Below the pieces are notes generated by a model. That model saw nothing but the letters and a program-made list of their open reading frames with translations, made no database searches and was not told the DNA's origin. Below, in pieces: positions 1-64,000 of a DNA stretch of 64,000 bases. The stretch is taken from the IMG/VR virus record IMGVR_UViG_3300043399_000877, positions 310,001 through 374,000 of that record, one strand, 5' to 3'. The translations under genes were made by a program, and so were the position numbers. Each line of letters begins with the position of its first letter. Within the stretch, counting starts at the first letter, position 1.

Positions 1-566
1 TACCATTTCTTACAACTCCAAAATCTGGCTTTATGGCGTGGTCCCGGATTATCGCAATTGTGTCTTGCTCTAAAACTCCGGCGTCTCGCCGGGTTGGACT
101 TTTTAATTCTCATGTTTGGATCACCAAAGTTAACCTTTACAACATTGCCACCGGGTTTCCGCACATACACTTTGAATTTTTTTACGTCGCCACGCATGGG
201 TTTACCTAACGGGACTGAGCGACCTTGGTATTCTGCCTCGTCGAGAGTTTCATCTTCATTAAACCACATTACACCGTATTCGGCAAAAAAGTCGTCACCC
301 TCGTATGTTTCTTCTTCGATATCTTCATCCATGTCTGTACTAAATTCAATATCAAAGTCATTAAATCCGCTATCAAAAAGGTAAGTGCTTAGTTTGTTTG
401 CATACTCGTCGCTTTCGGTTTCGCTTAATGCTCTTGGTAACGGAATATAAAAACACTGGGCTCCTTGATCAGTTTCAAATAGTTGACTTTCCGGAAATAT
501 AGAACTGTCTATATTCTCAGTCAGTGTATCTTTTTTCTCAAATATAACTCTTACAAAATGTTCCAT
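1..566 (-). CDS. Conserved phage protein, acidic N-half and basic C-half (stop codon runs off window edge)
   Basis: Hand-translated, missing from ORF track: MEHFVRVIFE...EAEYQGRSVPLGKPMRGDVKKFKVYV...RRRSFRARHNC...FWSCKKW; motif typical of T4-like phages. Confidence 0.8.
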   Translation of the reverse strand, partial: MEHFVRVIFEKKDTLTENIDSSIFPESQLFETDQGAQCFYIPLPRALSETESDEYANKLSTYLFDSGFNDFDIEFSTDMDEDIEEETYEGDDFFAEYGVMWFNEDETLDEAEYQGRSVPLGKPMRGDVKKFKVYVRKPGGNVVKVNFGDPNMRIKKSNPARRRSFRARHNCDNPGPRHKARFWSCKKW

Positions 567-584
567 GTCAAGCCTTTTCGTTAT

Positions 585-1250
585 TTACCAGGTGTCGCCA
601 GACCAAGCAACTCTTTTCCATATGTCAGCCACACCGTCAACATAATCCGCAGTGCAATAATAAAAATATGACGAGTCAAATGCTATTGTTCCAACCTTAT
701 CGTTAACACTACCCTTACTCGTAACCGGAGCAGGCGAGATACGAACCGATCCTCCGTTTGGAAACAACATGGACCCGTCTGCAGAAAACTGCCAGGTATT
801 CCCATTCGCTGCAATATTCACCGGGGGGTTTGAACCGCTTAAAACCCTAAAATGACTTGTTTCTCCACCTAGGAAGAGATCGGCTATGCTGTTATCTTGA
901 GAACCGCCTGCGCGAATATGTATGTGGTTCGGGAAAGTAGGTTCTATTATTATGTATTGATCTGTATTATTATTGTTGTATAGTTCGGAGTCTGGAACTA
1001 GTCGTATGGTATCTAGACCAGATTGATCAGCACTGTTAGCATTGCTTCCGTATAAAATCCCCGGACCTAACACTTTGCTTTTAACATGAGTCCTCAGTCC
1101 ATCAAACATAAGCATAACCAGCTTATTTGGATTAGCATTAGTGTCTATAAAAAACCCAACTTCTCCAAACGGTCTTACTTCGTCTGTAGCGTTTGCATTA
1201 GCGTCATTTCCGTCTATTTGGCTTACGTTAATTCTTCTTATGGTGGTCAT
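585..1250 (-). CDS. Virion/tail structural protein
   Basis: C-terminal GTIAFDSSYFYYC...WKRVAW motif typical of large-phage tail proteins. Confidence 0.65.
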   Translation of the reverse strand: MTTIRRINVSQIDGNDANANATDEVRPFGEVGFFIDTNANPNKLVMLMFDGLRTHVKSKVLGPGILYGSNANSADQSGLDTIRLVPDSELYNNNNTDQYIIIEPTFPNHIHIRAGGSQDNSIADLFLGGETSHFRVLSGSNPPVNIAANGNTWQFSADGSMLFPNGGSVRISPAPVTSKGSVNDKVGTIAFDSSYFYYCTADYVDGVADIWKRVAWSGDTW

Positions 1251-1262
1251 ATTTAACTCCTA

Positions 1263-3479
1263 TTAATCCCAGAACTCTGAACCGTAGAAAACTTTAGCAG
1301 TCCAGTGAACTTTGAGAGTTTTTGCTTCCCCGTCAATCCTACGATAACTGATAGTGCCTTCGTTTTGAACTAACCACAAATCGTCATTTTCTGCGTCAGT
1401 GCTACCACTGCTTACTTCGGTGTGACTTATATGTTCTTCACCACTGTCGTCTACAATGTGTATGGTTCCAATCCATGTTGCCTCTCCAGAATACGCATGG
1501 TAGTCTATGACTGCTCCTCTAAAATCAGCAGCCCCACCCGGTAGGTCAGCTTTATTCCACCATACTACCGGTTCTGCTCCGGTGCTTACTCTATAATAAA
1601 TAGGATCGTTTGTATTAATCGTAACCGAACGATCTCCCACGAGATATATTTGTAACCAGTTATTGGTGCTGGACCCTACCACTCTGGCTGGGTACCAGGT
1701 GATGTCATCCAAACTTATTTCAAGTTCAAAATTTGTTGGACCATCATACAAGTTATATAAATCTTGATCCCATATCAAATAGATGTAATAATCAAATCTG
1801 CTATCAAAACTAGCGCCTTGTACAACCGGTTGCGTTATTCTTTCTGTTACTGAAATAGTTTTATTACCAGATACCTCTTCAATTCTTCGGTTACCACTGG
1901 CTGTAGATTTTACTCTTCCGATTCCGGTAGCTGTTTTGAGTACTGTACCATCCGAAAATTTAACTCCCTCGTTGACTTTTGTAATGTCAATTTCTCTGCG
2001 AATGTAACTGAATCCGCCACCGTTACCGCCCTGAGTCCAACTAGTCCATTCTACCGCATAGTATTTTCCAGTATCCGGTACATACATAATAGATTTAGAA
2101 CCGGGAACCCTGTTTCCTAGGTTACCGTTGTAAGCAGCATAAAATGGCAAGTAGGTTCTTGTCGTAATGTTGGAAAGATCGTCGTACCCGTCTATGTTCC
2201 ACAGAGTGCCTGCAGGGCTAGTTTCTTCGTTGTATCCCTGCTCTCTGTACGGGTTATAGATGCTGTTGTTATTACCACGGGTAATCCCTACGCCAGCGCC
2301 AGCGCCGTCGTCTTCTACAATAACATCAACTTCGTTACCGTAGTCGGTTTTTTGAAAATAATTAAGATCAGTTATTTCAGTTCGGGTGTAGGAATATCCA
2401 CCGTTATTACCGCCCCATTGGGTAAAATCAAACTTGTAATATTTGTCATTGATAGTATCATGCATTACAAGCTCAGAACCGATTATGTTATTGCCCACTT
2501 GGTTGTTTAAGGCTGACCGCCAGTTGCTGTAAGATCTGGTTTTTATGTCGCTTAAATCAGCCCAGCCATCTGAATTCCATGTTGTTCCCAATGGGCTAAC
2601 ATAAGAGCTGTTGTCGTATTCTGGTTCAGATGCGCTGTTATAAATTCCCTGTTGAATTCCGCGTGTTAAAATCAATCCGGGACCAATTTCATCAAAAACG
2701 TAGGGTCTATATTGAATACTTGCGTTAGTATACGTTCCTGGAGTATTTGATGCAACACCAACAAATGCAGCGTTGCTTATGGTTAATATCTCTCCGAGCT
2801 CACCCACAGTCTCGACAGTAAAGTCGACGCTGCTGTTATCGTTTGGTCCACCAATGTAATAACTCCAGATTCTATAACGTTGACCAGCAACGTAACCGTT
2901 ACCGGGCGAAGTTACGATAATAGAGTCTATTGTTGGGCCTTCACCGATAATTACAGTAAATTGGGCATTAAATCCCTGCCCTTCTGCGGTCACAGTAACC
3001 GGATTTCCCAGTGTAGGGGGCAGAGTGATAATAGGATTGTTTGTTAACTCTAAATATGGTTGAACTGGCCCGGCGCCACCGCCTCCCTGATTTAGTAATC
3101 CCTCTGTATCAGTTAGGTCTGATATGTCTGTTGGTATCTGATCAACAGTAGCATAGCCGGTCAAGTCAGGTTCTAATAATCCTTGACTGTCAGTTAGGTC
3201 TGATATGTCTGTTGGTATCTGATCAACAGTAGCATAGCCGGTCAAGTCGGTATCTAGCAGTCCCTGTGCATCAGTCAAATCTGATACGTCTGTTGGTATT
3301 TGAAGTTCGTCTATTCTAGTATTAACTTCAGTGTTGTAATTTTCAGCTAAATCAATCGCAGTTTCTGAAAGATCGTAAACCTCATCAAAATTTTCATTGA
3401 TTTTTACAAATGCCGAACGTATGCTTTCACCATCACCGGATTGATCGCCTGACCCTACATTGATTGTTTGTTTTGCCAT
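1263..3479 (-). CDS. Tail fibre / baseplate-attached protein
   Basis: N-terminal MAKQTINVG..GDGESIRSAFVKINENF (T4 gp9/gp10-like anchor); IPTDISDLTD repeats; duplicated ~125-aa domain. Confidence 0.75.
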   Translation of the reverse strand: MAKQTINVGSGDQSGDGESIRSAFVKINENFDEVYDLSETAIDLAENYNTEVNTRIDELQIPTDVSDLTDAQGLLDTDLTGYATVDQIPTDISDLTDSQGLLEPDLTGYATVDQIPTDISDLTDTEGLLNQGGGGAGPVQPYLELTNNPIITLPPTLGNPVTVTAEGQGFNAQFTVIIGEGPTIDSIIVTSPGNGYVAGQRYRIWSYYIGGPNDNSSVDFTVETVGELGEILTISNAAFVGVASNTPGTYTNASIQYRPYVFDEIGPGLILTRGIQQGIYNSASEPEYDNSSYVSPLGTTWNSDGWADLSDIKTRSYSNWRSALNNQVGNNIIGSELVMHDTINDKYYKFDFTQWGGNNGGYSYTRTEITDLNYFQKTDYGNEVDVIVEDDGAGAGVGITRGNNNSIYNPYREQGYNEETSPAGTLWNIDGYDDLSNITTRTYLPFYAAYNGNLGNRVPGSKSIMYVPDTGKYYAVEWTSWTQGGNGGGFSYIRREIDITKVNEGVKFSDGTVLKTATGIGRVKSTASGNRRIEEVSGNKTISVTERITQPVVQGASFDSRFDYYIYLIWDQDLYNLYDGPTNFELEISLDDITWYPARVVGSSTNNWLQIYLVGDRSVTINTNDPIYYRVSTGAEPVVWWNKADLPGGAADFRGAVIDYHAYSGEATWIGTIHIVDDSGEEHISHTEVSSGSTDAENDDLWLVQNEGTISYRRIDGEAKTLKVHWTAKVFYGSEFWD
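3111..3300 (-). repeat. 81-bp-period tandem repeat (about 2.5 copies) in tail fibre gene
   Basis: agttaggtctgatatgtctgttggtatctgatcaacagtagcatagccggtcaagtc identical at 3111 and 3192; degenerate third copy; encodes DLTGYATVDQIPTDISDLTD. Confidence 0.9.
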
Positions 3480-3489
3480 TCTCAAATCC

Positions 3490-3894
3490 TCAATTCATTA
3501 AAATAATACTGTTTACGGTTCCAGCAGTCCAGTTATCAATTTTAGCTCGCAGCCATACATAATTTCCAGCAAAATTGTAACCAAAAACTCCAGTAGTTGA
3601 AGTGGCAAAATTTAAACTAGTTCTTTGAAAACGTGTTACCAAACCAGTGGTGTCCATAGTGTATTCATATTCTTGATTAAATGGTACATCGAACCAGTCG
3701 TTAACGCCAGGAGCAGATTCCAGTGACGCTTGTAATCTCACTTGTCCAACAAAGTTTTCAATGTTAACTTGTAATGAATACAGGCGATTCGTGGATCCGT
3801 AATAGCCGGATCCACGATATTGACCTCCGGTCAATTGCTGGGCACCTGTGCCCGTGTGTGGTTTCAAAGATAAAATAGTAGTACTGTTTGCCAT
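3490..3894 (-). CDS. Putative virion structural protein
   Basis: Beta-rich ORF (LQASL...DWFDV...GNYVWLRA); ATAAATA late-promoter motif just upstream. Confidence 0.55.
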   Translation of the reverse strand: MANSTTILSLKPHTGTGAQQLTGGQYRGSGYYGSTNRLYSLQVNIENFVGQVRLQASLESAPGVNDWFDVPFNQEYEYTMDTTGLVTRFQRTSLNFATSTTGVFGYNFAGNYVWLRAKIDNWTAGTVNSIILMN

Positions 3895-3898
3895 ACTA

Positions 3899-4588
3899 CT
3901 ATTTATCAATATCGTTTATATAGACAATTTTTTCAATTTTGCCAATTCCGCTTCCAATGATCATTTCTATAATTGAAAGGCAACTGGTGTTTTTTATATA
4001 AAAATAATTACCACCAACGTAATAATCATTTTCTAAATTGCGTAAAACAACTGAGCCAGCTTTTGCTTTGTCTGGATTATTTTTGATCCAAGTTGCTAGG
4101 GCAGTTTTATGAACAGCAGACGAGCCGTACTTTAATGTTACTTTGTATTCGTATGCTGATGGTTTTTTGGAAACAATTGTGTTTATATTTCCAGACAGGA
4201 ATGTTTCTGATCCCGGTACCGGCGCCCATAATACACAAGGGGTATCAATACTGGTGTCTTTTGCAATCTGATCTAGTAAACTTAGATTGTTTGTATAAAT
4301 TATCAGACTATACATCTCACAGCGCACTTTAAACTCAGATTGCTTTCCCTTGAGATTTTCGATTATTTTATCGCAGTCCTCAATTTGAGATCGGTAGGCA
4401 GTTTTGAACCTTCCTACTTTTATAGTGTCGTTATTGCCCATAACTAATTTCAAACTGTTAAGAGCACCGGCGGTCACACCCCGGGTGGGGTGTGACCTCA
4501 TTACATGCGACAGTGGCGTTCGTATGTGGAGTTTGTACAAGTATTGGCTATAGAAAAGCTTTTCTGAGTTAAGCGTTTTCGACAACAT
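3899..4588 (-). CDS. Hypothetical protein
   Basis: ORF coupled to clpA; start uncertain. Confidence 0.6.
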   Translation of the reverse strand: MLSKTLNSEKLFYSQYLYKLHIRTPLSHVMRSHPTRGVTAGALNSLKLVMGNNDTIKVGRFKTAYRSQIEDCDKIIENLKGKQSEFKVRCEMYSLIIYTNNLSLLDQIAKDTSIDTPCVLWAPVPGSETFLSGNINTIVSKKPSAYEYKVTLKYGSSAVHKTALATWIKNNPDKAKAGSVVLRNLENDYYVGGNYFYIKNTSCLSIIEMIIGSGIGKIEKIVYINDIDK

Positions 4589-6818
4589 TGTTTGACTCAC
4601 TAACTAACACAAGCTCTGTTCCCTGAACAGTAACTTTTACTGCGCCACCGTGACGCAACTTACCAAACAGTATCTCTCTAGACAGCGGCCGCTTGATCTC
4701 GTTGTCGATAACTCTTTGCAAAGGTCTCGCACCCATCTTACGATCAAATCCACGCTCTACAAGGTAATCCATAGCCGAATCGTCTATAGACATTGTGATA
4801 TTCTTGTCAGCGATTTGATCCTTGAGAGTCTTTAAGAATTTACCAACAATCTTGAGCATAGTAACCTTATCGAGTCTACCGAAAGTAACAACGCCATCTA
4901 GACGGTTTCTAAACTCTGGCGGGAAAAACTTCTTGAGATCGGCATCGCTGTATTGTTTTTCCATAGAGTCCCCAAACCCAATCGCGTTCTTTTCCGAGTC
5001 TGCTGCACCGAGGTTGGTAGTAAGAATTAAGATACAGTTTCTTGCATCCGCTTCCTTACCGTTGCTGCCAGTAATGCGGCCATTGTCCATGATCTGCAAC
5101 AAGACACTGCTTACATCAGGGTGGGCCTTTTCAATCTCGTCAAGCAGTAGTACACAATTGGGGTTTTCCTGAAGGCGAGTAATAAGTTGGCCAGCGTTAT
5201 CTTCAAACCCAACATAGCCAGGAGGGCTACCGATAAGTTTACTAATACTGTGCTTTTCTTGATACTCACTCATGTCGAACCGTACAAGTTTAACACCGAG
5301 ATTTGATGCAAGTTGTTTTGCAAGTTCAGTTTTACCAACGCCAGTTGGGCCCATAAACACAAAGCTACCAACCGGGCGGTTATCTGCTTTAAGACCGGCT
5401 TGTGCAACCAGGATCTTGTCAACAATTTGCTCAATTGCAGTTTCTTGCCCGTATACGTTGCCTTTGAGGTTGCGCTCAAGGTTTACAAGATTTTCAGTTT
5501 CTTGTTCCTTAATCTGTGCTTCAGGAACTTTGATCATTTTTGCAAGCTCATTTTGCACGTTTTCAACATCAACAATGCGGTTTGCTGTCTGATTCTGTAC
5601 CTTGAATCTTGAACACGCGATGTCGATTAAGTCAATGGCTTTGTCCGGCAGCTTTTTGTCAGTCTGATATTTTACACTCAGCTTGACGGCAGCGTCGATG
5701 GCCGAATCAGTAATATCAACATCGTGATACTCCTCATAATACTTTCTCAGTCCTTTGAGGATTTCCACAGTTGTCTCTGCGGTTGGCTCATCTACGGTTA
5801 CTCTTTGGAAACGACGCATCAATGCTCGGTCCTTTTCAAAGTGCTTGCGATACTCGTCCCACGTGGTGCTTGCAATAACTTTGATGTTGCCCTTGCTCAG
5901 TGCAGGCTTAAGCATGTTTGCGAGGTCATTTGCGCTATTGCTGCTGCCTGCGCCAGCACCGCTGATCATATGGGCTTCATCAATAAACATGATGGTCTTG
6001 CCCTTGCTGCGAAGTGCCTGCAGAACCAATTTGAAGCGTTCTTCAAAGTCACCACGATACTTGCTGCCAGCTAACATGCTGCCAATATCCAGGGTATAAA
6101 CACTATACTCTTTCAAGAAATCTGGAACGTCGCCGTTAACGATGCGATATGCAAGACCTTCTGCGATAGCAGTTTTACCAACACCCGGATCACCAACAAG
6201 AATTGCGTTGCTTTTGTTTCGGCGACCTAGCGTTAAAGCAAGTTGCTCGATTTCTTCTTCGCGCCCGATAACCGGGTCAATCTTACCGCGCTTAACGTCT
6301 TCGTTCAAGTTAGCAGTAAACATCTTGAGTGCTTTGTTGGCATTTCCGAGGTTTTCTGGTTGTTCCTCTTCAACACCGGCAGCACTGTATTCGCTATTGA
6401 TGTAGTCAACAAAGTTTTCTTTATTGACACCGGCCTGTTCCAGCGCAAAACATGCATAACTGCGCTTTTCACTCAGCATGCTCAAAAATACATCTGGAAT
6501 CTCAATAACGGTCTTACCACTAAACAGGATTTGTGCAAATGCGCGATTCAACACCCGCTCGACAGTTTGTGTCTTTTTGGGCTTGTACTTTTGCATGTCA
6601 GTTTTGATGTCATCAAGTTTAGTTTTGAGATAGTTCTCAATATTTTTCTTGATGAGTTCAACATCGACTCCGTAAGTCTTAAGCATGCCTTCGAAGTTTA
6701 CTTCGCAGAGCATAGCATAGAGAAGGTGCTCTAGTGTGACGTATTCGTGTTCGAGTTTCTTAGCATCGTTAACTGCCTTATCAAAGACAAGTTGTAACTC
6801 TTTGCTGGGTTCTACCAT
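4569..6818 (-). CDS. clpA: ATP-dependent Clp protease ATPase subunit ClpA
   Basis: Clp-N domain, two AAA+ modules (GDPGVGKT, GPTGVGKT), KYRGDFEER, IGF loop, GARPL; SD before ATG 6818. Confidence 0.95.
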   Translation of the reverse strand: MVEPSKELQLVFDKAVNDAKKLEHEYVTLEHLLYAMLCEVNFEGMLKTYGVDVELIKKNIENYLKTKLDDIKTDMQKYKPKKTQTVERVLNRAFAQILFSGKTVIEIPDVFLSMLSEKRSYACFALEQAGVNKENFVDYINSEYSAAGVEEEQPENLGNANKALKMFTANLNEDVKRGKIDPVIGREEEIEQLALTLGRRNKSNAILVGDPGVGKTAIAEGLAYRIVNGDVPDFLKEYSVYTLDIGSMLAGSKYRGDFEERFKLVLQALRSKGKTIMFIDEAHMISGAGAGSSNSANDLANMLKPALSKGNIKVIASTTWDEYRKHFEKDRALMRRFQRVTVDEPTAETTVEILKGLRKYYEEYHDVDITDSAIDAAVKLSVKYQTDKKLPDKAIDLIDIACSRFKVQNQTANRIVDVENVQNELAKMIKVPEAQIKEQETENLVNLERNLKGNVYGQETAIEQIVDKILVAQAGLKADNRPVGSFVFMGPTGVGKTELAKQLASNLGVKLVRFDMSEYQEKHSISKLIGSPPGYVGFEDNAGQLITRLQENPNCVLLLDEIEKAHPDVSSVLLQIMDNGRITGSNGKEADARNCILILTTNLGAADSEKNAIGFGDSMEKQYSDADLKKFFPPEFRNRLDGVVTFGRLDKVTMLKIVGKFLKTLKDQIADKNITMSIDDSAMDYLVERGFDRKMGARPLQRVIDNEIKRPLSREILFGKLRHGGAVKVTVQGTELVLVSESNNVVENA

Positions 6819-6819
6819 T

Positions 6820-7344
6820 TTATTTCCTTCTTTTGTTTTTTTCAAGCTTCTTCAGAGCCATCTGTCGTTTTATTCTAGATACCCTGTCTGTAAACAATAC
6901 ACCACTTAGATGATCATATTCATGCAAAAACACCCTCGCGTCTATGTCTTCATACGTTTGCCCTACGTGTATAACACTTTTCCCGTCAGGTGTCAAAGTG
7001 TCAAACTCAACTAAAATCTTTTTAGGTCGAGTTACCTGCAAGTATATATTTGGAAAACTCAGGCAACCTTCTACTTGAGTCTCTAATTCTTCCGATATTG
7101 CGCTGATTGACGGATTAATAACGGTTACGGCTCCATTAATTGACATTATTTGTTTGTTAATAACCGGCTTCATCACAAATATTTGAGCATCCAAACCCAC
7201 TTGATTGGCTGACAAGCCAAGGCCGCCGTTGCTGTTCATGACGGTGGCCATTTGTAATGAAACGGTCGGAGCATCGTATTTGTCGTAATCAAATTTAACT
7301 ACTGGGGTTTCTAAAATTTTATCGGGGGCTATTATTAATTGCAT
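6820..7344 (-). CDS. def: Peptide deformylase
   Basis: GLGLSANQVG, EGCLS, HEYDHLSG motifs. Confidence 0.95.
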   Translation of the reverse strand: MQLIIAPDKILETPVVKFDYDKYDAPTVSLQMATVMNSNGGLGLSANQVGLDAQIFVMKPVINKQIMSINGAVTVINPSISAISEELETQVEGCLSFPNIYLQVTRPKKILVEFDTLTPDGKSVIHVGQTYEDIDARVFLHEYDHLSGVLFTDRVSRIKRQMALKKLEKNKRRK

Positions 7345-8146
7345 CTCTTAACTCTTTTATTTTTTCTATAATCTCTTGATCGTTAACTGGCCGTAGTGTT
7401 CCTTTTAAGTGAACATACAAATTACCAACTACCCCAGACCTCACATCTGGCAAACCATGGCCACTTATACTCAAGGTTGTGCCAGGCTGTGTCCCTGCTT
7501 TAATATTAACGCGAGCAGCGCGGCCTGTCAAGTCCTCTATAATCAACTCTGTGCCGCACATTAAATCAAAAACATCCACATTGCATTTTAAAGAAATATT
7601 GTTGTTGTCTCTAGAAAACTTAGGGTGCGGTAATACTCTAATCAATATTAATAAATCGCCACGATTAAAGTTTTTTATACTATCATCACCAAGACCAACA
7701 ACCTTAACAGTCTCGCCATCTCGTACTCCTGGCGGAATTTTAACTGTGGCTGTTTCCAATCTCGAACTTGGCAAATGATAACTGGCTACTATTTCTTTCC
7801 CCACGGCAACATCTTCTAATGTAAGATTTACTGAAATACGAACATCCTTGTTTTTTTTAATCACACGATGCATGTTTCTCCCAAACATTTGATTAAAAAT
7901 GTCTTGGATATCATTAACATCAAAGTCACCGGATCTAAATTGAAAGTTGTTTTCAACCGGTGGATTATCGTATTCTTGTCTTTTTGCAGGATCCCCTAAC
8001 ACATCATATGCAGCAGTTATTTCGGTAAACTTCGTATGGTCACCGCCACGGTCCGGGTGATGTTGCATGACTAGCTTTTTGTATGCTCGTTTGATTTCTT
8101 CTTGGGTAGCGTTTTTTGGTACGCCCAGTGTATCATAATGGTTCAT
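7319..8146 (-). CDS. DnaJ/CbpA-class co-chaperone (no Zn finger)
   Basis: J-domain with HPD, C-terminal DnaJ_C (GDL..I, GTQPG, GNLYV). Confidence 0.9.
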   Translation of the reverse strand: MNHYDTLGVPKNATQEEIKRAYKKLVMQHHPDRGGDHTKFTEITAAYDVLGDPAKRQEYDNPPVENNFQFRSGDFDVNDIQDIFNQMFGRNMHRVIKKNKDVRISVNLTLEDVAVGKEIVASYHLPSSRLETATVKIPPGVRDGETVKVVGLGDDSIKNFNRGDLLILIRVLPHPKFSRDNNNISLKCNVDVFDLMCGTELIIEDLTGRAARVNIKAGTQPGTTLSISGHGLPDVRSGVVGNLYVHLKGTLRPVNDQEIIEKIKELRDAINNSPR

Positions 8147-8180
8147 GCAGTATATATCTGCGGCAGTTTAGTTACGTGAT

Positions 8181-8525
8181 TTATATTGAATAATCTTTAC
8201 TTTCAAGTTTTTCTCTAGTACGACCATATGCCGTAATACCTAACACTGCGCCCATTGCCAAGTGAAAAAATCCACCACTTTTTAATGTTATAGGATCCCA
8301 GGCGATGGTTATGAGAGTTCCTTGGTATACTTGTAAGCTAGACCAAAATATTGGAAATACAATAAAGTCAAATAGTATTACCAACATGTAGACCCATGCC
8401 ATCATAGGTCTCCATGTTGTATTAATAAAATTGCGGTTGGTGTTAGAAAGTATAGGCACCATAGCCTTTAACTTTTCTTTTTCACTGTCTCCAGCTTCTG
8501 TGTCGTTGTATGTTTCGTTTTCCAT
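8181..8525 (-). CDS. Putative 3TM-family holin-like membrane protein
   Basis: WRP..AWVY and MGAVLGITAYGRT.EK motifs, hydrophobic helices. Confidence 0.6.
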   Translation of the reverse strand: MENETYNDTEAGDSEKEKLKAMVPILSNTNRNFINTTWRPMMAWVYMLVILFDFIVFPIFWSSLQVYQGTLITIAWDPITLKSGGFFHLAMGAVLGITAYGRTREKLESKDYSI

Positions 8526-8560
8526 AGCATTTTCCGCCTGCTATGTATTTAAACCACTTC

Positions 8561-9274
8561 TTATATTCTTTTTAGTACAAGTAAATGATTTTTATTTTCG
8601 AAAACTAACTCTTTGCCGTATTTTGTGATGTTGTAATCACCAAAATATTTTGTTAAAAATATAACTTCACCGTAGTCATTTATGTTTATATTTTCAGTAA
8701 TAGCTGTCTGAATTTCCGCATATGGACCAAAATTTACAATTTCAAATTGAACAGGATCGGCCCATGCTTTTTTTACAGTAAGTGTATCGCCTTTTAAATT
8801 AATAGTTTCTAATGCGCTTTTATCAAAAAAGGTTTTAAAATTGTTAATACTTGACTCGTTGACTGAAGATGCATACTCATCTGCAGACTTTGGAACCATC
8901 TTATCTAAATTTTCTCTATCAAGAACATAGCTCTTGAAATTTTTATAATAGCGGAACTTGAAAGGATTTATATTTGATAGTTTCCCGATTCCGTCCATGA
9001 TGTTTAGTATGTTGTCTACAACATTAGAATCACGGTCTAATTCAATATAAACGCGGTGATCAGAACTGTCGTCGTTCACTGCGGCCATGTCGGCATCAAG
9101 AACGAATTTATAGCCTTTTTCTACGAAGCTAACTAGGTCTTCTGCGGGCGCTTTTCCTTGTATTGAAAAGCTCATGACCACTACATCCTTGTCGTCGCCC
9201 ATTTTGCTTTTGTATGCGTCGATTTCAAAAACACCATTGATTAACGACTCAAGATCTCCCGGACGTAAACTCAT
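8561..9274 (-). CDS. Conserved hypothetical phage protein
   Basis: ORF, overlaps neighbour by ATGA. Confidence 0.7.
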   Translation of the reverse strand: MSLRPGDLESLINGVFEIDAYKSKMGDDKDVVVMSFSIQGKAPAEDLVSFVEKGYKFVLDADMAAVNDDSSDHRVYIELDRDSNVVDNILNIMDGIGKLSNINPFKFRYYKNFKSYVLDRENLDKMVPKSADEYASSVNESSINNFKTFFDKSALETINLKGDTLTVKKAWADPVQFEIVNFGPYAEIQTAITENININDYGEVIFLTKYFGDYNITKYGKELVFENKNHLLVLKRI

Positions 9275-9816
9275 TGTGGAATTCCTCCCTGTTCCGGGGC
9301 AATCTCGGGTTGTGGTGCTGGTTCAGCTGCCTGTGCTTCAACTGGCATTTCTTGATCAACTCCTGGAGTATCTTCGGATTTTAGCTCTAAATCTTCAATC
9401 TCACTGTCATAAAAATCAGCTATGAGATTTTTTGGCATTTTTATTTCAACAACCCAAATTGGTTCAGCTTCCAATTTTCCTTTTTTTGTACCTGGTCTAA
9501 AATCATCCTTTGATTCTATTTTTTTAGGTTTTATAAAGTATGTTTTTTCATAAGTTACTTTGCAATCATAATCTGTTAACCGTTTGCCGCCCATGGGGTC
9601 TGGCATCTTGTCTTCTTTCCAGAAAAACTTGCAACTTATCCAGTGTCTGTCAATGTCCGGGCCAGCAGCCAACTCGCCTTCCATCCAATTTTTATAAACA
9701 TAAAGATCGAGTTCGTCTAATACACGTTCAAAATCTTTCAATACATTAAATGCTGTATTGTTTTCATACATGTTTTCTATATTTTTTAAAACGTCTAAGA
9801 CATCGAGATTACTCAT
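9271..9816 (-). CDS. Conserved hypothetical phage protein
   Basis: ORF with MPDPMGGKRL motif and acidic tail. Confidence 0.7.
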   Translation of the reverse strand: MSNLDVLDVLKNIENMYENNTAFNVLKDFERVLDELDLYVYKNWMEGELAAGPDIDRHWISCKFFWKEDKMPDPMGGKRLTDYDCKVTYEKTYFIKPKKIESKDDFRPGTKKGKLEAEPIWVVEIKMPKNLIADFYDSEIEDLELKSEDTPGVDQEMPVEAQAAEPAPQPEIAPEQGGIPQ

Positions 9817-9828
9817 TGGGGCACCTTA

Positions 9829-10305
9829 TTAAATATTTTCTTCGGTTGACGGGGCAGGATCTTGTGGTGGCGGATCTAATACTAATTCTGGAAACACGGG
9901 CCCTAGTTCTGTTACAGCCTCGTTTGTGGCTGGTTCAGGTGGTGGTGGAGCGACAACTTCAACAGGGTCGACGTTGTCATTTTTCCACGGAAGATCTCTT
10001 ACTTCTATGGGTGCAGTAGCCTGCGCTGAAACTTTGTCTGATACTACAGCTTCAAGCTCAAGTTTTTGTTCTGCGCCCAACGACGAAAATAACCATCCAA
10101 GAACAATATCTTCAGTTAAATTTTCATATTCTATAAAATTTTCTGCAGTTGGGTCAAACCCCAATTCTCTCGTTGACTGGTAACTCGCACTATACTGATC
10201 TAATGTTGCAGTAAGCGAGTAATAAATCCGGTAAACTACATTGGTTTTGGTTTCGAAAACTCTTATGCATTCGAGTTTTTCAATTTTCCAAACAATATTT
10301 ATCAT
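9829..10305 (-). CDS. Putative tail-associated protein
   Basis: WKIEKL...FIEYENLTEDIVLGW motif; Pro-rich tail. Confidence 0.55.
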   Translation of the reverse strand: MINIVWKIEKLECIRVFETKTNVVYRIYYSLTATLDQYSASYQSTRELGFDPTAENFIEYENLTEDIVLGWLFSSLGAEQKLELEAVVSDKVSAQATAPIEVRDLPWKNDNVDPVEVVAPPPPEPATNEAVTELGPVFPELVLDPPPQDPAPSTEENI

Positions 10306-10445
10306 GTTATCTCCATTGCTAGTATATCTTATTTATCATAAATCCAATATACGTGCTTTAACTTAGGGGACCGGAGGTAAATAATAGTGCAGGGATTGGC
10401 TCTGCAAAGATGCTAAACCCTGATTAGATACCTTAGGAGGACTTA

Positions 10446-11177
10446 ATGGGTGCTAAGAAAGCCAGACGGCCATTAACCAATAACAACACTAGTAACACTA
10501 ATGTTGTAAAAATCAATAGTTATCTTCCAAAAAAGAGTCGAGATGTTAACATTTTACCTCGTAATAGAAGTCAAGAAACTTATATCCTAAAACTGTTGGA
10601 TCCGGGTAAAGACATTGTCTTTGGGATTGGTCCAGCGGGAACCGGTAAGACTATGCTAGCCTGCCAGGTGGGAGTAAAATTGTTTCTAGAGGGGCAAATT
10701 GACCGCATCGTTGTTACACGTCCAGCAGTAAGTGCTGACGAAGATCTCGGATTTTTACCCGGGACACTGGAACAAAAGATGGCTCCTTGGACAAGACCTA
10801 TTTTCGATGTGTTTAGAGAATACTTTTACGCAAACGAAATTGAGGGAATGATCCAGGAAGGCGTTATTGAAATTTCTCCATTAGCTTACATGCGTGGACG
10901 AACATTTAAGGATGCGTTTATTATCGCAGACGAAATGCAAAACGCGACACCCAACCAGATGAAGATGCTACTTACAAGAATCGGTACCGGTTCAAAAATG
11001 GTTGTAACCGGCGACCTTGCTCAAGCAGACCGTCTTAAAGACAACGGTTTGATTGACTTCGTAAGCCATTTACGTGACTTTGAAGCTAACAGGATTGATG
11101 TTGTAAACTTCAGCCAACGCGATATCGAACGTCACGAAGCTGTAAAAGAAGTCCTCCAAGTATACGGAGACGAATAA
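10446..11177 (+). CDS. phoH: PhoH-family ATPase
   Basis: GPAGTGKT, LGFLPG, YMRGRTF, DEMQN, GDLAQ; SD AGGAGG. Confidence 0.95.
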   Translation: MGAKKARRPLTNNNTSNTNVVKINSYLPKKSRDVNILPRNRSQETYILKLLDPGKDIVFGIGPAGTGKTMLACQVGVKLFLEGQIDRIVVTRPAVSADEDLGFLPGTLEQKMAPWTRPIFDVFREYFYANEIEGMIQEGVIEISPLAYMRGRTFKDAFIIADEMQNATPNQMKMLLTRIGTGSKMVVTGDLAQADRLKDNGLIDFVSHLRDFEANRIDVVNFSQRDIERHEAVKEVLQVYGDE

Positions 11178-11204
11178 TTAAGGGGGCGCAAGCCCCCTTA
11201 ATTA
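11175..11204. terminator. Bidirectional hairpin terminator
   Basis: TAATTAAGGGGGC-GCAA-GCCCCCTTAATTA perfect 13-bp stem between convergent genes. Confidence 0.8.
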
Positions 11205-11438
11205 CATTAACTCCAACATAGTTGAATATTTTTCGTCACTAAACCAAAGCAGAACTTGCAAGTGATTTGTGTGCCAATATACGGTTGAGTCGTTATTGAG
11301 TTTTTTGCACTTTGAAAGAACGTTCTGCATGTAAAGGCTCATTTCCCAACCTTTTTGAAAATCCCGCTTTACCGTAGGCGCCCCCAGCTTCATTTGTTCT
11401 TTAACAGTGAGGTCTGTAATTGATACCAAAAACATCAA
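11202..11438 (-). CDS. Small protein of the F-x-D-E-K...L paralog family
   Basis: C-terminal WFSDEKYSTMLELM. Confidence 0.55.
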   Translation of the reverse strand: MMFLVSITDLTVKEQMKLGAPTVKRDFQKGWEMSLYMQNVLSKCKKLNNDSTVYWHTNHLQVLLWFSDEKYSTMLELM

Positions 11439-11710
11439 AATTTTCCGTAATAATATATCCCTGATTTGGCCACTGGGGGTCTGGGATTTAATTTTGGAGT
11501 CTTCATCATATAAACAACGTATTCTTTTTCATTCATTATTTTATTGTCATACCGGACTATACCAAAAGGTCCAGAATTTCTAATAGATACCCGCCAATAA
11601 TCCCGAAACCATAGCCATTTTCCACTGGTGGTTTTAGTGGGGAACCATGCATATTTTTTACTTTCTGTTGAATGTGGCTGCGGTTGGTACCCGTAATTTG
11701 CTCCCATCAT
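11435..11710 (-). CDS. Hypothetical protein
   Basis: [14 protein letters not shown] motif; coupled to thyA. Confidence 0.65.
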
Positions 11711-12573
11711 ACTGCCATATCTGCTTTAATAGTTTCTTGTGGGTTGTAGTTTTCTAAACGATAGTCTTCGGGCTTTGTTTGGGTTAACTCATCTAAAGTT
11801 TTAAATTCCGGCATCACGAGTGTGGGGCCACGGTCCGGAGTTCTAGTTAGTTGCAGTTTTACGGCATCAAAATGATTCTGATAAATGTGGCAATCTCCGC
11901 CAGTCCAAACAAAATCTCCAACTTTTAAGTTTAGCATCTGCGCAAACATATGCGTGAGCAATGAATAAGATGCAATGTTAAATGGCACACCCAAGAACAT
12001 ATCTGCACTTCTCTGATACAATTGGCAACTTAGTTCATCACCTTGTACATGGAATTGGAAAAGAGTGTGACACGGTGGCAATGCCATAACCGGAACTTGA
12101 TCAGCATTCCAGGCACTTACAATGTGGCGTCTGCCATATGGATCATAATGTAGCCCTTCGAGCACCTGGGCTATTTGGTCAACGTAACCAATCTTTGCAT
12201 CCCAGCTTCTCCATTGATGACCATATACCGGTCCGAGGTCTTTAACAGTGTCTGTATTTTTGTAACCAAGATCCCGGCCCTGTCTGTCTGCATTTGCAGT
12301 CCAAATGGTAGTTTTACCCACCAATTCTTCTCTAGGCTTCCCGTAATGTATTTCTGCAAGACGGCGTTCGTCAGTGCTACCTTCTAAAAACCACAGCAAT
12401 TCACTTACAACAGACCGCCAGGCAAGCTTTTTGGTAGTAACAGCCGGAAATGTATCTCGCAAATCAAATCTCATTTGATAACCAAAAACGCCGCGTGTTC
12501 CTACACCGGTTCGGTCGTCACGATCGTTACCATGAGTTAAGATGTGTTCTAGTGCATCCATATATTGTTTCAT
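11707..12573 (-). CDS. thyA: Thymidylate synthase
   Basis: [38 protein letters not shown]. Confidence 0.97.
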
Positions 12574-13037
12574 TTTTTTCTTTTAGTCCATTTGGTAATT
12601 AGCCCAAAGTCTGTAGACTGAGTGCTTGACGGTTCAAATAATTCGGTTATTTTTTGTTTTGGTAAGAATGTATCGCATTCGTACACACCGCCCACGTTGT
12701 TTAACCATAATTCCCCTATCATGTCTAAACAACTTTCAATCAATCCGGCACCGCCTATAATAAAAATCGGCTGTTCAATTAGAGTATACATCGACCTAAA
12801 CTCGGGGAGAGTATAGCACTCTACTCCGGGAATTGGTCGATTTGTAATTACTATATTACGTCTCTTCGGCAAGGGTTTGGGCATACCGCCGTCCCAAGTA
12901 CCACGGCCCATAACCACTGCGGTTCCTAGAGTGGTCTTTTTAAACCACTCTAGATCTGCGGAATTTTTTGGCCAAGGAAGTTCACCGTTTTTTCCTATGC
13001 CCCAATATGCATCATGTGCGAGTATGGCTCTGATCAT
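12570..13037 (-). CDS. folA: Dihydrofolate reductase
   Basis: [37 protein letters not shown]. Confidence 0.93.
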
Positions 13038-13045
13038 TTGTAACC

Positions 13046-13960
13046 TTACATATTTGCAAGTTTGATAAGAGTGGCTGCCAAATTTATTTCTGGATCAACA
13101 ACCAATGCGTGGTCAACAAGACCTTGTTTTATAATCAAAATTGCGTTATCTTGTTTCTTTTCATCACCGAATATTTCTATATTGTCGTATAACCAACGAT
13201 ATATTTCTTCCATTTCTTCATTTCGAACTCGACCGCACAGCAGCTTTCTTGCTTCGGAAATTTTTCCGGCTTTGAACAGGTCAACCATTGATATTTTCCA
13301 ATCATCCTCACCGCCATCACTTTCGTTTGCAGCTATGAGATTGCCGTCTTGAGTGTTCATTTGAACCATGTTAATGCACTTTCTCAAGTCTGGATAGGTG
13401 GCTTTAACATAGGTATCCAAAACGTCTAAGTCAAAAGTTACATTTTCGCTTATCAATATCTCAGCAACCCGGGCAGTAAATTCAGTTTGATCTACTTTGG
13501 AAATATGAAACCCTTGACAGCGACTATGGATGGCTGGAATTATGCGGTTTGGATAGTTGCAAGTAAGCACAAATCTCGCAGTGCTGTGATATTCCTCCAT
13601 CACACCACGCAGTGCTGCTTGGGCGTTGGGTGACAGATAATCGGCTTCGTCTAATAGTACTACTTTGAATTCACCGAACGGTATCATTCTTACAAAAGTA
13701 ACTATGCGATCCCGGACTTCTTCAACACCGTTTGTACGGCTTGCGTTTATTTCTAGGATATCCAAAGGATTTATGTCAAGTTCGTTAAACAGCAGCTTTG
13801 CAAGTGTGGTTTTTCCGACACCCGCGTTTCCGCTGAATAGTAAATGTGGAATACTTTTTTCTTTAATCCACTGTGCAATCTGATTTCGCTGAACGTCGTC
13901 TCTAAAGACGTACCCGTCAACAGTTTTTGGCCTATATTTTTCTGTCCAAAGTTCACGCAT
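13046..13960 (-). CDS. Sliding clamp loader AAA+ subunit (RFC/gp44-like)
   Basis: WTEKYRP, GNAGVGKT, EINAS, DEADYL, SRC motif. Confidence 0.93.
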   Translation of the reverse strand: MRELWTEKYRPKTVDGYVFRDDVQRNQIAQWIKEKSIPHLLFSGNAGVGKTTLAKLLFNELDINPLDILEINASRTNGVEEVRDRIVTFVRMIPFGEFKVVLLDEADYLSPNAQAALRGVMEEYHSTARFVLTCNYPNRIIPAIHSRCQGFHISKVDQTEFTARVAEILISENVTFDLDVLDTYVKATYPDLRKCINMVQMNTQDGNLIAANESDGGEDDWKISMVDLFKAGKISEARKLLCGRVRNEEMEEIYRWLYDNIEIFGDEKKQDNAILIIKQGLVDHALVVDPEINLAATLIKLANM

Positions 13961-13962
13961 TA

Positions 13963-14394
13963 TTAATCCTTTGTCTGTGTTTTTTTCATATTTTCAAGTA
14001 ATTCATACTGTTCCACAAGCTTGTCGTAACGTTCGTATGAGTGCTCTTTTAATTCAGGATACTTATGATTTAGGTAACCGTTTGATTTATCCAAACGAAC
14101 TCTTACCGACTTGTAATACGAGTCATGTGGATTTTCTGTAAAATCCACAAATGGTACAGTTTTAGAATCTTCCCGTAACCGTACGTCGATGTATCGTTTG
14201 ATTGATACCATCCTACCATCACCCTTGCAGTGCTCACACGAGTGCCTAGTGGTCTCGTAGTCACCTCGGTGATAATCTACGAGCTCTTCAGTTGTGTAAA
14301 AACCAGTCCCCCCACACCTACTACAAAGAGTGATGGTTCTGTCTTCTTTAAAAGTAAAATAGCTGCTGGATAACAGGTCTTCAAAGTCTCTCAA
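13963..14394 (-). CDS. Protein with DnaJ-type CxxCxGxG zinc finger
   Basis: CSRCGGTG and CEHCKGDG. Confidence 0.6.
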   Translation of the reverse strand: MRDFEDLLSSSYFTFKEDRTITLCSRCGGTGFYTTEELVDYHRGDYETTRHSCEHCKGDGRMVSIKRYIDVRLREDSKTVPFVDFTENPHDSYYKSVRVRLDKSNGYLNHKYPELKEHSYERYDKLVEQYELLENMKKTQTKD

Positions 14395-14399
14395 ACAAG

Positions 14400-14879
14400 T
14401 TAGCCCTTATCTTCGATGTATTCTGGCTCATCTGGCATAGTCCACGGAAAACTTTCTATAGGTACTCGACTGTTTTTTGATGTATAGTAAGATTTAAACG
14501 GTTTCCCGTCGTCTATATCATCGCTTGAATACCATTCCCAGAATACCCGCCCACTGCCCCAATATGCTCCGTTGCGATCTTTAAACACATCGCTAGCTCG
14601 TCGATTTTGGTATACCGGGAACCCTTCGTCGTCGTCATAAACATGGTTCCATTCTGAATCGTCGCCTGTTAATGGCGTTAACGGCTTAAAGGATAGCACT
14701 CGTTTTAAGATGTTCAACGCATAGTTTGCACTAAACCCACTGTGACCCTCGTCGCTAAAAGCACGAACCATTTGCATAATATGCTCTCGCATGTGATAGT
14801 CCATGCTTTCACCGGTGGGGTCATTTTTTCCAAGACCAATAATATCCAGCTCTTGTTCTGCGTATTTTATCAAACTCAT
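14400..14879 (-). CDS. Conserved hypothetical phage protein
   Basis: EGHSGFSA...PLTPLTGDDSEW...QNRR motif. Confidence 0.7.
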   Translation of the reverse strand: MSLIKYAEQELDIIGLGKNDPTGESMDYHMREHIMQMVRAFSDEGHSGFSANYALNILKRVLSFKPLTPLTGDDSEWNHVYDDDEGFPVYQNRRASDVFKDRNGAYWGSGRVFWEWYSSDDIDDGKPFKSYYTSKNSRVPIESFPWTMPDEPEYIEDKG

Positions 14880-15121
14880 TCTTTTTGGTCTCCCTTCTCG
14901 AATTTTTTAGCGTATTCTGCTGCGCCCAAGTTAATAAGCATTTCGATGTGCTTTGGGTCAAAGTTCCATGCCGGTTCAACCATATTGGCTAAATTATATC
15001 CGTGCCGGTGACCGCATCGGCCATGATACAGCGCATATCCAGCACCATGACGTTCAATGGTATATTTTGCTTCGCACTTGCAGGATTCAAAAAGTGCAAA
15101 AATACTATCAACTTCACTCAT
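14876..15121 (-). CDS. Hypothetical protein
   Basis: ORF coupled by ATGA overlap. Confidence 0.6.
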   Translation of the reverse strand: MSEVDSIFALFESCKCEAKYTIERHGAGYALYHGRCGHRHGYNLANMVEPAWNFDPKHIEMLINLGAAEYAKKFEKGDQKE

Positions 15122-15390
15122 TTTATGTCCAAACTACTCCACTTTTTAAGTTTTTCCCTTTTTAAAGCTATTCTTTGGTGGATCTCATCTTCAGTAAACA
15201 AGCCCCATTCGACCATGAGCTCTATCATACATGCAACGTCTCCGGCTTCTTCAATAAGTTTTTCACGACGCTCACCAGTCACGTCTTCGACTTTATCAAA
15301 TTTTCTAGAAACTTTTATACAGGCTTGAGTGAGTTCACCACATTCTTCTGCACTGATAGCCATTAGTTCGTGTAGTTTATTCGTAATCAT
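15118..15390 (-). CDS. MazG-like NTP pyrophosphohydrolase
   Basis: EECGELTQA...EEAGDV. Confidence 0.75.
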   Translation of the reverse strand: MITNKLHELMAISAEECGELTQACIKVSRKFDKVEDVTGERREKLIEEAGDVACMIELMVEWGLFTEDEIHQRIALKREKLKKWSSLDIK

Positions 15391-15619
15391 ATTCGTTCAC
15401 CTGTTCAAAATTTAGTTTGTATAATTTTCCTTCCTTATCACGGTAAAACAGTTTTTGAGAGGGTTCGTCCCAGGCCATGTGCCCATTTTGCACAGATTTG
15501 AGGAATCTACGAATAGTGTTCTTTTCTCTTCCCTGCTCGATGACTCCCATAATTGTACGCCGATAAAACTTTACCGACTGCTGTGAGTTGCCTACAAATA
15601 TTTGACCATCAAACTTCAC
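15377..15619 (-). CDS. Hypothetical protein
   Basis: ORF in operon. Confidence 0.55.
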   Translation of the reverse strand: MKFDGQIFVGNSQQSVKFYRRTIMGVIEQGREKNTIRRFLKSVQNGHMAWDEPSQKLFYRDKEGKLYKLNFEQVNEYDYE

Positions 15620-16152
15620 TTCTTAATACCCAGCTGGTTATAAGCTATTTGTACAGCTTTTGCTTGATAATATGCGTCAGCAAGTGCATTGTGTAAATCG
15701 GACTGCATGCTTTTGCGTGGGTCTTCAGGAAGAAGTGAAATCAGTGTGCGGCTATCGCGTATTCTCCAAAAGTCCCAGGGAAATGGCGTTTTAGTTTGGC
15801 GGTAAATGTCTTCTAATATGGTTATATCGAATCCATAACCTTGCGCCCAGATAACATCCGCGCCGACCACATAACGGTTTATTTGTGCGAGAGTTGAAGT
15901 TATTGATTCCCTTCCGTCTTCGCTAAAAGCGTCTTCTTGTATTTTGGGATCTTGCTGACCCCACCATTCAATAGTGCTGTCGCTAACTGAACGCCCTAAC
16001 CGATCTTGTTCGTCAAGATCTAATTTTATGTATAATTCGCTGTGCGGATCGTTAAATGTAAACGGATCAAATTTTACTGCACCCAATGTGAGTACCGATG
16101 CGCTTGGCTTGGTATCCAGTGTTTCCAAGTCGATCATTACGTGTGTTGCCAA
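15616..16152 (-). CDS. DEDDh 3'-5' exonuclease
   Basis: MIDLETL, GFDITIL, RDSRT, HNALADA. Confidence 0.88.
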   Translation of the reverse strand: MATHVMIDLETLDTKPSASVLTLGAVKFDPFTFNDPHSELYIKLDLDEQDRLGRSVSDSTIEWWGQQDPKIQEDAFSEDGRESITSTLAQINRYVVGADVIWAQGYGFDITILEDIYRQTKTPFPWDFWRIRDSRTLISLLPEDPRKSMQSDLHNALADAYYQAKAVQIAYNQLGIKK

Positions 16153-16213
16153 AAGAAAACTCCTTGCTAATTTGTTTTATAATAACACAAATCAACAAGG
16201 AGTCAAAGTTTTT

Positions 16214-16480
16214 TTAAGGACGCATCGGGTACATTCCAACAAGCGCAATCTGTTTTACTGGCTTGTTAGGATCCCAGGGAAGTGGGTGCCCGTTTTCGTC
16301 ACGTGGGCGGAAATCTGGGATAGCAAAGTTTGATCTCGGATCTCCACCGTACCGGTTCCCCAGTAACGAATAAAGTGCAGCAAATTGATTAATTGGCAGC
16401 AAGCGCCCGTCGCAAATTGCCCAACCTTGCATTTCCCAGTTAAACGCTGTTTCTATAAGTTGTCCTATAATTGGATCCAT
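16214..16480 (-). CDS. Stand-alone phage tail-collar domain protein
   Basis: GWAICDGRLLPINQFAALYSLLGNRYGGD...FAIPDFR. Confidence 0.8.
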   Translation of the reverse strand: MDPIIGQLIETAFNWEMQGWAICDGRLLPINQFAALYSLLGNRYGGDPRSNFAIPDFRPRDENGHPLPWDPNKPVKQIALVGMYPMRP

Positions 16481-16488
16481 AATTTTCC

Positions 16489-17172
16489 TTATTCTCTGTT
16501 CCCTAGAAGGCTTAACAACATTTGGAACAGATTAATGAAGTTAAGATACAGGTTAAGAGCCATTTCGATTGCAAACTTGGCAGTTTGTTCAGAATCCAAT
16601 TGGCCGCTGACAAACACACTCTTTGCATGTTGTGTGTCATAGGCTGTTAGCCCTGTAAAGATCAAGACACCAACAACACTAACTGCAAATTGCAGTGCCG
16701 TAGAAGCCAAGAATATGTTCACAATACTGGCAATCACTATGCCTATCAAACCAATCAGCAAGAAACTACCCCATCCACTGAGGTCCTTTTTGGTAGTGTA
16801 TCCGTATAGGCTAGCACTAGCGAAGGTTGCAGCCGTGATGAAAAACACCTGTGCAATACTAGTGGCTGTGTATATGGCGAAGATAGTACTTAAACTGACT
16901 CCCATTAGTGCCGTAAACGCAAAGTAAAATAACCTTGTGGTTTCAAAACTCCAGTTTCGACCAGCAAAGCTGTATAGTAATATTAGACCCAACGGTGCAA
17001 ACACAAATAACCACATAAGTGGCCCCATACTTGCCATCAATCCGCTGGCATAAGTAAAGTATGCGATTGCCCCACTGACTGCCAGACCGACAGCAGTATA
17101 GTTGTATAGGGCAAGCATAAAGGTTCGGAGCGCATCGTCATAGATTGCTCCGGTTAGTACACGAGTATTCAT
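16489..17172 (-). CDS. Bax inhibitor-1/YccA family membrane protein
   Basis: About 7 TM helices, YGYTTKKDLS, LTAYDTQ, ALNLYLNFINLF. Confidence 0.92.
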   Translation of the reverse strand: MNTRVLTGAIYDDALRTFMLALYNYTAVGLAVSGAIAYFTYASGLMASMGPLMWLFVFAPLGLILLYSFAGRNWSFETTRLFYFAFTALMGVSLSTIFAIYTATSIAQVFFITAATFASASLYGYTTKKDLSGWGSFLLIGLIGIVIASIVNIFLASTALQFAVSVVGVLIFTGLTAYDTQHAKSVFVSGQLDSEQTAKFAIEMALNLYLNFINLFQMLLSLLGNRE

Positions 17173-17573
17173 AAGTCACCCTCCTTGCGATTTTCACTGT
17201 AATAAACGTCAAACTGTCCGCCCGGATAACGGGCCTCGAGCTTGCGAACATTTTCGGCAATCACTTCATTCGGATCAACGCCGATTGCGCGACAAGCGTT
17301 AACCCAATACCAAGCAATGTCACCAAGTTCACGTTTCATATGGAAGATGGTTTCTTCATTAAGCGGTTTTCCTTGGAATACACACTTCTTGATAATCTCG
17401 TCAAATTCACCGCCTTCACTGGCTAAGCCGATGCCGCCGGTCATCAGCAGTGAAATATTTACTGTTTGGTTTAGTTCACGAAGTCTGTTTATTAGAACTT
17501 CTAGGTCATTTGATGAATCGCTAGTGACTTCTTTCACAAAATCGCGATATCTGTTTAAGTCTATTTGTGTCAA
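17169..17573 (-). CDS. MazG-like nucleotide pyrophosphohydrolase
   Basis: EGGEFDEIIKK, RELGDIAWY, NVRKLEARYP. Confidence 0.88.
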   Translation of the reverse strand: MTQIDLNRYRDFVKEVTSDSSNDLEVLINRLRELNQTVNISLLMTGGIGLASEGGEFDEIIKKCVFQGKPLNEETIFHMKRELGDIAWYWVNACRAIGVDPNEVIAENVRKLEARYPGGQFDVYYSENRKEGDL

Positions 17574-17576
17574 GTT

Positions 17577-17975
17577 TTACCCTCTTGCAAAAGATTCTGG
17601 AGTTACAGTGTCTGCCTGGAAGTCAGCAACACTGCTGCGTCCGATAAGCACACCTTCTGGTTTCGTGTCGCTATACATTAGTATGCTGGAATTTTCAACC
17701 ATTCTAACTTCTACGGTTTCAGTATCGGTTTTCATTTTAAAAGCACGGGTCCATCTTCCGTGTTCGATAAGAATCCAGTCACCTACCTGATATGGGTCTG
17801 TGTTTTCCGGACCTTTTGCATACACACGACCCCAACGTGGATATATCCCACGGACGTTTCCATCGTCGTTGGTTATAATTAATCCAGCAGCAGTCTTTTG
17901 TTCTCCAAAATACATGTCACTTACTATAACACGGTCGCGTATTGGTGTCAAATTGCCTTCAATATAACTTGTCAT
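17577..17975 (-). CDS. GroES/Cpn10-like co-chaperonin
   Basis: LTPIRDRVIV, EQKTAAGLII mobile loop, VGDWIL. Confidence 0.8.
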   Translation of the reverse strand: MTSYIEGNLTPIRDRVIVSDMYFGEQKTAAGLIITNDDGNVRGIYPRWGRVYAKGPENTDPYQVGDWILIEHGRWTRAFKMKTDTETVEVRMVENSSILMYSDTKPEGVLIGRSSVADFQADTVTPESFARG

Positions 17976-18409
17976 ATTTTAACTTTACCCTCGTTTATTA
18001 ACCTAGTTCTATTCTTTTCGTGTAGTTGCCTTAGATCTTCTTTGCTTTCGCCATTGTACTTGACTGCAAAGCCTTCTGATATTAAAATTTCAGAAAGTGT
18101 TTTTTGGTTTTCTGGTAACTTGAAATCTGCAAGTATCCTACCAAATTTTTCTTTTAAATCTGTTTTAGTACCTGATATATGTGTTGTGATAATATATTGC
18201 TCGCCGATCAGTAGTAAACTCTCGACTCTTGATTTTGCTGCTAGACCAAAAATTTTTTCTACGGGATCTGAAGTACGAGATTCCGGAGTATCTATATTAT
18301 AAATTCTAAGTCGCTGGTTTCTTAACCAGACGTCAAAGCCCAAATCGATGTCCACATCCACAGTGTCGCCGTCAATTATTTTTTTGATAACACACTTATA
18401 CGTATACAT
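17972..18409 (-). CDS. Staphylococcal nuclease-like (thermonuclease)
   Basis: IDGDTVD, RIYNIDTPE, KFGRILA. Confidence 0.88.
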   Translation of the reverse strand: MYTYKCVIKKIIDGDTVDVDIDLGFDVWLRNQRLRIYNIDTPESRTSDPVEKIFGLAAKSRVESLLLIGEQYIITTHISGTKTDLKEKFGRILADFKLPENQKTLSEILISEGFAVKYNGESKEDLRQLHEKNRTRLINEGKVKI

Positions 18410-18741
18410 TATTTTTTAACAAAATCTCCGTTTTCATCTTCGGTCCAATCATCCTCATCTAAACCAGAATTTGCATCGGGCTCTAGTTGAGAGGCTGGGC
18501 GATCTTTTGGAGCAGGTATGGGCTCGTTAACAAGTATGTTGTTTTGATTATAGTAATCTTTTAAAATATCTTCTTTTTTTCTAATGATTTTTCCGCCCGG
18601 GCCGAGCTCGTCACCACGTGCGTTTACACGGGCATTGCCCACTGCTGGAACCAGTTCATTTCTGGTAATCAAAAGATCTAAGTCTACAACTTTTCCGTTT
18701 GCAGATTTATATATCTTTTTTTGAGGTTGCTTTGTTGGCAT
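18409..18741 (-). CDS. Conserved hypothetical phage protein
   Basis: AVGNARVNARGDELGPGG motif; TAAATA and SD upstream. Confidence 0.7.
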   Translation of the reverse strand: MPTKQPQKKIYKSANGKVVDLDLLITRNELVPAVGNARVNARGDELGPGGKIIRKKEDILKDYYNQNNILVNEPIPAPKDRPASQLEPDANSGLDEDDWTEDENGDFVKK

Positions 18742-18766
18742 GTTAATCTCCTTTGCGTTATATTTA

Positions 18767-19291
18767 TTATCGCATAAATTCTTTAAAGTCTAAATTGTAT
18801 TTAATGCTATCAACTCTGTGAATACCGATCAAATATAGCACATAGCTTGCAACACTTGATCCTCGACCTACTCCCCACACTATATTGTTTTCTTTCATAA
18901 AGTCGACAAGATAGATCATAAATCGTAAAAGCATTAGCATATCACGACGAGTGAACTCTGCTAGTTCGTCTATTACTCTTGCTTTTTCCTCTTCAGTGTT
19001 GCATTGTTCGAGAAGACGGTCACTGAGATTTATATTTTTATACTCTTCAGGAATAAACCATTCTTGCTGTAACTGTTTGTGTATGTATTGAATTTCAGAA
19101 TCAGAAAGATCTGACTCAGTGTACAAATTTAGATTATCAGATTCTCTTTCAAAAAGAATCTGATTGAACTTTTCAGTTTCAGAACTTTTCAATATTAATA
19201 GTTCTGTTATCTTGTCAAAGTGTCCCTGATACATTAATTGCATCAGGTCACTGCTGTCAAAAACTGAAAATCCGCACTTGTCTATATCCAT
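18767..19291 (-). CDS. DNA polymerase III alpha (DnaE)-like fragment
   Basis: VWGVGRGSSVASYVLYLIGIHRVDSIKYNLDF matches the DnaE GxGRGS..SLV.Y.LGIT.VDP motif; only 174 aa. Confidence 0.8.
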   Translation of the reverse strand: MDIDKCGFSVFDSSDLMQLMYQGHFDKITELLILKSSETEKFNQILFERESDNLNLYTESDLSDSEIQYIHKQLQQEWFIPEEYKNINLSDRLLEQCNTEEEKARVIDELAEFTRRDMLMLLRFMIYLVDFMKENNIVWGVGRGSSVASYVLYLIGIHRVDSIKYNLDFKEFMR

Positions 19292-19300
19292 ACAAGTATT

Positions 19301-19528
19301 TTAGCTTACTTTTATAAGATTGTCAAATTGACCGTTATCGTCTGAGTTATTTTTACGAGCTTCAATTCTTCTTTCTTGAAGTTCATCTCTGTATGAATCC
19401 ATCATCATAACTATCTGTTCACGCAATTCTGGATTAGCAGTCATCCAGTAATTGCGTGTTAATTGATTTAATTTGTCTTCTATCTGAGAGTCTGTTAAAT
19501 TTTTTAAACTGCCGAGCAATGGATGCAT
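19301..19528 (-). CDS. Hypothetical protein
   Basis: ORF in operon. Confidence 0.65.
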   Translation of the reverse strand: MHPLLGSLKNLTDSQIEDKLNQLTRNYWMTANPELREQIVMMMDSYRDELQERRIEARKNNSDDNGQFDNLIKVS

Positions 19529-20088
19529 TATTGATAAGTTCCTACCAGTCTTCCAAGAACCGTCGCGCCGCCGTCGATACTCACGAACTCAAATATACTA
19601 ATAGAGCCATCATTATTGATAGTTACTGGGTTAGTAAATCCAGATCGCTTTATAACACCAACACCGGGAACGGCAAACGTAAGTGTACGGTTTGCACCTT
19701 GCGCACTCACTTGTACGTACATTTTTGCAGCAATGCCCTTGCTGGTTACTGGCCAATCACTTAATGTAAGCGTTAGGTTGCCGTTAAGCACTGCTGCAAA
19801 ATATCCACCCTGGCTCCATGGAAGTTCAGTATTACCTGAAAGGATATTTTTATTGTTTACAGTGTCACCAGATGCAATAAATCTTGCCTCATTTATAGCA
19901 TTACCGTTAAAGTTGTTGCTGGCATTTAGTTTAGCAGTGTTTGATTGCAAACTGGTTATTTCGGTATTCGCTGTTTCAAGACCGGTCTTGATTATTCTAA
20001 AGTTGTCTCTAAATCCTTGGGTATCGTTATCGACCCCGGCAACTGGGTAGTTTGCGTCTATACTATTAAAAACGATATTACTGCTCAT
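19528..20088 (-). CDS. Virion structural protein
   Basis: YPVAGVDNDTQGFRDNF motif; beta-rich C-terminus. Confidence 0.65.
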   Translation of the reverse strand: MSSNIVFNSIDANYPVAGVDNDTQGFRDNFRIIKTGLETANTEITSLQSNTAKLNASNNFNGNAINEARFIASGDTVNNKNILSGNTELPWSQGGYFAAVLNGNLTLTLSDWPVTSKGIAAKMYVQVSAQGANRTLTFAVPGVGVIKRSGFTNPVTINNDGSISIFEFVSIDGGATVLGRLVGTYQ

Positions 20089-20104
20089 ACTATTTTTCCT
20101 TTAA

Positions 20105-23100
20105 TTATGCATTGTATTTGTAATTAGCGAACATAATGTATCTTTCGCCAACATTTGAAGTCACAGTATCGACAATATATCGATCTATGTCATAGTCTAT
20201 TTTGGTAAAGTCAAATCCGCTGTTTATTATGTTTTCTAAAATCGTCTGTGATTGTCCTGGTAAAGTATAGCACAACGGTACTGCTGGCACATAAAATACT
20301 TGCTCACTTTGATCGGTTTGTTGTGTTCTCATCCACAATGGCAAAAACTGACGTCCAATTTTTCCAGATTCTGAAATTCGATCTCGCATGTGTTCTAAAC
20401 TGCTCATAAAGAACTTGGTTATTGCGTTTTGACCAGCATTTACGGCATTGCTATCAACAGTAATTGTATTATCATTTATGTTTATAAATTCAAATTTTGG
20501 TATATTTCTCTTGTTGTCGATAGTCAATAGATTAGCATTCTTAACATTAAACGTGGATTTTGTTTTTCCACGCTCTGTCATCTTGGGATCTTTTAATTCA
20601 AGGTATACAACTTCATAGACGACGGTGTTTGAACCCGGTACCTTGGCAACCGCAGTCTTTATATCCCCGAGATTGAACCGCTTTCTTTTATGATTTTTTG
20701 CGATTGCTGCATGGAATTCATCCAAAGTTTTTGTTTCAATCCCAGCAAATACAAGTGTGCGCAATTCTTTTTGTAACCCAAAATTTGGATCACCTAGTCG
20801 GTAGATAAGTGCGGGATCAAATACCGACACATCATTGATAAACGTTTCAAATTCAGTTCGTTGAGCTTGACTTAACAACGGTTTCATGTATATGTTACTA
20901 TATTGTACGTCGTCTATATCGCTTACTGTTATAGTAAATTCGCGTGTCACTGCACTGAACCCAAATCTATCTCTTGCTATGGCTGTAAATTTGTAAACGC
21001 GATCGTATGTGGCAGACCCCCCGTCAAATGTGGTGGTACCGTTGTCAAAAGTAACTAATCCAGGTATTTCAGCTGAACCAAATTGAACAACTTTTCCAGA
21101 TATTTCACCATTTGATAGCAATTGCAATCCTGGCGGCAGTTTTCCGGAAATTAAATTGTATTTTAACGTTGAATCTACCAAAGTTGTTTCGGCTTTTATG
21201 TTAAGTGTACTCGGGCGATTTGCTATGATCGATCCCAAATTTGATGCAGTTAACCACTTTACTGTAGATTCTATTTCACCCAATACTGTGAGCGTAAACG
21301 TTTTTGACGACTCAGCAGTCTCTAGTTGTGCAACATTTATTTCTTCACTAAAACTGTTTCCCTTTAATACGGCAAGGCGATATGTTTGAAGAACATTTCC
21401 AGACATAACATCGCCGTCAACCAGTTTAACTCGATCGGGTGTTGCAAGAGTGTTTACAACTACCGATGTTGAGTTGTTAGAAACAAACAAACTTTGTATA
21501 TTGCTTAGTGAACGATTTGCCGCAGTTGACGGTATCAATATTTTTATAAGAGTGGCTTGATTTGTATTATTTGAGTTATAGGTTACTTCTGCATATGCCG
21601 CATACTGTGAAGTTTTTAATACATTTTCCAAAACTGTTTTTAAGTTTTGTCCGGGATATCCGGGCATTGTAACATATGATGATCCACTTACTGGGGCAAT
21701 TTCCCATTCTATATAAGGATACACATTTTCTATCTGGAATGGTTCTACTCCAGCCGGTCTTATAGTTCTACCAACATATGAATTTTTAGAATAGTCAGAT
21801 ATGGGTTCAACAAAGAAGTAATTTTGGTTTGTTGCACTTCTTTCTAACACCAAACTGTCTACATTTCTTTTTGGTAAGAGATTTGACGTTAGTATTATTT
21901 CGTCATATAACGGATTACCTTTTATTACATTCTCCACAGTGTACAGCCGTTGTTCAATAGATATTGAACGGCCCACCAATGAGTACAGGTCTTCTAATCC
22001 GTCATCAACGCCTTCCGGTAACTTGTATATTTTTACACTACGACCGCCAACCAGCGTATCTTCATAAAAATTTCCGGAAATAAATGCTCTATCAAGATCA
22101 CTAAAATAACGTGAAGCAGTTATTGTAAATTTATATTCTCTAGATATTGCTGGCTGATAGGGAATTTTTCCAAAAAGTTCGCCTGTTTGGTTATCTAACA
22201 CTAGCCCCGGCGGCACTTCGCTCGGGGACCCGTCGTCGTTAACGTCACTTACTCTATAAAATACTATACCGGATAGTGTGGGTGGATTTATTATATCTAA
22301 AAATACAGTGGCGTAATTGTTAGCACGTCTTACTCCTAAGTTTGATGGAGTAATCCACACGGGTCTTCTGATATTTGTAGCATCAGAAGTAAAAATACCA
22401 TTTCCCACCTTCATGATTGTGTTGTCGGCTTTTAGGTAATCGTCACCTACTAAGTATATTTTAAAAGTTCTTTTTACTTCAGTTACGCCGTCGGTCGCAG
22501 TTACTATAAATTGATAATAACGATTTAACTTTCGCGGAGTAACTGCGGACACCCCAAAATCATATACTGTAAAGTCATAAAAGAAACTGTCTATACCCTG
22601 CACACTTTTGTTTACACCAAAGTCAAGCGGGTATTTGCTAAAAGGACTTGTGTCATAACCACCATCACCAGCGTCTGTGTCTAAAGACAATAGTGGATCT
22701 ACAATTCCAACAAGACGCCCGTCTGACGTGAGCGTTATTCCCGGTGGCAATTCTCCGCTATCGCGTCCCATATAAAAAGTAATTTTTTCATTTGCCGAGA
22801 GATCTGTGTCTGAAACTGAAAGTTGAAAATCTATAGGTGAACTATCAAGTATGAAAAATTGATTGTTATCACCTACTGGAAGCAGCCCCTCCGGTGTCAT
22901 CCACACCGGGGCGTCTTCGCCGTTTACAATTATAGAAAAAGTTCTATCTGCAACAGTTGTCCCGAGTTTTGCTCGTATCACAAATCTAAACTTTTTTACA
23001 TTTGGAACTTCTAACGCTGTACCAACGATGCGATTGTTTTCTAAGCGCAATCCTGAAGGTAACTTACCGGATATCAGTGTTGTCGTTGCGTTGTTATTAG

Positions 23101-23185
23101 ACAACGGAAGATTGATACGTTGTTTTACACGTTCTTCTATGTTAGCCAACACAGTATCGTTTTTTACGGTCCATAAGTCTGCCAT
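20105..23185 (-). CDS. Baseplate wedge-like protein with Ig-like repeats
   Basis: Repeated SGKLPxGLxL...G.I.G...Y.FT..A motifs; 1026 aa; LPLWMRT near C-terminus. Confidence 0.7.
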   Translation of the reverse strand: MADLWTVKNDTVLANIEERVKQRINLPLSNNNATTTLISGKLPSGLRLENNRIVGTALEVPNVKKFRFVIRAKLGTTVADRTFSIIVNGEDAPVWMTPEGLLPVGDNNQFFILDSSPIDFQLSVSDTDLSANEKITFYMGRDSGELPPGITLTSDGRLVGIVDPLLSLDTDAGDGGYDTSPFSKYPLDFGVNKSVQGIDSFFYDFTVYDFGVSAVTPRKLNRYYQFIVTATDGVTEVKRTFKIYLVGDDYLKADNTIMKVGNGIFTSDATNIRRPVWITPSNLGVRRANNYATVFLDIINPPTLSGIVFYRVSDVNDDGSPSEVPPGLVLDNQTGELFGKIPYQPAISREYKFTITASRYFSDLDRAFISGNFYEDTLVGGRSVKIYKLPEGVDDGLEDLYSLVGRSISIEQRLYTVENVIKGNPLYDEIILTSNLLPKRNVDSLVLERSATNQNYFFVEPISDYSKNSYVGRTIRPAGVEPFQIENVYPYIEWEIAPVSGSSYVTMPGYPGQNLKTVLENVLKTSQYAAYAEVTYNSNNTNQATLIKILIPSTAANRSLSNIQSLFVSNNSTSVVVNTLATPDRVKLVDGDVMSGNVLQTYRLAVLKGNSFSEEINVAQLETAESSKTFTLTVLGEIESTVKWLTASNLGSIIANRPSTLNIKAETTLVDSTLKYNLISGKLPPGLQLLSNGEISGKVVQFGSAEIPGLVTFDNGTTTFDGGSATYDRVYKFTAIARDRFGFSAVTREFTITVSDIDDVQYSNIYMKPLLSQAQRTEFETFINDVSVFDPALIYRLGDPNFGLQKELRTLVFAGIETKTLDEFHAAIAKNHKRKRFNLGDIKTAVAKVPGSNTVVYEVVYLELKDPKMTERGKTKSTFNVKNANLLTIDNKRNIPKFEFININDNTITVDSNAVNAGQNAITKFFMSSLEHMRDRISESGKIGRQFLPLWMRTQQTDQSEQVFYVPAVPLCYTLPGQSQTILENIINSGFDFTKIDYDIDRYIVDTVTSNVGERYIMFANYKYNA

Positions 23186-23194
23186 CACAAATCC

Positions 23195-23851
23195 TTAAAT
23201 AAACGACCCAGTATCGCCCAAGTCTATAAGAACGTTGTTGGGTTCAAGTATTGTGCCCATGTTAATGTCAAATTGATTTATTATAAGATCAATAATATTT
23301 TGAATATTAACAGCAATGGGGCCTAAGTCTAAATCAAACAACCTTGACACTGTCTGATCCCACGGCACTCCGTTTATACTTAGAACATTTATTATGTCAT
23401 TTTGATTTGCATTTAATGTTTGAGAAAGGGTTGGATTTGTTTCATTTACCAACCCTCCAGTAACAGTTATTCTGTTAGTTAATGGATTGGCGTCGACGGT
23501 GATCCCTTCGCCACCAATCAGTGAATAAGTTGACCCTGGCACAAGAACTAGGGATCCGGTGTTGCCATTAATAAACGTACCCGGAGCATCGCTTGCTGAT
23601 ATCCTAATTGTATCAGCAGTTTGCTCTATGGTTATGTTGGTATTACCCGGGACAATGCTTCTAAAATTAATAGTATTCTCTACGCTGTCTTTAAATACTG
23701 TAGCACCGGGTGCTACAGTATTGCCGAACACAGAAACTTTCTCAAGTTCTAAAAATGAAAAGTTTGCGTTTATTTTTTCAAATGCAGTTCTAAGATCGTC
23801 GCCGGTTCCATCGTTTGCATAGTTACCCAAATTAATAAGAGTTACTGCCAT
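23195..23851 (-). CDS. Baseplate/tail protein with gp9/gp10-like N-terminus
   Basis: INLGNYANDGTGDDLRTAFEKINANF. Confidence 0.7.
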   Translation of the reverse strand: MAVTLINLGNYANDGTGDDLRTAFEKINANFSFLELEKVSVFGNTVAPGATVFKDSVENTINFRSIVPGNTNITIEQTADTIRISASDAPGTFINGNTGSLVLVPGSTYSLIGGEGITVDANPLTNRITVTGGLVNETNPTLSQTLNANQNDIINVLSINGVPWDQTVSRLFDLDLGPIAVNIQNIIDLIINQFDINMGTILEPNNVLIDLGDTGSFI

Positions 23852-23875
23852 TTTATTCTCCAATCAATATATTTA

Positions 23876-26653
23876 TCAGTAACCGTTGCCGACGACAAGC
23901 CAGCCATTTGAGTTAGATATTTCTAAATGTCCGCAGGATTTACCCAACAGTGCATCGGGCGCAGTAGTAACGTTGAGTATAAAGTTTCCGTCATCGTTGT
24001 TGGGTGCCAAGAGTTGCAAATCTGTTATCGGAATCCTTGCAGGTATAGATGCCCCATCACTGTCTATTTCTATAGAAAAGTCGTTGACATCAGATATCTC
24101 TAACCCGAGAGTTACTTCACTGGGGACCAGGAATATATCACTGGGTATTAAAACTCGGAATGTATTGTTAGTTCTCACAACACCGGTGCCCACTCTAGTG
24201 TTTGCTCCGGACCATTTTAATAGATAGTTGTTGTATTTGCGAGCATCCACTATTGTTTTATCCTCTGGAGGATTTTGGCCAGCCCACGCAGTTACTCCAT
24301 GAATTTTTGTATTGGACCAAATGCTTTGTTGAGTTCCGGTAGTTAAAGTAAAAATAAGGCTAGTGACGTCATTTATATCGATCGGAGATCCGCCGTCTGG
24401 TCCGAGAGAGCCCAATGCCGCAGTGGTTTCAATCATCCAATATCCGCGAGCAAATGACGGAACCGTTGTTGCACTTGCACTAACCGGAACAGTAACTCCA
24501 TTTACCGTAAAACCAAAAGTAATACCGTTTGTTGGCGGTTCGCCGGATCCGTATACTCGGTATGTCATGACGTTTCGGTCTATCAATGATGCTACTCTTC
24601 GGGCATCAGCGCCAACCCAAGTTTGTGTTATGCCTGTAAAATCGTTAGAAGAACTGCCATTCAGTAATAGTTCTTTGGACCATTGCGTGTATATGCCACG
24701 CTTTGTTTCAGTTATATTTGAGATAGTTGCAGTAATAGACATACCAGACGGTTGAAGTACCCATCTGTCAGAAATGTTTATATTTGTTGTTCCAGAAGTG
24801 CTAAAGCTAGTTCCTCTTGAATTTTCCCTAAAACCAGGATTGTCTAGTATTTGCACACATTGGTTTTGGGCAGGTTTTACTAATTTTATTCCCTGACTTA
24901 TGCATATTAGTTGTGAGTTTGATCCACGGCTGTCCGCCGGTCCGCTACCGGCTTTTAAGAAATGTATATACGGTGCTACGGTATCATTTTCATTCTGTTT
25001 TAATTGTATAGAATGACAATATCCCATAGCCGACGCGGGCAAAACTGCCACGGTTGTTCTTGGTCGTCTGTCAAGGGACGTAGCATTTAACCACACGTCA
25101 TCAGCATTAACTGAAATGCAAAATAAATGATTATCCGGTAAGCTGCCAACAAACCTGTCTCGATCGGTTATCAATAAATGTAATTTTCCACCATAATATA
25201 ATGAATGAACTGGATTTTCTCCTAATGGAACTTTGGTACTCTGCCATGAGGTCCAAGTGCCTATCGCTCCGTTAGTTGACTTCGACACGTACATTGGATA
25301 CGGGGATGCTGACCCACCCACGCGAGTAAACATCATCCAACCATATCCGGGTATTTGGACTATACTTGGTTCTACTGGAACAGCGTTTAACGGCAAACCT
25401 TGACTCCCATTCAATAACTCTTCATTCCAAGTAACACCGTTGTCCTGTGTTCGTAATACAGCAGCCCCGACGCCATCATCATATGATGCAACCATCCAAT
25501 CAGATGCGTTTCCACTAAATCCCGGAATCAACTGTCCGCATACGCGATGTTTTTTTGTAAATATTGGTTGATTACCAGTTCCAGTCCCCAATTGTATTCT
25601 AGCCCAAGTGCTGCCCCAGTTATCACTGTAAACAAACCATTGCTTTCTTGGATCCGGCCCACCAGTACCGTCAGTTCCGGTAGTTATAACTCCCCCGATT
25701 CTGTTGCTGTTCATCAAACCAAATGCAGCTGACAGTATTTTTGGATTTGATTCATCGCTGAAAATAGTTTTTCTTCCGGTTGTTGTCAGCCCAAAATCTT
25801 TAGAAACACTCCATAATATTGACGAACCTCTTGAGTAGTCCGGAGTCGATCCTACAATCTCAAACAAGTGTAGCTCATCAGATCCGGTATCAAATGCTGT
25901 ACCTGCAAAAGTAAATTCGTATGGATAAGATCTTAGTGAAACTGCTTCACCAGTGAAAGGTGTTTCTGGCTTTGAAGGTGCGTAATATGCAACATTGTTA
26001 ACTAGCCAAATACCATTGTATCCTGTAAAGTGTGTGGGTATTGCTGTTACAAGATAGGATTTTCCTTGTAAATCAATAGAGTACCCTCTAGGTACTCTAT
26101 TGAAAGCACTTGTATCATTTACAATTCCGTTTCCAACGGCGCCATACGCTGCGGCCTGCCCGGTATTTGCGACACTCAAAACTTTCCATTTTGCACCATC
26201 AGCACTTGAATATGCGCCAGTACCGTCACGGACTAAATTAAAAACTTTATTTGATGAAATAACTTGTATAAAATTTACTGTAGTGGGAACTGTCGCAAGT
26301 GACAATGCGCTGAATGATGCATACGGAGTTTTGACGTATGTTAAATCGGAAAATCCTTTGTTTATTAAAAATTGAGAATCTGATACTGTTTCACCGTAAG
26401 CTGATTCGTATATTGTTTTTAAACTGTATGGCCCAACGTTTCTACCTTCATCGGATAGCATTTTTTGAGAAACTTCTTGGTTATATGCTATAACTCCGGT
26501 TCCCTTTAGAGTTCCAACACTAGCGTTTCCGCCTTGCCCAAAAACCGAATATAGTTCTTTAAAGTTTTCGTTTACTTTGCGAAAACTTTCTCTAATGCTG
26601 TCTCCGGTTCCGTCGTTTCCTTCGATACCAATATTAACTTCCTGTCTAGCCAT
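23876..26653 (-). CDS. Tailspike/receptor-binding protein with BNR (Asp-box) sialidase-like propeller
   Basis: GNDGTGDSIRESFRKVNENF anchor; YGAVGNGIVNDTSAF; Asp-boxes SKDFGLT, YSDNWGSTW, TQDNGVTW. Confidence 0.75.
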   Translation of the reverse strand: MARQEVNIGIEGNDGTGDSIRESFRKVNENFKELYSVFGQGGNASVGTLKGTGVIAYNQEVSQKMLSDEGRNVGPYSLKTIYESAYGETVSDSQFLINKGFSDLTYVKTPYASFSALSLATVPTTVNFIQVISSNKVFNLVRDGTGAYSSADGAKWKVLSVANTGQAAAYGAVGNGIVNDTSAFNRVPRGYSIDLQGKSYLVTAIPTHFTGYNGIWLVNNVAYYAPSKPETPFTGEAVSLRSYPYEFTFAGTAFDTGSDELHLFEIVGSTPDYSRGSSILWSVSKDFGLTTTGRKTIFSDESNPKILSAAFGLMNSNRIGGVITTGTDGTGGPDPRKQWFVYSDNWGSTWARIQLGTGTGNQPIFTKKHRVCGQLIPGFSGNASDWMVASYDDGVGAAVLRTQDNGVTWNEELLNGSQGLPLNAVPVEPSIVQIPGYGWMMFTRVGGSASPYPMYVSKSTNGAIGTWTSWQSTKVPLGENPVHSLYYGGKLHLLITDRDRFVGSLPDNHLFCISVNADDVWLNATSLDRRPRTTVAVLPASAMGYCHSIQLKQNENDTVAPYIHFLKAGSGPADSRGSNSQLICISQGIKLVKPAQNQCVQILDNPGFRENSRGTSFSTSGTTNINISDRWVLQPSGMSITATISNITETKRGIYTQWSKELLLNGSSSNDFTGITQTWVGADARRVASLIDRNVMTYRVYGSGEPPTNGITFGFTVNGVTVPVSASATTVPSFARGYWMIETTAALGSLGPDGGSPIDINDVTSLIFTLTTGTQQSIWSNTKIHGVTAWAGQNPPEDKTIVDARKYNNYLLKWSGANTRVGTGVVRTNNTFRVLIPSDIFLVPSEVTLGLEISDVNDFSIEIDSDGASIPARIPITDLQLLAPNNDDGNFILNVTTAPDALLGKSCGHLEISNSNGWLVVGNGY

Positions 26654-26667
26654 ACTCTTACTCCGAT

Positions 26668-27024
26668 TTAAACTTGCACAAAGCGATCCATGTCAAAATT
26701 GACACTAACACCACAACCACAACTGCTCTTTGCATTGGGGTTTCTAATTTCAAAATTACTACCTATTAAACTTTTGACATAGTCTACTTCGGTACCGATT
26801 AAAAACATCAAACTGGATGCACCTATTACAAAGTTTCCTGACCCAGTATTCACAATAACATCATTTTTTTCAACATCTTCCGCTTTTTCAACGGTGCCCC
26901 AGTCATACTCAAATCCTGCACAGCCGCCGCCTTTTAAGTTTAAACTTATTGCATATACTCCGTGATCTTCGCAGAGTCTGTTGATTTGTGTTTTTGCTGA
27001 TTCAGTCAGTTTGCAAATATCCAT
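26668..27024 (-). CDS. IscA/HesB-family Fe-S cluster carrier
   Basis: GGGCAGFEY and NPNAKSSCGCGVS. Confidence 0.93.
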   Translation of the reverse strand: MDICKLTESAKTQINRLCEDHGVYAISLNLKGGGCAGFEYDWGTVEKAEDVEKNDVIVNTGSGNFVIGASSLMFLIGTEVDYVKSLIGSNFEIRNPNAKSSCGCGVSVNFDMDRFVQV

Positions 27025-27086
27025 TGTTGTCCCCTTCTTGATATTTAGCGTAAAATTCTACAACCTTAATGCTAATAAATAATTAT

Positions 27087-27374
27087 ATGTTTATTCGTGA
27101 AGAAAGTCAAATATTTGAATATACCAGAACCAGTAAAAATGGGAATATTCATACCTATAAACGGTCACGCCGTACAGTATTTTTTATTTGTGACAATTGT
27201 GACAGAGAATTTTCCAGACCCAGAGAACAAATGGACCCTAAACGATTAAGCAACAATTATTTTCATGTTTGTCCGGACTGCAACTCAAAAAAATTCGCCC
27301 AACGCCGAAGCATTGAGCGAAAAAAGAGTTGGGATCTTTTGGCTAGTAGTAGTTTGCCAGTAAGTAGATTATAG
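27087..27374 (+). CDS. Zn-finger hypothetical protein
   Basis: CDNC...CPDC; TAAATA upstream. Confidence 0.65.
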   Translation: MFIREESQIFEYTRTSKNGNIHTYKRSRRTVFFICDNCDREFSRPREQMDPKRLSNNYFHVCPDCNSKKFAQRRSIERKKSWDLLASSSLPVSRL

Positions 27375-27536
27375 CTTTTTATTTTTTATTTTTATGATAT
27401 AATCTGTGTTTGTGCGGGTCTGCTTTGCATCCCAGCCAAACCTCTTTGCAGAAGTTTCGTAAAACTTCTTGGGGTCCGTTGCATAGTATTTATCATAAAG
27501 CTCAAATAAAATTTTGTCTATTTCTATCCAATTCAT
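27369..27536 (-). CDS. Small hypothetical protein (55 aa)
   Basis: Hand-translated MNWIEIDKILFELYDKYY...; ATGA overlap with upstream gene. Confidence 0.55.
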   Translation of the reverse strand: MNWIEIDKILFELYDKYYATDPKKFYETSAKRFGWDAKQTRTNTDYIIKIKNKKL

Positions 27537-27850
27537 GTATCAAAACGCCGATTAATACTATCTGCTATATTTTTTTGAACTAACGCTATGTTGCGTTGAT
27601 CGTTACCCACACTGCGCAGTTTTTTTTCTAGTACAGATATACGAGCGTCCTGAAGTCTAATTTTTTCTTCAAGAGCTTGTACATAACGTCTAGACGGTAC
27701 TTCTCTTTCAGTACCGTCTTCACCAAGTAGTGTGTAATGATCTGATCCCTGTCCGCGCAACCCACCGGCTACACGGTTTGGATTTTTATTTGAATTTGCC
27801 GCGGGCTGTGCTGGTCGCGACGCACCATACATGCGATTTAAATAACTCAT
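27533..27850 (-). CDS. Coiled-coil hypothetical protein
   Basis: ATAAATACTGT-ATG start; KNPNRVAGGLRGQG. Confidence 0.65.
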   Translation of the reverse strand: MSYLNRMYGASRPAQPAANSNKNPNRVAGGLRGQGSDHYTLLGEDGTEREVPSRRYVQALEEKIRLQDARISVLEKKLRSVGNDQRNIALVQKNIADSINRRFDT

Positions 27851-27879
27851 ACAGTATTTATTTTTTTGGCAGTTTAATG

Positions 27880-28161
27880 TCAAGGTTTTAGAGATAAAAT
27901 AACAAACTGCCGATCAGTCAAATAAATTGTCGTTTTTCCAATAGCATAGTCATAGCCTTCACTGCTAAACTCATATGGAACCGGACACTTGTAAGTGTAT
28001 CTAACAGTTAGCCCGCGCCGTAAGAACATTGATTTTTTGGTCAACAAATTTTTTGCAAAGGGATTTAGAATTCGTCCTTCTTTGACTATTTCAACTTCAG
28101 TAACGTATTCAAAAATACCATTAGGGTCGACTATAGATTGGATGGCTGATTCAATACCCAT
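27880..28161 (-). CDS. Hypothetical protein
   Basis: ORF in operon. Confidence 0.55.
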   Translation of the reverse strand: MGIESAIQSIVDPNGIFEYVTEVEIVKEGRILNPFAKNLLTKKSMFLRRGLTVRYTYKCPVPYEFSSEGYDYAIGKTTIYLTDRQFVILSLKP

Positions 28162-28165
28162 TGCA

Positions 28166-29188
28166 TTACATCTTTCTATACTGTTCGTATAACGCTATAC
28201 TGGCAAGATTCTTCATCTTTGCCTCTACCATTATATCACCATGTTCTAGAAATCCCAGAGCCCATTCATTGCATGCATGGTTCCACATGTAATCGCTGTG
28301 CGCCCTTAGTTTGGCTTTTTTGTGTCCGGTAGCAAGCAGTCCGGCAAAATCGGGCCGTACACTAGGATCATGTTGTGACAACTGGTCTTCCCTTGATACA
28401 CTGTAATGAAAAACAGGGCGTACGCCGCGCCAGCTATCAACAATACGAGCAACCCGAGTATCGTCTGGTTCAATATATTCTCCTTCACTGTTGCACCAGT
28501 GATGGTGCAGATCTAATACCAGTGCAACATGCTTCTCAAGTTCAAGACTTGCATCGATGCCCCAGCTATTCTCGTCATTTTCGATAGTGATACTGTTACG
28601 TGCTTCCGGACTCAAACGTGGCAATACGTCGATGATTCCTTGAGGACCACGCCGGCCGCTAATATGAACGTTGCATTTGAAGTCCTGAAATTTCAAGCCA
28701 TAACCCATCCAACGGATAAGGTCAGCATGATATTCAAATTCTTCTACACTACGAGCGACAATATCATCATTATCACTTGCGAGAACAGTAAACTGGCCAG
28801 GATGCATAGACAGGCGAACATCAAGGCGCCGTGCAGCCTCACCCACACGATTGTACGCATGTTCACAATACCTTTTGACATCGCTTTGGCGCCAGAAATA
28901 ACTCCAAGAAGACTCAGTATAAAGAGGAAGCTGGTTAGAACCGAGACGGACCATCCGAAGACCATCAGGCAAACTCCCCACATACTCTACTAAATTCAAT
29001 GCGGCTTGCGCATTGTGTTTCATGATTTCCCATAGTTTATCCTCCGCTACGGAACGTTTCTGTCTGTTCATCCAAGCAACAGTTGTGCTTTTTTCAGAGT
29101 AGTTGCGTTGAATTTCTTCCAGCAATTTCACTGGCTGCTTTTGGTCTGGATGCATGTATTTACATGCGAATCCGATACGTCGTGTCAT
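28166..29188 (-). CDS. uvsE: UV-damage endonuclease
   Basis: RIGFACK, RLSMHPGQF, IENDE, LDLHHH, RAHSD, MVEAKMK. Confidence 0.93.
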   Translation of the reverse strand: MTRRIGFACKYMHPDQKQPVKLLEEIQRNYSEKSTTVAWMNRQKRSVAEDKLWEIMKHNAQAALNLVEYVGSLPDGLRMVRLGSNQLPLYTESSWSYFWRQSDVKRYCEHAYNRVGEAARRLDVRLSMHPGQFTVLASDNDDIVARSVEEFEYHADLIRWMGYGLKFQDFKCNVHISGRRGPQGIIDVLPRLSPEARNSITIENDENSWGIDASLELEKHVALVLDLHHHWCNSEGEYIEPDDTRVARIVDSWRGVRPVFHYSVSREDQLSQHDPSVRPDFAGLLATGHKKAKLRAHSDYMWNHACNEWALGFLEHGDIMVEAKMKNLASIALYEQYRKM

Positions 29189-29430
29189 GCTCGTCCTGCC
29201 AATATTTTAAAAATTTGATGATAGCTGTTTTTGCACTGTTGCAACGCCCAGTCTAACTGCCGTGCGGGCATGTTGTCAACTACTTGATCGATGTCTCGAT
29301 CAAGGTCAGTATGACTGTACATTCTCTTAAAAACCAAACGGTTACTTTCGTCTAACTTGGAGAGTATGCGTTTAATTTCAGATCTTTTCTGTTTTGGGGT
29401 CATAGATTTTGTGTGCATTTGCAATAACAA
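29185..29430 (-). CDS. Hypothetical protein
   Basis: ORF; true start probably downstream of 29430. Confidence 0.55.
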   Translation of the reverse strand: MLLQMHTKSMTPKQKRSEIKRILSKLDESNRLVFKRMYSHTDLDRDIDQVVDNMPARQLDWALQQCKNSYHQIFKILAGRA

Positions 29431-29455
29431 TAGCGTAAAGTTTTAACACTGTCAA
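29427..29455 (-). promoter_or_regulatory. Sigma70-type early promoter
   Basis: TTGACA-17-TATTGT. Confidence 0.6.
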
Positions 29456-30147
29456 CACCAATTATTCTGCACCCATGAATCAGCACATTCATGAGGATTT
29501 GGCTTTCCATGAAAAACTGCAATACAGGTATCGTCGCCAAACTTTGGTGGCTCGTCTACGAGAAAATTCAAACCATTAGTGGTTTTTACCAACTGTGTTT
29601 TATTGCGCATTTCCCATTTGTAACTCATGACCCATTCATCTGGCCAAAACTCAAATTCTTTAATCTGATCATACAAATAGTCTTGATCACCGGCATACCG
29701 TGCTGTATACGATGTTTTGTTTTTTGTAAAATTATCATATACCTCTGAATGATGCCCACTTTCAAATCTAAATACGCTGCTGTTCATACGCTTCCATGAC
29801 GGAATTTGGTGACGGGTAAAATCTCTTATAATACAAAACTCTCCGGGCTTGTATTCAAAAAACTTATCTAGTGATCCAAACACCACTACATCTAAATCTA
29901 AAAACAGGATAGAACCGCTTAACGGCAAGTCATTACTCAAGAACCACAGTTTGTTCCACCATCCTGCTACTTTTATATCAGGTATATTGTATACGCTAAC
30001 AGCGGGGTCTATGCCACTACGGTCGTCAGTAAAACATGTAAATTGATATGGTAGGGACAAATTTCTCCCTACCATACTGTGCAGTCGATTTACATAGTCT
30101 GCTGAATATTTTGTACCCCACTTGAGGCACACTACGTGATTAGTCAA
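29452..30147 (-). CDS. GT-A fold glycosyltransferase (GT8-like)
   Basis: CLKWGTKY, WWNKL, FLDLDVV (DxD), NSSVF, GDQDY, FHGKPNP; probable TTG start overlapping queD end. Confidence 0.8.
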   Translation of the reverse strand: MTNHVVCLKWGTKYSADYVNRLHSMVGRNLSLPYQFTCFTDDRSGIDPAVSVYNIPDIKVAGWWNKLWFLSNDLPLSGSILFLDLDVVVFGSLDKFFEYKPGEFCIIRDFTRHQIPSWKRMNSSVFRFESGHHSEVYDNFTKNKTSYTARYAGDQDYLYDQIKEFEFWPDEWVMSYKWEMRNKTQLVKTTNGLNFLVDEPPKFGDDTCIAVFHGKPNPHECADSWVQNNWC

Positions 30148-30646
30148 GAAGGTTTTCGTTCCATTCACGATGGCCTTCGCGGAAAGCCATATTTGCTTGA
30201 GTTTCACGAACTTCAACACGGAAACACCACAAACGTTCGGCTTCTCCCGGCCCCCACATGTCCGGAATGTACACGCCGTTTACATACTTATAGAGCATGT
30301 CAGCCAAACTTTCACAGCCCAACTTGGGTAATACAGTTAGTTTGGCCATCTTTCTACGTTCCAGTTCACGATAAATGTCCATGTTGGGATCGTCTTCAGC
30401 AACCAAAAGTGTGTGATCAAATTGGTCTTCCAATACCTTTTTTAATTCTTTTAGACCGCCGTAGTCTGCTGCCCAGTTTCTAATGTCTAAGTCGTTTGTT
30501 CCAAAATAAAATTTCATACTAAAACTGTAGCCATGAATGGTATTGCAATGGCTGTCAGCCCGCCATTGTCTATAAGCACACGGGAATGCATCAATATATT
30601 CTTTTGTGCTAACATATTTGTAAGTAATTGGTTCAAATCTTGCCAT
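30140..30646 (-). CDS. queD: 6-carboxytetrahydropterin synthase
   Basis: SHCNTIHGYS, DYGGLK, FDHTLL, ESLA, VRET; SD GGAGG before ATG 30646. Confidence 0.88.
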   Translation of the reverse strand: MARFEPITYKYVSTKEYIDAFPCAYRQWRADSHCNTIHGYSFSMKFYFGTNDLDIRNWAADYGGLKELKKVLEDQFDHTLLVAEDDPNMDIYRELERRKMAKLTVLPKLGCESLADMLYKYVNGVYIPDMWGPGEAERLWCFRVEVRETQANMAFREGHREWNENLLD

Positions 30647-30722
30647 CTCTTGCCTCCATGAAGTAAGTTTGATGACACGCAGAGTATTTAAAGTGGGATG
30701 AGCGTCCGAGTCCACTATTCAT
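30647..30722 (-). promoter_or_regulatory. Structured 5' leader of queD, preQ1-I-riboswitch-like
   Basis: AGUGG-ACUCGGACGCUCAUC-CCACU-UUAAAUACUCUGCGUG; stem plus possible loop-tail pseudoknot; promoter TAGACT-17-TACAGT directly upstream. Confidence 0.5.
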
Positions 30723-30750
30723 AAACTGTAGCATAGGATTTGTAAAAAGT

Positions 30751-31134
30751 CTAGTCATTATTTGAAGAAGATGCTATTAATAAATCACCACTTCTTTCTA
30801 ACCACATTAATTCACATTCGTATTCTACAGATATATTTAATGTTTCTGTAAAATTTGTTTCTGCTATTGATATTAATATACTGGTACCTTGATCATCTAC
30901 CTTTGTTACCGGGACCGGTTTGTTTTCTGCCAACATAATTACCGATCCCACAGTACAATAATTGCTTTTTTTGATTTCTAGAATAGATTCAGTTAGTCGA
31001 TCGTGGAAGAACATTTCTGTATGGTTTATTGGATCTATATTTAAAAATTTCAAATATGTTACTCCAAACGAGATCAGTATCGCAAACGACATGCAAGAAA
31101 TTAATAACGGTACTGCATTAAATGTCCTGGTCAT
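30751..31134 (-). CDS. Membrane-anchored hypothetical protein
   Basis: N-terminal TM helix, two Cys in soluble domain. Confidence 0.55.
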   Translation of the reverse strand: MTRTFNAVPLLISCMSFAILISFGVTYLKFLNIDPINHTEMFFHDRLTESILEIKKSNYCTVGSVIMLAENKPVPVTKVDDQGTSILISIAETNFTETLNISVEYECELMWLERSGDLLIASSSNND

Positions 31135-31444
31135 CTATTACTTCTTGTCTCATAATTGATCTTATTTCTTCGATTTCTTTAATTGCAGTATTTATTCCGT
31201 TGTGTGCATTTCGAAGATAATCAGTAAGTTTAATTATGGAGTACAAAATCCACAGCCACCAGGCAAACATAGATGCTCCCAATATGGATGAACCTATCCA
31301 AAAAACCAATCCAAAATCTATTGTGTCAGTAACCAACAGGATTACCCCGATCAGCAAAAATGCTGGCGGGGTAATTGTCGCGTAGGCTATCCACTTACGC
31401 ACTTGTTCTGGGATTTTTTGAATTTTATTTTCTAGTTCTTCCAT
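31118..31444 (-). CDS. Two-TM membrane protein (holin-like?)
   Basis: Two hydrophobic helices plus coiled-coil tail. Confidence 0.55.
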   Translation of the reverse strand: MEELENKIQKIPEQVRKWIAYATITPPAFLLIGVILLVTDTIDFGLVFWIGSSILGASMFAWWLWILYSIIKLTDYLRNAHNGINTAIKEIEEIRSIMRQEVIDDQDI

Positions 31445-31473
31445 ATCAATATTTAATACGGAATCACTGATTT

Positions 31474-32655
31474 TTAATGTACTGCTTTAAGTATAACCGT
31501 TTCTTCGTTAAGTCTTCCGTTGAGCTTTGTGTCAGTAGTTTTGATTTCATCCATAAACTTGCGCAGTTTTATCTTACCGGCTGCTTTAAACTCTTTCAGT
31601 GTTTCATCCGGCTTGCGCAGTGTTTTTTGGACACTCAGTTCTTCATCAAATCCCACTAGGGCTGAACCTTTAACAGTCATGATCCTGCAATCTTCAGCTG
31701 CAACATATTTTCCGAGTTTACGTGTCTTAACGTTAAAGACCCACACTTCGGTGCTGTCCAGCAGTTCAAGAGGATTTACACTGACGATATTATATTTGGT
31801 ATCGCTAGCACAATACTTGACTTTTGCCACCAGCTTTTCCTTGCTGACAGGCTTTTTAACCCTGGGCTTCCTTACTGCTTTGCTCATGCCTATCACGAGC
31901 TCGCAGGCGCTGACAACGCTCTCTAGGGCCTCTAGCCATGCTTGGCTAGTCTTTTTAGTCCTGTGTGCGTAGCCCTCGCGCAGTTGCTCTGCCATGTCAC
32001 GCTCTCGTGGATCTTTGATTTTAGCAACTGCTGCGGCTGTGGGCATGTTCAACACAAGACGCGCCTCTTCAAGTTCTCCCTGATAGAACTTGAGTATTTG
32101 TCTCGCGTGTGCCTGTGTTATTTCATTTTTCTTAAAATGATCATTAACATTAAAACCTTTAGGATCAAAAGACCCAGGATCCCTAATAAAACCATCTAAC
32201 CACTCATCTATGTCATCAGCCACTTCTTTAGCTTTTTCAAGAACTCTGTCCTGAATAGTCATAATCGGACTAGCAATTTTTGTTTTTTGCTCGTCCTTTT
32301 TCTGTTCTAGAACCTTAGCGCCTTCTTCGAACAACTGCTTGCAGTAGCGTTCTAATGCTGCTTTGGACTTTTCATCTATTTCTAAACCTTGAGTAAGCCA
32401 AAACGCAAAAGTTGCCCAATGACTTGCATATGTAAACTTCCATTCCGGCAACACCATAGCTGCTGCATACTCGGATTTAGAATAGAATTTCTTTATGTAA
32501 TCTTTGAATACCTTACTGTACTCTCGATTTTCAATTTCGTAATGAACGTAGTGCTTTGCTTTGTCCAAACTGTCGGTTGGCATTGCTGCAAAACCGGTTA
32601 ACCTGCGTGTTGCTCGGACCGGCTTCTTTTTTCTTGTTGTTGTTTTTGCTACCAT
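31474..32655 (-). CDS. Conserved large-phage hypothetical protein
   Basis: 393-aa ORF; VWVFNVKTRKLG...QKTLRKP...NGRLNE. Confidence 0.75.
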   Translation of the reverse strand: MVAKTTTRKKKPVRATRRLTGFAAMPTDSLDKAKHYVHYEIENREYSKVFKDYIKKFYSKSEYAAAMVLPEWKFTYASHWATFAFWLTQGLEIDEKSKAALERYCKQLFEEGAKVLEQKKDEQKTKIASPIMTIQDRVLEKAKEVADDIDEWLDGFIRDPGSFDPKGFNVNDHFKKNEITQAHARQILKFYQGELEEARLVLNMPTAAAVAKIKDPRERDMAEQLREGYAHRTKKTSQAWLEALESVVSACELVIGMSKAVRKPRVKKPVSKEKLVAKVKYCASDTKYNIVSVNPLELLDSTEVWVFNVKTRKLGKYVAAEDCRIMTVKGSALVGFDEELSVQKTLRKPDETLKEFKAAGKIKLRKFMDEIKTTDTKLNGRLNEETVILKAVH

Positions 32656-32883
32656 TTATTTGTTACCATACTTTATGTTGTAGAATGTAACATGCTTTTC
32701 AGGCAAGTCAAATTCAAATACGATGTCGTATTCGTATGTATGTTGAACAGGGTGTATATCGTAATTTATGAATGAACCGTGTTTGGCTAGATACTGAATT
32801 GGGTCTTGATAAAAAAGCTCTTGTGATAATTCAGAAACCAACCTGCTGTCTTGTGGGACGCGATAAGACTTACGTATTAGCAT
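32656..32883 (-). CDS. Small hypothetical protein
   Basis: C-terminal PEKHVTFYNIKYG resembles the paralog family. Confidence 0.55.
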   Translation of the reverse strand: MLIRKSYRVPQDSRLVSELSQELFYQDPIQYLAKHGSFINYDIHPVQHTYEYDIVFEFDLPEKHVTFYNIKYGNK

Positions 32884-33154
32884 TATCTGGAATCAATTCA
32901 AGTAATTGGCGGTATCGTTCATAGGCCGCCTGTGCTGCCGGACATCTTTCTCGTCGTATACGTTCCCGATCGGCTTCAGAAAAATCTTTGATTAGTCTTG
33001 TGAAACTGGACTGGAGCATGGTTATCGTTACTTCATGTTCCACCTGAAAATCATCACTATGTGTTTTGGTTACATAAAACTCGTGATTCGTGTCTACTTC
33101 AATATCCAATACTTGATATCTACTTATAAAAGCATATTGATAATCTTTACTCAT
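32870..33154 (-). CDS. Hypothetical protein
   Basis: PAAQAAYERYRQLL motif. Confidence 0.6.
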   Translation of the reverse strand: MSKDYQYAFISRYQVLDIEVDTNHEFYVTKTHSDDFQVEHEVTITMLQSSFTRLIKDFSEADRERIRRERCPAAQAAYERYRQLLELIPDNANT

Positions 33155-33425
33155 CTTCCCTCGCGGCGCGTAACTCGTCCAATAACATTAACTTGTCGTA
33201 TGCATCTTGGACGGATTCAAATTTCTTTTGTAAATCTCTTATATTACTTGCCAGATAGGAAAACTGACCTTTGCTTAAATTGCGCAATGCAGCAAGTGTT
33301 TCGAATAGTTTTTCTAAATCACTTTCGTCACCGATGTTGGGAGTTGTATCATTAAAGATTTTATACAACTCGCGCCGGCTCATTTCACAAATAAACCCAT
33401 CTTTGGTTGATGCTATTACTTTCAT
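33147..33425 (-). CDS. Hypothetical protein
   Basis: ORF in operon. Confidence 0.55.
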   Translation of the reverse strand: MKVIASTKDGFICEMSRRELYKIFNDTTPNIGDESDLEKLFETLAALRNLSKGQFSYLASNIRDLQKKFESVQDAYDKLMLLDELRAAREDE

Positions 33426-33766
33426 TAGTCCCACCCTCCCCAATTCCAGCCAATTTTATTGAAATAATGTTTAAATTCTTCTCTAGTTCCGGCCATAATG
33501 TGTTCATATGTAAAATCGGCATCATCTTCAACGACAAGAAACATTAATTCTGATGTAAACAATGATTCAGTACATTCGAACAATCTGTATGACTGAGTTC
33601 CGTCTTTTTTAATTGCCCGACGTTTCCAATTACTAGCTTTTGTATGACCTTTTTCTAAGACCTTAAGTCTCTTTTCACCAACAAATTCCCAGTTTCCTTT
33701 GGGGAGACTGCCGTAATTGTCAATGGTCCATTTTATTAAAGACTCGACGCTTGTTTTAGAACTCAC
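33425..33766 (-). CDS. Hypothetical protein
   Basis: ORF in operon. Confidence 0.55.
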   Translation of the reverse strand: MSSKTSVESLIKWTIDNYGSLPKGNWEFVGEKRLKVLEKGHTKASNWKRRAIKKDGTQSYRLFECTESLFTSELMFLVVEDDADFTYEHIMAGTREEFKHYFNKIGWNWGGWD

Positions 33767-33960
33767 AGTTTTTCATCCAGTGCTTGTTTGACTGACTTCC
33801 AAAATTGCTGTTTGGCAAACTCATTTGTTGTTACTAAGTTAAGTTGTTCTTCCCATTGATCCTGTTCGTCTAAATAAAACTTGATCTTATCTGTTACAAT
33901 TTCTTTTTTGTCGTTATATTTTACTGATAAAAAATATACGTATGGTCTAAATTCTGTCAT
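33763..33960 (-). CDS. Hypothetical protein
   Basis: ORF coupled to ligase. Confidence 0.55.
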   Translation of the reverse strand: MTEFRPYVYFLSVKYNDKKEIVTDKIKFYLDEQDQWEEQLNLVTTNEFAKQQFWKSVKQALDEKL

Positions 33961-35282
33961 AGTTTTTCTCCAGGTGTAAATCCACGGAATGTTTTAAAAC
34001 GTGGAAAACGCAAACTATACGTTCCATCCTGATTTTGCGTTACTGCATCAGCCCTAACTTCCACAAGAGATCCAGCAAGACGATTACGGTCACGCCAAAA
34101 AGAATCACGCTCATCGTCTGTGAATCCGCTACCAACATTAACCCTAATATCTTTCCCGTCATCTTCCCCAGCGCATACCAGAGCCCCGAGTCTTCCCGCA
34201 TTTTTTCCAGTTCCTTCTTCAACTGCTATGATTTCCAGTGTTACTTCAATAAACGGCTTCGCTTTGAGCCAGCTTGCAGTTCGTTTGCACTCATACGGCG
34301 CATCAACGTCTTTAATCATAACGCCTTCGTATCCACCCGCTACAGCCGCCTTATTGAGTTCCACAAAGCGTTGATAGCCTTCGGGAGTGTCTAGGTCAAC
34401 AGTTTCCCAGCCTAGCGACGCCACGTGTTCCAGCCGATCTGCATGATCTTCAACCCATGCACTGATCATTTCACTACGAAAGCTTTGAGGCTTGTTCCAC
34501 TTTTTGTTTTTGAAAGATCCAAGTGGGATCACATCAAACAGATTAAGCACGGCATCTTTTGCGTCGGCATTTTTCTTTCGACGTGCTTGCCGCATGAGAT
34601 CCTGAAAGCTTGCACTCATGATCTCGCCGTCAAGTACCAGGGGATAGGGAGCAGGAGATTCTTGTAGCACACTGCGAATTTCTTCAATGATGTGATCAAA
34701 ATTGTGAAATTGTTTGCCGTTGCGGCTAAACATTTCGATGCTTTTGCCGTGTGTATCATTAATTACAGTAAGCACACGAACACCATCTAGCTTTACTTCG
34801 ATTTGCTTCTTACCGGTCATCTTGCCTTCATGGTTCGCACTGTCATGTGCAAGCTGGCATTCAAAAACCGGAACTTGATATTCTGGATGCTTTTTAGTGA
34901 CCTTGTTGACAGTCTTTTCGCTCACGCCGCAGCGCAAATCTTTGATAAGGATTCTACGGTACCAATCGTTCCATTGCTTTTGGGTAGCAACATCCATGGC
35001 CAGTTTGATAGCATCACGAGCGGCATTACCGGTAAGATTTCTATACTGAAGATCGTTTGCCAGCTCTCGAAACACGGTCCACGGAAGCCCCTGCCCCGCG
35101 TTTTCGTGTTTGATCGGAACTTGCTTCACACCAAAAGTAATCATCGGATCCAAAGCCATACGAATTCCTTCAAAGAATTCGGTTAGTCCCTCGTCAACCG
35201 CCTCTGCTAGAATAGCTTCTTTTTCCAGACGGCCGTTGTGTTCTTCCAGCCGACGAATAATCCAGTCAGGTTGTGTGCGCAT
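33957..35282 (-). CDS. ATP-dependent DNA ligase
   Basis: KLDGVR (motif I), LDGEI, EGVMIK, WLKAK, VGSGF, SLRFPRF. Confidence 0.95.
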   Translation of the reverse strand: MRTQPDWIIRRLEEHNGRLEKEAILAEAVDEGLTEFFEGIRMALDPMITFGVKQVPIKHENAGQGLPWTVFRELANDLQYRNLTGNAARDAIKLAMDVATQKQWNDWYRRILIKDLRCGVSEKTVNKVTKKHPEYQVPVFECQLAHDSANHEGKMTGKKQIEVKLDGVRVLTVINDTHGKSIEMFSRNGKQFHNFDHIIEEIRSVLQESPAPYPLVLDGEIMSASFQDLMRQARRKKNADAKDAVLNLFDVIPLGSFKNKKWNKPQSFRSEMISAWVEDHADRLEHVASLGWETVDLDTPEGYQRFVELNKAAVAGGYEGVMIKDVDAPYECKRTASWLKAKPFIEVTLEIIAVEEGTGKNAGRLGALVCAGEDDGKDIRVNVGSGFTDDERDSFWRDRNRLAGSLVEVRADAVTQNQDGTYSLRFPRFKTFRGFTPGEKL

Positions 35283-35303
35283 GTAGTTCTCCTTGTCAAG
35301 GAC

Positions 35304-35332
35304 ACATTAGCACGAGCTTGCCGCAACGTCAA
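35304..35332 (-). promoter_or_regulatory. Sigma70-type promoter
   Basis: TTGACG-17-TAATGT with TG/GCTA context. Confidence 0.6.
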
Positions 35333-35339
35333 CTGTTAA

Positions 35340-35978
35340 TTATTCAAGAGTTACGACTGTATACGGGGTTTCGCCATCGGGTAATACAGCGAGAGGATCA
35401 TCTGATTTGAATTTTAATAAATCGTCTGTGCTAGTAAAATTTAAAAAAGTTTTGTTTGAAGTATTTTCTAAAATTCTTCTGTAAAATTCTAGAGTGTACC
35501 CGTTGGCCAAAAACCACTCAACTAATGCCACATGTGAAATGCTGGACATCAAAAACAGATCATTAAGTGAGTCAGCTGTTGACACGACTGGGAAGTACGG
35601 AGTATGAAAAAGCAGGTTTCCGTTTACTTGTAACTGTTTGGATGCCATAACTGCAAAGGCACATGCACTTATACATTCGGTATTTTCTCTTATTAAAACC
35701 TCAACGTCAGAATTTTTTAAGTAAGTTCCTATAATGAGCGATGCATTCATTTCGCCACCGGGACTTATCATCACTAGTGTTTTTGGTTTTTGGATGCTCA
35801 ATACTTCTACTAGAGAAAATGCTGCACTTTCGCTGATTTCTCCGTAAAAAACCACAGCGTCTTCTTCTTTAAAAATACCGAAAGTATATGATATAACGAG
35901 AGGTTTTGTTTCTGCTTGGATTGATCCAGGCCATAGCAAGGTTAATATCAATGTTATAAAAAACAAAACACGTCTCAT
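35340..35978 (-). CDS. Exported ClpP/crotonase-fold protein
   Basis: Signal peptide; SPGG and CISACAF motifs. Confidence 0.65.
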   Translation of the reverse strand: MRRVLFFITLILTLLWPGSIQAETKPLVISYTFGIFKEEDAVVFYGEISESAAFSLVEVLSIQKPKTLVMISPGGEMNASLIIGTYLKNSDVEVLIRENTECISACAFAVMASKQLQVNGNLLFHTPYFPVVSTADSLNDLFLMSSISHVALVEWFLANGYTLEFYRRILENTSNKTFLNFTSTDDLLKFKSDDPLAVLPDGETPYTVVTLE

Positions 35979-36020
35979 ATATTATTTATTAAAAATGGTG
36001 CTGGTTTCCCAGCACCATTG

Positions 36021-36503
36021 TTAAGCATCGACGGTTCCACGACCGTGTGCAACACCGTCGGCACCGTAGCTTGCAGCAAAACCATCTGGTTTGAGTTTAG
36101 GCTCAATTCCAGTGACTCCCAACACATAACCGGCTGCTTGGCTTGCGACACAGTTACTTCCGTGTTTGGGATCAGTGTTGACGTCAATGTGTATTTCTAC
36201 ATCATACTCATCAATAAATGGTGCAAGTTGGGTGTAGAGTTCACACACCTTCATGACCTCGTTCATAAGACGCATACTTGGACGATTTTTCTTTAGATCG
36301 TAGTCAGGTTCAATTGACTTTGTGCTAAAGAGTCGGCATCCGCGATTACCGTTCATATGGACTATAGCCACTGTCGCGTATCTTGCATACCAGCGCCCGT
36401 CCTTACGGAATCTTACGCTGTCGCAACCCAGATAGATTTTTGTATTGGAGTTTAACACTGCCAATAAATCTACCATATCTTCTATCTGTTTTTGTGTGAA
36501 CAT
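36021..36503 (-). CDS. RNase H-like YkuK-family protein
   Basis: IYLGCDS, RLMNEV, EIHIDVN, KPDGFAASYGAD. Confidence 0.8.
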   Translation of the reverse strand: MFTQKQIEDMVDLLAVLNSNTKIYLGCDSVRFRKDGRWYARYATVAIVHMNGNRGCRLFSTKSIEPDYDLKKNRPSMRLMNEVMKVCELYTQLAPFIDEYDVEIHIDVNTDPKHGSNCVASQAAGYVLGVTGIEPKLKPDGFAASYGADGVAHGRGTVDA

Positions 36504-36528
36504 TTTTACTTCCTCGTTTATCTACTTT

Positions 36529-36813
36529 CTATTCATTCTTCTTCCACTTTACAATTCCATCCCCATCAACTGTCCAGTCGTAACCGAGACTTTTAAGGAA
36601 ACTTCTTGTTTGATACAAACTGCTTACCACAGATGTCAACGAACCCGCACAATGTCTCGGGTCATCATCCAACAACGGATAACGACCGGTCGATGCCAGG
36701 GACTCCGCCATCATTTGAACGTGCCGACTAGCCGGACAAGTATTATCCGGAAAATGGCGGCTATCGATCATATGTTTTATTTCTTTTTCAAGACTGTATG
36801 TTGAGTCACTCAT
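36529..36813 (-). CDS. Hypothetical protein
   Basis: ORF in operon. Confidence 0.55.
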   Translation of the reverse strand: MSDSTYSLEKEIKHMIDSRHFPDNTCPASRHVQMMAESLASTGRYPLLDDDPRHCAGSLTSVVSSLYQTRSFLKSLGYDWTVDGDGIVKWKKNE

Positions 36814-37078
36814 CTTCTTCGCCCGTAATGTTTGACCATTCAGTTGTCATGCTAAATGTTGCATATAGATTTTCTTTATCTTCAGGCAACCCGTAGACAT
36901 GAACTGATGGCCCGTTCAAGTCATCTGTAAGAATTACAGTATGTGTTATTAGACTACACGCTTCATCAAGATTGTCAACAATTTTGTTGAGCTCCAGGAT
37001 AGTCTGTGCTACTTCTTCATCGTTCGGGACGGTATTCCCGGTCCAACGGATGTTGAATTTCTTTAGTTTCATGGTCAT
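36806..37078 (-). CDS. Hypothetical protein
   Basis: ORF in operon. Confidence 0.5.
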   Translation of the reverse strand: MTMKLKKFNIRWTGNTVPNDEEVAQTILELNKIVDNLDEACSLITHTVILTDDLNGPSVHVYGLPEDKENLYATFSMTTEWSNITGEEDE

Positions 37079-37418
37079 TTTTGTACCCCACTGTTTCGCG
37101 TTTTATGTCGTGATGGCTAAATTCTGCCCAATACAATTCAAATGCCACGCCGCTTTCAAGACACTCAAATTGGTGATATACTCCGGGTTTTACTTTTGTA
37201 TATTCACCTGGTCCCAGGATAGTCTCGTCAATCAAATCATAGTCTTTTTGCCAAACTCTCACAATCATGCGACCGGACTCGACAAAAAATCCATTCCATT
37301 TATACTCGTGAAGATGCTTACTGCAAACTCCACCGGCATTCATTTCTATTCTGTGAAATTCTAAAACACCGTTTGCTTCGACAAGCTCAGTTGTGCCCCA
37401 TATTTTTCCTGCTTTCAT
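37017..37418 (-). CDS. Cupin-domain protein
   Basis: KIWG, CSKHLHEYKWNGFFVESG, PGVYHQF. Confidence 0.8.
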   Translation of the reverse strand: MKAGKIWGTTELVEANGVLEFHRIEMNAGGVCSKHLHEYKWNGFFVESGRMIVRVWQKDYDLIDETILGPGEYTKVKPGVYHQFECLESGVAFELYWAEFSHHDIKRETVGYKNDHETKEIQHPLDREYRPER

Positions 37419-38184
37419 AGTTAAACTCCTTTATATTACTTATTAGACTTTCGAACTTGTCTAAATAGATCATATTGGGGCCATCACTAGGAGCCATAGA
37501 AGGATCAGTATGGGTTTCAATAAAAAAATTACTAATACCAAGAGCGCTAGCAGCCCTAGCCAAGCCAGGGACGTAATCGCGATTTCCACCACTTGAGTCG
37601 CCGTTACCTCCGGGTCGTTGTACGCTGTGAGTAACATCGAAAACAATTGGAACATCATAACTATCGAGCATATACTGGAGACCAGTAAAATCAACAACAA
37701 GATTGTTATAACCAAAACTTGTACCCCTTTCAGTTATCCAAACTTCCGCGGTCCCGGTTTTTGAAAGTATACCTGCAACGTCCCAGGGTGCGAGGAATTG
37801 TCCTTTTTTAATGTTGACCGGTTTACCTGACTTGCAAGCAGCTACTATAAGATCGGTTTGCCGACATAAGAACGCAGGAATTTGTATAACGTCGACCTCG
37901 TCTGTGTATACATCCTTGATTAACATGACCTGTGCAACCGTATGTACGTCAGTCAGGATTTTTAAACCCGGAAGATATTCTTTTAATTTACGGAAGTCTG
38001 CCATAGTGGCTTCAAGACCCTGGCCACGCTTACCGGAAATACTGGTTCGGTTCGCTTTGTCAAAACTGGCTTTAAAATAGTATTCAAAGCCGTATGACTC
38101 GCATACGGCTTTGCAATGTGTCGCAATTTCTAATGATTGGTCAAAACTTTCGTGTTGACACGGACCTGCAATAATTCTCTTCAT
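37387..38184 (-). CDS. kdsA: KDO-8-phosphate synthase
   Basis: IAGPC, KASFDKANRTS, IPAFLCRQTDL, KKGQF, ERGTSFGY, APSDG. Confidence 0.95.
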   Translation of the reverse strand: MKRIIAGPCQHESFDQSLEIATHCKAVCESYGFEYYFKASFDKANRTSISGKRGQGLEATMADFRKLKEYLPGLKILTDVHTVAQVMLIKDVYTDEVDVIQIPAFLCRQTDLIVAACKSGKPVNIKKGQFLAPWDVAGILSKTGTAEVWITERGTSFGYNNLVVDFTGLQYMLDSYDVPIVFDVTHSVQRPGGNGDSSGGNRDYVPGLARAASALGISNFFIETHTDPSMAPSDGPNMIYLDKFESLISNIKEFNYESRKNMGHN

Positions 38185-38187
38185 CCA

Positions 38188-38508
38188 TTACTTAGTCCGG
38201 GAGGCAAACTCGGTAATGCTAGAATTGGATAAAGCCGTACAGTCGACAGCATCAAGTCCCAGTCCATGCGGGGTTCCTTTGATATAAACAAAGCACAGAC
38301 CGGTGGTAGTGTCTCGGAAAAACTCGATACCTGACAGATATTCTACTGTGGCTTTGCGTGATGCCTCAGCCTGTTCGGCAGCACGTTGGGCAATCTGTTC
38401 CGGAGTAGGCTGCTCAAAATTGTACAGTACATAACCCAGATATCCGAGCATGCTGGTTACGACGAGCAGCCCTACAAAAATAAGAAAGTTTTGAATTCTT
38501 TTGATCAC
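38188..38508 (-). CDS. Membrane-anchored hypothetical protein
   Basis: N-terminal TM; FFRDTTTGLCF. Confidence 0.6.
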   Translation of the reverse strand: MIKRIQNFLIFVGLLVVTSMLGYLGYVLYNFEQPTPEQIAQRAAEQAEASRKATVEYLSGIEFFRDTTTGLCFVYIKGTPHGLGLDAVDCTALSNSSITEFASRTK

Positions 38509-39209
38509 GTTTTTTCTCCGATTTTTTCAGATGATCTGTAAGTTCCGATTCTTGGGGCCACACTAAGGTTGATCCACGATTCCATGCCCATGCCATCATG
38601 CGCTTCTTCAATAACATACGCCAGTTTATTCAAACTGAGTCGCTTTTGTTGCTCGTTCCATATGTCTTGATGCTCAGCCTTGCCATCCCGCGCATTGCGG
38701 ATCCATTGTTGCATGTCGTAATCTTTGACCTTCTTTAATGGTACGCGACCCTGCATAATCGACTTTACCACATAACCGTAAAAGTCATTGAGAAAGTTAT
38801 AAACCTCAAGACGACGTTTGCGGATTTTTTCCCGGTCGGCATTGGCTTTTTCTTCTAGACTTTTGATTTTTGCAGCTTCAAGCTCTTCAAGAATATCTTT
38901 TAGCTGATCACCGAGGCTGGGTTGTTTGTTGATATCGAGAGTTTTGGGCTCATAATTTTCGCAAGATGGAATGCATTCTGCAAAAAGACCGCACGGGCAT
39001 CCACCACCATAATCATACTTTGCCACTCTACTAGCCTCCGGTTTGTTTAACTCTCTGAGTTGACGAACCAACTCGGGATTGGGTTGGCAAAGGCCCGGAC
39101 CGTGTCCGGACCCCACCATGTTAAGTCCCGGAGCACCACAGGTCAGACAATAGTATCCCCGATACAACCCGTCCGGTCTCTGATGCTCTGCGGGCATGTC
39201 ATTCACCAA
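38505..39209 (-). CDS. Hypothetical protein (Cys-rich N-terminus)
   Basis: ORF. Confidence 0.6.
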   Translation of the reverse strand: MVNDMPAEHQRPDGLYRGYYCLTCGAPGLNMVGSGHGPGLCQPNPELVRQLRELNKPEASRVAKYDYGGGCPCGLFAECIPSCENYEPKTLDINKQPSLGDQLKDILEELEAAKIKSLEEKANADREKIRKRRLEVYNFLNDFYGYVVKSIMQGRVPLKKVKDYDMQQWIRNARDGKAEHQDIWNEQQKRLSLNKLAYVIEEAHDGMGMESWINLSVAPRIGTYRSSEKIGEKT

Positions 39210-39897
39210 TACGCTTGGTCAGCAACTTAACCCCTTTGAACGCCACAGTAGCAGCTTCGCTACGGGTGTTCACCGAAGTGACGCGAGCGATTTCGCTCTT
39301 GCCAACCGGGCTGTTATCCAGGATAACATAATCGCCGACTTCGACGTCGCCCTCGACGCCCAGGTAGTGGTACTCGGTCCCGTTGTTAGGGAAACGGATA
39401 CCAAACGTGTAAGGCATAACAACGTCAACTTCGTTTTTGTCGAATGCCAGCACTTCACCAGTGCCCTTCATTTCCAGGACCAGCTTACCTTGGCTGTTAA
39501 CAGCCAGCATGGTACCGAAGCGAGGGGTGGCTTCTCGGGTTTGATACAGTTTGTTCTTCATGTCAGTGTTCCTTTCTTCGGTTTCAATAACAGTTTCGTC
39601 GTTGTTGGGTGTGCTGTAAAACACAAAGTCGCTTTCTGGCCGCCACTTGAGGCATCCAGCATATCCTGCTCGGGTTCGACTCACATAGTCTGCTTGCACA
39701 GCATGACCACGGGTCTTTACGATCTTCATCATAGCTCGGCCATGGCGCAGCCTAACCGAGTCACCTACCGAAAACTTTCCGGTAGATTCTTTTGGGGGCG
39801 ACTTCTTATCTCCTAGAAAGCGCACAGTGTCCCAGCACATCTCGCGGTCACTCGAACCATGCCGCCAAATGTCATTTAAATATTCATCTTGCCACAT
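39199..39897 (-). CDS. Hypothetical protein
   Basis: ORF with SD (GAGG); SH3-like segments. Confidence 0.6.
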   Translation of the reverse strand: MWQDEYLNDIWRHGSSDREMCWDTVRFLGDKKSPPKESTGKFSVGDSVRLRHGRAMMKIVKTRGHAVQADYVSRTRAGYAGCLKWRPESDFVFYSTPNNDETVIETEERNTDMKNKLYQTREATPRFGTMLAVNSQGKLVLEMKGTGEVLAFDKNEVDVVMPYTFGIRFPNNGTEYHYLGVEGDVEVGDYVILDNSPVGKSEIARVTSVNTRSEAATVAFKGVKLLTKRIGE

Positions 39898-39922
39898 GGC
39901 GTTACCTCGTGTTATTTGTTGT

Positions 39923-39951
39923 ATAGTAACAGTGTTGCACTAGCTTGTCAA
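39923..39951 (-). promoter_or_regulatory. Sigma70-type promoter
   Basis: TTGACA-17-TACTAT. Confidence 0.6.
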
Positions 39952-40709
39952 CGGGTTTTCCAAGGATCTTTGCCGTAAGAGAAGCTCTTTTTAAAAGGTG
40001 TAGTGGATTTCCTGCTCAGTGTAGCAATGGTTTGCGCACGGTCATGTACGTATTTTTCGGCTTCAAGAGTCTTGGCAATACCCGGCCAATCGTCCAAGAA
40101 GAAACTCACCCCGTAAGTGTAGATGTTGTTGCCACCACCGCCACCGGTACCGGTATGAATTCTAGTGCTCTTGAAGATATCGCTGCAAAAACTCGGAGTA
40201 TCGTGGGTAAGTTTGAAACTAATCCTTCCGCCAAACCCCGGATAGCCGCGCGGTGCCGGTGAACCGTCCGGCAGTTTATTATCTCCACCCCAGTTTGTAA
40301 CACCAGTGTGCGGGCAGCTATGGCTATTGCTGATACTTTCGCTAAAGTCCAGTGAAAGATATTGAATTTTTATTCCAAATTCGTCGCGGACTTTGGCCCA
40401 TTTTGTCTTTCCGCTATGCCAACAATTGCGATCTGCGAGAGTCCAAAAGACATCCGGATTTGCTTCAATCCACTCAATAACGCTCATAAAGTCTGGCTGA
40501 TCCCACAGTCCTTGCAGACGACGCGTGAACGCAAGGTCTCGAGCTCGCTTGTGCATGCGAGATGTTCTGAGTGATTTCAAATGGGCCACGTAGCTGCGTT
40601 TTGTCGCGTAGAGTTCTTTGGTCCAAGGACAAATGTAAGCCCGAGATTTTTTTGCCTCGTCAACCGGGATCATAATTCCGTTGCTTTTGTATACTTGAAT
40701 CGCTGGCAT
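39948..40709 (-). CDS. Hypothetical protein
   Basis: SNSHSCPHTGVTNW, IHTGTGGGG, FLDDWPG. Confidence 0.7.
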   Translation of the reverse strand: MPAIQVYKSNGIMIPVDEAKKSRAYICPWTKELYATKRSYVAHLKSLRTSRMHKRARDLAFTRRLQGLWDQPDFMSVIEWIEANPDVFWTLADRNCWHSGKTKWAKVRDEFGIKIQYLSLDFSESISNSHSCPHTGVTNWGGDNKLPDGSPAPRGYPGFGGRISFKLTHDTPSFCSDIFKSTRIHTGTGGGGGNNIYTYGVSFFLDDWPGIAKTLEAEKYVHDRAQTIATLSRKSTTPFKKSFSYGKDPWKTR

Positions 40710-40747
40710 GGCTTGGCCCCCGTTAAAATTACTCAGTATGTCTAGTG

Positions 40748-41050
40748 TCAGCGTGACGGGAAGTCAACAGGTTTTTTGACGGCGGCGCGGCGTTCTTCCA
40801 TAGTCATGGGTTCTCTGGGTTCTTCAGTCCAGTGACCGCCCCAGCGTCTCCGCTGATTTTCTTCGTATGTCAACTCTTTGCTAAGATATTCGCCACTCCA
40901 ACTGTCAATTACGTCAGCCATTTCGTACAGTGCTGCAATCACACTGTTTTGATCTCCCCAACCGTATTCCATATAAGAGTTAGAATTGCGAGCATTGAGG
41001 AACGCTGCACGTTCTCTCATAGCGTCTGCTAGGCTTTTCGGGTCTTTCAT
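40748..41050 (-). CDS. Hypothetical protein
   Basis: ORF in operon. Confidence 0.55.
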   Translation of the reverse strand: MKDPKSLADAMRERAAFLNARNSNSYMEYGWGDQNSVIAALYEMADVIDSWSGEYLSKELTYEENQRRRWGGHWTEEPREPMTMEERRAAVKKPVDFPSR

Positions 41051-41385
41051 TGGGTTGCACTGCTCCATTTTAAGCTAAAGAATGTTGCATCTCGTTCGTC
41101 TTTAAAATACCAACAGTTACTATAAATTCGATACTCGTCTTTAATAAATTGTCTGCACCATTCATCGCTTATTTTTGCTTTAGTATGCTGTATTACTTCG
41201 GTCCAACCTTGAGATTTTAGTGTAGCCTTTTCGACTTCTCTTAAGACTTCTCGATCAAGTTCTTCTTGTAATATTTTGGCAAGATTGTCGTTTATTTCTG
41301 TGTAAAGATCATCTGCCTTCTCGACGGTCCAAGTTGCTTTCAGAGTTCTGCTTTTTGCTAGTACAACTGTTTTTTCTATTTTCAT
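41047..41385 (-). CDS. Major-capsid-protein (gp23) fragment fused to small paralog domain
   Basis: IEKTVVLAKSRTLKATWTVE...LAKILQEELDREVL resembles T4 gp23 IDKQVIEAKSRQLKAAYSIE...EINREV; C-terminal FKDERDATFFSLKW. Confidence 0.75.
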   Translation of the reverse strand: MKIEKTVVLAKSRTLKATWTVEKADDLYTEINDNLAKILQEELDREVLREVEKATLKSQGWTEVIQHTKAKISDEWCRQFIKDEYRIYSNCWYFKDERDATFFSLKWSSATQ

Positions 41386-41398
41386 TCACTCCACCTCA

Positions 41399-41602
41399 TC
41401 ACTCCCCCGTATACTTTAACATCATTAGCAACATTTCTGACTCACTCTGCACTCGCCTAATATCCGGATATTTTTCAAAGAATCCTTCGCTCGCCTGACC
41501 GGGTTTACAATGCCATACTTTGCTAGCAGTCCAGTCAAATTCTGCCCAATATCCAGTGTCGGGATCAGACAACCGCATCTTGTTTATACGAGTGATTTTC
41601 AT
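41399..41602 (-). CDS. Small paralog-family protein
   Basis: C-terminal SESEMLLMMLKY. Confidence 0.55.
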   Translation of the reverse strand: MKITRINKMRLSDPDTGYWAEFDWTASKVWHCKPGQASEGFFEKYPDIRRVQSESEMLLMMLKYTGE

Positions 41603-41835
41603 TAACCGAACCTTAAAATAAACATGATAGCGTCCCGCTCATTTTCAAAAAGAAAATACCCCACACTGCCTTCAGCGAAGTCAACTTCATATACAAAAGT
41701 TGCACCGAACTTTTGTTTAATATAATCACGAAAAATGCTATCCGATTCGGGATTTTCTTTAAGATAGCGATTTAAGTTTTGATTTTCTTGAACATCTGCA
41801 AAGTATCGCCCGCTCGTTACTTTTATCATGACCAC
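41602..41835 (-). CDS. Small paralog-family protein
   Basis: FENERDAIMFILRFG. Confidence 0.7.
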   Translation of the reverse strand: MVMIKVTSGRYFADVQENQNLNRYLKENPESDSIFRDYIKQKFGATFVYEVDFAEGSVGYFLFENERDAIMFILRFG

Positions 41836-42257
41836 CTCAACAAAAACAAAATATAGTCTCGTTCGTCTTTAAAAGCAAAGAACAATTCGTCACTGCCACC
41901 GATTCCGTTGGGAAGGTATTGTCCTTCGTGGTCCATTATTACACGTTCCCAATGCCAACGGAATTTACCTCGGCAATTTTGATTGCACCAATTGGCAATA
42001 CGTTCACCATTCCAGTATTCACCCCACATAGCATCAAAATTCCAATCAAGATTGCGATACGGTACATGTGCAATATACGGATATCCAAATAACTGGTCTT
42101 TGACAGTATCGCCACGCTCGTTAAAATCAGGATCATATCTCCTAAAATAACGTTCCCAGGTCTGGCAACCGCTCCGTTCGAGCGCGCGGTCCCAACTGCG
42201 TTCAAGTAACAGATATTTTATCCATAAAAATGGGTTGCGGGGTCTTATATCTTTCAT
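41826..42257 (-). CDS. Paralog-family protein
   Basis: WCNQNC...FKDERDYILFLLRWS. Confidence 0.7.
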   Translation of the reverse strand: MKDIRPRNPFLWIKYLLLERSWDRALERSGCQTWERYFRRYDPDFNERGDTVKDQLFGYPYIAHVPYRNLDWNFDAMWGEYWNGERIANWCNQNCRGKFRWHWERVIMDHEGQYLPNGIGGSDELFFAFKDERDYILFLLRWS

Positions 42258-42640
42258 GTTTGGGGCCATCGTAGACTGAACAACAGTGCATCGCGTTCGT
42301 ATGCAAACCAAAAGTCATTCATGCTGCGAATATATGTGCCCGGTTTAAACGTTTTCCGACACCATTCTTTTGCTTCAATTACATCGCTGTAACGGATTCG
42401 GAATTTTTCGTATCCCAGAGACGTAATATAATCCGGATGATGAGCAATACGGCGATTGTAAATTTTTAAGAAATGACCAAAATGCGACTTCGTTAGAACA
42501 ACCCTTCCGCTGTAACCGGTTTTGCTGGTAAGAATATCTATAATCGGACCAGTCATGGGTTGAACGCCCAAGATATCTTGTGCAATTATGGTTGGCATCA
42601 CCCTGCGTATAATAGGTATTAAAACTTTTGCGTCTGACAT
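42254..42640 (-). CDS. Gol-like major-capsid fragment fused to small paralog domain
   Basis: VLIPIIRRVMPTIIAQDILGVQPMTGP resembles gp23 Gol region; C-terminal FAYERDALLFSLRW. Confidence 0.78.
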   Translation of the reverse strand: MSDAKVLIPIIRRVMPTIIAQDILGVQPMTGPIIDILTSKTGYSGRVVLTKSHFGHFLKIYNRRIAHHPDYITSLGYEKFRIRYSDVIEAKEWCRKTFKPGTYIRSMNDFWFAYERDALLFSLRWPQT

Positions 42641-42861
42641 TCCGTTGCCCGCTTTTGTCCACCGCGCCGAAAGTCCCAGCCTTGGCCTCCCATTGCTTCA
42701 AGACTTTTCCACATTTCAGCGATCTCAACGCATTGCCGTGGCTGTCCGATGCTGCCTACCATTGCAAAACAACTGGTACAGCGATAACCCATTTCACTGG
42801 GGATATCGAATTCAGCTGTGCTTCCACAGGGTAAAAATATTTGAGTTGGTGTTGGTATCAT
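42619..42861 (-). CDS. Cys-rich hypothetical protein
   Basis: LPCG...YRCTSCFAMVGSIGQP..C. Confidence 0.6.
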   Translation of the reverse strand: MIPTPTQIFLPCGSTAEFDIPSEMGYRCTSCFAMVGSIGQPRQCVEIAEMWKSLEAMGGQGWDFRRGGQKRATECQTQKF

Positions 42862-42865
42862 GTCG

Positions 42866-43105
42866 TTAACCGTGTTTGAGAATGAATATTGTTAAGTAGC
42901 GTTCATCGCCACTAAACTTGAGGTAGCGTCGTTTATTTTTTTGCACAACAGTAAATCCCTGAGTCCAGAGCCAGTCTTCAAATCTTTGATTTTTGGTAGT
43001 GTTGGGATATTGATATTTTTGTGGCCAACGTGTATCGGCCAAACTGTCTCCGTACTTCCACTTTTGATAAACTCGATCTAAAAAATCAGGATCTAGTATT
43101 GTCAT
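42866..43105 (-). CDS. Small paralog-family protein
   Basis: FSGDERYLTIFILKHG; start reassigned to MTILDPD. Confidence 0.6.
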   Translation of the reverse strand: MTILDPDFLDRVYQKWKYGDSLADTRWPQKYQYPNTTKNQRFEDWLWTQGFTVVQKNKRRYLKFSGDERYLTIFILKHG

Positions 43106-43289
43106 TCGGACACCCAAGCAAAAACAGAGTATGGTACCGTTCTTCACTAAATTGCACATAGTAGTCATTGTATATGAACCCAGTGCATGTAATTTTAAAA
43201 GCACTAGGGTCCAAATTTTTTCTTATCCAGGCAACCCGCGCGCGAACAGTTGGATCGTCTTCATCACCCAAGCAGATTTTCATGACCAC
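43086..43289 (-). CDS. Small paralog-family protein
   Basis: FSEERYHTLFLL. Confidence 0.6.
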   Translation of the reverse strand: MVMKICLGDEDDPTVRARVAWIRKNLDPSAFKITCTGFIYNDYYVQFSEERYHTLFLLGCPNDNTRS

Positions 43290-43543
43290 CTCAGCATAAA
43301 AAGCGTAACATACTTTTCATCGGGGAACTCCAAATCAACATACCTGACTGTTTTGACTATAGTATGATTTTGTACGTGAAGTGTTTTACACTTATAAGTT
43401 TCTTCAAGATACCGATATACGGATTTAGTGCCGTTGAGCCCACCGTTTTTTATTAAAACGTGAACAGACTCGTTAACAGCACGTTTCCAAGAACGGTAAA
43501 TAGGGCTATTGGCCCGTAAACCATGATATTGTATCATCCCCAC
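43280..43543 (-). CDS. Small paralog-family protein
   Basis: FPDEKYVTLFMLRWS. Confidence 0.7.
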   Translation of the reverse strand: MGMIQYHGLRANSPIYRSWKRAVNESVHVLIKNGGLNGTKSVYRYLEETYKCKTLHVQNHTIVKTVRYVDLEFPDEKYVTLFMLRWS

Positions 43544-43731
43544 CTCAATCGCACCAGTGTTAGTTTTTTTGGATCATATACCTGAATTCCCTGAGTCTTC
43601 ATTCTAATTTTGATCCAATCATAGTCTTTACCGGCCTGGCCAACACTACATGACAACCAGTCGCACACTTCTTGGTAGTTTGACGCATCTATGTTAAAGA
43701 AAACACAGTTGTCTTCCATAGTTAGCCCCAC
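43534..43731 (-). CDS. Small paralog-family protein
   Basis: WL...G..GKDYDW...DPKKLTLVRLRWG. Confidence 0.65.
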   Translation of the reverse strand: MGLTMEDNCVFFNIDASNYQEVCDWLSCSVGQAGKDYDWIKIRMKTQGIQVYDPKKLTLVRLRWG

Positions 43732-43925
43732 CTCAGCATAAACAACGTGCGTTTGTGATCGTCAAATATTTTTATACCAGCACACTGGTAATCAATAAAA
43801 ATCAGTTGGTAGTCGACATCTTTTTTGCCCATGTTTTGATCAATCCAAGACAGTAAGCCATGATAATAACCGGCCCGTCGCCGTTCAAACATTATAATGT
43901 CGTCTGTTATACTCTCAGATTTCAT
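43722..43925 (-). CDS. Small paralog-family protein
   Basis: WIDQNMG..DVDY...FDDHKRTLFMLRWG. Confidence 0.65.
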   Translation of the reverse strand: MKSESITDDIIMFERRRAGYYHGLLSWIDQNMGKKDVDYQLIFIDYQCAGIKIFDDHKRTLFMLRWG

Positions 43926-44331
43926 AATCCAAGTCGCCAGTGTCGCTCATGTTGTCACGACGGCCGCGCTGGCCGTCGTACTCTAGATGGCGGATATAAT
44001 TACGCAAATATCTTTCGATATTTTCACGGCCCACGGGATTCATGCTATGAACATAGAAATCAAAATCTGCAGGAATTTCGAGGTTCCCGTCCATATGCTG
44101 GTCCACAATCCACTGAGCAATATTGAAGCCAGTGGGCTCGTTGTTGCCGAGGTCGTGATCGAAAGAAATGAAGTTCGGAGCAATTAATCCATGATTGATT
44201 ATGGCTTGAATTGCTTGATCTCGATTGCGCACAACTGTCCACTGCTGCTCACGATAACGCTCTTGCATACGGCGAGGGGCCCAAGTAACGTCCTGCAAAT
44301 TGCGCTCGTCATCAATAAAAAGATTCCACAT
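43915..44331 (-). CDS. Cyclic-phosphate-processing receiver-like domain protein (RNA repair associated)
   Basis: LFIDDER, ISFDHDLG, TG, VHSMNPVG. Confidence 0.75.
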   Translation of the reverse strand: MWNLFIDDERNLQDVTWAPRRMQERYREQQWTVVRNRDQAIQAIINHGLIAPNFISFDHDLGNNEPTGFNIAQWIVDQHMDGNLEIPADFDFYVHSMNPVGRENIERYLRNYIRHLEYDGQRGRRDNMSDTGDLDYEI

Positions 44332-44352
44332 GACTGTCTCCTAGTTTAGCTT

Positions 44353-44381
44353 AACCTAGCATGTCTAGCAACATATGTCAA
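44353..44381 (-). promoter_or_regulatory. Sigma70-type promoter
   Basis: TTGACA-17-TAGGTT (TGCTA context). Confidence 0.55.
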
Positions 44382-44391
44382 TGCGGTTTTT

Positions 44392-44475
44392 TGGTGCCGC
44401 CGGGGAGACTCGAACTCCCACGACCGAAGTCACAAGCACCTCAAGCTTGCGTGGCTACCATTACACCACGGCGGC
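44392..44475 (-). tRNA. tRNA-Leu(GAG)
   Basis: Cloverleaf, long variable arm, loop TT-GAG-GT, encoded CCA. Confidence 0.9.
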
Positions 44476-44492
44476 AATTGTCCTTAATATAA

Positions 44493-44660
44493 TCATTTAA
44501 GTTTTTGTATGGCATCTTCTATTTGTTTCAACGCAAAAGTAGTAAGGAGATACTCACTTCTTTTGTCACATTTGTCGCTTAAGAAAAGTTCTAAGTTACA
44601 AATAGCAGATTTAATATCACCCTCTATTGTACCTTTTGTGTTAATACAGAACAATCCCAT
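44493..44660 (-). CDS. Small hypothetical protein
   Basis: MGLFCINTKG..., SD GAGG. Confidence 0.5.
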   Translation of the reverse strand: MGLFCINTKGTIEGDIKSAICNLELFLSDKCDKRSEYLLTTFALKQIEDAIQKLK

Positions 44661-44675
44661 GTAACTTCCTCTAAA

Positions 44676-44752
44676 TGGTACCCCCGGCAGGACTCTAACC
44701 CACAACCCTCGCGTTCGAAGCGCGATGCTCTATACAATTGAGCTACGGAGGC
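44676..44752 (-). tRNA. tRNA-Arg(TCG)
   Basis: TCGCG-CT-TCG-AA-CGCGA; T-loop TTAGAGT; CCA. Confidence 0.85.
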
Positions 44753-44757
44753 AAAAA

Positions 44758-45006
44758 TTATCTAAGTCGAGGATTCTGGACAAACCGTCCACCGGCACCG
44801 CGAACTTTAGGACGAACTATCTTGTTCGCCTTCATCTGAGTGGCTGCGATATCACATCCGTCATTGAAACTGGGACTGGAACTGTCACATGGATCCAGTT
44901 TATTACGACTACGAGCGTAGCGATATCCAGCGGCATGACCACTGCAATCTTTGGTGCAGGGTCTGCCCTGGAAAGTTAGTTCGGTTATGATATCACGTAA
45001 CAACAT
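44758..45006 (-). CDS. Late-expressed small protein
   Basis: ATAAATACTGT-ATG; CTKDCSGHAAGY. Confidence 0.65.
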   Translation of the reverse strand: MLLRDIITELTFQGRPCTKDCSGHAAGYRYARSRNKLDPCDSSSPSFNDGCDIAATQMKANKIVRPKVRGAGGRFVQNPRLR

Positions 45007-45021
45007 ACAGTATTTATGCCA

Positions 45022-45387
45022 TTACAGCAGTTTTAGATCCCCGGTTATGGGTTGCAGACGCTCGTGCGTGTCTGGGCCCACAGCAATGCAGGTGTTGGTG
45101 GGCGTGCCGTTAAACACAGTCAAGCCTGCGTCCGTGACAAGCTCAGCGATGAGCCCTGCCGCACGGGCGCGATTGTATACGTCCAGCAACTCTTCCTCGC
45201 TGCTGACACCCACTGCAATCTTGGTAAACTTACCTTCTAGCCATTCTTTGACTCTCGGGTCAGCAAAGTTCACAAGAGTGGCTTTCATGCTTGCATGTGC
45301 GCCCTGCGCGATCTCTTTACCACGCGGCATCTTGAGATCTTTTCTCATTACAATAATCTGTTTCATAGCAGTATCCTTAGTCGTCAA
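45022..45387 (-). CDS. Peptidyl-tRNA hydrolase type 2 (Pth2)
   Basis: KQIIVMRKDLKM..GK..AQGAHA, DAGLT, TCIAVGP, ITGDLKLL. Confidence 0.93.
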   Translation of the reverse strand: MTTKDTAMKQIIVMRKDLKMPRGKEIAQGAHASMKATLVNFADPRVKEWLEGKFTKIAVGVSSEEELLDVYNRARAAGLIAELVTDAGLTVFNGTPTNTCIAVGPDTHERLQPITGDLKLL

Positions 45388-46348
45388 CAGTTACTTCGGT
45401 CTTTGTCTTTTTGGTCTTGATCAGGGAGTAGATGACTCCGGCAGCCAAGATAGCAAAGGTTATAGCCAGTGATATCTCCGGTGGAAATTTTGCCAAGCCA
45501 AGAAGATCGGCTATAAAGATTTTGCTTCCTATAAACACTAGAAGTATAGCCAGTGCTGTTTTTAGGTATTCAAATCTGTGCAGTACCGCCGCAAGAGCAA
45601 AGTACAAGGCTCGCAATCCGAGTATTGCAAAAATATTGCTGGTATAGACAATGAACGGATCTGTTGTAATAGCAAAAACAGCAGGCACACTATCGACTGC
45701 AAAAATCAAATCTGCAAGTTCAACAAGAACCAGTGCAAGGAACAGCGGAGTCACAAACCATTTGCCGGCATGTTTTACGAAGAAACTGTTGCCGTGTAGT
45801 CGTTCGGTTACGTTGAATTTTGCCCTCATGAACTTTAGGGCAGGATTGTTTTCCAAGTCTGTTTCGGACTCTTTTACAAACAACATCTTGACGCCGGTAA
45901 AGATCAAGAACGCAGCAAAAATGTAAAGTATCCAACCAAACTGGCTAACAAGCGTTGCACCCAGCCCAATCATAATACCACGAAGGACGATAACGCCCAA
46001 AATACCCCAGAAAAGAACGCGGTGTTGATATTCTTTTGGAATAGAGAAGAAGCTGAAAATAAGAGCTATAACAAAGATGTTATCGAGCGCCAGTGTTTTC
46101 TCTACAACAAAAGCAGTTAGGTATTCAAATGACTGAACTGCACCGATCTGATACCAGACAAAACCGGAAAATGCCAGTCCTATTGCGATATAAACCGCTG
46201 AAAGTCTTAGACTTTCAGCAACACCGATTTCATGAGAATCTCGATGCAAAACACCTAGGTCAAAAACCAGCAGTGCAAGGACGATTGCCAAAAACAGCAA
46301 CCACATCCACACCGGAGTGCCTAGAAAGAGAAGTGTTAAAAATTCCAA
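45377..46348 (-). CDS. TerC/Alx-family membrane protein
   Basis: EKTLALDNIFV, QHRVLFWG, DLIFAVDSVPA, SNIFAILGLRALYF. Confidence 0.93.
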   Translation of the reverse strand: MEFLTLLFLGTPVWMWLLFLAIVLALLVFDLGVLHRDSHEIGVAESLRLSAVYIAIGLAFSGFVWYQIGAVQSFEYLTAFVVEKTLALDNIFVIALIFSFFSIPKEYQHRVLFWGILGVIVLRGIMIGLGATLVSQFGWILYIFAAFLIFTGVKMLFVKESETDLENNPALKFMRAKFNVTERLHGNSFFVKHAGKWFVTPLFLALVLVELADLIFAVDSVPAVFAITTDPFIVYTSNIFAILGLRALYFALAAVLHRFEYLKTALAILLVFIGSKIFIADLLGLAKFPPEISLAITFAILAAGVIYSLIKTKKTKTEVTVDD

Positions 46349-46374
46349 TTATTTTCCCCTGTATGAGTCGTTAT

Positions 46375-46590
46375 TTACTGGTCAGTTCGCCATCTTTTGC
46401 GACAATCTGGACAGAAAAAATCTATCCAATAACTGTCAGCACTAGGGTCATAATTACCGGTGTTGCTGTCATATTTTTTAGTCACACCGGGATGAGTGCA
46501 TAATGCCTGCAACTTCGCAAGTTCATGGGCTAAACGTTCTTCTCTGCGATCGATACTAGCCCATTTACGCCTAACCTGCGCTGGCGTCAT
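46375..46590 (-). CDS. Small Zn-binding hypothetical protein
   Basis: CTH...CPDC. Confidence 0.6.
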   Translation of the reverse strand: MTPAQVRRKWASIDRREERLAHELAKLQALCTHPGVTKKYDSNTGNYDPSADSYWIDFFCPDCRKRWRTDQ

Positions 46591-47015
46591 GATGCAGCCT
46601 CCTTTTCAATATATCGTGAACACTTTGCACGATCCGTCATGTTGCGTTCGGCTAGGTCTTCCCAAAATTTTTCATTTGGTTTTACCACGCTGTACGCGAG
46701 TTGGCCCCCAAAATAGACCAAACACTCTCTGTTGTAGTTGCTGCTGAGAACCACAGTATATGCCGTGCTCACAGCAGCGCCTCCGATGCCCCCGTGCCCG
46801 AGTGCTGTGCTGCCCCAGGTTTGTGGGAACATTCCGATTACGGAAAAATCACGAGTGGTGTGACGACGTGTTTTCTTAACGGTGGCGTTCTTATCACCAC
46901 TTCGGCGGAATTCTTCCCAATCACGAGAGTCGTACTCAATCTCGGAAAATCCCGCGTACTCAGCATGTGCCAAAACTGCGGCAAGTTCTCCGATTGGATT
47001 ATCAGTGTAGGTCAT
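46587..47015 (-). CDS. Conserved hypothetical phage protein
   Basis: FPQTWGSTALG.GGIGG. Confidence 0.7.
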   Translation of the reverse strand: MTYTDNPIGELAAVLAHAEYAGFSEIEYDSRDWEEFRRSGDKNATVKKTRRHTTRDFSVIGMFPQTWGSTALGHGGIGGAAVSTAYTVVLSSNYNRECLVYFGGQLAYSVVKPNEKFWEDLAERNMTDRAKCSRYIEKEAAS

Positions 47016-47358
47016 CGTAAGGTTCTCCTCGAGTGCGCAACACTCTCCATGTGTATTCTTTTTCTACTCGTTCTGCGTAACGTTTGCGCATCCCATCCGG
47101 ATCAGTCATCCAGTATTTCATACCTTCCGGGTGTCCATAGCTGTGCGCTGGCGCATTGAAATTGAGCCAACGAACAATATCCGGAAGTCGCTGGATGTTA
47201 ATATGATCAGCACTGGTGATTGCCCCGTAAAGGTTGTTGCACAACACATTTGTCAAAAAACCTCCGGGCGGTAATCCGTAAACCAGATAGTTATCTAGAG
47301 ATTTTCTAGTGTGTTCCGGAATTTCTCGTCCATAGCTGTCACTATCAAAATCAATCAT
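47002..47358 (-). CDS. Hypothetical protein
   Basis: PPGGFLTNVLCNNL...AD. Confidence 0.65.
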   Translation of the reverse strand: MIDFDSDSYGREIPEHTRKSLDNYLVYGLPPGGFLTNVLCNNLYGAITSADHINIQRLPDIVRWLNFNAPAHSYGHPEGMKYWMTDPDGMRKRYAERVEKEYTWRVLRTRGEPYDDLH

Positions 47359-47764
47359 GCACATTTGTTGTCCCATTCGGAAAAAATACCATGGTTGGCT
47401 TGCCGGTTTTCTTCGCATAGTCGTGCGTATACCAAGTGCCGCCGTTGTTCTGCCACGAATTTTGATATGGCACAACTAACAGCACATCACACTCATTGAC
47501 TATCTGTCTATTTCTTGCGAAATAACTGAGTGGTTCTCGAAAATCGTCTGATCGGTGGTGCGCCCTAAGTTCTGTTTTAATCGGTGGATGACAGACCACC
47601 TTAATACCCATTTCCGCAGCCAATATAGCAACCTGTTCATCTACTCCCACACAGTCTCCGTGATGCAATTCTGTGATGCCGTTTCGACTGGTTAGATAGT
47701 TTCTAACCAGTCGAAACTGTTCATCATTCATTCCGGAACGGGTACCAGTTACGCCAACTTTCAT
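47351..47764 (-). CDS. SLOG/DprA-like nucleotide-binding protein
   Basis: VGVTGTR, HHGDCVGVD, ARNRQIV, GGTWYT. Confidence 0.7.
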   Translation of the reverse strand: MKVGVTGTRSGMNDEQFRLVRNYLTSRNGITELHHGDCVGVDEQVAILAAEMGIKVVCHPPIKTELRAHHRSDDFREPLSYFARNRQIVNECDVLLVVPYQNSWQNNGGTWYTHDYAKKTGKPTMVFFPNGTTNVHD

Positions 47765-48279
47765 TATCTCTCGTTCCATTGTCCAACAATGCTCATAGCA
47801 TGTTTCATATGCTTGTAAAGCAATCCGTTTTCTGGATCAGTTCGTACTAGGCGTTTTTTGCCCAGCACTTCGTCAAATCGATAAGCGTTGTCATCAAACA
47901 AGATGAAGTCACGCACGTCAGTTCCGTAGTTAGCAAGGTACTCTTGAACCTCGTGTGCGCGGTCATTAAGACCTGCACGTTGCCAGATAACGTTATCCGG
48001 ATCAGTTTTCCACGGGCTTGCAAGTTTTCCACGGAAGCCGCTGTTGCCGAAGGCAGCAGAGACCCAGTGCAGCACCATATTGTCATCGTTACGGAGATAA
48101 TTTTTCCAGGTTGACATAAGAACAAACTCAACCGGGTAACGGTCGTGAAGTTTGTTCATGAAATCAACAGCAACCGGGTCAAAGCGATGCCACATTTCAT
48201 AAGTGGCGTTATGTGCATAATGCACACGGCTGCTGGTAAAGACGCCGTCGATGTCTAAAAAAACTAGATATCTGCTCAT
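47764..48279 (-). CDS. HAD-family phosphatase (Swiss-Army-knife RNA repair type)
   Basis: FLDIDGV, STW, R..EV, ILFDD, GL. Confidence 0.8.
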   Translation of the reverse strand: MSRYLVFLDIDGVFTSSRVHYAHNATYEMWHRFDPVAVDFMNKLHDRYPVEFVLMSTWKNYLRNDDNMVLHWVSAAFGNSGFRGKLASPWKTDPDNVIWQRAGLNDRAHEVQEYLANYGTDVRDFILFDDNAYRFDEVLGKKRLVRTDPENGLLYKHMKHAMSIVGQWNER

Positions 48280-48302
48280 AGCACCACACCTTTCTTAGAG
48301 TT

Positions 48303-48331
48303 AATATAGTGTAGATATATCTGTGTGTCAA
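48303..48331 (-). promoter_or_regulatory. Sigma70-type promoter
   Basis: TTGACA-17-TATATT. Confidence 0.7.
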
Positions 48332-48345
48332 GTAAGATTACGATC

Positions 48346-48900
48346 TTACCAGACACTCCAGATGTGTTTTTTACCGAGATAGGTGTCGGGATAGGGAAGA
48401 TAATCCCAGTCTTGATCTTTGAGGACACGACGTTCAAGCTGACGAACAGCGTTGCGAACAGTCTCTTTGCTGAGAGTTTTGTAAGCAGTGTTGCAGCCAG
48501 TTTCGTTGCCGTATCCGTCTCGAGTACGTTTTGCAAATTCGCGACGAGCCCAGTCACGTTCTGCTTCCCAATCAATGTCACAAGGTTCGTAACGGAACTT
48601 GCTAACATAATAACGATAACGTTCGGGCAATGCACGAACATAGCAACTGTACATAATGCTTTCGGGATTGTTCCAACAAAACCAATAGTTTTTGCGGACT
48701 ACCCGGCAGTCAGCTTCGTAACGTGCTTCTGCTGCTGCAACTTCGTGTTGGTATTCTTCCTGAGTTTTCTTCACTTTTTTACGGTGATACATGCCAGGAT
48801 ATCTGGCGGCGCGAAGCGCCAGATCTTTTATATGCTCATCCACGTATTGAGATTCCGATTTGGAATGATCAAACTTGGGTTTACGGTACGTTCTACTCAT
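48346..48900 (-). CDS. Basic hypothetical protein (MSRTYRK start)
   Basis: SD AAGGAG partly inside an upstream hairpin. Confidence 0.7.
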   Translation of the reverse strand: MSRTYRKPKFDHSKSESQYVDEHIKDLALRAARYPGMYHRKKVKKTQEEYQHEVAAAEARYEADCRVVRKNYWFCWNNPESIMYSCYVRALPERYRYYVSKFRYEPCDIDWEAERDWARREFAKRTRDGYGNETGCNTAYKTLSKETVRNAVRQLERRVLKDQDWDYLPYPDTYLGKKHIWSVW

Positions 48901-48908
48901 TTTGACTC

Positions 48909-48957
48909 CTTATAAGCTATTAGCTCATAAGTCGTCGTAAAACTTTCTGTATCTCAT
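48909..48957 (-). promoter_or_regulatory. 10-codon uORF (MRYRKFYDDL) plus SD-occluding hairpin
   Basis: uORF 48957-48925; 10-bp stem CTTATGAGCT/AGCTTATAAG. Confidence 0.55.
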
Positions 48958-48972
48958 TTCGTTTCCTTTATT

Positions 48973-49077
48973 TGGTGGAGAGGGATGGAATCGAACCATC
49001 GACGCGGCAAGTTACCAGCCTGCCCGCTCTACCCAGACCAACTTCAAGATTGGTGATCTTGCTGAGCTACCGTCTCC
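48973..49077 (-). tRNA. Atypical tRNA-Thr(GGT)-like RNA with D-loop insertion
   Basis: GCTC/GAGC D-stem with 34-nt loop, 6-bp anticodon stem with CT-GGT-AA loop, normal T-arm, CCA. Confidence 0.6.
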
Positions 49078-49084
49078 GTTATTT

Positions 49085-49160
49085 TGGCGCCCCCGGCAGG
49101 AGTCGAACCCACAACCTAGGGAGTAGAAATCCCTTGCTCTTCCAGTTGAGCTACGAAGGC
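49085..49160 (-). tRNA. tRNA-Arg(TCT)
   Basis: AGGGA-TT-TCT-AC-TCCCT; CCA. Confidence 0.92.
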
Positions 49161-49393
49161 ATGTCATTTAGTAATTCATTTAGAACTGCGTCAACCAGTT
49201 CTTCTACGAACTCATCTTCTTCACTTGCGAGTACAAAATCGTCTGCACTCATAGTACCAACCACCCATGCATCCCAGTGCCGTGTGCAAAACATTGCATC
49301 AGACAAAGATTCTCTAACGCGGTCTCGGAGTCGCCGTTTTAACGGCTCCGACACAGTTGCAATCAGGGCACGTCGGTCAAGTGCAGTGGTCAC
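49151..49393 (-). CDS. Hypothetical protein
   Basis: CTRHWDAWVVGTMSADDF motif; stop lies within tRNA-Arg(TCT). Confidence 0.65.
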   Translation of the reverse strand: MTTALDRRALIATVSEPLKRRLRDRVRESLSDAMFCTRHWDAWVVGTMSADDFVLASEEDEFVEELVDAVLNELLNDMPS

Positions 49394-49833
49394 AACACGT
49401 AAACCACTGGTTCAACGTCAGTCATTTCATCTTCGATGATCTGACTGATAATGTTCCAATTCCCGCCGCCGAGCCCAGCACCGATTTGCGGCATAGCAAC
49501 CTGCGTTTCACCACTTTGACGAAGAACGCTGTTGATGGTGCGCATACAATCAGCCACTGCTTCGTAGTTCACAAAACGACTACCGTCTCGACCATACAAA
49601 TGCTGAGTAATTGCGTTGATGATTACTTTGCCATTTGAAGGTACAAACTGTACATCACCCAGCTTGAGGCCATGCTCGTCGTACTGCTCAACATAAAACC
49701 GGTATGCGTCAAAGTGGTCGTCACGAACTATACGTGCAACACCTGAACCCATAACGCCCTGGGCATTGCAACCGTGTGCAATGTGCAGGATGTCGGTCTC
49801 GAAAAGATTGCCCTTGCGGTATTGGATTTTCAT
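49390..49833 (-). CDS. Macro domain (ADP-ribose processing) protein
   Basis: GNLF, HGCNAQGVMGSGVA, MPQIGAGLGGGNW. Confidence 0.9.
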   Translation of the reverse strand: MKIQYRKGNLFETDILHIAHGCNAQGVMGSGVARIVRDDHFDAYRFYVEQYDEHGLKLGDVQFVPSNGKVIINAITQHLYGRDGSRFVNYEAVADCMRTINSVLRQSGETQVAMPQIGAGLGGGNWNIISQIIEDEMTDVEPVVYVL

Positions 49834-49836
49834 CTT

Positions 49837-49950
49837 TTACTTCCGGAAAAGATTGGTAACTTTTGCTTGCAGGTCTTTTGCCCATTGCGGCTGAGGAAGG
49901 TTCCAACCAATACCCAGTCCGATAGCGATTCCAACTGCTAGTGTAAACAT
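49837..49950 (-). CDS. 37-aa membrane peptide
   Basis: Hand-translated MFTLAVGIAIGLGIGWNLPQPQWAK...; SD AAGGAG; promoter upstream. Confidence 0.65.
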   Translation of the reverse strand: MFTLAVGIAIGLGIGWNLPQPQWAKDLQAKVTNLFRK

Positions 49951-49972
49951 CTGTGTCTCCTTTGTTAACTGT

Positions 49973-50001
49973 AATATAGTGCCGGGTGTTGCTGTTGTCA
50001 A
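49973..50001 (-). promoter_or_regulatory. Sigma70-type promoter
   Basis: TTGACA-17-TATATT. Confidence 0.7.
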
Positions 50002-50013
50002 GCAACAATACGA

Positions 50014-50586
50014 TTAATCGTCTATTGCCAATGGATCTGTGATAACTGGAACCGATCCACGAAACATAAGATTTGATATTCCGAAATCTAAATCATATTG
50101 CCCGTGTTGTTTTAATTTTTCCAATACTGCCATGATTTCTGGATAAGACCTTGATATATCAGCAACTACTCGTTGATACTGGTCACGATCTCTTCCATCA
50201 TTTGAGAGTATGTAATCGATCATATTGAACACATTACGATTATCTGTGCTGCGCGGATCAAAACTATCAAGCCGTTCCATTCTCACTACGCGAAAGTTGT
50301 TGGGAAGTTTTATAATATTTCCACGAAGTTTTGGAACATGAGGGTTCCCGCGTAGCTGCATAATGTACTGTAAATACTGATCATAACCGGCGTCGTTTTT
50401 ATAAATTTTAACAACGTAATCGGCGCCCGGTTTAGCCAACACATGGGCATATAATCCGCTCCCCAAAGATTCAAACTCAAATCCACGCTGCTGTAGTTGT
50501 TTGACGTAATCTTCTACGCCCAAGACCTCTTGGGCAGAAGCATACGCTGGGTTTTTTCTGTATCCGGTTAATTCACGTAATCGCAT
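50014..50586 (-). CDS. Protein-kinase-like protein (T7 gp0.7-like)
   Basis: LGSGLYAHV, VVKI, HVPK, MERL, DFGISNLM, ITDP; TATAAATACTGT-ATG start. Confidence 0.7.
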   Translation of the reverse strand: MRLRELTGYRKNPAYASAQEVLGVEDYVKQLQQRGFEFESLGSGLYAHVLAKPGADYVVKIYKNDAGYDQYLQYIMQLRGNPHVPKLRGNIIKLPNNFRVVRMERLDSFDPRSTDNRNVFNMIDYILSNDGRDRDQYQRVVADISRSYPEIMAVLEKLKQHGQYDLDFGISNLMFRGSVPVITDPLAIDD

Positions 50587-50600
50587 ACAGTATTTATATT

Positions 50601-50678
50601 TGGTACTCCCGAGAGGATTCGAACCCCTGACCTTCGCGTTCGTAGCGCGACGCTCTAATTCCACTGAGCTACGGGAGT
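50601..50678 (-). tRNA. tRNA-Arg(ACG)
   Basis: TCGCG-CT-ACG-AA-CGCGA; CCA. Confidence 0.92.
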
Positions 50679-50679
50679 A

Positions 50680-51162
50680 TTAATTTATCGATCGATTATC
50701 GGCAAATTGAATAGTTTTTCCAACATAGTTGGCTTCGGCACCGGTCATCATAGCGCGACCGGAGGATTCCAGATCCCAAACAAAATCTGCCATAAATTCT
50801 TGAATGTCTCCGGTCACCTTTTTTAGTTTGTTGACCACCGCTGCGTTTATTGGTCTTACAGCTTCCAATTCTTGCTGGACTTCTGGTGGCAGGTTTCCCG
50901 TCACCGGTACCCATTGTGGTGGATTGGCGTTTCCGAGTTCTGAATGTATTTTGCCCATAACACCGGTTTGGGGGTCATACTCGGTACCCTTGGTTGACTC
51001 ATCTTCAACAGCATTTGCAAGCATCATGAATGTTCTTGCAACGTCCGGTGCAGCTTTAATCAACCAAACATCACCGTCTGCAAATTCATCTATATAACCT
51101 ATGAGAACAGTATTTGCACTTTCATTAATACTGTCTAATTTATTCAGTAATGATCTAAACAC
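50680..51162 (-). CDS. Late hypothetical protein
   Basis: ATAAATA, SD AAGGAG, GTG start MFRSLLNKLDSINES. Confidence 0.65.
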   Translation of the reverse strand: MFRSLLNKLDSINESANTVLIGYIDEFADGDVWLIKAAPDVARTFMMLANAVEDESTKGTEYDPQTGVMGKIHSELGNANPPQWVPVTGNLPPEVQQELEAVRPINAAVVNKLKKVTGDIQEFMADFVWDLESSGRAMMTGAEANYVGKTIQFADNRSIN

Positions 51163-51197
51163 AGCGACTCCTTTTTTATTATTTATGTGAAAGTCTC

Positions 51198-51272
51198 TGG
51201 TGCAGCCTGGAGGATTTGAACCTCCGACATCTGTCGAGTCAGGACAGCGCTCTACCACTGAGCTAAGGCTGC
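51198..51272 (-). tRNA. tRNA-Val(GAC)
   Basis: CTGTC-CT-GAC-TC-GACAG; CCA. Confidence 0.88.
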
Positions 51273-51273
51273 A

Positions 51274-51351
51274 TGGAACTGGCTGGGGGATTTGAACCCG
51301 CCGCTACAAGATCCACAATCTTGTGTGCTAAACCGCTAACACTAAACCAGC
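51274..51351 (-). tRNA. tRNA-His(GTG)
   Basis: CAAGA-TT-GTG-GA-TCTTG; G1:U72, no G-1. Confidence 0.88.
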
Positions 51352-51355
51352 ATTA

Positions 51356-51547
51356 TTAGATTACAATGAACTTGTGATCAGTCAATTCTTCTCTAAGAAC
51401 AAAGTCCTCGTCGAGTTTTACAACTTGCCCTTCTAAAACTCGTTCAATAAGTTTCTTGCTCTCTGCAAGGCTCATTCCAGTGTGCTGTCTCACAGACAGT
51501 ATAGCACTATATGAATTTGCGCCTTTTTTAAAACCTATGATTTGCAT
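51356..51547 (-). CDS. Ribosomal protein L7/L12 C-terminal-like domain
   Basis: AILSVRQHTGMSLAESKKLIE resembles VIK.VR..TGLGLKEAK.LVE. Confidence 0.65.
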   Translation of the reverse strand: MQIIGFKKGANSYSAILSVRQHTGMSLAESKKLIERVLEGQVVKLDEDFVLREELTDHKFIVI

Positions 51548-51563
51548 ACCGATACTCCTCTAT

Positions 51564-51634
51564 TGGTGCCCCCTGTAGGAATCGAACCTACCGATCCGGG
51601 CTTAGGACGCCTGAGCCGGCCCAGCGGAGAGGGC
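51564..51634 (-). tRNA. Atypical tRNA-Arg(CCT) with reduced D-arm
   Basis: 7-bp acceptor, loop GT-CCT-AA, GTAGG-TTCGATT-CCTAC, CCA; 71 nt. Confidence 0.6.
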
Positions 51635-51640
51635 TAAATT

Positions 51641-51718
51641 TGGCGGATAAGGTTGGACTCGAACCAACAACGCAAGGCCTCAACCTGGCACCCGCTCTAC
51701 CTCTTGAGCTACCGATCC
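51641..51718 (-). ncRNA. tRNA-like RNA with degenerate anticodon arm (GTT-centred loop)
   Basis: Canonical D- and T-arms and CCA; anticodon arm GCC-AGGTTGA-GGC irregular. Confidence 0.55.
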
Positions 51719-51729
51719 GCATAATATTT

Positions 51730-51879
51730 TGTCAGCGAACTACAAGCTGGTGGACTCGAACGCACCATCGCCGGCTGTACGCCGGTGTCCTATCCTTTAG
51801 ACGAAACTTCAATCTTATCAGCACTTTTCCGCACCCCGGCGTGGGTTGGGAAGTTACTGGCAACAAAGGTTCGCTGACA
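51730..51879 (-). ncRNA. About 150-nt structured RNA containing a tRNA-like domain
   Basis: Perfect 11-bp closing stem TGTCAGCGAAC/GTTCGCTGACA enclosing a hairpin and D/anticodon/T-like arms; no CCA. Confidence 0.6.
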
Positions 51880-51902
51880 TGGACGATCGCCGCGCCCTAA
51901 CT

Positions 51903-51979
51903 TGGTTGTCCCTCTCGGAGTCGAACCGAGGACCCCAGTCTTATCAGGACTGTGCTCTAACCACCTGAGCTAAGGGACA
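51903..51979 (-). tRNA. tRNA-Ile(GAT)
   Basis: CAGTC-CT-GAT-AA-GACTG; CCA. Confidence 0.93.
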
Positions 51980-51987
51980 GAAATTTT

Positions 51988-52064
51988 TGGTGTGCCGGGT
52001 GAGATTTGAACCCACGACCTTGGAGTTAAGAGCTCCCTGCTCTAGACCACTGAGCTACCGGCGC
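51988..52064 (-). tRNA. tRNA-Lys(CTT)
   Basis: GGAG-CT-CTT-AA-CTCC; CCA. Confidence 0.9.
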
Positions 52065-52070
52065 ATTATT

Positions 52071-52137
52071 TGGAAGATACGCTCGCTCTCCCAGCCAGGG
52101 CACTTTCGCTCCCCAACAAAAGCACAAGCGTATCATC
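52071..52137 (-). ncRNA. CCA-ended long hairpin RNA
   Basis: GATACGCTTG/CGAGCGTATC stem, GAAA apical loop, ends TTCCA. Confidence 0.4.
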
Positions 52138-52144
52138 GAAATAA

Positions 52145-52231
52145 TGGTGAACCGGGTAGGATTTGAACCTACGTTGGCATTGCTGCTACAGATTAAAAGT
52201 CTGTCCCCATCGGCCTCTCGGGCACCGGTCC
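52145..52231 (-). tRNA. tRNA-Lys(TTT) with class II (long variable arm) body
   Basis: ACAGA-CT-TTT-AA-TCTGT; variable arm GCA-GCAA-TGC; CCA. Confidence 0.8.
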
Positions 52232-52370
52232 TAATGAATTCTGTGAAGTTTTGCTTTTCACGTTTGCGTTTCGATTTATATGGTTTATCGTGTGCGCCCG
52301 CAACTCGAAACCGTGCTGCGGCCACAAACGGATTCCTCTGTTTAGGAATCTTCTGACGTTTTCGTTTCAT
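52232..52370 (-). CDS. Small basic protein, possible alternative ribosome-rescue factor; no stop before the tRNA
   Basis: MKRKRQKIPKQRNPFVAAARFRVAGAHDKPYKSKRKREKQNFTEFI; frame continues through tRNA genes to 52026. Confidence 0.55.
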
Positions 52371-52512
52371 CTAAAAATCTTTCCTTGTATTTGCGTATAG
52401 CTGCTATCAGTGCCGCTGTGGGCGCGGGTGGTCGGTTACACGCTTCTACGATACGGTCATACTCTTCCTGAGTCAACAGTATCGTCTCGGTCTCCTGATC
52501 GGTCGTCTTCAT
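52342..52512 (-). CDS. DUF1778/TacA-antitoxin C-terminal-like peptide (56 aa)
   Basis: Hand-translated MKTTDQETETILLTQEEYDRIVEACNRPPAPTAALIAAIRKYKERF... Confidence 0.6.
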   Translation of the reverse strand: MKTTDQETETILLTQEEYDRIVEACNRPPAPTAALIAAIRKYKERFLDETKTSEDS

Positions 52513-52645
52513 TTTTTCTACTTCCTGCTCGGTTCATTACTATAAGATATTCTGGATCAGTAACTCCAAAATCTCCGGGATTCTGTATAATCTGCTCCAT
52601 CTGCTGTTCTGACAGCAATGAAAAAAAACTGTTTGATCCAGTCAT
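52457..52645 (-). CDS. Small hypothetical protein
   Basis: SD AGGAG before ATG. Confidence 0.5.
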   Translation of the reverse strand: MTGSNSFFSLLSEQQMEQIIQNPGDFGVTDPEYLIVMNRAGSRKNEDDRSGDRDDTVDSGRV

Positions 52646-52661
52646 TTTTTACTCCTGTTAA

Positions 52662-52737
52662 TGGTCCCCAGGGACGGGATCGAACCGCCGACACCATGCT
52701 CTTCAGGCACGTGCTCTACCAACTGAGCTACCTGGGG
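52662..52737 (-). tRNA. tRNA-Phe(GAA)
   Basis: CGTGC-CT-GAA-GA-GCATG; CCA. Confidence 0.92.
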
Positions 52738-52743
52738 ATTATT

Positions 52744-52829
52744 TGGTGGGTCGTCTAGGAATCGAACCTAGCATGGGAGTTAACCCGGCGGATTTACAAT
52801 CCGCTGCCACACCTTGTAGCATACGACCC
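52744..52829 (-). tRNA. tRNA-Tyr(GTA)
   Basis: GCGGA-TT-GTA-AA-TCCGC; long variable arm; CCA. Confidence 0.9.
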
Positions 52830-53141
52830 TTAAATTATGTTATTTTGTCTATCAAATTCTTCTTCGTCGAACTCGTCTAGTGTACAAGTGGGATTCCAAA
52901 TGTACACGTCTGTTCGTTTAGCGCCTTTGCCAATAGTAAACTCGGCCCAACCAGTGGGAATTGGTCGATCCCATCCGTTGCGCTTTGCATCCTTGACTGA
53001 ACTGAATTTACCAATTCTAGCCAGCAAGTGTGCCATATTTGTCTCTGTTTCCAGAATCGGCAACAGGACATTTGTGTCTGCAAACAGCATTGTCTTGTCT
53101 GATTCTTCGCATTTTTTACCGATAAAACAAAACTCAGCCAT
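52830..53141 (-). CDS. TyrRS C-terminal/S4-like RNA-binding protein
   Basis: MAHLLARIGKFSSVKDAKRNGW...FTIGKG. Confidence 0.55.
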   Translation of the reverse strand: MAEFCFIGKKCEESDKTMLFADTNVLLPILETETNMAHLLARIGKFSSVKDAKRNGWDRPIPTGWAEFTIGKGAKRTDVYIWNPTCTLDEFDEEEFDRQNNII

Positions 53142-53160
53142 TTTCAGTTCCTCTTGTGTT

Positions 53161-53238
53161 TGGTAGCCCCAACGGGGATCGAACCCGTTTCTCCAGATTG
53201 AAAGTCTAGTATCCTAACCTGCCGTAGACGATGGGGCC
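53161..53238 (-). tRNA. tRNA-Glu(TTC)
   Basis: CTAGA-CT-TTC-AA-TCTGG; CCA. Confidence 0.92.
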
Positions 53239-53243
53239 ATGTT

Positions 53244-53319
53244 TGGTGGTGCTGGTAGGGATCGAACCTACGACACGTGGAATATGAGTCCACTGCTCTA
53301 CCCGCTGAGCTACAGCACC
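53244..53319 (-). tRNA. tRNA-Met(CAT) elongator (or Ile2)
   Basis: GTGGA-CT-CAT-AT-TCCAC; G1-C72; CCA. Confidence 0.88.
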
Positions 53320-53325
53320 GTTATA

Positions 53326-53400
53326 TGGAGGTCAATAGTGGAATCGAACCACTCTAAGCGGATTTGCAATCCGCGGCATAAGCCACTCTGCCAATTGACC
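53326..53400 (-). tRNA. tRNA-Cys(GCA)
   Basis: GCGGA-TT-GCA-AA-TCCGC; U73; CCA. Confidence 0.92.
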
Positions 53401-53408
53401 ATGTATTT

Positions 53409-53485
53409 GCATTTATGAAACACACTCTACGCTATGCGCCCGCTTCGGCTTCGAAGGCCGCCGGACGAGTGTGTTTGATAAATGC
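53409..53485 (-). other. Long inverted repeat (possible RNase III processing stem)
   Basis: GCATTTATCAAACACACTC / GAGTGTGTTTCATAAATGC, 18 of 19 bp paired. Confidence 0.65.
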
Positions 53486-53486
53486 C

Positions 53487-53592
53487 TGTTAGTATTTTAC
53501 TCCGGTGTTATCGCCACACGTTTCATCCACTAACCCGCCCGTTCCCCGTTTTTTAAAGTGCTTGGGTTGGACCTCGTTTCCAATCTGCACTG
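53487..53592 (-). promoter_or_regulatory. Structured tRNA-operon leader with boxB/boxA-like elements
   Basis: TTGGA-AACGAGG-TCCAA hairpin, GCACTTTAAAAA, GTTAGT/ACTAAC stem. Confidence 0.45.
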
Positions 53593-53595
53593 AAT

Positions 53596-53629
53596 AAAAA
53601 AACCCTCCGAGTATTGCTACCGGAGGGTT
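53596..53629 (-). terminator. Intrinsic terminator (attenuator)
   Basis: AACCCTCCGGTA-GCAA-TACTCGGAGGGTT followed by TTTTT. Confidence 0.88.
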
Positions 53630-53655
53630 CCTAAACCTATTGATGTTACGTTAAG

Positions 53656-53754
53656 TTAACATCCGGTTCCACCTCCAGAGCGATTGCCAAAGCAATACTC
53701 ACGACGCATTCTAATGCGCTCAATTTTATTGACATGTTTAAACATGGTGGTCAT
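53656..53754 (-). CDS. Attenuator leader peptide MTTMFKHVNKIERIRMRREYCFGNRSGGGTGC
   Basis: Hand-translated 32-aa ORF between promoter and terminator; its 3' part is complementary to the terminator. Confidence 0.75.
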   Translation of the reverse strand: MTTMFKHVNKIERIRMRREYCFGNRSGGGTGC

Positions 53755-53794
53755 TGCGTTGTCTTTCTTTCTGTTTGTTTTAACTTACTCTGTT

Positions 53795-53823
53795 AACATA
53801 CTACAAGTTTATTTAGCTGTCAA
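53795..53823 (-). promoter_or_regulatory. Sigma70 promoter of tRNA operon (spacer contains TAAATA)
   Basis: TTGACA-17-TATGTT. Confidence 0.75.
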
Positions 53824-53833
53824 CACATTTTAT

Positions 53834-54154
53834 TTATCTTTTTTGATTATCTTTTTTCCATTTACGGATGTAGTCAATTTTCTGTTCTGTAGTCCACTGA
53901 CTAAGATAATCGTTGTCACGGTCAAAAAGTTCGATGAGTCGGTCCTGGTCTACTACTTCGTAATCGACAATTTGCTCACCCAACCATTTTTGGCTGAATT
54001 CTTCAACTTCTTCACAAGTCACACTATCCAATGCCCATTCGGGTTGAACTGTTTTTTCAACGTTTAGTGCTTGTAGGTCGTCCATAGGTACCACATAGCG
54101 CATACGGTGTGTGCTTGTGGTAGTAACGACAACATACTTGTTATACAACGTCAT
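53834..54154 (-). CDS. Conserved T4-like hypothetical protein
   Basis: RMRYVVP...EFSQKWLGEQI. Confidence 0.7.
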   Translation of the reverse strand: MTLYNKYVVVTTTSTHRMRYVVPMDDLQALNVEKTVQPEWALDSVTCEEVEEFSQKWLGEQIVDYEVVDQDRLIELFDRDNDYLSQWTTEQKIDYIRKWKKDNQKR

Positions 54155-54155
54155 G

Positions 54156-55052
54156 TCAATCCCTCGTTAGGTCATCAGCCAAGTTTATTATTTTATCCAG
54201 CGCATACAATTGATCCCGCCAACCGGATCGTATCCCGCTGAGTCCATAGTATGCACCGGCAATCTGCCCGGTTACTGCTGCAACAGTGTCGGTATCATCT
54301 CCGAGGTTTGTGGCTAGCAACACGGCTTCATCAAAACTATCGGTATTATAAAAACACCAAATAGCTGCTTCCAACGTATCAATTACATATCCGCTGCTGC
54401 GAATATCGTTGCGCTTTCTTGACCACAGGTCCCGGTTGGTCATTTGCTTGACCTCGTCAGCCCAGTGTTCTGCGGGCTTGACAGCTAGTGCCGCCTCCTT
54501 GCTAGTAGCGTGTAGGGCGCGATGCAAGATGCTTGCTAGAAGCTCGCAGCTATGCACGGCAAGGCTGTATGCATGGGTTGTTTTGCTCTGCGCCGCCGCA
54601 ATGCTCACAGCCAAATCTGGATCCTCGTGGTAATACAAAACCACCGGCGCCAGTCGCATTATACTGCCGTTTCCGCTGTAATTTCTACTTGCATTGTTTT
54701 CAACAGCACCACGTTCTATAAAGTTTTCCAGAGCGTTAACAGTGGTCATCCCGATATCAAAACATACACCGGTACTGCTGTTGTGTCCACGAAGATACCA
54801 GTTTGTAAAACGATTTAATAGATCAACCGGTTGTAGACCGTCGCAGTCTCTCAAACTTTCGGCAAGGCAAAGAGCCATGCTGGTATCATCGGTCCAGTAT
54901 CCCACTGGCAAGTTGAACGGTCCGCCGCCCAGCATATCTGTAACCGGAGGATAACTGTCTCTCTTTTTAAATTCAACTGCGGCGCCCACAGCATCACCTA
55001 CTGCAAGTCCCACAAGCATTCCACGAAGTCGATCTTTTAATTTTTCGTCCAT
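54156..55052 (-). CDS. ADP-ribosylglycohydrolase (DraG/ARH family)
   Basis: GLAVGDAVG, WTDDTSM, GNGSIMR, NLGDDTDT. Confidence 0.93.
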   Translation of the reverse strand: MDEKLKDRLRGMLVGLAVGDAVGAAVEFKKRDSYPPVTDMLGGGPFNLPVGYWTDDTSMALCLAESLRDCDGLQPVDLLNRFTNWYLRGHNSSTGVCFDIGMTTVNALENFIERGAVENNASRNYSGNGSIMRLAPVVLYYHEDPDLAVSIAAAQSKTTHAYSLAVHSCELLASILHRALHATSKEAALAVKPAEHWADEVKQMTNRDLWSRKRNDIRSSGYVIDTLEAAIWCFYNTDSFDEAVLLATNLGDDTDTVAAVTGQIAGAYYGLSGIRSGWRDQLYALDKIINLADDLTRD

Positions 55053-55120
55053 TAAGGTACCTCTTGTGTTTAAGTTAGCAAAATTTGTTCAGTTGTCAAG
55101 CACAAAATTATAAATATGTT

Positions 55121-55765
55121 ATGAGACTTAGACATTTATTTGAGGGACCAAACGACCCACATATTTTTAAGGCAGTATTCCTGGCCGGTGCAGCCGGATC
55201 CGGCAAATCAACCATTGCTCGTAAATTGTTCGGCGGTACTGGATTGCGGTTTGTTGATATGGACAATTTTAGTAGAATGTATCGAAAAACTGGAAAAACT
55301 GGTGTTAGTAGAAAAGAGTTGCGATATCATACCCGCAAGCATCGTGAAGGACTCATGGACGGCAGAATCGGAATGGTTATTGACGGAACTGGAAGAAATC
55401 CACAGGACATAGTTGACGTACGGGAACAATTGGAAGAGCTCGGTTATGATACTATGATGTTGTTTGTAAATGTGGATCTTGAAACAAGTCTTAGTAGGAC
55501 TGCAAAACGTGCCGTGACTCCCGGTCCAGATTTTGGAAGAATTATACCACCGGATCATGTAGAAGATATGTGGTATGAAGTAAAATACGGGGCGCGTGAT
55601 CTAAAGTTGGAATTTGGGTCTGACTTTATAATGGTTGACAACAATGGCGACGGACTACCGGATCTTTCCGAGGTTCAAAAACAGTTTAACCGATGGCTAT
55701 CTGCGCCACCGGCATCGCCAGCAGCGCAGGATTGGTTGTCTAATTTTCAAAATCAGCGAAGCTGA
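55121..55765 (+). CDS. Zeta-toxin/AAA_33-like P-loop kinase
   Basis: GAAGSGKS, VIDGTG; TATAAATATGTT-ATG start MRLRHLFEG. Confidence 0.8.
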   Translation: MRLRHLFEGPNDPHIFKAVFLAGAAGSGKSTIARKLFGGTGLRFVDMDNFSRMYRKTGKTGVSRKELRYHTRKHREGLMDGRIGMVIDGTGRNPQDIVDVREQLEELGYDTMMLFVNVDLETSLSRTAKRAVTPGPDFGRIIPPDHVEDMWYEVKYGARDLKLEFGSDFIMVDNNGDGLPDLSEVQKQFNRWLSAPPASPAAQDWLSNFQNQRS

Positions 55766-56298
55766 ATTGCTTCTTCTTGTCCGGTTCTGAAAGCATCTTC
55801 GGTTCTGGCGTTGGTGACAATTCCAAACTCGTCAAGGTCAATTCTGGGATATCCGGCAACTCCCATCCAGGTACCTTGCCAGAAGCTACCCAGTGCAGTT
55901 TCATAGACACGCTTCTGATCCAGCAGCCTGGTTTGTGCAGTCTGGAAGTCCTGACGACCGGCAACAATAATGCGTTGCAGTTCGACATACACAGTGCTGT
56001 CAATCGTGGGATTCTGTTCCTGAATCCACTGGAACATGGCTTGCGACCCCTCGTTCCCGTATCGTGCATCCAGCGCCGCAGTAACAACCGCGGTCAGGTC
56101 GTCACGCTGCATCGCCGGAACCTGTGCCGCTTCTGCGATACGATTCGAATATTGTGCGAGCACGTTTTGGTTGTCTTCGTAGGTAGCTTGGATTTGCTGT
56201 TCAAGACGATTGGCGGTGTTATACGCACTGATGTAGCTGATAGCAACAGTGCCAACGATACCACCCAGAATCACAGCAGTAACAATAAGTGCCTTCAT
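55753..56298 (-). CDS. LemA-like membrane-anchored protein
   Basis: N-terminal TM; WIQEQNP; helical. Confidence 0.6.
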   Translation of the reverse strand: MKALIVTAVILGGIVGTVAISYISAYNTANRLEQQIQATYEDNQNVLAQYSNRIAEAAQVPAMQRDDLTAVVTAALDARYGNEGSQAMFQWIQEQNPTIDSTVYVELQRIIVAGRQDFQTAQTRLLDQKRVYETALGSFWQGTWMGVAGYPRIDLDEFGIVTNARTEDAFRTGQEEAIQLR

Positions 56299-56311
56299 TT
56301 TTTCCTCTCGG

Positions 56312-57421
56312 TTAAGCTACATCGTTGCGATGTAGGTAGTAGGTTACAAACGGACTGACAATCAACAGTAGAATACCAGCCACAATTATTGCCCAAGTGG
56401 GCGGAGTCATTTCATCAGCAAGATACTCAAACTCTTTCATGTCTTGTAGGGTATAGTGCCGTTCAACGCTGTCCTGTATAATAGCGTTGATTGCAGCATT
56501 GTCAAGGGTCCCCAACTCAAGAATACGATTCTTTATTTCAAGTTCAACACGGCTGGTTGCACTCCAACTACGAACGTCCACCCAAGCCACACGGTCAGCG
56601 GACATACCGATTGACACGACAACATCGTTGATATTGTGGCTTTCCCAGGCACGGGCTAGTTCAGTTGCAAAAGTCTCGTCGCTACCGGTAACCACAACAA
56701 TAACGTTCGCGCCAGTTTTTCTGATGTCTGCGTTAAGTTGTGCAAGTTGCTGGTTCCATTCCCGCTGAACGTCTTCTGAGATACTGTATTGATCAACAAT
56801 GAGACGATTTGCATAGTAGTAATCTTGGACCCACGGATAGGGAATTGGAACCACGCCAGTTGGGTCACCATCGTTAAACAGGCTCGCGCTGGCTCCACGA
56901 ATATAATTGGTATAGCTGCGGCTAACAGTTACCGGATCACCTAACCGCACTTGGCTGAAACGTTCCGGAGTATTCACACCTTGACGATCTACACGATCAA
57001 TTTCAAAGTTTTGCGGGACATCGCTAATCACAAAATATCTGCGTTCCCAGGGAAAAATATAGCGATATTCTGTATCGTAGATCGGTGTACATGTCCGTGT
57101 ACCGTTGCTACTTGTGCTGCAACTTTCACCACGTTTGACTGTCCGGGTAGTATATTCCGTGCAAAAGTCGTCACGGAAGTCTCGCCAACCCACCGGACAT
57201 GATTGCTGGATAGGACGCAAATCAGTAACCACACCGTTCACCAGTTGGGTGTCCGTGGTTATACTATACCCTGCTGTTTGAAACAGCACAAAAATCACTG
57301 CCAGCGTTCCCACTGCCTGGATGGCAAATTCCCGCCAGGTAATGGTGTAATTGAAGTAAACTTTTGCAATACCCATGGCAACCAGTGCCGGGATAAAATA
57401 CAGCAGGGCATAGTAGGTCAT
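56312..57421 (-). CDS. Membrane protein with periplasmic domain
   Basis: Two N-terminal and one C-terminal TM; paired with LemA-like gene. Confidence 0.65.
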   Translation of the reverse strand: MTYYALLYFIPALVAMGIAKVYFNYTITWREFAIQAVGTLAVIFVLFQTAGYSITTDTQLVNGVVTDLRPIQQSCPVGWRDFRDDFCTEYTTRTVKRGESCSTSSNGTRTCTPIYDTEYRYIFPWERRYFVISDVPQNFEIDRVDRQGVNTPERFSQVRLGDPVTVSRSYTNYIRGASASLFNDGDPTGVVPIPYPWVQDYYYANRLIVDQYSISEDVQREWNQQLAQLNADIRKTGANVIVVVTGSDETFATELARAWESHNINDVVVSIGMSADRVAWVDVRSWSATSRVELEIKNRILELGTLDNAAINAIIQDSVERHYTLQDMKEFEYLADEMTPPTWAIIVAGILLLIVSPFVTYYLHRNDVA

Positions 57422-57423
57422 CT

Positions 57424-57885
57424 TCAGATCCCGTAGAGTTCGGTTACAATTTCACCAGCGCGGCGCATGTCAACACGGGCACCATACTCGTCACGAATGA
57501 CCTTCATAGCGATGCCTTTGTTCTTGGGCTTTTCATCTCCGATGACAGTCCGCAGCAGATCGCGTACTTCAGCGTCGCTAGCCATTTGCGGCAGGAAACT
57601 TTCCAGGATCTGTCGCTCACGAGCAAGGTCCTCGGCAACCGCAGACCCGGCATCCACCAGCTTCTGGTTTTGGTCGATCGTAGCGATGATTTTCTGGATC
57701 GTCTTGATCGCCTCGTCTTCGGTAGTAGCACGATTACCGTCGTTTTTGCCCACCTTGTCGATCTCGCTGATTGCAAAGGTCAGCTTAACAGCCAGCGGAT
57801 CACGGTCTTTACGCATTTGCAGTGCAGCGCGGCGGATTTGATCAGTTACAGACATTCTAAACTCCTGTCCTGTGTTTGTTTGCAT
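57424..57885 (-). CDS. GatB/YqeY-domain protein
   Basis: ERQILESFLPQM, MKVIRDEYGARVD. Confidence 0.8.
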   Translation of the reverse strand: MQTNTGQEFRMSVTDQIRRAALQMRKDRDPLAVKLTFAISEIDKVGKNDGNRATTEDEAIKTIQKIIATIDQNQKLVDAGSAVAEDLARERQILESFLPQMASDAEVRDLLRTVIGDEKPKNKGIAMKVIRDEYGARVDMRRAGEIVTELYGI

Positions 57886-57914
57886 ACTATACTAGGCCGC
57901 AGGCCCTGTGTCAA
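57886..57914 (-). promoter_or_regulatory. Sigma70-type promoter
   Basis: TTGACA-17-TATAGT. Confidence 0.75.
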
Positions 57915-57927
57915 GCAACTGTTTCAG

Positions 57928-58245
57928 TTAAGTATAATCCCAGTTGTTGGGCTGATCGGGATCGTAAACTTCCCAGGTGCCCTTTTCGTAATCCCAGTGT
58001 CGGTGATCATACAACTTTATGTTAAGTTGATACTTTCCAATACCAATTTCCAAACTGGGGCCAGCATGGTCCTCGCCACGCCAGCTGAGATCCAGGTTTA
58101 GTTCAAAAAGGTCGTAGAAGCTGTCGCGAAAGAGCTGTATTTCAAAACTTTTGTTTTTGCTAACTTGCCAATGACGATAAAAGTAGTCACGGTGCGGCAA
58201 GTCTCGACCCCACGGATTTCGGATACGGAAACTGAATCTAATCAT
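57928..58245 (-). CDS. Hypothetical protein
   Basis: DHAG...YDHRHWD. Confidence 0.65.
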   Translation of the reverse strand: MIRFSFRIRNPWGRDLPHRDYFYRHWQVSKNKSFEIQLFRDSFYDLFELNLDLSWRGEDHAGPSLEIGIGKYQLNIKLYDHRHWDYEKGTWEVYDPDQPNNWDYT

Positions 58246-58451
58246 CGCATGTACACCGGATCATCGATACGCTTGGTGCTAAATCCGTTCTTAACTAGAA
58301 CATCCAGCACATCTTCGCGATTGCATACAGTGGAAAACACTGTAGTATGCACTCCCCATTTAGTTGAACGATCTGTAATTCTAGTGTCATCGATGTAGAT
58401 GGCACCTTTGTCTGTCACTTCAAGTAAAACTTTCTTCATTCTTTTGTCCAC
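58242..58451 (-). CDS. Hypothetical protein
   Basis: ORF in operon. Confidence 0.55.
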   Translation of the reverse strand: MDKRMKKVLLEVTDKGAIYIDDTRITDRSTKWGVHTTVFSTVCNREDVLDVLVKNGFSTKRIDDPVYMR

Positions 58452-58645
58452 CTAATTTTAGCCATAATCGATTCGTGCCACTCAAGATGTTCGTCGTACC
58501 AGGCAGCGCGGCCACCGCCGTCTTGATAATCTTCCACCATTGCTTCCAACTTTTTTGCGAGCATCTTACGCTTATACTCGGATAAGATTTCCGCTACATG
58601 GTCTGCCGCAAAGTCGTCAAGATTAGGGATAGTTAGAGTGTGCAT
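58436..58645 (-). CDS. Hypothetical protein
   Basis: ORF in operon. Confidence 0.55.
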   Translation of the reverse strand: MHTLTIPNLDDFAADHVAEILSEYKRKMLAKKLEAMVEDYQDGGGRAAWYDEHLEWHESIMAKIRWTKE

Positions 58646-58648
58646 GGC

Positions 58649-58846
58649 TTATCCTAAATTAAAGATTTTATCAGCGATAACACACATCACAAGCACCAGC
58701 GCACTTGCAACAAGGATTCGCAATCCAATATCAAATCCAAAAAACAAGATTCCAATTGCTGTCCCTAAAAACACGCTGGCAAAACTACCGAGCCCCAGTA
58801 TTGCTATGATTAGCTGCATTAGAAGTCCGCCCCGCTCTGGTTGCAA
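58649..58846 (-). CDS. Small membrane protein
   Basis: Two TM helices. Confidence 0.55.
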   Translation of the reverse strand: MQPERGGLLMQLIIAILGLGSFASVFLGTAIGILFFGFDIGLRILVASALVLVMCVIADKIFNLG

Positions 58847-59265
58847 TCAAATACCCAAATTCCGGCATCACGCCACATACGAACAACACGCGGGCGATCG
58901 TCAAAAACCATGTCCGGCTTTTGTCCATAGTCAGCGATGATTTGCTCTAGCATTTCACCTTTGACAATGTCGTCGGCGCGATAGTCACCGTCCGCCCGCA
59001 TGTAAATTTTCAAGTAGCCACGAAGGCGGTTGTTGGCCAGCCAGGTTTCAGTAGCTACACGGCTGGCTTCATTCCTGCCAGTGGCCAAAATAACAGCATG
59101 ACCAGCATCAGTCATTTGACGGAACACTTCCGCAGTAGACTGGATTAAGGTATCATGCGGAATACCAGCGTCAAAAGCCGCCCAATTTTTGGGCTTTGTG
59201 CGAACATAATGCAGCCGGTGCCGACAGTCTGCGAGAGTTCCGTCGATGTCAAAACAAATTAGCAT
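58819..59265 (-). CDS. PNKP-type HAD 3'-phosphatase (PseT C-terminal-like)
   Basis: FDIDGTL, TGR, MR..GD.R.D..VK, FDDR. Confidence 0.88.
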   Translation of the reverse strand: MLICFDIDGTLADCRHRLHYVRTKPKNWAAFDAGIPHDTLIQSTAEVFRQMTDAGHAVILATGRNEASRVATETWLANNRLRGYLKIYMRADGDYRADDIVKGEMLEQIIADYGQKPDMVFDDRPRVVRMWRDAGIWVFDCNQSGADF

Positions 59266-59354
59266 TATTTTTTTCGCCTCTTTCCAATCTTAACGGCGCT
59301 CCTGGCCATCGCTTTAACTTTTGCTGGCCCTCTGGGCTTACGTGGCTTGCGCAT
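59265..59354 (-). CDS. 29-aa highly basic peptide
   Basis: Hand-translated MRKPRKPRGPAKVKAMARSAVKIGKRRKK; SD AGGAG; promoter 59378-59406. Confidence 0.55.
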   Translation of the reverse strand: MRKPRKPRGPAKVKAMARSAVKIGKRRKK

Positions 59355-59377
59355 CTACATTCTCCTATGCTATGCGC

Positions 59378-59406
59378 TATCTAGCATACACTCATAGGGC
59401 AGTCAA
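59378..59406 (-). promoter_or_regulatory. Sigma70-type promoter
   Basis: TTGACT-17-TAGATA (TGCTA context). Confidence 0.5.
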
Positions 59407-59418
59407 CGCCAAGTTTGA

Positions 59419-59619
59419 TTACTTGGCGCGTTTCTTGATGCTCAGGTAAAACTCAATGGTTTTACAATCTTCTTCATCCAACTTAACTTTTGGCAACAAC
59501 AACAATTTGTCTGAAAGTCTGGCAAGTTTGTTGCTTTCTGCATCGTTAGGCCAGGTACGGGCCACTGCGCTTATGTTCCTGCTGATTTTTGCTATTTCGG
59601 CTATGTTTATGTTTCTCAT
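59419..59619 (-). CDS. Hypothetical protein
   Basis: ORF with SD. Confidence 0.55.
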   Translation of the reverse strand: MRNINIAEIAKISRNISAVARTWPNDAESNKLARLSDKLLLLPKVKLDEEDCKTIEFYLSIKKRAK

Positions 59620-59625
59620 TTTTTC

Positions 59626-60009
59626 CTATTTGTGCAAATCGTACTGGCGCATGTATTCCAGTTCGGCGTCCTCCCAGACAAAAGCCCACATGCAAGTTAC
59701 TTCATTCGAAGTAAAAATTTTCCCATACCAGTTGCGCCACGGATACGTGGGATCAACAGTAAGATCACTGTGTTTGATTTGAGTGCGAATGTCGTGCATT
59801 TGATTCAGTGTAGTGCTGAGAACCAGCGTAACACCAAAATTCCGATCTTCGCACCAATTCACGTATGCAGCGCGGAATTCATCTTGATTCATGAAATTTT
59901 TTGCATAAGCATCAAAGTCAGCCTGTGCATGTGCAGCCTGAGCCATGCCCTTGCCGGGATTCATGTCCTGCAGGTCTTCCCTCATGATAATATACAGTCT
60001 CGGTTCCAT
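59626..60009 (-). CDS. Second Pth2-like protein
   Basis: LYIIMREDLQDMNPGKGMAQAAHA. Confidence 0.75.
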   Translation of the reverse strand: MEPRLYIIMREDLQDMNPGKGMAQAAHAQADFDAYAKNFMNQDEFRAAYVNWCEDRNFGVTLVLSTTLNQMHDIRTQIKHSDLTVDPTYPWRNWYGKIFTSNEVTCMWAFVWEDAELEYMRQYDLHK

Positions 60010-60019
60010 GCCGTTCCTT

Positions 60020-60355
60020 TCAGCTATAGTGTGTAAGCGTCATTAGACGAAAACGGTCTTCCAACAGGTGAGTAAAGTCCGGAAACCACCGCGCAAAATC
60101 CATGCGATATTCGCGTTCAATTTCCGGAAGTTCTTCAGGAAGAATTTCTTTACGGCAGTCACCATCACCGTCGTCCCAACGGAAATTTGGGCTACTGAAA
60201 AGGATCCTACCTAGGATAATGTATTTGCCACCCATACCGTCGATAATCATATCTGCGGTACAGTCGTTGTAGATGTCATCATAGTGATCCATCAATTCTT
60301 CGTTCATTGGAATTTGGACACCGTAAACGGTATACACATGAACGTCAATTCCCAT
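60020..60355 (-). CDS. Hypothetical protein
   Basis: DGMGGKYIILG. Confidence 0.6.
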   Translation of the reverse strand: MGIDVHVYTVYGVQIPMNEELMDHYDDIYNDCTADMIIDGMGGKYIILGRILFSSPNFRWDDGDGDCRKEILPEELPEIEREYRMDFARWFPDFTHLLEDRFRLMTLTHYS

Positions 60356-60699
60356 CAGCTTTTCTCCACACAGGTTATGAATCCCAAACGAGATTCCGGT
60401 TGTCTTAATCCAGCACGTATCAGCATCTCACCCTGATCGTTGTATCGGACCAGCCAATACGGATATTGGGTGTTGTGCAATTTAAACGCAGTCAAACGAC
60501 CCAGCATGTTTGCCGGATACTCGTAGTGTGCATATTGATCTGCAAGGTATTGTTTGCCCTTGAGAGCAAAATATGTGCTACGGCGTTCGAAATAGTCTCG
60601 GTTGAGCGGAGTAAAACTTATGCGCTCGTAACTTTGGATAAACTTTTTTGACAGTTTATCCATGTCTAATTCTCTGATGATTATTCTACGTTTGGCCAT
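60355..60699 (-). CDS. Hypothetical protein
   Basis: ORF in operon. Confidence 0.55.
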   Translation of the reverse strand: MAKRRIIIRELDMDKLSKKFIQSYERISFTPLNRDYFERRSTYFALKGKQYLADQYAHYEYPANMLGRLTAFKLHNTQYPYWLVRYNDQGEMLIRAGLRQPESRLGFITCVEKS

Positions 60700-61332
60700 T
60701 TAAATCTCCACATCAATGTAGTCAAGCTCAGCCAAGCACTGAAATACTGTTCCTTCAATCTTCTCACGGCTCGTGTAGTGCCAGTGACCGAAGTACCACT
60801 GCTCAGGCTGATGCTGCTCAAACATATATTGCAGCATTTCTCCCGTGCGTGTCAAGTACAATTTTGGCTGGCCGCCCCAAACACGTTTGCCGGTACGGAT
60901 GAACATGCGATAGGCAGTGAGTGTTGGGCAGTCATGAGTGATCATAACTCTCGGACGGACCGTTAGGTATGTATCAAGTACACGCTCAAATTCAGAAGAA
61001 CTAAGTTGCTCAGTCTGCCACCAGTCGTATCCGGGAGTACGATAATCAGCATCGATACTCCAGGCACCGCCCACAAACATCACATCATTCTCTACTGTAC
61101 CGTCTGCTATCCAAGAAAGCATTTTAGGACACTGATTGGGATTATCGTGATTACCACGAATAAATCTGTGGCCAGTTCCACCAATAGTGTCGTTTACACG
61201 ATCGTGCCAATAATCACCTTGTCCCATACCGACGCCGAAATCGCCCAGCTGAATACTACGATCGCAGTCGGCGATTACAGTTTGATAGTCGTTCCAGAGA
61301 CCGTGGACGTCTCCGATTATTCTTGTTAACAT
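60700..61332 (-). CDS. Calcineurin-like metallophosphoesterase
   Basis: GDVHG, GDFG, GNHD, THDCP, GHWH. Confidence 0.9.
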   Translation of the reverse strand: MLTRIIGDVHGLWNDYQTVIADCDRSIQLGDFGVGMGQGDYWHDRVNDTIGGTGHRFIRGNHDNPNQCPKMLSWIADGTVENDVMFVGGAWSIDADYRTPGYDWWQTEQLSSSEFERVLDTYLTVRPRVMITHDCPTLTAYRMFIRTGKRVWGGQPKLYLTRTGEMLQYMFEQHQPEQWYFGHWHYTSREKIEGTVFQCLAELDYIDVEI

Positions 61333-61340
61333 TGTTTTCC

Positions 61341-61727
61341 TTACTGTAGAGCTCTTAACAGGTACTCTACCGCTGTTATTACATTGCCCTGCGTTAAAGG
61401 CAGTGCAGTTCTACCTTTACACTTAGGGCATTCTGCGGGTTTGTCAAGTTTAATGTGATAAAAATTAACTTCTTTTTCACCAGTGAATGTGCTGACGTAT
61501 TCTTTTCGTTCCAGTGTACATTCAATTTTATCGCACCATCCACAACTGGGGCAAAAATGCGTGGTTCTTCTTGTAACAAAACTGGTTTTTACGTCGTTGC
61601 CCATCTTCGTTTCCAAAACAGATTTTTGAGTATCACTCTCAGTGGGGGGTTCTCCAGACACTGTTTTTTCACCAAAAGTGGAGAGTACGGAGGAGAGTAA
61701 TTTTCCAAAAGATCCTGCATTTTTCAT
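61341..61727 (-). CDS. Zn-ribbon hypothetical protein
   Basis: CPSC...CPKC. Confidence 0.6.
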   Translation of the reverse strand: MKNAGSFGKLLSSVLSTFGEKTVSGEPPTESDTQKSVLETKMGNDVKTSFVTRRTTHFCPSCGWCDKIECTLERKEYVSTFTGEKEVNFYHIKLDKPAECPKCKGRTALPLTQGNVITAVEYLLRALQ

Positions 61728-61729
61728 TG

Positions 61730-61972
61730 TTATGTGTTTGTTTGTTCTTTAAGTTTGCGGCAACATACCACTGGCATACCAACCACTTCAAGTTTTTCGT
61801 GATCGTATATATAGCCCGGTTTGTCGAGAATAACTAGGGCAATTGTTTTTGCGTAATCACCCCAGCCGCCGATCCGGCCTTGCATCCCATCCATACTGCT
61901 GGCAGTATGACAAAATTCAATGCGATCTCCGACTTTTGCCAGTTCCCCACGATCTCTGTCATATTTAAACAT
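61730..61972 (-). CDS. Hypothetical protein
   Basis: ORF coupled to RNA ligase. Confidence 0.55.
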   Translation of the reverse strand: MFKYDRDRGELAKVGDRIEFCHTASSMDGMQGRIGGWGDYAKTIALVILDKPGYIYDHEKLEVVGMPVVCCRKLKEQTNT

Positions 61973-63117
61973 TAGTTGCCTCCTTTGAGCAAAAACTCGT
62001 TGCTGATAGTTTTGAAGCTGAAGCTCGGGTCTTCGTTACACTTCCAGACAAGACCTTCGCGGACCTTGTGGTTGATGCTCGGACCTTCTGCAAGAACAAG
62101 ACCTTCTTCGACACTGACGGGTGCTTTCCAGTTAGTACCATGCAGCGGAACATGTTCAAGACCGATCATGTGGCAGACGCTGCGGCGTTCACCTGGAGCG
62201 AGGTATGTGTGCTTTGCAATATCAAAGATGTCGAACACAAAGAATCGATGTTCTTTGAAGCCTTCACGGTTACCTTGAATGCCCGGCCCCATGATTTCGC
62301 CCTGAAAAGCAAGACCATCCGGAATCCTATCGCCGATCTTCAGGGCCATAGCTACAAAGGTGTTGTCTTTGTTCTCTTCGTTGATCTTCAGTTCAAGGTT
62401 CCGGCTGCAAACACGAAGTTCGCCTTCCCAACGGAAGATCGTGCAGCTTGAGCCATCGAGCTTCATGGTGACTTCGTAAGTCGGCTCTTTGAAGTCTTCT
62501 GGCACGACGACCGGATGCTCTTCAAGAGTCTGAGTCTCGGCGTTCCAGACCTTCTCCGTAGCGAACCGCTTGGCCCGCTTTTGGATGTCGCCAAAGCAGT
62601 TCTGAATCCGCTCCTGATCGGTCTTGGGAATCAGCGAAGTCGGGAACGTGCCAGCAGCTTGACCTTGAAGCTGAGCAGGAATAGGTGCTTCCCACTTCTG
62701 GATGCCAAGAATTTCAGTAAGATCGGTATCTACTTCAAACAGTCTAACTGGTTCAAGATCACCAAACTGAACATAACCTCCGGGAAGGTATTGAATAAAC
62801 TGTTGTGGAAGTTCACGAACAGTTTCGTCAATCTTGAGTAGAAGCCCCTGCGAAACTTGTCCACGAAGCTTAATAGTCCGCAGACGTTCACCCTTGACAC
62901 CGTTGTATTCACGAGGTTCTTGACCTTTCGAGAGGAATGGAGCAAGTTCATGAGGAACCCATGAGTCAATTTCTAGGTAGAGAGCAAGATCACCAACCTT
63001 GAACTCATCTTTCTTGACGACGACTTTCCAGCCGTCAACAGTGGCAACCACGATGGCGTCGGCGCCTTCAATAGGTTGAATGTCGGCGATACGCCGAATA
63101 GTGGCAAGTTTACGCAT
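61972..63117 (-). CDS. RNA ligase, DRB0094/Rnl2-like family
   Basis: MRKLATI N-domain, LRGQVSQG, KLDGSS, QGEIMG, FDI, REGLVWK, FKTISNEFLL. Confidence 0.92.
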   Translation of the reverse strand: MRKLATIRRIADIQPIEGADAIVVATVDGWKVVVKKDEFKVGDLALYLEIDSWVPHELAPFLSKGQEPREYNGVKGERLRTIKLRGQVSQGLLLKIDETVRELPQQFIQYLPGGYVQFGDLEPVRLFEVDTDLTEILGIQKWEAPIPAQLQGQAAGTFPTSLIPKTDQERIQNCFGDIQKRAKRFATEKVWNAETQTLEEHPVVVPEDFKEPTYEVTMKLDGSSCTIFRWEGELRVCSRNLELKINEENKDNTFVAMALKIGDRIPDGLAFQGEIMGPGIQGNREGFKEHRFFVFDIFDIAKHTYLAPGERRSVCHMIGLEHVPLHGTNWKAPVSVEEGLVLAEGPSINHKVREGLVWKCNEDPSFSFKTISNEFLLKGGN

Positions 63118-63475
63118 ATTTGTTCCTTCCGATTCCGGCAATGTCGTTAAGCATTTTTTCCTGTTCAGCCCACTTGAGTTGTTGATCTACACGAATCTTC
63201 AAATAGTCACGAATCAGTTCTCTGTTATTCCAAATCCACTGTTCATAGCGAGCCAGCTTCTTGCAGCACTCTTCGCATTCTTCTACGAAAGTATGTCCTT
63301 CGACTTCAACATATCGAAACCAACGACTGCTTTCCCACTCTTCTTCATCGTAGTCTTCGGGTGGGTTCCAATCGATACCGCAGTCACAGTGTAACCATGC
63401 ACTGTACCCACCGCGGCCGGCATCCCACATCATATCGCTTGCAATCCCATCTCGGGGCATGGTATATTGTGTCAT
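63110..63475 (-). CDS. Hypothetical protein
   Basis: CDCG...CEECC. Confidence 0.6.
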   Translation of the reverse strand: MTQYTMPRDGIASDMMWDAGRGGYSAWLHCDCGIDWNPPEDYDEEEWESSRWFRYVEVEGHTFVEECEECCKKLARYEQWIWNNRELIRDYLKIRVDQQLKWAEQEKMLNDIAGIGRNKYA

Positions 63476-63495
63476 AGGCTTTCCTTGTTTAAGTT

Positions 63496-63524
63496 AACCT
63501 AGCAGATGCCGGCAGCGTTGTCAA
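63496..63524 (-). promoter_or_regulatory. Sigma70-type promoter
   Basis: TTGACA-17-TAGGTT (TGCTA context). Confidence 0.55.
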
Positions 63525-63543
63525 CAGTTAGATCGTTACTGCA

Positions 63544-63771
63544 TTAAGTTTGTGGCCGTGCGACCCATTTTCCCGAAAGGATCGCAAATGGGCCAATGTA
63601 CCAATGAGTAAAATGAACCAATTTGCTTTCGCTAAGTTCAGATACTTTTGAAAAGTATGGTTGAACTATTTCGTTATGCTTCCATGGAGTCAACGAGCGC
63701 CAATCATTTGATAGCAACAGTTTAATTATATGCTTTTTTGACTTGATTTCGTAGAGCTCGATGGCCATCAT
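63544..63771 (-). CDS. Hypothetical protein
   Basis: ORF with SD GAGG. Confidence 0.5.
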   Translation of the reverse strand: MMAIELYEIKSKKHIIKLLLSNDWRSLTPWKHNEIVQPYFSKVSELSESKLVHFTHWYIGPFAILSGKWVARPQT

Positions 63772-63789
63772 TCCCTCGTTTAGTTTAGT

Positions 63790-64000
63790 TTAGTTCACTG
63801 GATACAGCACAACGCAACGAGGTTTGGCGAGTATTTCTGCCCATTCGTCCGGGCCCATATCCGCCTCGTCAGGTGTCCAATTCGTGCTGTATACACTGCC
63901 GTACCAAGTGGTTTCGGCAATGTATACACAGTTTTCATCAGCGCCCTCAAGCGGGCTGTACCCGTTGCCTTCGGCATCCTTTTGCAGGATTACTTCTGAG
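63790..64000 (-). CDS. Partial hypothetical protein (5' end outside window)
   Basis: Hand-translated ...VILQKDAEGNGYSPL...CVVLYPVN*. Confidence 0.65.
   Translation of the reverse strand, partial: SEVILQKDAEGNGYSPLEGADENCVYIAETTWYGSVYSTNWTPDEADMGPDEWAEILAKPRCVVLYPVN

What the first reader, a model, noticed from the sequence alone, without database searches (positions are those of the whole stretch)
42254..42640. Stand-alone Gol-peptide-like capsid fragment fused to a small domain
Seen: N-terminus VLIPIIRRVMPTIIAQDILGVQPMTGP, then an unrelated domain ending FAYERDALLFSLRW, far from any capsid gene. Established (recalled): the T4 gp23 Gol peptide AVMGMVRRAIPNLIAFDICGVQPMNSPTG binds EF-Tu and triggers the Lit protease, and capsid proteins trigger several defences (e.g. 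CapRel). Inference: a capsid-epitope decoy that titrates capsid-sensing defences, an EF-Tu-binding effector, or a dominant-negative against competing phages.
Basis: partly seen in the sequence, partly recalled or inferred. Interest (0 to 1): 0.85.

Follow-up and report, generated by a model that had tools for sequence, protein, structure and literature searches.

The report
Capsid-peptide mimic on a small domain
A giant phage carries a small, conserved accessory gene whose product displays a copy of the most conserved stretch of its own capsid protein on an uncharacterised domain; it belongs to a large undescribed family that probably works by mimicking the capsid protein, though the partner it engages is unknown.

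Summary
ORF 42254-42640 (-) encodes 128 aa. Residues 5-43 match Pfam Gp23 above its curated cut-off, and the core is 12/20 identical to the T4 Gol core and 19/27 identical to this phage's own capsid protein, whose gene lies about 163 kb away on the 382-kb source contig.

The remainder is a confidently folded domain of about 80 aa with no known relative. It is the ninth member of a tandem array of small paralogues that share a C-terminal "F.F..ERDA..F.LRW" module. A second array member, 41047-41385, carries a different capsid piece: the E-loop return strand plus the spine helix.

Both genes co-occur, N-piece first, in nine uncultured jumbo-phage loci. The capsid-like segment is under purifying selection (dN/dS 0.04-0.18). 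A profile of the domain finds 301 clusters, and 51 of the best 150 carry a Gp23 segment; no other family recurs. No cultured phage has the domain.

My best reading (about 0.35) is an early accessory capsid mimic that engages a host factor recognising this invariant capsid stretch, that is, a counter-defence. EF-Tu targeting, capsid docking and competitor poisoning remain open. Nothing was tested functionally.

The parts
42254..42640 (-). Focal gene: 128-aa protein made of a capsid N-arm/Gol-like peptide plus a conserved C-terminal domain
   Evidence: ORF listed. Full-length homologues P0001-P0016 are 45-90% identical. Orthologues were found in loci L002, L004, L005, L008, L010, L011, L014 and L187.
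42512..42628 (-). Capsid-derived segment (residues 5-43), predicted not to fold on its own
   Evidence: Pfam Gp23 at 37.4 bits, profile positions 6-44. 19/27 identical to the phage's own capsid protein, 54/81 nt identical, third codon positions 8/27. AF2 pLDDT is 46-51 over residues 1-40. dN/dS is 0.04-0.18 in the unsaturated pairs.
42266..42508 (-). Conserved domain of about 80 aa (K.HY.HFLR.YNRRK ... WC ... FWFAYERDA.LF.LRW), with a beta-alpha-beta-beta-alpha core
   Evidence: AF2 pLDDT is about 90 or higher. Invariant residues are K, F, N, R, Y, W, G, F, F, A, F. A profile finds 301 clusters. There was no match in PDB sequences, Foldseek PDB, Pfam, NCBIfam or PADLOC.
41047..41385 (-). Second capsid-fragment gene: 112 aa, made of the E-loop return strand, the spine helix and an LRW-tail domain
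   Evidence: Pfam Gp23 at 35.4 bits, residues 1-75 to profile positions 136-219. It aligns to T4 gp23 residues 253-306 and to the phage's own capsid protein residues 153-208. The family P0192-P0204 is 49-90% identical. In the AF2 model residues 1-20 have low confidence, residues 21-58 form a long helix, and residues 62-107 form the domain at pLDDT 85-91.
41047..43946 (-). Tandem array of nine small paralogues sharing the C-terminal module F.F..ERDA..F.LRW
   Evidence: Motif scan. An HMM built from eight seeds recovers a ninth member, 43086-43316, at E 4e-8 and nothing else in the 64 kb.
42619..42861 (-). 80-aa Cys-rich (zinc-ribbon-like) ORF that overlaps the focal start by 22 nt
   Evidence: The same protein lies directly upstream of the focal orthologue in L004, L005, L008 and L010.
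44353..44381 (-). Sigma70-like promoter motif TTGACA-N17-TAGGTT, 22 nt upstream of the first gene of the transcription unit that holds the array
   Evidence: The pattern TTGACA-N13-16-GCTANNTT occurs three times in the window (0.02 expected), always on the minus strand just upstream of a gene. The pattern was derived post hoc from these same sites.

Best explanation
The gene encodes an accessory, probably early-expressed, molecular mimic. A flexible N-terminal peptide of about 40 residues copies the invariant N-arm/Gol block of T4-type major capsid proteins. It is displayed on a compact conserved domain of about 80 residues. A neighbouring paralogue displays the capsid piece that lies next to it in the folded capsid protein (E-loop return strand and spine helix). 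My proposal is that the peptide occupies the site of a cellular factor that recognises this capsid block, such as a Lit-like protease/EF-Tu complex or another capsid sensor. It would do so before the real capsid protein appears late in infection, and the folded domain would make the complex unproductive. That would make it a counter-defence decoy. Shown here: the anatomy, the homology to the capsid protein, conservation, purifying selection, the size of the family, accessory status and a promoter-like motif. Inferred only: early timing, binding by mimicry, the identity of the partner and the protective outcome.
For: The capsid homology is significant. The peptide keeps the residues that are conserved from T4 to jumbo phages, IRR..P..IA.DI.GVQPM. 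It is predicted disordered while the domain is confident, and the second fragment protein has the same layout. Selection is purifying on the peptide, with silent sites saturated and third positions only 8/27 identical to the phage's own capsid gene, so the copy is ancient and maintained rather than a recent duplicate. The gene is accessory: cultured relatives with a 69%-identical capsid protein and the same block lack the domain. It sits in a plastic array of small genes downstream of tRNA genes, behind a sigma70-like promoter. The family is large and paralogue-rich, with N-terminal peptides ranging from near-perfect to eroded, as expected in a conflict. Of the 301 clusters, 51 of the best 150 carry Gp23 and no other Pfam family recurs. 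Four members occur in one 518-kb contig. From the literature: a 29-aa Gol peptide is enough for recognition by EF-Tu/Lit and is the most conserved part of gp23 (PMC3014915), and several defence families sense capsid proteins, one of them using EF-Tu (bioRxiv 10.64898/2026.01.04.697583).
Against: There is no functional or interaction data of any kind. A free Gol peptide activates Lit in T4/E. coli, so an early Gol-like peptide could trigger such a defence rather than block it. EF-Tu is far too abundant to be titrated. Sensors such as Avs7 envelop the whole capsid protein and would not be fooled by a 40-aa piece. The host is unknown. The early-promoter inference rests on a motif I derived from the same sites. 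The conserved polar residues of the domain (K, H, R, N, R, R, D) could indicate an activity unrelated to decoying.
Confidence: 0.35

Rival explanations
1. Capsid-associated accessory protein. The N-arm copy (and, in the partner protein, the E-loop strand and spine helix) docks onto the scaffold, the portal or the capsid lattice in place of a capsid-protein arm. The small domain is thereby loaded into the head as cargo or added as cement or decoration.
For: In T4 the gp23 N-terminal region up to about residue 105 is disordered in the prohead and faces the scaffolding core. It later becomes the N-arm/N-fist that makes inter-capsomer and Soc contacts. Met98 (in the Gol block) pairs with His282/Met284 (in the region covered by the second fragment) at the portal (PMC9546572). 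The two fragments are collinear with the capsid protein and adjacent in its fold. Non-essential head proteins are also variably present among relatives. In T4, ipI lies just downstream of the tRNA genes, a comparable position.
Against: The gene lies about 163 kb from the head module, in an array behind a sigma70-like promoter, with no TATAAATA late motif nearby. No conserved prohead-protease site (L/I-x-E) follows the peptide. Foldseek shows no resemblance to known decoration or internal proteins. Only two of the nine array members carry capsid pieces.
Confidence: 0.2
2. EF-Tu-directed effector. The Gol-like peptide binds domains II-III of host EF-Tu as T4 Gol does, and the conserved basic domain acts on EF-Tu, tRNA or the ribosome to retune translation.
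For: The core is 12/20 identical to the T4 Gol core. Gol binds EF-Tu:GDP and inhibits its GTPase, and conservation of this block has been attributed to EF-Tu binding (PMC3014915). The domain has an invariant K/H/R/N-R-R cluster. The gene sits next to 15 tRNA genes.
Against: The partner protein carries a capsid piece outside the Gol region yet has the same architecture, which EF-Tu binding does not explain. EF-Tu makes up 6-10% of the proteome, so a stoichiometric effect is unlikely. An 80-aa domain with no enzyme-like fold match is weak ground for proposing catalysis.
Confidence: 0.15
3. Dominant-negative poison of capsid assembly, aimed at co-infecting or superinfecting T4-type phages.
For: Fragments of assembling proteins often poison assembly. 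The genes are accessory and paralogue-rich.
Against: The mimicked 43-aa block is essentially invariant in 118 distinct capsid proteins of the clade, including the phage's own. A poison would therefore hit the phage's own capsid too, and there is no visible basis for discriminating self from non-self.
Confidence: 0.08
4. Non-functional relic of a decayed capsid-gene duplicate, or a chance resemblance.
For: The two fragments are collinear with the capsid protein, as relics of one duplicated gene would be. T4 has such relics (alt.-1/alt.-2). Some paralogues have eroded peptides.
Against: The Pfam score is above the curated cut-off. dN/dS is 0.04-0.18. The reading frames are intact in all loci examined and the architecture is conserved across 301 clusters.
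Confidence: 0.02

Closest known systems
T4 gp23 Gol peptide (activator of the e14 Lit protease through EF-Tu)
   Same: It is the homologous stretch of a T4-type major capsid protein, with 12/20 identical residues in the core and the GVQPM motif retained. A short peptide of this region is known to be sufficient for recognition (PMC3014915).
   Different: Gol is part of the 521-aa capsid protein, not a separate gene. Here the stretch is a stand-alone protein fused to another domain, is probably expressed early, and diverged from the phage's own capsid gene long ago. Binding to EF-Tu or Lit was not tested.
Pfam PF07068 Gp23 (T4-type major capsid proteins)
   Same: Significant homology to profile positions 6-44 (focal protein) and 136-219 (partner protein).
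   Different: Only about 10% (focal) and 22% (partner) of the profile is present. There are no P- or A-domains, so neither protein can form an HK97 fold or a shell.
T4 Srd and Srh (small early proteins annotated as postulated decoys resembling pieces of host sigma factors)
   Same: They are small early accessory proteins of a T4-type phage whose proposed action is mimicry of a fragment of a larger protein (annotation seen).
   Different: They resemble host proteins, not the phage's own structural protein. There is no sequence relationship, and their decoy role is itself only postulated.
T4 internal proteins with an N-terminal capsid-targeting sequence, and encapsulin cargo-loading peptides
   Same: A short terminal peptide directs a small domain to an HK97-type shell or its scaffold. 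T4 ipI lies next to the tRNA genes.
   Different: Those peptides are not copies of the capsid protein. In T4 the peptide is followed by a protease site, which is absent here. There is no sequence or fold similarity.

Membership tests
Pfam PF07068 Gp23 major capsid protein | Sequence score above the curated gathering threshold | tested here: met
   37.4 bits against 24.4 for the focal protein and 35.4 bits for 41047-41385.
Pfam PF07068 Gp23 major capsid protein | A complete HK97-type fold (N-arm, E-loop, P-domain, A-domain; about 376 profile positions) able to build a shell | tested here: not met
   Only profile positions 6-44 are matched. The remaining 85 residues form an unrelated small domain. 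The protein is a homologous fragment, not a capsid protein.
Gol peptide / Lit-EF-Tu system | Sequence correspondence to the 29-residue Gol region of gp23 | tested here: met
   It aligns to T4 gp23 residues 98-121, with a core identity of 12/20.
Gol peptide / Lit-EF-Tu system | Binds EF-Tu domains II-III and licenses Lit cleavage of EF-Tu | not testable with these tools
   This needs binding and cleavage assays or multimer modelling. The tools fold single chains only.
LRW-tail paralogue family (undescribed; defined here) | C-terminal beta-alpha-beta-beta-alpha module ending F.F..E.DA..F.L(R/K)W | tested here: met
   An HMM built from 24 seeds scores the focal ORF at E 1.5e-15 (it was itself a seed) and finds an unseeded ninth member at E 4e-8. 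The AF2 secondary structure agrees.
Capsid-peptide + YNRR/FWF domain family (undescribed; defined here) | N-terminal peptide of about 40-60 aa followed by the domain K.HY.HFLR.(Y/N)NRRK...WC...FWFA..DA.LF.L.W | tested here: met
   301 clusters at E<=1e-3. The domain typically starts at residue 40-60. 51 of the best 150 hit Gp23.
T4-type internal proteins (capsid-targeting sequence) | N-terminal targeting peptide followed by a conserved prohead-protease site (L/I-x-E) | tested here: not met
   No conserved L/I-x-E lies between the peptide and the domain in the 17-sequence alignment.
Known defence or annotated prokaryotic families (PADLOC, NCBIfam, PHROGs, PDB) | Any significant profile or fold match for the C-terminal domain | tested here: not met
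   There were no hits. BFVD and Atlas return only uncharacterised phage proteins.

The most novel reading that the evidence does not exclude
Jumbo phages with T4-type capsids carry a large, previously unnoticed family of 'self-mimic' proteins. These display the invariant N-arm/Gol block (and, in partner proteins, the adjoining E-loop strand and spine helix) of their own capsid protein on a dedicated small domain. Made early, they pre-empt host immune receptors that use this block as a molecular pattern. This would be the first case of a virus of bacteria decoying immunity with a piece of its own capsid.
Probability: 0.3. Interest if true: 0.9.

Novelty: categorically new. Interest (0 to 1): 0.75.

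Why it matters
Capsid proteins are now known to be sensed by several bacterial immune systems (Lit, CapRel, Avs7/8/10), but no phage counter-measure based on capsid mimicry has been described. The Gol block is the most conserved part of T4-type capsid proteins, for reasons that are still debated: EF-Tu binding, scaffold contact or portal contact. A natural, portable, selected copy of exactly this block, present in hundreds of variants, gives a direct handle on what the block binds. If the family proves to be counter-defence, it defines a new strategy. If it proves to be capsid-associated, it defines a new way of addressing proteins to HK97-type shells. Either way the 80-aa domain and the wider LRW-tail family are uncharacterised and abundant in uncultured jumbo phages.

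Tried and rejected
- **Terminase or portal fragments.** I suspected that paralogues L016:5839-6234 and L015:5821-6234 carried a terminase Walker-A or a portal fragment. Pfam Portal_T4 gave only E 0.027, below its cut-off. blastp against the GAP32 portal gave E 0.11. By eye they look more like eroded copies of the capsid strand or Gol segment. The 'display of many structural proteins' idea was dropped, and the Pfam scan of 150 members found only Gp23 recurring.
- **T4 Cef relationship.** This was suggested by a weak hit at E 0.15. The T4 Cef sequence shows no LRW motif, and the LRW HMM finds nothing in the T4 and GAP32 regions I fetched (about 76 kb of T4 and about 20 kb of GAP32).
- **Late promoter.** TATAAATA occurs twice in the window, neither site is near the array, and the count is no more than chance. 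The generic promoter/terminator scan was uninformative.
- **Fold identification.** Foldseek against PDB gave nothing below E 0.9. A PDB profile search gave nothing.
- **Cultured relatives.** tblastn of the domain, of a paralogue and of the second fragment found nothing. An apparent 92%-coverage hit in Pseudomonas phage Cygsa01 was simply its real capsid gene.
- **Co-variation of fragment and cognate capsid protein.** I could pair only one genome, because the capsid genes of the 374-kb and 518-kb contigs were not among the 80 loci returned.
- **Context of divergent members.** The contigs were too short to be informative.
- **In-frame upstream 'LSARWT'.** This is identical to capsid residues 167-172 but is not conserved in the 90% homologue, so I judged it chance.

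Full report
**1. What is there**

The finding's coordinates hold an uninterrupted minus-strand ORF, 42254-42640, with an ATG start and 128 aa. The quoted N-terminal string occupies residues 6-32 and the quoted C-terminal string residues 112-125. The start overlaps the preceding 80-aa Cys-rich ORF (42619-42861) by 22 nt.

Residues 5-43 match Pfam Gp23 (PF07068) at 37.4 bits against a curated cut-off of 24.4 (E 2.6e-9), aligned to profile positions 6-44 of 376. PHROG 138, 'major head protein', agrees.

tblastn against 50,697 GenBank phage records returns 898 records. Every one is a capsid gene, and every one is hit only through residues 5-44. The best are the roughly 350-kb GAP32/CBB/Yen9-04/BF group, at 62.5% identity and E 1e-9.

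**2. Where it comes from**

The window is a piece of IMGVR_UViG_3300043399_000877, a contig of 381,886 bp. It has the gene content of a T4-superfamily jumbo phage:
- a gp9/10-like baseplate protein;
- a ClpA/B-like AAA+ protein;
- DNA and RNA ligases;
- UvdE and TerC;
- 15 tRNA genes.

The window itself holds no capsid gene. The contig's own capsid gene is 394 aa, 69% identical to that of GAP32, and lies at about 189 kb. The focal gene lies at about 352 kb.

Against its own capsid protein the fragment is 19/27 identical in the core and 52% identical over 50 aa. At the DNA level identity is only 54/81, with third codon positions at 8/27, which is about random. The fragment is therefore an ancient copy maintained at the protein level, not a recent duplicate or a gene-conversion tract.

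**3. The rest of the protein and its neighbours**

AlphaFold2 with a 17-sequence alignment gives pLDDT 46-51 for residues 1-40 and about 90 or higher for residues 45-128. The core is beta-alpha-beta-beta-alpha. The layout is thus a flexible displayed peptide on a compact domain. The domain has no match in:
- Pfam, NCBIfam or PADLOC;
- PDB sequences;
- Foldseek against PDB.

BFVD and the ESM Atlas return only uncharacterised phage proteins.

The C-terminal motif is shared by a tandem run of small minus-strand ORFs between 41047 and 43946. An HMM built from eight of them (plus orthologues) recovers a ninth, unseeded member at E 4e-8 and nothing else in the 64 kb.

One of these, 41047-41385 (112 aa), also passes the Gp23 threshold at 35.4 bits, but through a different piece of the profile, positions 136-219. 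This piece corresponds to the phage's own capsid residues 153-208 and to T4 gp23 residues 253-306, that is, the E-loop return strand and the spine helix. Its AF2 model has the same logic. The strand part (residues 1-20) has low confidence, residues 21-58 form one long helix, and the shared domain follows at pLDDT 85-91.

In T4 the two captured regions are neighbours in the folded subunit. Met98 (in the Gol block) and His282/Met284 (in the second region) form one cluster at the portal. The region up to about residue 105 is disordered in the prohead, faces the scaffold, and later becomes the N-arm/N-fist (PMC9546572).

**4. Conservation**

A search of 5.8 billion proteins finds 16 full-length homologues of the focal protein. 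They are 45-90% identical and 127-175 aa long, and nearly all were pre-annotated with PF07068. The second protein has 13 homologues at 49-100% identity.

Both genes are present in the window and in eight further loci, from contigs between 5 kb and 374 kb. They are in the same orientation, with the N-piece gene first and the mid-piece gene zero to about five genes downstream. The loci are L002, L004, L005, L008, L009, L010, L011 and L187.

In pairs whose silent sites are not saturated, dN/dS is as follows:

| Region | dN/dS |
|---|---|
| Capsid-like segment | 0.04-0.18 |
| C-terminal domain | 0.04-0.09 |

**5. Size of the family**

A profile of the 81-position domain was searched against 1.84 billion cluster representatives. 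It finds 301 clusters at E<=1e-3 and 81 at E<=1e-10. Nearly all are 80-165 aa, with the domain starting at residue 40-60.

Of the best 150, 51 hit Pfam Gp23 at E<=0.01 (best 4e-17), and no other Pfam family is hit by more than one member. By eye, many more carry eroded versions of the same peptide. A few carry the AKSR.L.A.W strand instead.

One 518-kb contig has four members of this subfamily, and both that contig and a 200-kb contig have arrays of at least 11 LRW-tail paralogues. One of these has DUF6745 (MORN-like) repeats as its N-terminal module.

None of the domain, the paralogues or the second fragment protein is found in GenBank phages by tblastn. Yet the capsid block they copy is essentially invariant over 43 residues in 118 distinct capsid proteins of the clade. 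The fragments differ from that block at positions that never vary in real capsid proteins (TVIANE becomes TIIAQD), and the fragment orthologues share these differences. This again points to one old capture followed by independent evolution.

**6. Expression context**

The array is tightly packed and lies downstream of two tRNA genes. Twenty-two nucleotides upstream of the first gene of the unit is TTGACA-N17-TAGGTT. The extended pattern occurs three times in the window (0.02 expected), each time on the coding strand just before a gene. I derived the pattern from these sites, so the statistic is generous. The T4 late motif TATAAATA is not near the array. I infer early transcription by host RNA polymerase with moderate confidence.

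**7. How it most likely works**

Shown:
- a displayed copy of a capsid peptide on a conserved domain;
- a partner carrying the adjacent capsid piece;
- selection on both parts;
- accessory status;
- a large, paralogue-rich family.

From this I infer that the protein acts by mimicry of the capsid N-arm/Gol block. The question is what it mimics the block for.

The gene is dispensable in close relatives that have the same capsid block. It sits in a plastic early-type array. Its family shows the turnover typical of conflict genes. For these reasons I favour a counter-defence role. The peptide would occupy a host factor that reads this invariant block, and the domain would make the complex unproductive. 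The precedents are that 29 residues of Gol suffice for EF-Tu/Lit (PMC3014915) and that capsid-sensing Avs families exist, one of them using EF-Tu (bioRxiv 10.64898/2026.01.04.697583).

My confidence is about 0.35. The main objection is that a free Gol peptide activates Lit rather than blocking it.

**8. Rival explanations**

- **Capsid docking (about 0.2).** The protein would dock onto the scaffold, portal or lattice through the N-arm copy, as cargo or cement. T4 structural data support this. The gene's position, the promoter motif and the lack of a protease site argue against it.
- **EF-Tu effector (about 0.15).** This does not explain the second fragment.
- **Poison of competitors' assembly (about 0.08).** This is hard to reconcile with the invariance of the target, which includes the phage's own capsid protein.
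- **Relic (about 0.02).** Selection excludes this.

**9. Comparison with what is known**

The protein is homologous to part of Gp23 but fails the defining feature of a capsid protein, a complete HK97 fold. It corresponds in sequence to Gol, but the defining activity could not be tested. It has no relationship to known decoration, internal or defence proteins.

Full-text searches for capsid decoys or mimics in phages, and for small Gp23-fragment proteins in jumbo phages, found nothing. I therefore treat the family as undescribed.

**10. Verdict**

- The family is real, widespread and not assignable to any known kind.
- Interest is 0.75.

Noticed in passing
window 41047-41385 (-): A second small protein carries a different capsid fragment (E-loop return strand plus spine helix, Pfam Gp23 positions 136-219) fused to the same kind of C-terminal module. 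It is always found downstream of the focal gene in related phages.
   Followed up: yes
window 41047-43946 (-): A tandem array of nine small paralogues ends in F.F..ERDA..F.LRW. The family has no known relative, and related contigs hold arrays of 11 or more (L014, L187).
   Followed up: partly
window 44353-44381, 55072-55099, 63496-63524 (all -): A recurrent sigma70-like motif, TTGACA-N13-16-GCTANNTT, lies just upstream of genes. It is probably this phage's early-promoter consensus.
   Followed up: partly
window 42619-42861 (-): An 80-aa Cys-rich (zinc-ribbon-like) ORF overlaps the focal start. It holds the same position directly upstream of the focal orthologue in four other loci, so the two may be translationally coupled partners.
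   Followed up: no
window 42641-42697 (-), in frame upstream of the focal ATG: The frame reads ...LSARWT..., identical to residues 167-172 of the phage's own capsid protein. It is not conserved in the 90% homologue and overlaps the upstream gene, so I judged it chance.
   Followed up: partly
L006:3920-4709 (33-kb ENA contig): Another phage has an 81-aa plus a 190-aa pair of overlapping ORFs. Both hit Gp23, and together they look like a shortened or split capsid paralogue. They lie beside a 601-aa DUF7487 protein among nucleotide-metabolism genes.
   Followed up: no
L187:5348-5839 (200-kb IMG/VR contig): An LRW-tail paralogue has DUF6745 (MORN-like) repeats as its N-terminal module. This suggests the C-terminal module is a common handle for varied binding modules.
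   Followed up: no
L018-L177 (capsid loci from IMG/VR): A 43-residue block of the capsid protein, ATLN(R/K)VILPVIRRVMPTVIANE..GVQPMTGPV.QIHTLRVRY, is essentially invariant in 118 distinct sequences whose overall identity falls to about 65%.
   Followed up: partly
window 4569-6845 (-), 45377-46348 (-), 28166-29188 (-), 44392-53400 (-): The phage encodes a 758-aa ClpA/B-like double AAA+ protein, a TerC membrane protein, a UvdE UV endonuclease and 15 tRNA genes.
   Followed up: no

What the first reader, a model, noticed from the sequence alone, without database searches (positions are those of the whole stretch)
52026..52370. ArfA/BrfA-like basic peptide made non-stop by tRNA processing
Seen: a 46-codon K/R-rich ORF (RNPFVAAARFRVAGAHDKPYKSKRKREK) has no stop before tRNA-Lys(TTT); the first in-frame stop lies in the anticodon loop of tRNA-Lys(CTT). 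RNase P cleavage at 52231 would leave a non-stop mRNA. Established: ArfA and BrfA are short basic rescue factors expressed from non-stop mRNAs, so they accumulate only when trans-translation fails. Inference: a phage ribosome-rescue factor using tRNA maturation to make its non-stop message.
Basis: partly seen in the sequence, partly recalled or inferred. Interest (0 to 1): 0.72.

Follow-up and report, generated by a model that had tools for sequence, protein, structure and literature searches.

The report
Stop-less basic peptide gene fused to tRNA-Lys
A jumbo phage carries a conserved 46-codon gene for a small basic protein that runs straight into a tRNA-Lys gene with no stop codon, and its relatives break the same reading frame with a tRNA, a terminator or a hairpin, as the bacterial ribosome-rescue genes arfA and brfA do, so it is probably a new rescue-type factor that is made only when the cell's main rescue system fails.

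Summary
ORF 52370..52233 (-) has 46 codons, tRNA-Lys(UUU) starts one base later, and the first in-frame stop is the UAA in the anticodon loop of tRNA-Lys(CUU).

On its own this is at chance level: 6 of 126 frame x tRNA combinations in this genome are equally open. However, the ORF is a real gene. Core dN/dS is about 0.25, and a profile search finds 730 protein clusters, all unnamed.

In phage relatives the frame meets tRNA-Lys at 12 or more different junctions, in all three phases, almost always with no stop before the tRNA. Bacterial relatives instead carry one of two elements inside the ORF: an intrinsic terminator, or a covarying 23-bp hairpin. Sequence after these elements is not conserved. 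This is the arfA/brfA design.

There is no detectable sequence relationship to ArfA, BrfA or SmpB. Some distant members have ordinary stops, and no function has been shown.

Verdict: the non-stop architecture is well supported; ribosome rescue is a reasoned inference (about 0.45). It looks like a new family, with a new way of making the non-stop message through RNase P at a tRNA. The constant pairing with tRNA-Lys remains unexplained and may point to counter-defence against anticodon nucleases.

The parts
52233..52370 (-). Conserved 46-codon ORF for a small basic protein. The family core is about residues 1-40, consensus MKxKxxxxxKPRNPxVAxAxFRKAGxHxKxxKAKR.
   Evidence: Searches give the ORF and its translation. 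Homologues. Median core dN/dS is 0.25. The AF2 model has pLDDT 83, with helices at 16-20 and 31-45. It is a single copy in the genome.
52378..52386 (-). Shine-Dalgarno-like AAGGAAAGA upstream of the ATG. Relatives have AGGAAG at the same place.
   Evidence: Read from the sequence. It is a motif match only.
52231..52232 (-). ORF/tRNA junction. The predicted RNase P cut lies between 52232 and 52231 and would leave an mRNA that ends one base after codon 46, with no stop.
   Evidence: Cleavage is inferred from the established role of RNase P and was not observed here.
52145..52231 (-). tRNA-Lys(UUU), 87 nt, with an unusual long variable arm, A73 and an encoded CCA.
   Evidence: ARAGORN. Rfam RF00005 scores 55.5 bits. 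The same variant sits at the same junction in L002-L004, L012 and L015. Other relatives have a normal 74-78-nt tRNA-Lys(UUU) there.
52026..52232 (-). Read-through part of the open frame (68 codons plus TAA). It crosses tRNA-Lys(UUU) and the spacer and ends in the anticodon loop of tRNA-Lys(CUU). It shows no conservation as protein.
   Evidence: In relatives the read-through tails vary in sequence, and total ORF length ranges from 48 to 108 aa.
51988..52064 (-). tRNA-Lys(CUU). Its U36-A37-A38 supply the first in-frame stop (52028..52026).
   Evidence: 59.7 bits.
52342..52512 (-). Upstream 56-aa ORF that overlaps the peptide ORF by 29 nt. It matches only the toxin-neutralising C-terminal half of the antitoxin TacA (PF08681). 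The pair is conserved in L009, L010 and L013.
   Evidence: 28.7 bits against a cut-off of 21, profile positions 42-80 of 80.
52130..52140 (-). Motif TTCGATGATAC a few bases after the tRNA's CCA. It is kept in relatives whatever type of tRNA-Lys they carry. Function unknown.
   Evidence: It is the only exact copy in the window. It is seen after the tRNA in L003, L004, L008, L009, L010, L012 and L014.

Best explanation
**What it is.** The 46-codon ORF encodes a member of a large, unnamed family of small basic proteins found in bacteria and phages.

**The family design.** In the branches nearest to this phage protein, the gene is built so that its mRNA has no stop codon. [quoted passage not shown]
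- an intrinsic terminator in some bacteria;
- a long, probably RNase III-type hairpin in Rhodocyclaceae and their relatives;
- a tRNA-Lys gene in jumbo phages.

**Proposed mechanism in this phage.**
1. RNase P cuts at the tRNA 5' end (52232/52231). This releases tRNA-Lys(UUU) and leaves a non-stop mRNA.
2. Ribosomes that reach this end are normally rescued by tmRNA-SmpB, and the peptide is tagged and degraded.
3. When trans-translation is saturated or absent, the untagged 46-residue peptide accumulates.
4. By analogy with ArfA, BrfA, SmpB and ArfB, its basic C-terminal helix is proposed to enter the empty mRNA channel of stalled ribosomes and promote release of the nascent chain.

**Shown here:** the anatomy, the conservation, and the family-wide elements that interrupt the ORF.

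**Inferred:** cleavage, tagging, ribosome binding and rescue.

**A possible reason for the constant pairing with tRNA-Lys.** Host anticodon nucleases that cut tRNA-Lys would flood the cell with stalled ribosomes. The phage would then supply a replacement tRNA and a rescue factor from one transcript.
For: 1. **Real gene.** There are 23 homologues at 69-89% identity and 730 clusters by profile search. R12, N13, G25, H27 and R35 are invariant across 50 diverse members. Median dN/dS is 0.25.
2. **Phage relatives.** tRNA-Lys begins inside the ORF at codon 39.0, 40.3, 41.3, 44.0, 45.3, 45.7, 46.3, 49.3, 53.7, 57.7, 59.3 or 59.7, in all three phases. The 'stop' lies anywhere from tRNA base 1 (L012, TA|G) to beyond the tRNA's 3' end. 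Only L007, L027 and L033 have a stop before the tRNA, 3 nt ahead of it.
3. **Bacterial relatives with a terminator.** A terminator-like hairpin plus T-run lies 5-22 codons before the stop. Nucleotide identity is 0.90 and 0.83 before it, against 0.43 and 0.36 after it. The neighbouring genes are chromosomal housekeeping genes.
4. **Betaproteobacterial members.** A 23-pair hairpin lies inside the ORF, and 13 of its pairs show compensatory changes. ORF lengths range from 62 to 168 aa and the tails are unrelated.
6. **Shape.** The protein is small and basic, with a confidently predicted basic C-terminal helix at residues 31-45.
7. **Phage gene content.** The phage has no tmRNA, SmpB or release-factor gene of its own, so the peptide would act with host factors.
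8. **Carriers without other backup factors.** In a 201-genome sample, 18 of 39 bacterial carriers have neither ArfA nor a third RF-1-domain (ArfB-like) gene.
Against: - **No detectable homology to known rescue factors.** The Pfam ArfA model finds nothing. hhalign against ArfA gives probability 0.09%, and against SmpB 0.08%. PDB profile searches find no ArfA or BrfA chain. There is no KGKGS motif.
- **Ordinary stops in more distant members.** An example is the Thiobacillus gene between rnfE and nth, which has an ordinary stop; other distant members end in acidic tails.
- **No significant anticorrelation with ArfB-like genes.** Fisher p = 0.27.
- **Other genes here also end inside tRNAs.** A 203-aa ORF and a 77-aa ORF of this phage both end inside a downstream tRNA, in its first ten bases, which I read as the conserved U8-A9-G10. 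Overlap between genes and tRNAs may therefore be a general habit of compaction.
- **The tRNA is always tRNA-Lys.** If only an RNase P site were needed, any tRNA would serve.
- **No expression data.** Nothing was obtained on RNA ends.
- **Complex prediction.** The run with E. coli RF2 gave no verdict.
Confidence: 0.45

Rival explanations
1. Compaction, with an unrelated function. The peptide is a real small RNA- or DNA-binding protein, for example one tied to tRNA-Lys or to counter-defence. Its gene simply overlaps the next tRNA. It is translated from unprocessed precursor transcripts and ends at whatever stop the tRNA provides. The tail is tolerated, and neither non-stop status nor tmRNA plays any role.
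For: - Two other ORFs of this phage (203 aa into tRNA-Gly; 77 aa into tRNA-Arg at window 49160) end inside the first ten bases of a downstream tRNA.
- The upstream partner is a TacA-like antitoxin fragment, and relatives carry Macro, HAD and other accessory genes in the same island. This suggests a counter-defence island.
- The only weak PDB match is a basic segment of eukaryotic topoisomerase I (E = 0.74).
- The strict link to tRNA-Lys is not explained by a need for just any RNase P site.
Against: - It does not explain why bacterial relatives with no tRNA nearby place a terminator or a covarying hairpin inside the ORF, with unconserved sequence after it.
- The junctions use all three phases, and the 'stops' fall at very different distances. 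No particular read-through product is selected.
Confidence: 0.25
2. Gated by tmRNA, but not a rescue factor. The non-stop design is real and makes the peptide accumulate only when trans-translation is overloaded. Its activity, however, is something else, such as inhibiting or remodelling translation, sensing host stress, or controlling a phage decision.
For: - The architectural evidence is the same as for the main explanation.
- There is no similarity to any known rescue factor.
- There is no significant complementarity with ArfB.
Against: - The only characterised genes with this design, arfA and brfA, are rescue factors.
- The size and the basic C-terminal helix fit proteins that bind the mRNA channel.
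Confidence: 0.15
3. Lys-codon-rich leader peptide. Translation of the ORF, which has 11 Lys codons (9 AAA, 2 AAG), senses the supply of Lys-tRNA and controls read-through or processing of the downstream tRNA-Lys, or of a terminator in bacteria, in the manner of attenuation.
For: - The ORF is rich in Lys codons and always sits ahead of tRNA-Lys in phages.
- A terminator follows the core in some bacteria.
Against: - The amino-acid sequence, not just the Lys codons, is conserved from 33% to 71% G+C, with invariant R, N, G, H and R residues and dN/dS of 0.25.
- Bacterial loci with the terminator have no tRNA-Lys or lysine-related gene downstream.
Confidence: 0.05
4. Chance ORF or assembly error.
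For: Open frames of 46 or more codons running into tRNAs occur at the chance rate in this genome (6 of 126).
Against: - The protein is conserved across hundreds of clusters.
- Selection on the core is purifying.
- Independent assemblies show an identical junction.
Confidence: 0.01

Closest known systems
BrfA of Bacillus subtilis (RF2-dependent rescue factor; PMC6881298)
   Same: - It is a small protein whose ORF contains an RNA element before the stop codon, so the natural mRNA is non-stop and the product is kept low by trans-translation.
- Several bacterial relatives of the phage peptide have exactly this feature, a Rho-independent-type terminator inside the ORF.
   Different: - No sequence similarity was found: the PDB profile searches returned no BrfA chain.
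- In the window the element is a tRNA gene, not a terminator.
- The function is untested.
ArfA of E. coli (Pfam PF03889)
   Same: [quoted passage not shown]
- By established knowledge, the non-stop arfA message is made by cleavage of a hairpin inside the ORF, and the tail encoded after the hairpin is dispensable. These two points were not checked here.
- The betaproteobacterial relatives have a covarying hairpin in the same relative position.
   Different: - There is no match to PF03889.
- hhalign probability is 0.09%.
- There is no KGKGS motif.
ArfT of Francisella tularensis (10.1101/465609)
   Same: It is a very short (40 aa) basic rescue factor that sequence searches seeded with ArfA could not find. 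This shows that such factors arise repeatedly.
   Different: - ArfT is reported not to be regulated like ArfA.
- It is restricted to Francisella.
C-terminal tails of SmpB and ArfB
   Same: By established knowledge, these are basic tails that form a helix in the empty mRNA channel. The phage peptide is predicted to have a basic helix at residues 31-45. By eye, its GAHDKPYKSKRKRE resembles GKKQHDKRSDIKERE of SmpB.
   Different: Profile comparison finds nothing. The resemblance is a short motif seen by eye and carries little weight.
tRNA punctuation of mitochondrial transcripts, and small ORFs in phage T4/T5 tRNA clusters (from my own knowledge, not checked here)
   Same: mRNA ends are defined by excision of a flanking tRNA, and ORFs lie between or overlap phage tRNA genes.
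   Different: - In mitochondria, polyadenylation completes the stop codon.
- No case is known to me in which tRNA excision is used to make a regulatory non-stop message.

Membership tests
ArfA (PF03889) | Significant match to the ArfA profile | tested here: not met
   hmmscan found no match at E<=10 for the window peptide or for 24 and 60 family members. A six-frame search of the phage found nothing at E<=10. hhalign against a 13-sequence ArfA alignment gave probability 0.09%.
ArfA (PF03889) | KGKGS-type motif in the C-terminal tail | tested here: not met
   The sequence reads HDKPYKSKRKREK. The family consensus is AGxHxKxxKAKR.
ArfA/BrfA-type regulation | The ORF is interrupted before its stop by an RNA element that sets the mRNA 3' end | tested here: met
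   By sequence anatomy only. The element is a tRNA-Lys in the window and in 18 or more distinct relatives, an internal terminator in others, or a covarying hairpin. Actual RNA ends were not observed.
ArfA/BrfA-type regulation | The product is SsrA-tagged and accumulates only without trans-translation | not testable with these tools
   This needs expression in wild-type and ssrA-deficient cells.
RF-dependent rescue factors | Binds the non-stop ribosome and recruits RF1 or RF2 to hydrolyse peptidyl-tRNA | tested here: inconclusive
   The complex prediction with E. coli RF2 gave no verdict. The host and its release factors are unknown. Biochemistry is needed.
BrfA | Sequence similarity to BrfA | tested here: not met
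   phmmer and two profile searches of all PDB chains returned no BrfA chain. A BrfA-ribosome cryo-EM structure has been published (PMC6881298), but I did not confirm that its chain is in the copy searched.
ArfT | Sequence similarity to ArfT, or the KKGGSTNKK motif | not tested
The motif named in 10.1101/465609 is not in the peptide.
Attenuator leader peptides | Only the regulatory codons are conserved, not the protein sequence | tested here: not met
   Non-Lys residues are invariant across 50 members. dN/dS is 0.25.
tRNA (RF00005), for the downstream element | Cloverleaf and covariance-model score above the gathering threshold | tested here: met
   55.5 bits against a threshold of 29. ARAGORN draws a cloverleaf with a UUU anticodon and a long variable arm.

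The most novel reading that the evidence does not exclude
This is a previously unrecognised, widespread family of alternative ribosome-rescue factors gated by tmRNA, present in Burkholderiales and other bacteria and in jumbo phages. The phage branch has replaced the internal terminator or hairpin with a tRNA-Lys gene, so that RNase P both matures the tRNA and creates the non-stop message. The result is a two-part counter-defence module against anticodon nucleases that target tRNA-Lys, such as PARIS AriB or PrrC: a replacement tRNA-Lys (here an odd variant with a long variable arm) plus a factor that clears the stalled ribosomes.
Probability: 0.3. Interest if true: 0.9.

Novelty: new variant of a known kind. 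Interest (0 to 1): 0.78.

Why it matters
**A candidate new family.** RF-dependent rescue factors (ArfA, ArfT, BrfA) were each found by genetics in a single lineage, and sequence searches cannot find new ones. The gene design itself, a conserved short basic ORF cut by a terminator, a hairpin or a tRNA, picks out a candidate new family of about 730 clusters. None of the members I checked carries a name, and the family can be tested at once in culturable Azoarcus or Thauera and in E. coli.

**A possible first viral rescue factor.** If confirmed, I know of no earlier report of a rescue-type factor carried by a virus, nor of tRNA 5' processing being used to make a regulatory non-stop mRNA. My literature searches found neither.

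**A link to phage-host conflict.** The result would tie phage tRNA islands to ribosome quality control and to the contest over tRNA-Lys.

**A practical point for annotation.** The 'proteins' annotated for this family in databases mostly carry meaningless tails translated from tRNAs or from sequence beyond a terminator.

Tried and rejected
- **Family libraries.** Pfam, PHROGs and NCBIfam gave no family for the peptide or for 60 relatives.
- **ESM Atlas.** It returned only unnamed viral clusters and a weak hint of DUF7230 that Pfam scanning did not confirm.
- **PDB sequence and profile searches.** The only hit was a non-significant topoisomerase I segment.
- **hhalign against ArfA and SmpB.** No relationship.
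- **Extending the ORF upstream under an amber-suppressor code.** Rejected: other stops close the frame.
- **Own translation factors in the phage.** Searches for RF-1-domain, SmpB and ArfA genes, and for tmRNA, found none.
- **Phyletic complementarity.** ArfA is too rare in the order sampled (3 of 201) to test. ArfB-like genes show no significant association, with odds ratio 1.6 and p = 0.27. The family is too rare in the phylum sample (13 of 401) to give power.
- **Complex prediction with E. coli RF2.** No verdict. This is not evidence either way.
- **Sequencing runs.** Only assembled contigs were available. They confirm the DNA sequence but give no RNA ends.
- **Motif after the tRNA as a repeated promoter.** Rejected: it is a single exact copy in the window.

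Full report
**Setting.**
The window is bases 310001-374000 of a 381,886-bp IMG/VR virus record, a jumbo phage with 41.9% G+C. The genome has 42 tRNA genes, one of them an amber-suppressor type (anticodon CTA), and no tmRNA was found. Fifteen tRNAs lie in the window, all on the minus strand, with small ORFs between them.

- The minus-strand ORF from 52370 has 46 codons: MKRKRQKIPKQRNPFVAAARFRVAGAHDKPYKSKRKREKQNFTEFI.
- One base follows, then tRNA-Lys(UUU) at 52231..52145.
- The frame stays open through this tRNA and the 80-nt spacer. It ends on the TAA formed by positions 36-38 of tRNA-Lys(CUU).
- The ORF cannot start further upstream.
- The DNA is confirmed by a contig with 0 differences from the probable source sample.
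- A frame this long running into a tRNA is not unusual by itself: 6 of 126 frame x tRNA combinations in this genome are as open.

**It is a real gene of a large, unnamed family.**
- A word-indexed search found 23 homologues at 69-89% identity, 49-81 aa long. They agree over the first 39 or so residues and then diverge.
- Core dN/dS has a median of 0.25.
- A profile search of 1.84 billion representative proteins found 730 clusters at E<=0.001. The match nearly always lies at the N-terminus of proteins 39-176 aa long.
- The consensus is MKxKxxxxxKPRNPxVAxAxFRKAGxHxKxxKAKR, with R12, N13, G25, H27 and R35 invariant.
- Pfam, NCBIfam and PHROGs have no model for it. Every named member is 'hypothetical protein'.
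- AlphaFold2 with the family alignment gives pLDDT 83: an extended N-terminus, a short helix at 16-20 and a basic helix at 31-45.

**The key finding is what follows the core.** I fetched about 100 loci.

*(a) Phage-like tRNA islands, 42-61% G+C.*
- The ORF is joined to a tRNA-Lys gene, UUU in most and CUU in a few.
- The tRNA starts at codon 39.0, 40.3, 41.3, 44.0, 45.3, 45.7, 46.3, 49.3, 53.7, 57.7, 59.3 or 59.7, so all three phases occur.
- The first stop is wherever the tRNA happens to supply one: its first base (L012, TA|G), bases 8-10, the D-arm, the anticodon stem or loop, or beyond the tRNA.
- Only L007, L027 and L033 have a stop before the tRNA, 3 nt ahead of it.

*(b) Relatives in bacterial chromosomal settings.*
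- The neighbouring genes include transketolase, PPK2, QueF, a LysR regulator and uridine kinase.
- These loci have no tRNA. Instead, a hairpin plus T-run lies inside the ORF, 5-22 codons before the stop.
- Nucleotide identity falls from 0.90 and 0.83 before the terminator to 0.43 and 0.36 after it.

*(c) Rhodocyclaceae, Azoarcus, Sulfuritalea, Methyloversatilis and other Burkholderiales.*
- The ORF contains a 23-pair hairpin, and 13 of its pairs show compensatory changes.
- After the hairpin the 'protein' is unconserved, and total length runs from 62 to 168 aa.

*(d) More distant bacterial members.*
- An example is a Thiobacillus gene between rnfE and nth. These members have ordinary stops, and several end in short acidic tails.

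**Interpretation.**
- An ORF whose conserved part is followed by a terminator or a processed hairpin before any stop is the signature of brfA and arfA. Their mRNAs are non-stop, so trans-translation tags and removes the product unless it is overloaded (PMC6881298).
- The phage version would reach the same result through RNase P cutting at the tRNA 5' end.
- The size, the charge and the basic C-terminal helix fit a protein that probes the empty mRNA channel, as the tails of ArfA, BrfA, SmpB and ArfB do. This last comparison rests on established knowledge, not on a test here.
It is still an analogy.

**Family membership tests.**
- Membership in ArfA fails.
- No BrfA or ArfA chain is found by profile search of the PDB.
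- SmpB shows only a short look-alike motif seen by eye.
- If the protein is a rescue factor, it belongs to a new family.

**Evidence that restrains the claim.**
- Two other ORFs of this phage end inside the first ten bases of a downstream tRNA: a 203-aa ORF into tRNA-Gly(GCC), outside the window, and a 77-aa ORF into tRNA-Arg(UCU) at window 49160. Overlap with tRNAs may be partly a habit of compaction.
- In a sample of 201 Burkholiales-order genomes (the GTDB order that holds Azoarcus), 39 carry the family and 3 carry ArfA, with no overlap, but this has no statistical power.
- Of the 39 carriers, 18 lack any third RF-1-domain (ArfB-like) gene, against 57 of 162 non-carriers (p = 0.27).
- No RNA-end data could be obtained, and a complex prediction with E. 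coli RF2 gave no verdict.

**The tie to tRNA-Lys is unexplained.**
- Any tRNA would provide an RNase P site, yet the partner is always tRNA-Lys.
- In the window and several relatives it is an odd 87-nt form with a long variable arm, an A73 discriminator and a UUU anticodon. Other relatives keep a normal tRNA-Lys(UUU), often with the same acceptor stem.
- Host tRNA-Lys is the target of the PARIS nuclease AriB, and phage T5 escapes with its own tRNA-Lys variant (PMC11464382).
- A module that supplies a replacement tRNA-Lys together with a factor that clears stalled ribosomes is attractive, but it is speculative.
- The gene just upstream, which overlaps the peptide ORF by 29 nt, matches only the toxin-binding half of the antitoxin TacA. 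This also fits a counter-defence island.

**Verdict.**
| Claim | Assessment |
|---|---|
| Observation | confirmed |
| Non-stop architecture | well supported by comparison, about 0.75 |
| Rescue function | inferred, about 0.45 overall |
| Novelty | a new family, with a new tRNA-based variant of a known regulatory logic |

Noticed in passing
window 52145-52231 (-); also L002-L004, L012, L015: This tRNA-Lys(UUU) is 87 nt long and has a long variable arm, a feature normally limited to Leu, Ser and Tyr tRNAs. It also has A73 and an encoded CCA. Some relatives carry an ordinary 74-78-nt tRNA-Lys(UUU) at the same spot, in L013 with the same acceptor stem. It could be a variant that evades nucleases, or a tRNA that is charged with a different amino acid.
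   Followed up: partly
window 52342-52512 (-): This 56-aa ORF overlaps the peptide gene by 29 nt. It matches only the C-terminal, toxin-neutralising half of the antitoxin TacA (PF08681; 28.7 bits against a cut-off of 21) and has no DNA-binding domain. It may be a phage decoy against GNAT toxins that acetylate aminoacyl-tRNA. The pair is conserved in L009, L010 and L013, but high-G+C relatives have a different upstream partner.
   Followed up: partly
window 49161-49393 (-) with tRNA-Arg(tct) at 49085-49160; genome 16003-16613 (c) with tRNA-Gly(gcc), outside the window: Two further ORFs (77 and 203 codons) have no stop before a tRNA and end within its first ten bases, which I read as the conserved U8-A9-G10 (TAG). 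Genes that borrow their stop from a tRNA seem to be a habit of this phage.
   Followed up: partly
genome 17688-17762 (c), 11837-11910 (c), 12800-12869 (c), outside the window: ARAGORN reports a tRNA with anticodon CTA (amber-suppressor type), one with a four-base anticodon (tatg), and a tRNA-Tyr(ata). These hint at TAG read-through or other recoding in part of the genome. Codon usage was not examined.
   Followed up: no
window 52130-52140 (-) and spacer 52065-52144: The motif TTCGATGATAC, just after the tRNA-Lys CCA, is conserved in relatives but occurs only once in the window. The 80-nt spacer also contains an inverted repeat (GATACGCT...AGCGTATC). This could be a processing signal or a small structured RNA. 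Rfam found nothing there.
   Followed up: partly
window 51277-51351 (-) and 51564-51634 (-): Rfam calls a tRNA at 51277-51351 (45.2 bits) that ARAGORN misses. ARAGORN calls a short 71-nt tRNA-Arg(cct), with its anticodon at position 29, that Rfam does not report at E<=0.1.
   Followed up: no
L009, about 2177-2260: A decayed tRNA-Lys(UUU)-like sequence with a mismatched acceptor stem follows the peptide ORF. ARAGORN does not call it. It looks like a hybrid of the UUU and CUU genes, and the ORF stops on its bases 8-10.
   Followed up: no
L005 3135-3200; L006, L027, L033 and L040 near codons 47-55: In L005 the stop codon sits in the loop of a long (roughly 25-bp) hairpin. The phage group with the RDxFDPD tail has an 8-bp hairpin (GGTCAGGG..CCCTGACC) inside the ORF. 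It shows no covariation, so RNA-level and protein-level constraint cannot be told apart.
   Followed up: partly
L068 and L069, after the internal hairpin: In two Rhodocyclaceae-type contigs a tRNA-like sequence, apparently tRNA-Pro, lies directly after the hairpin, and the open frame runs through it. L063 has Fic-fragment and excisionase-like neighbours. Some bacterial copies may therefore sit at the edge of integrated elements.
   Followed up: no
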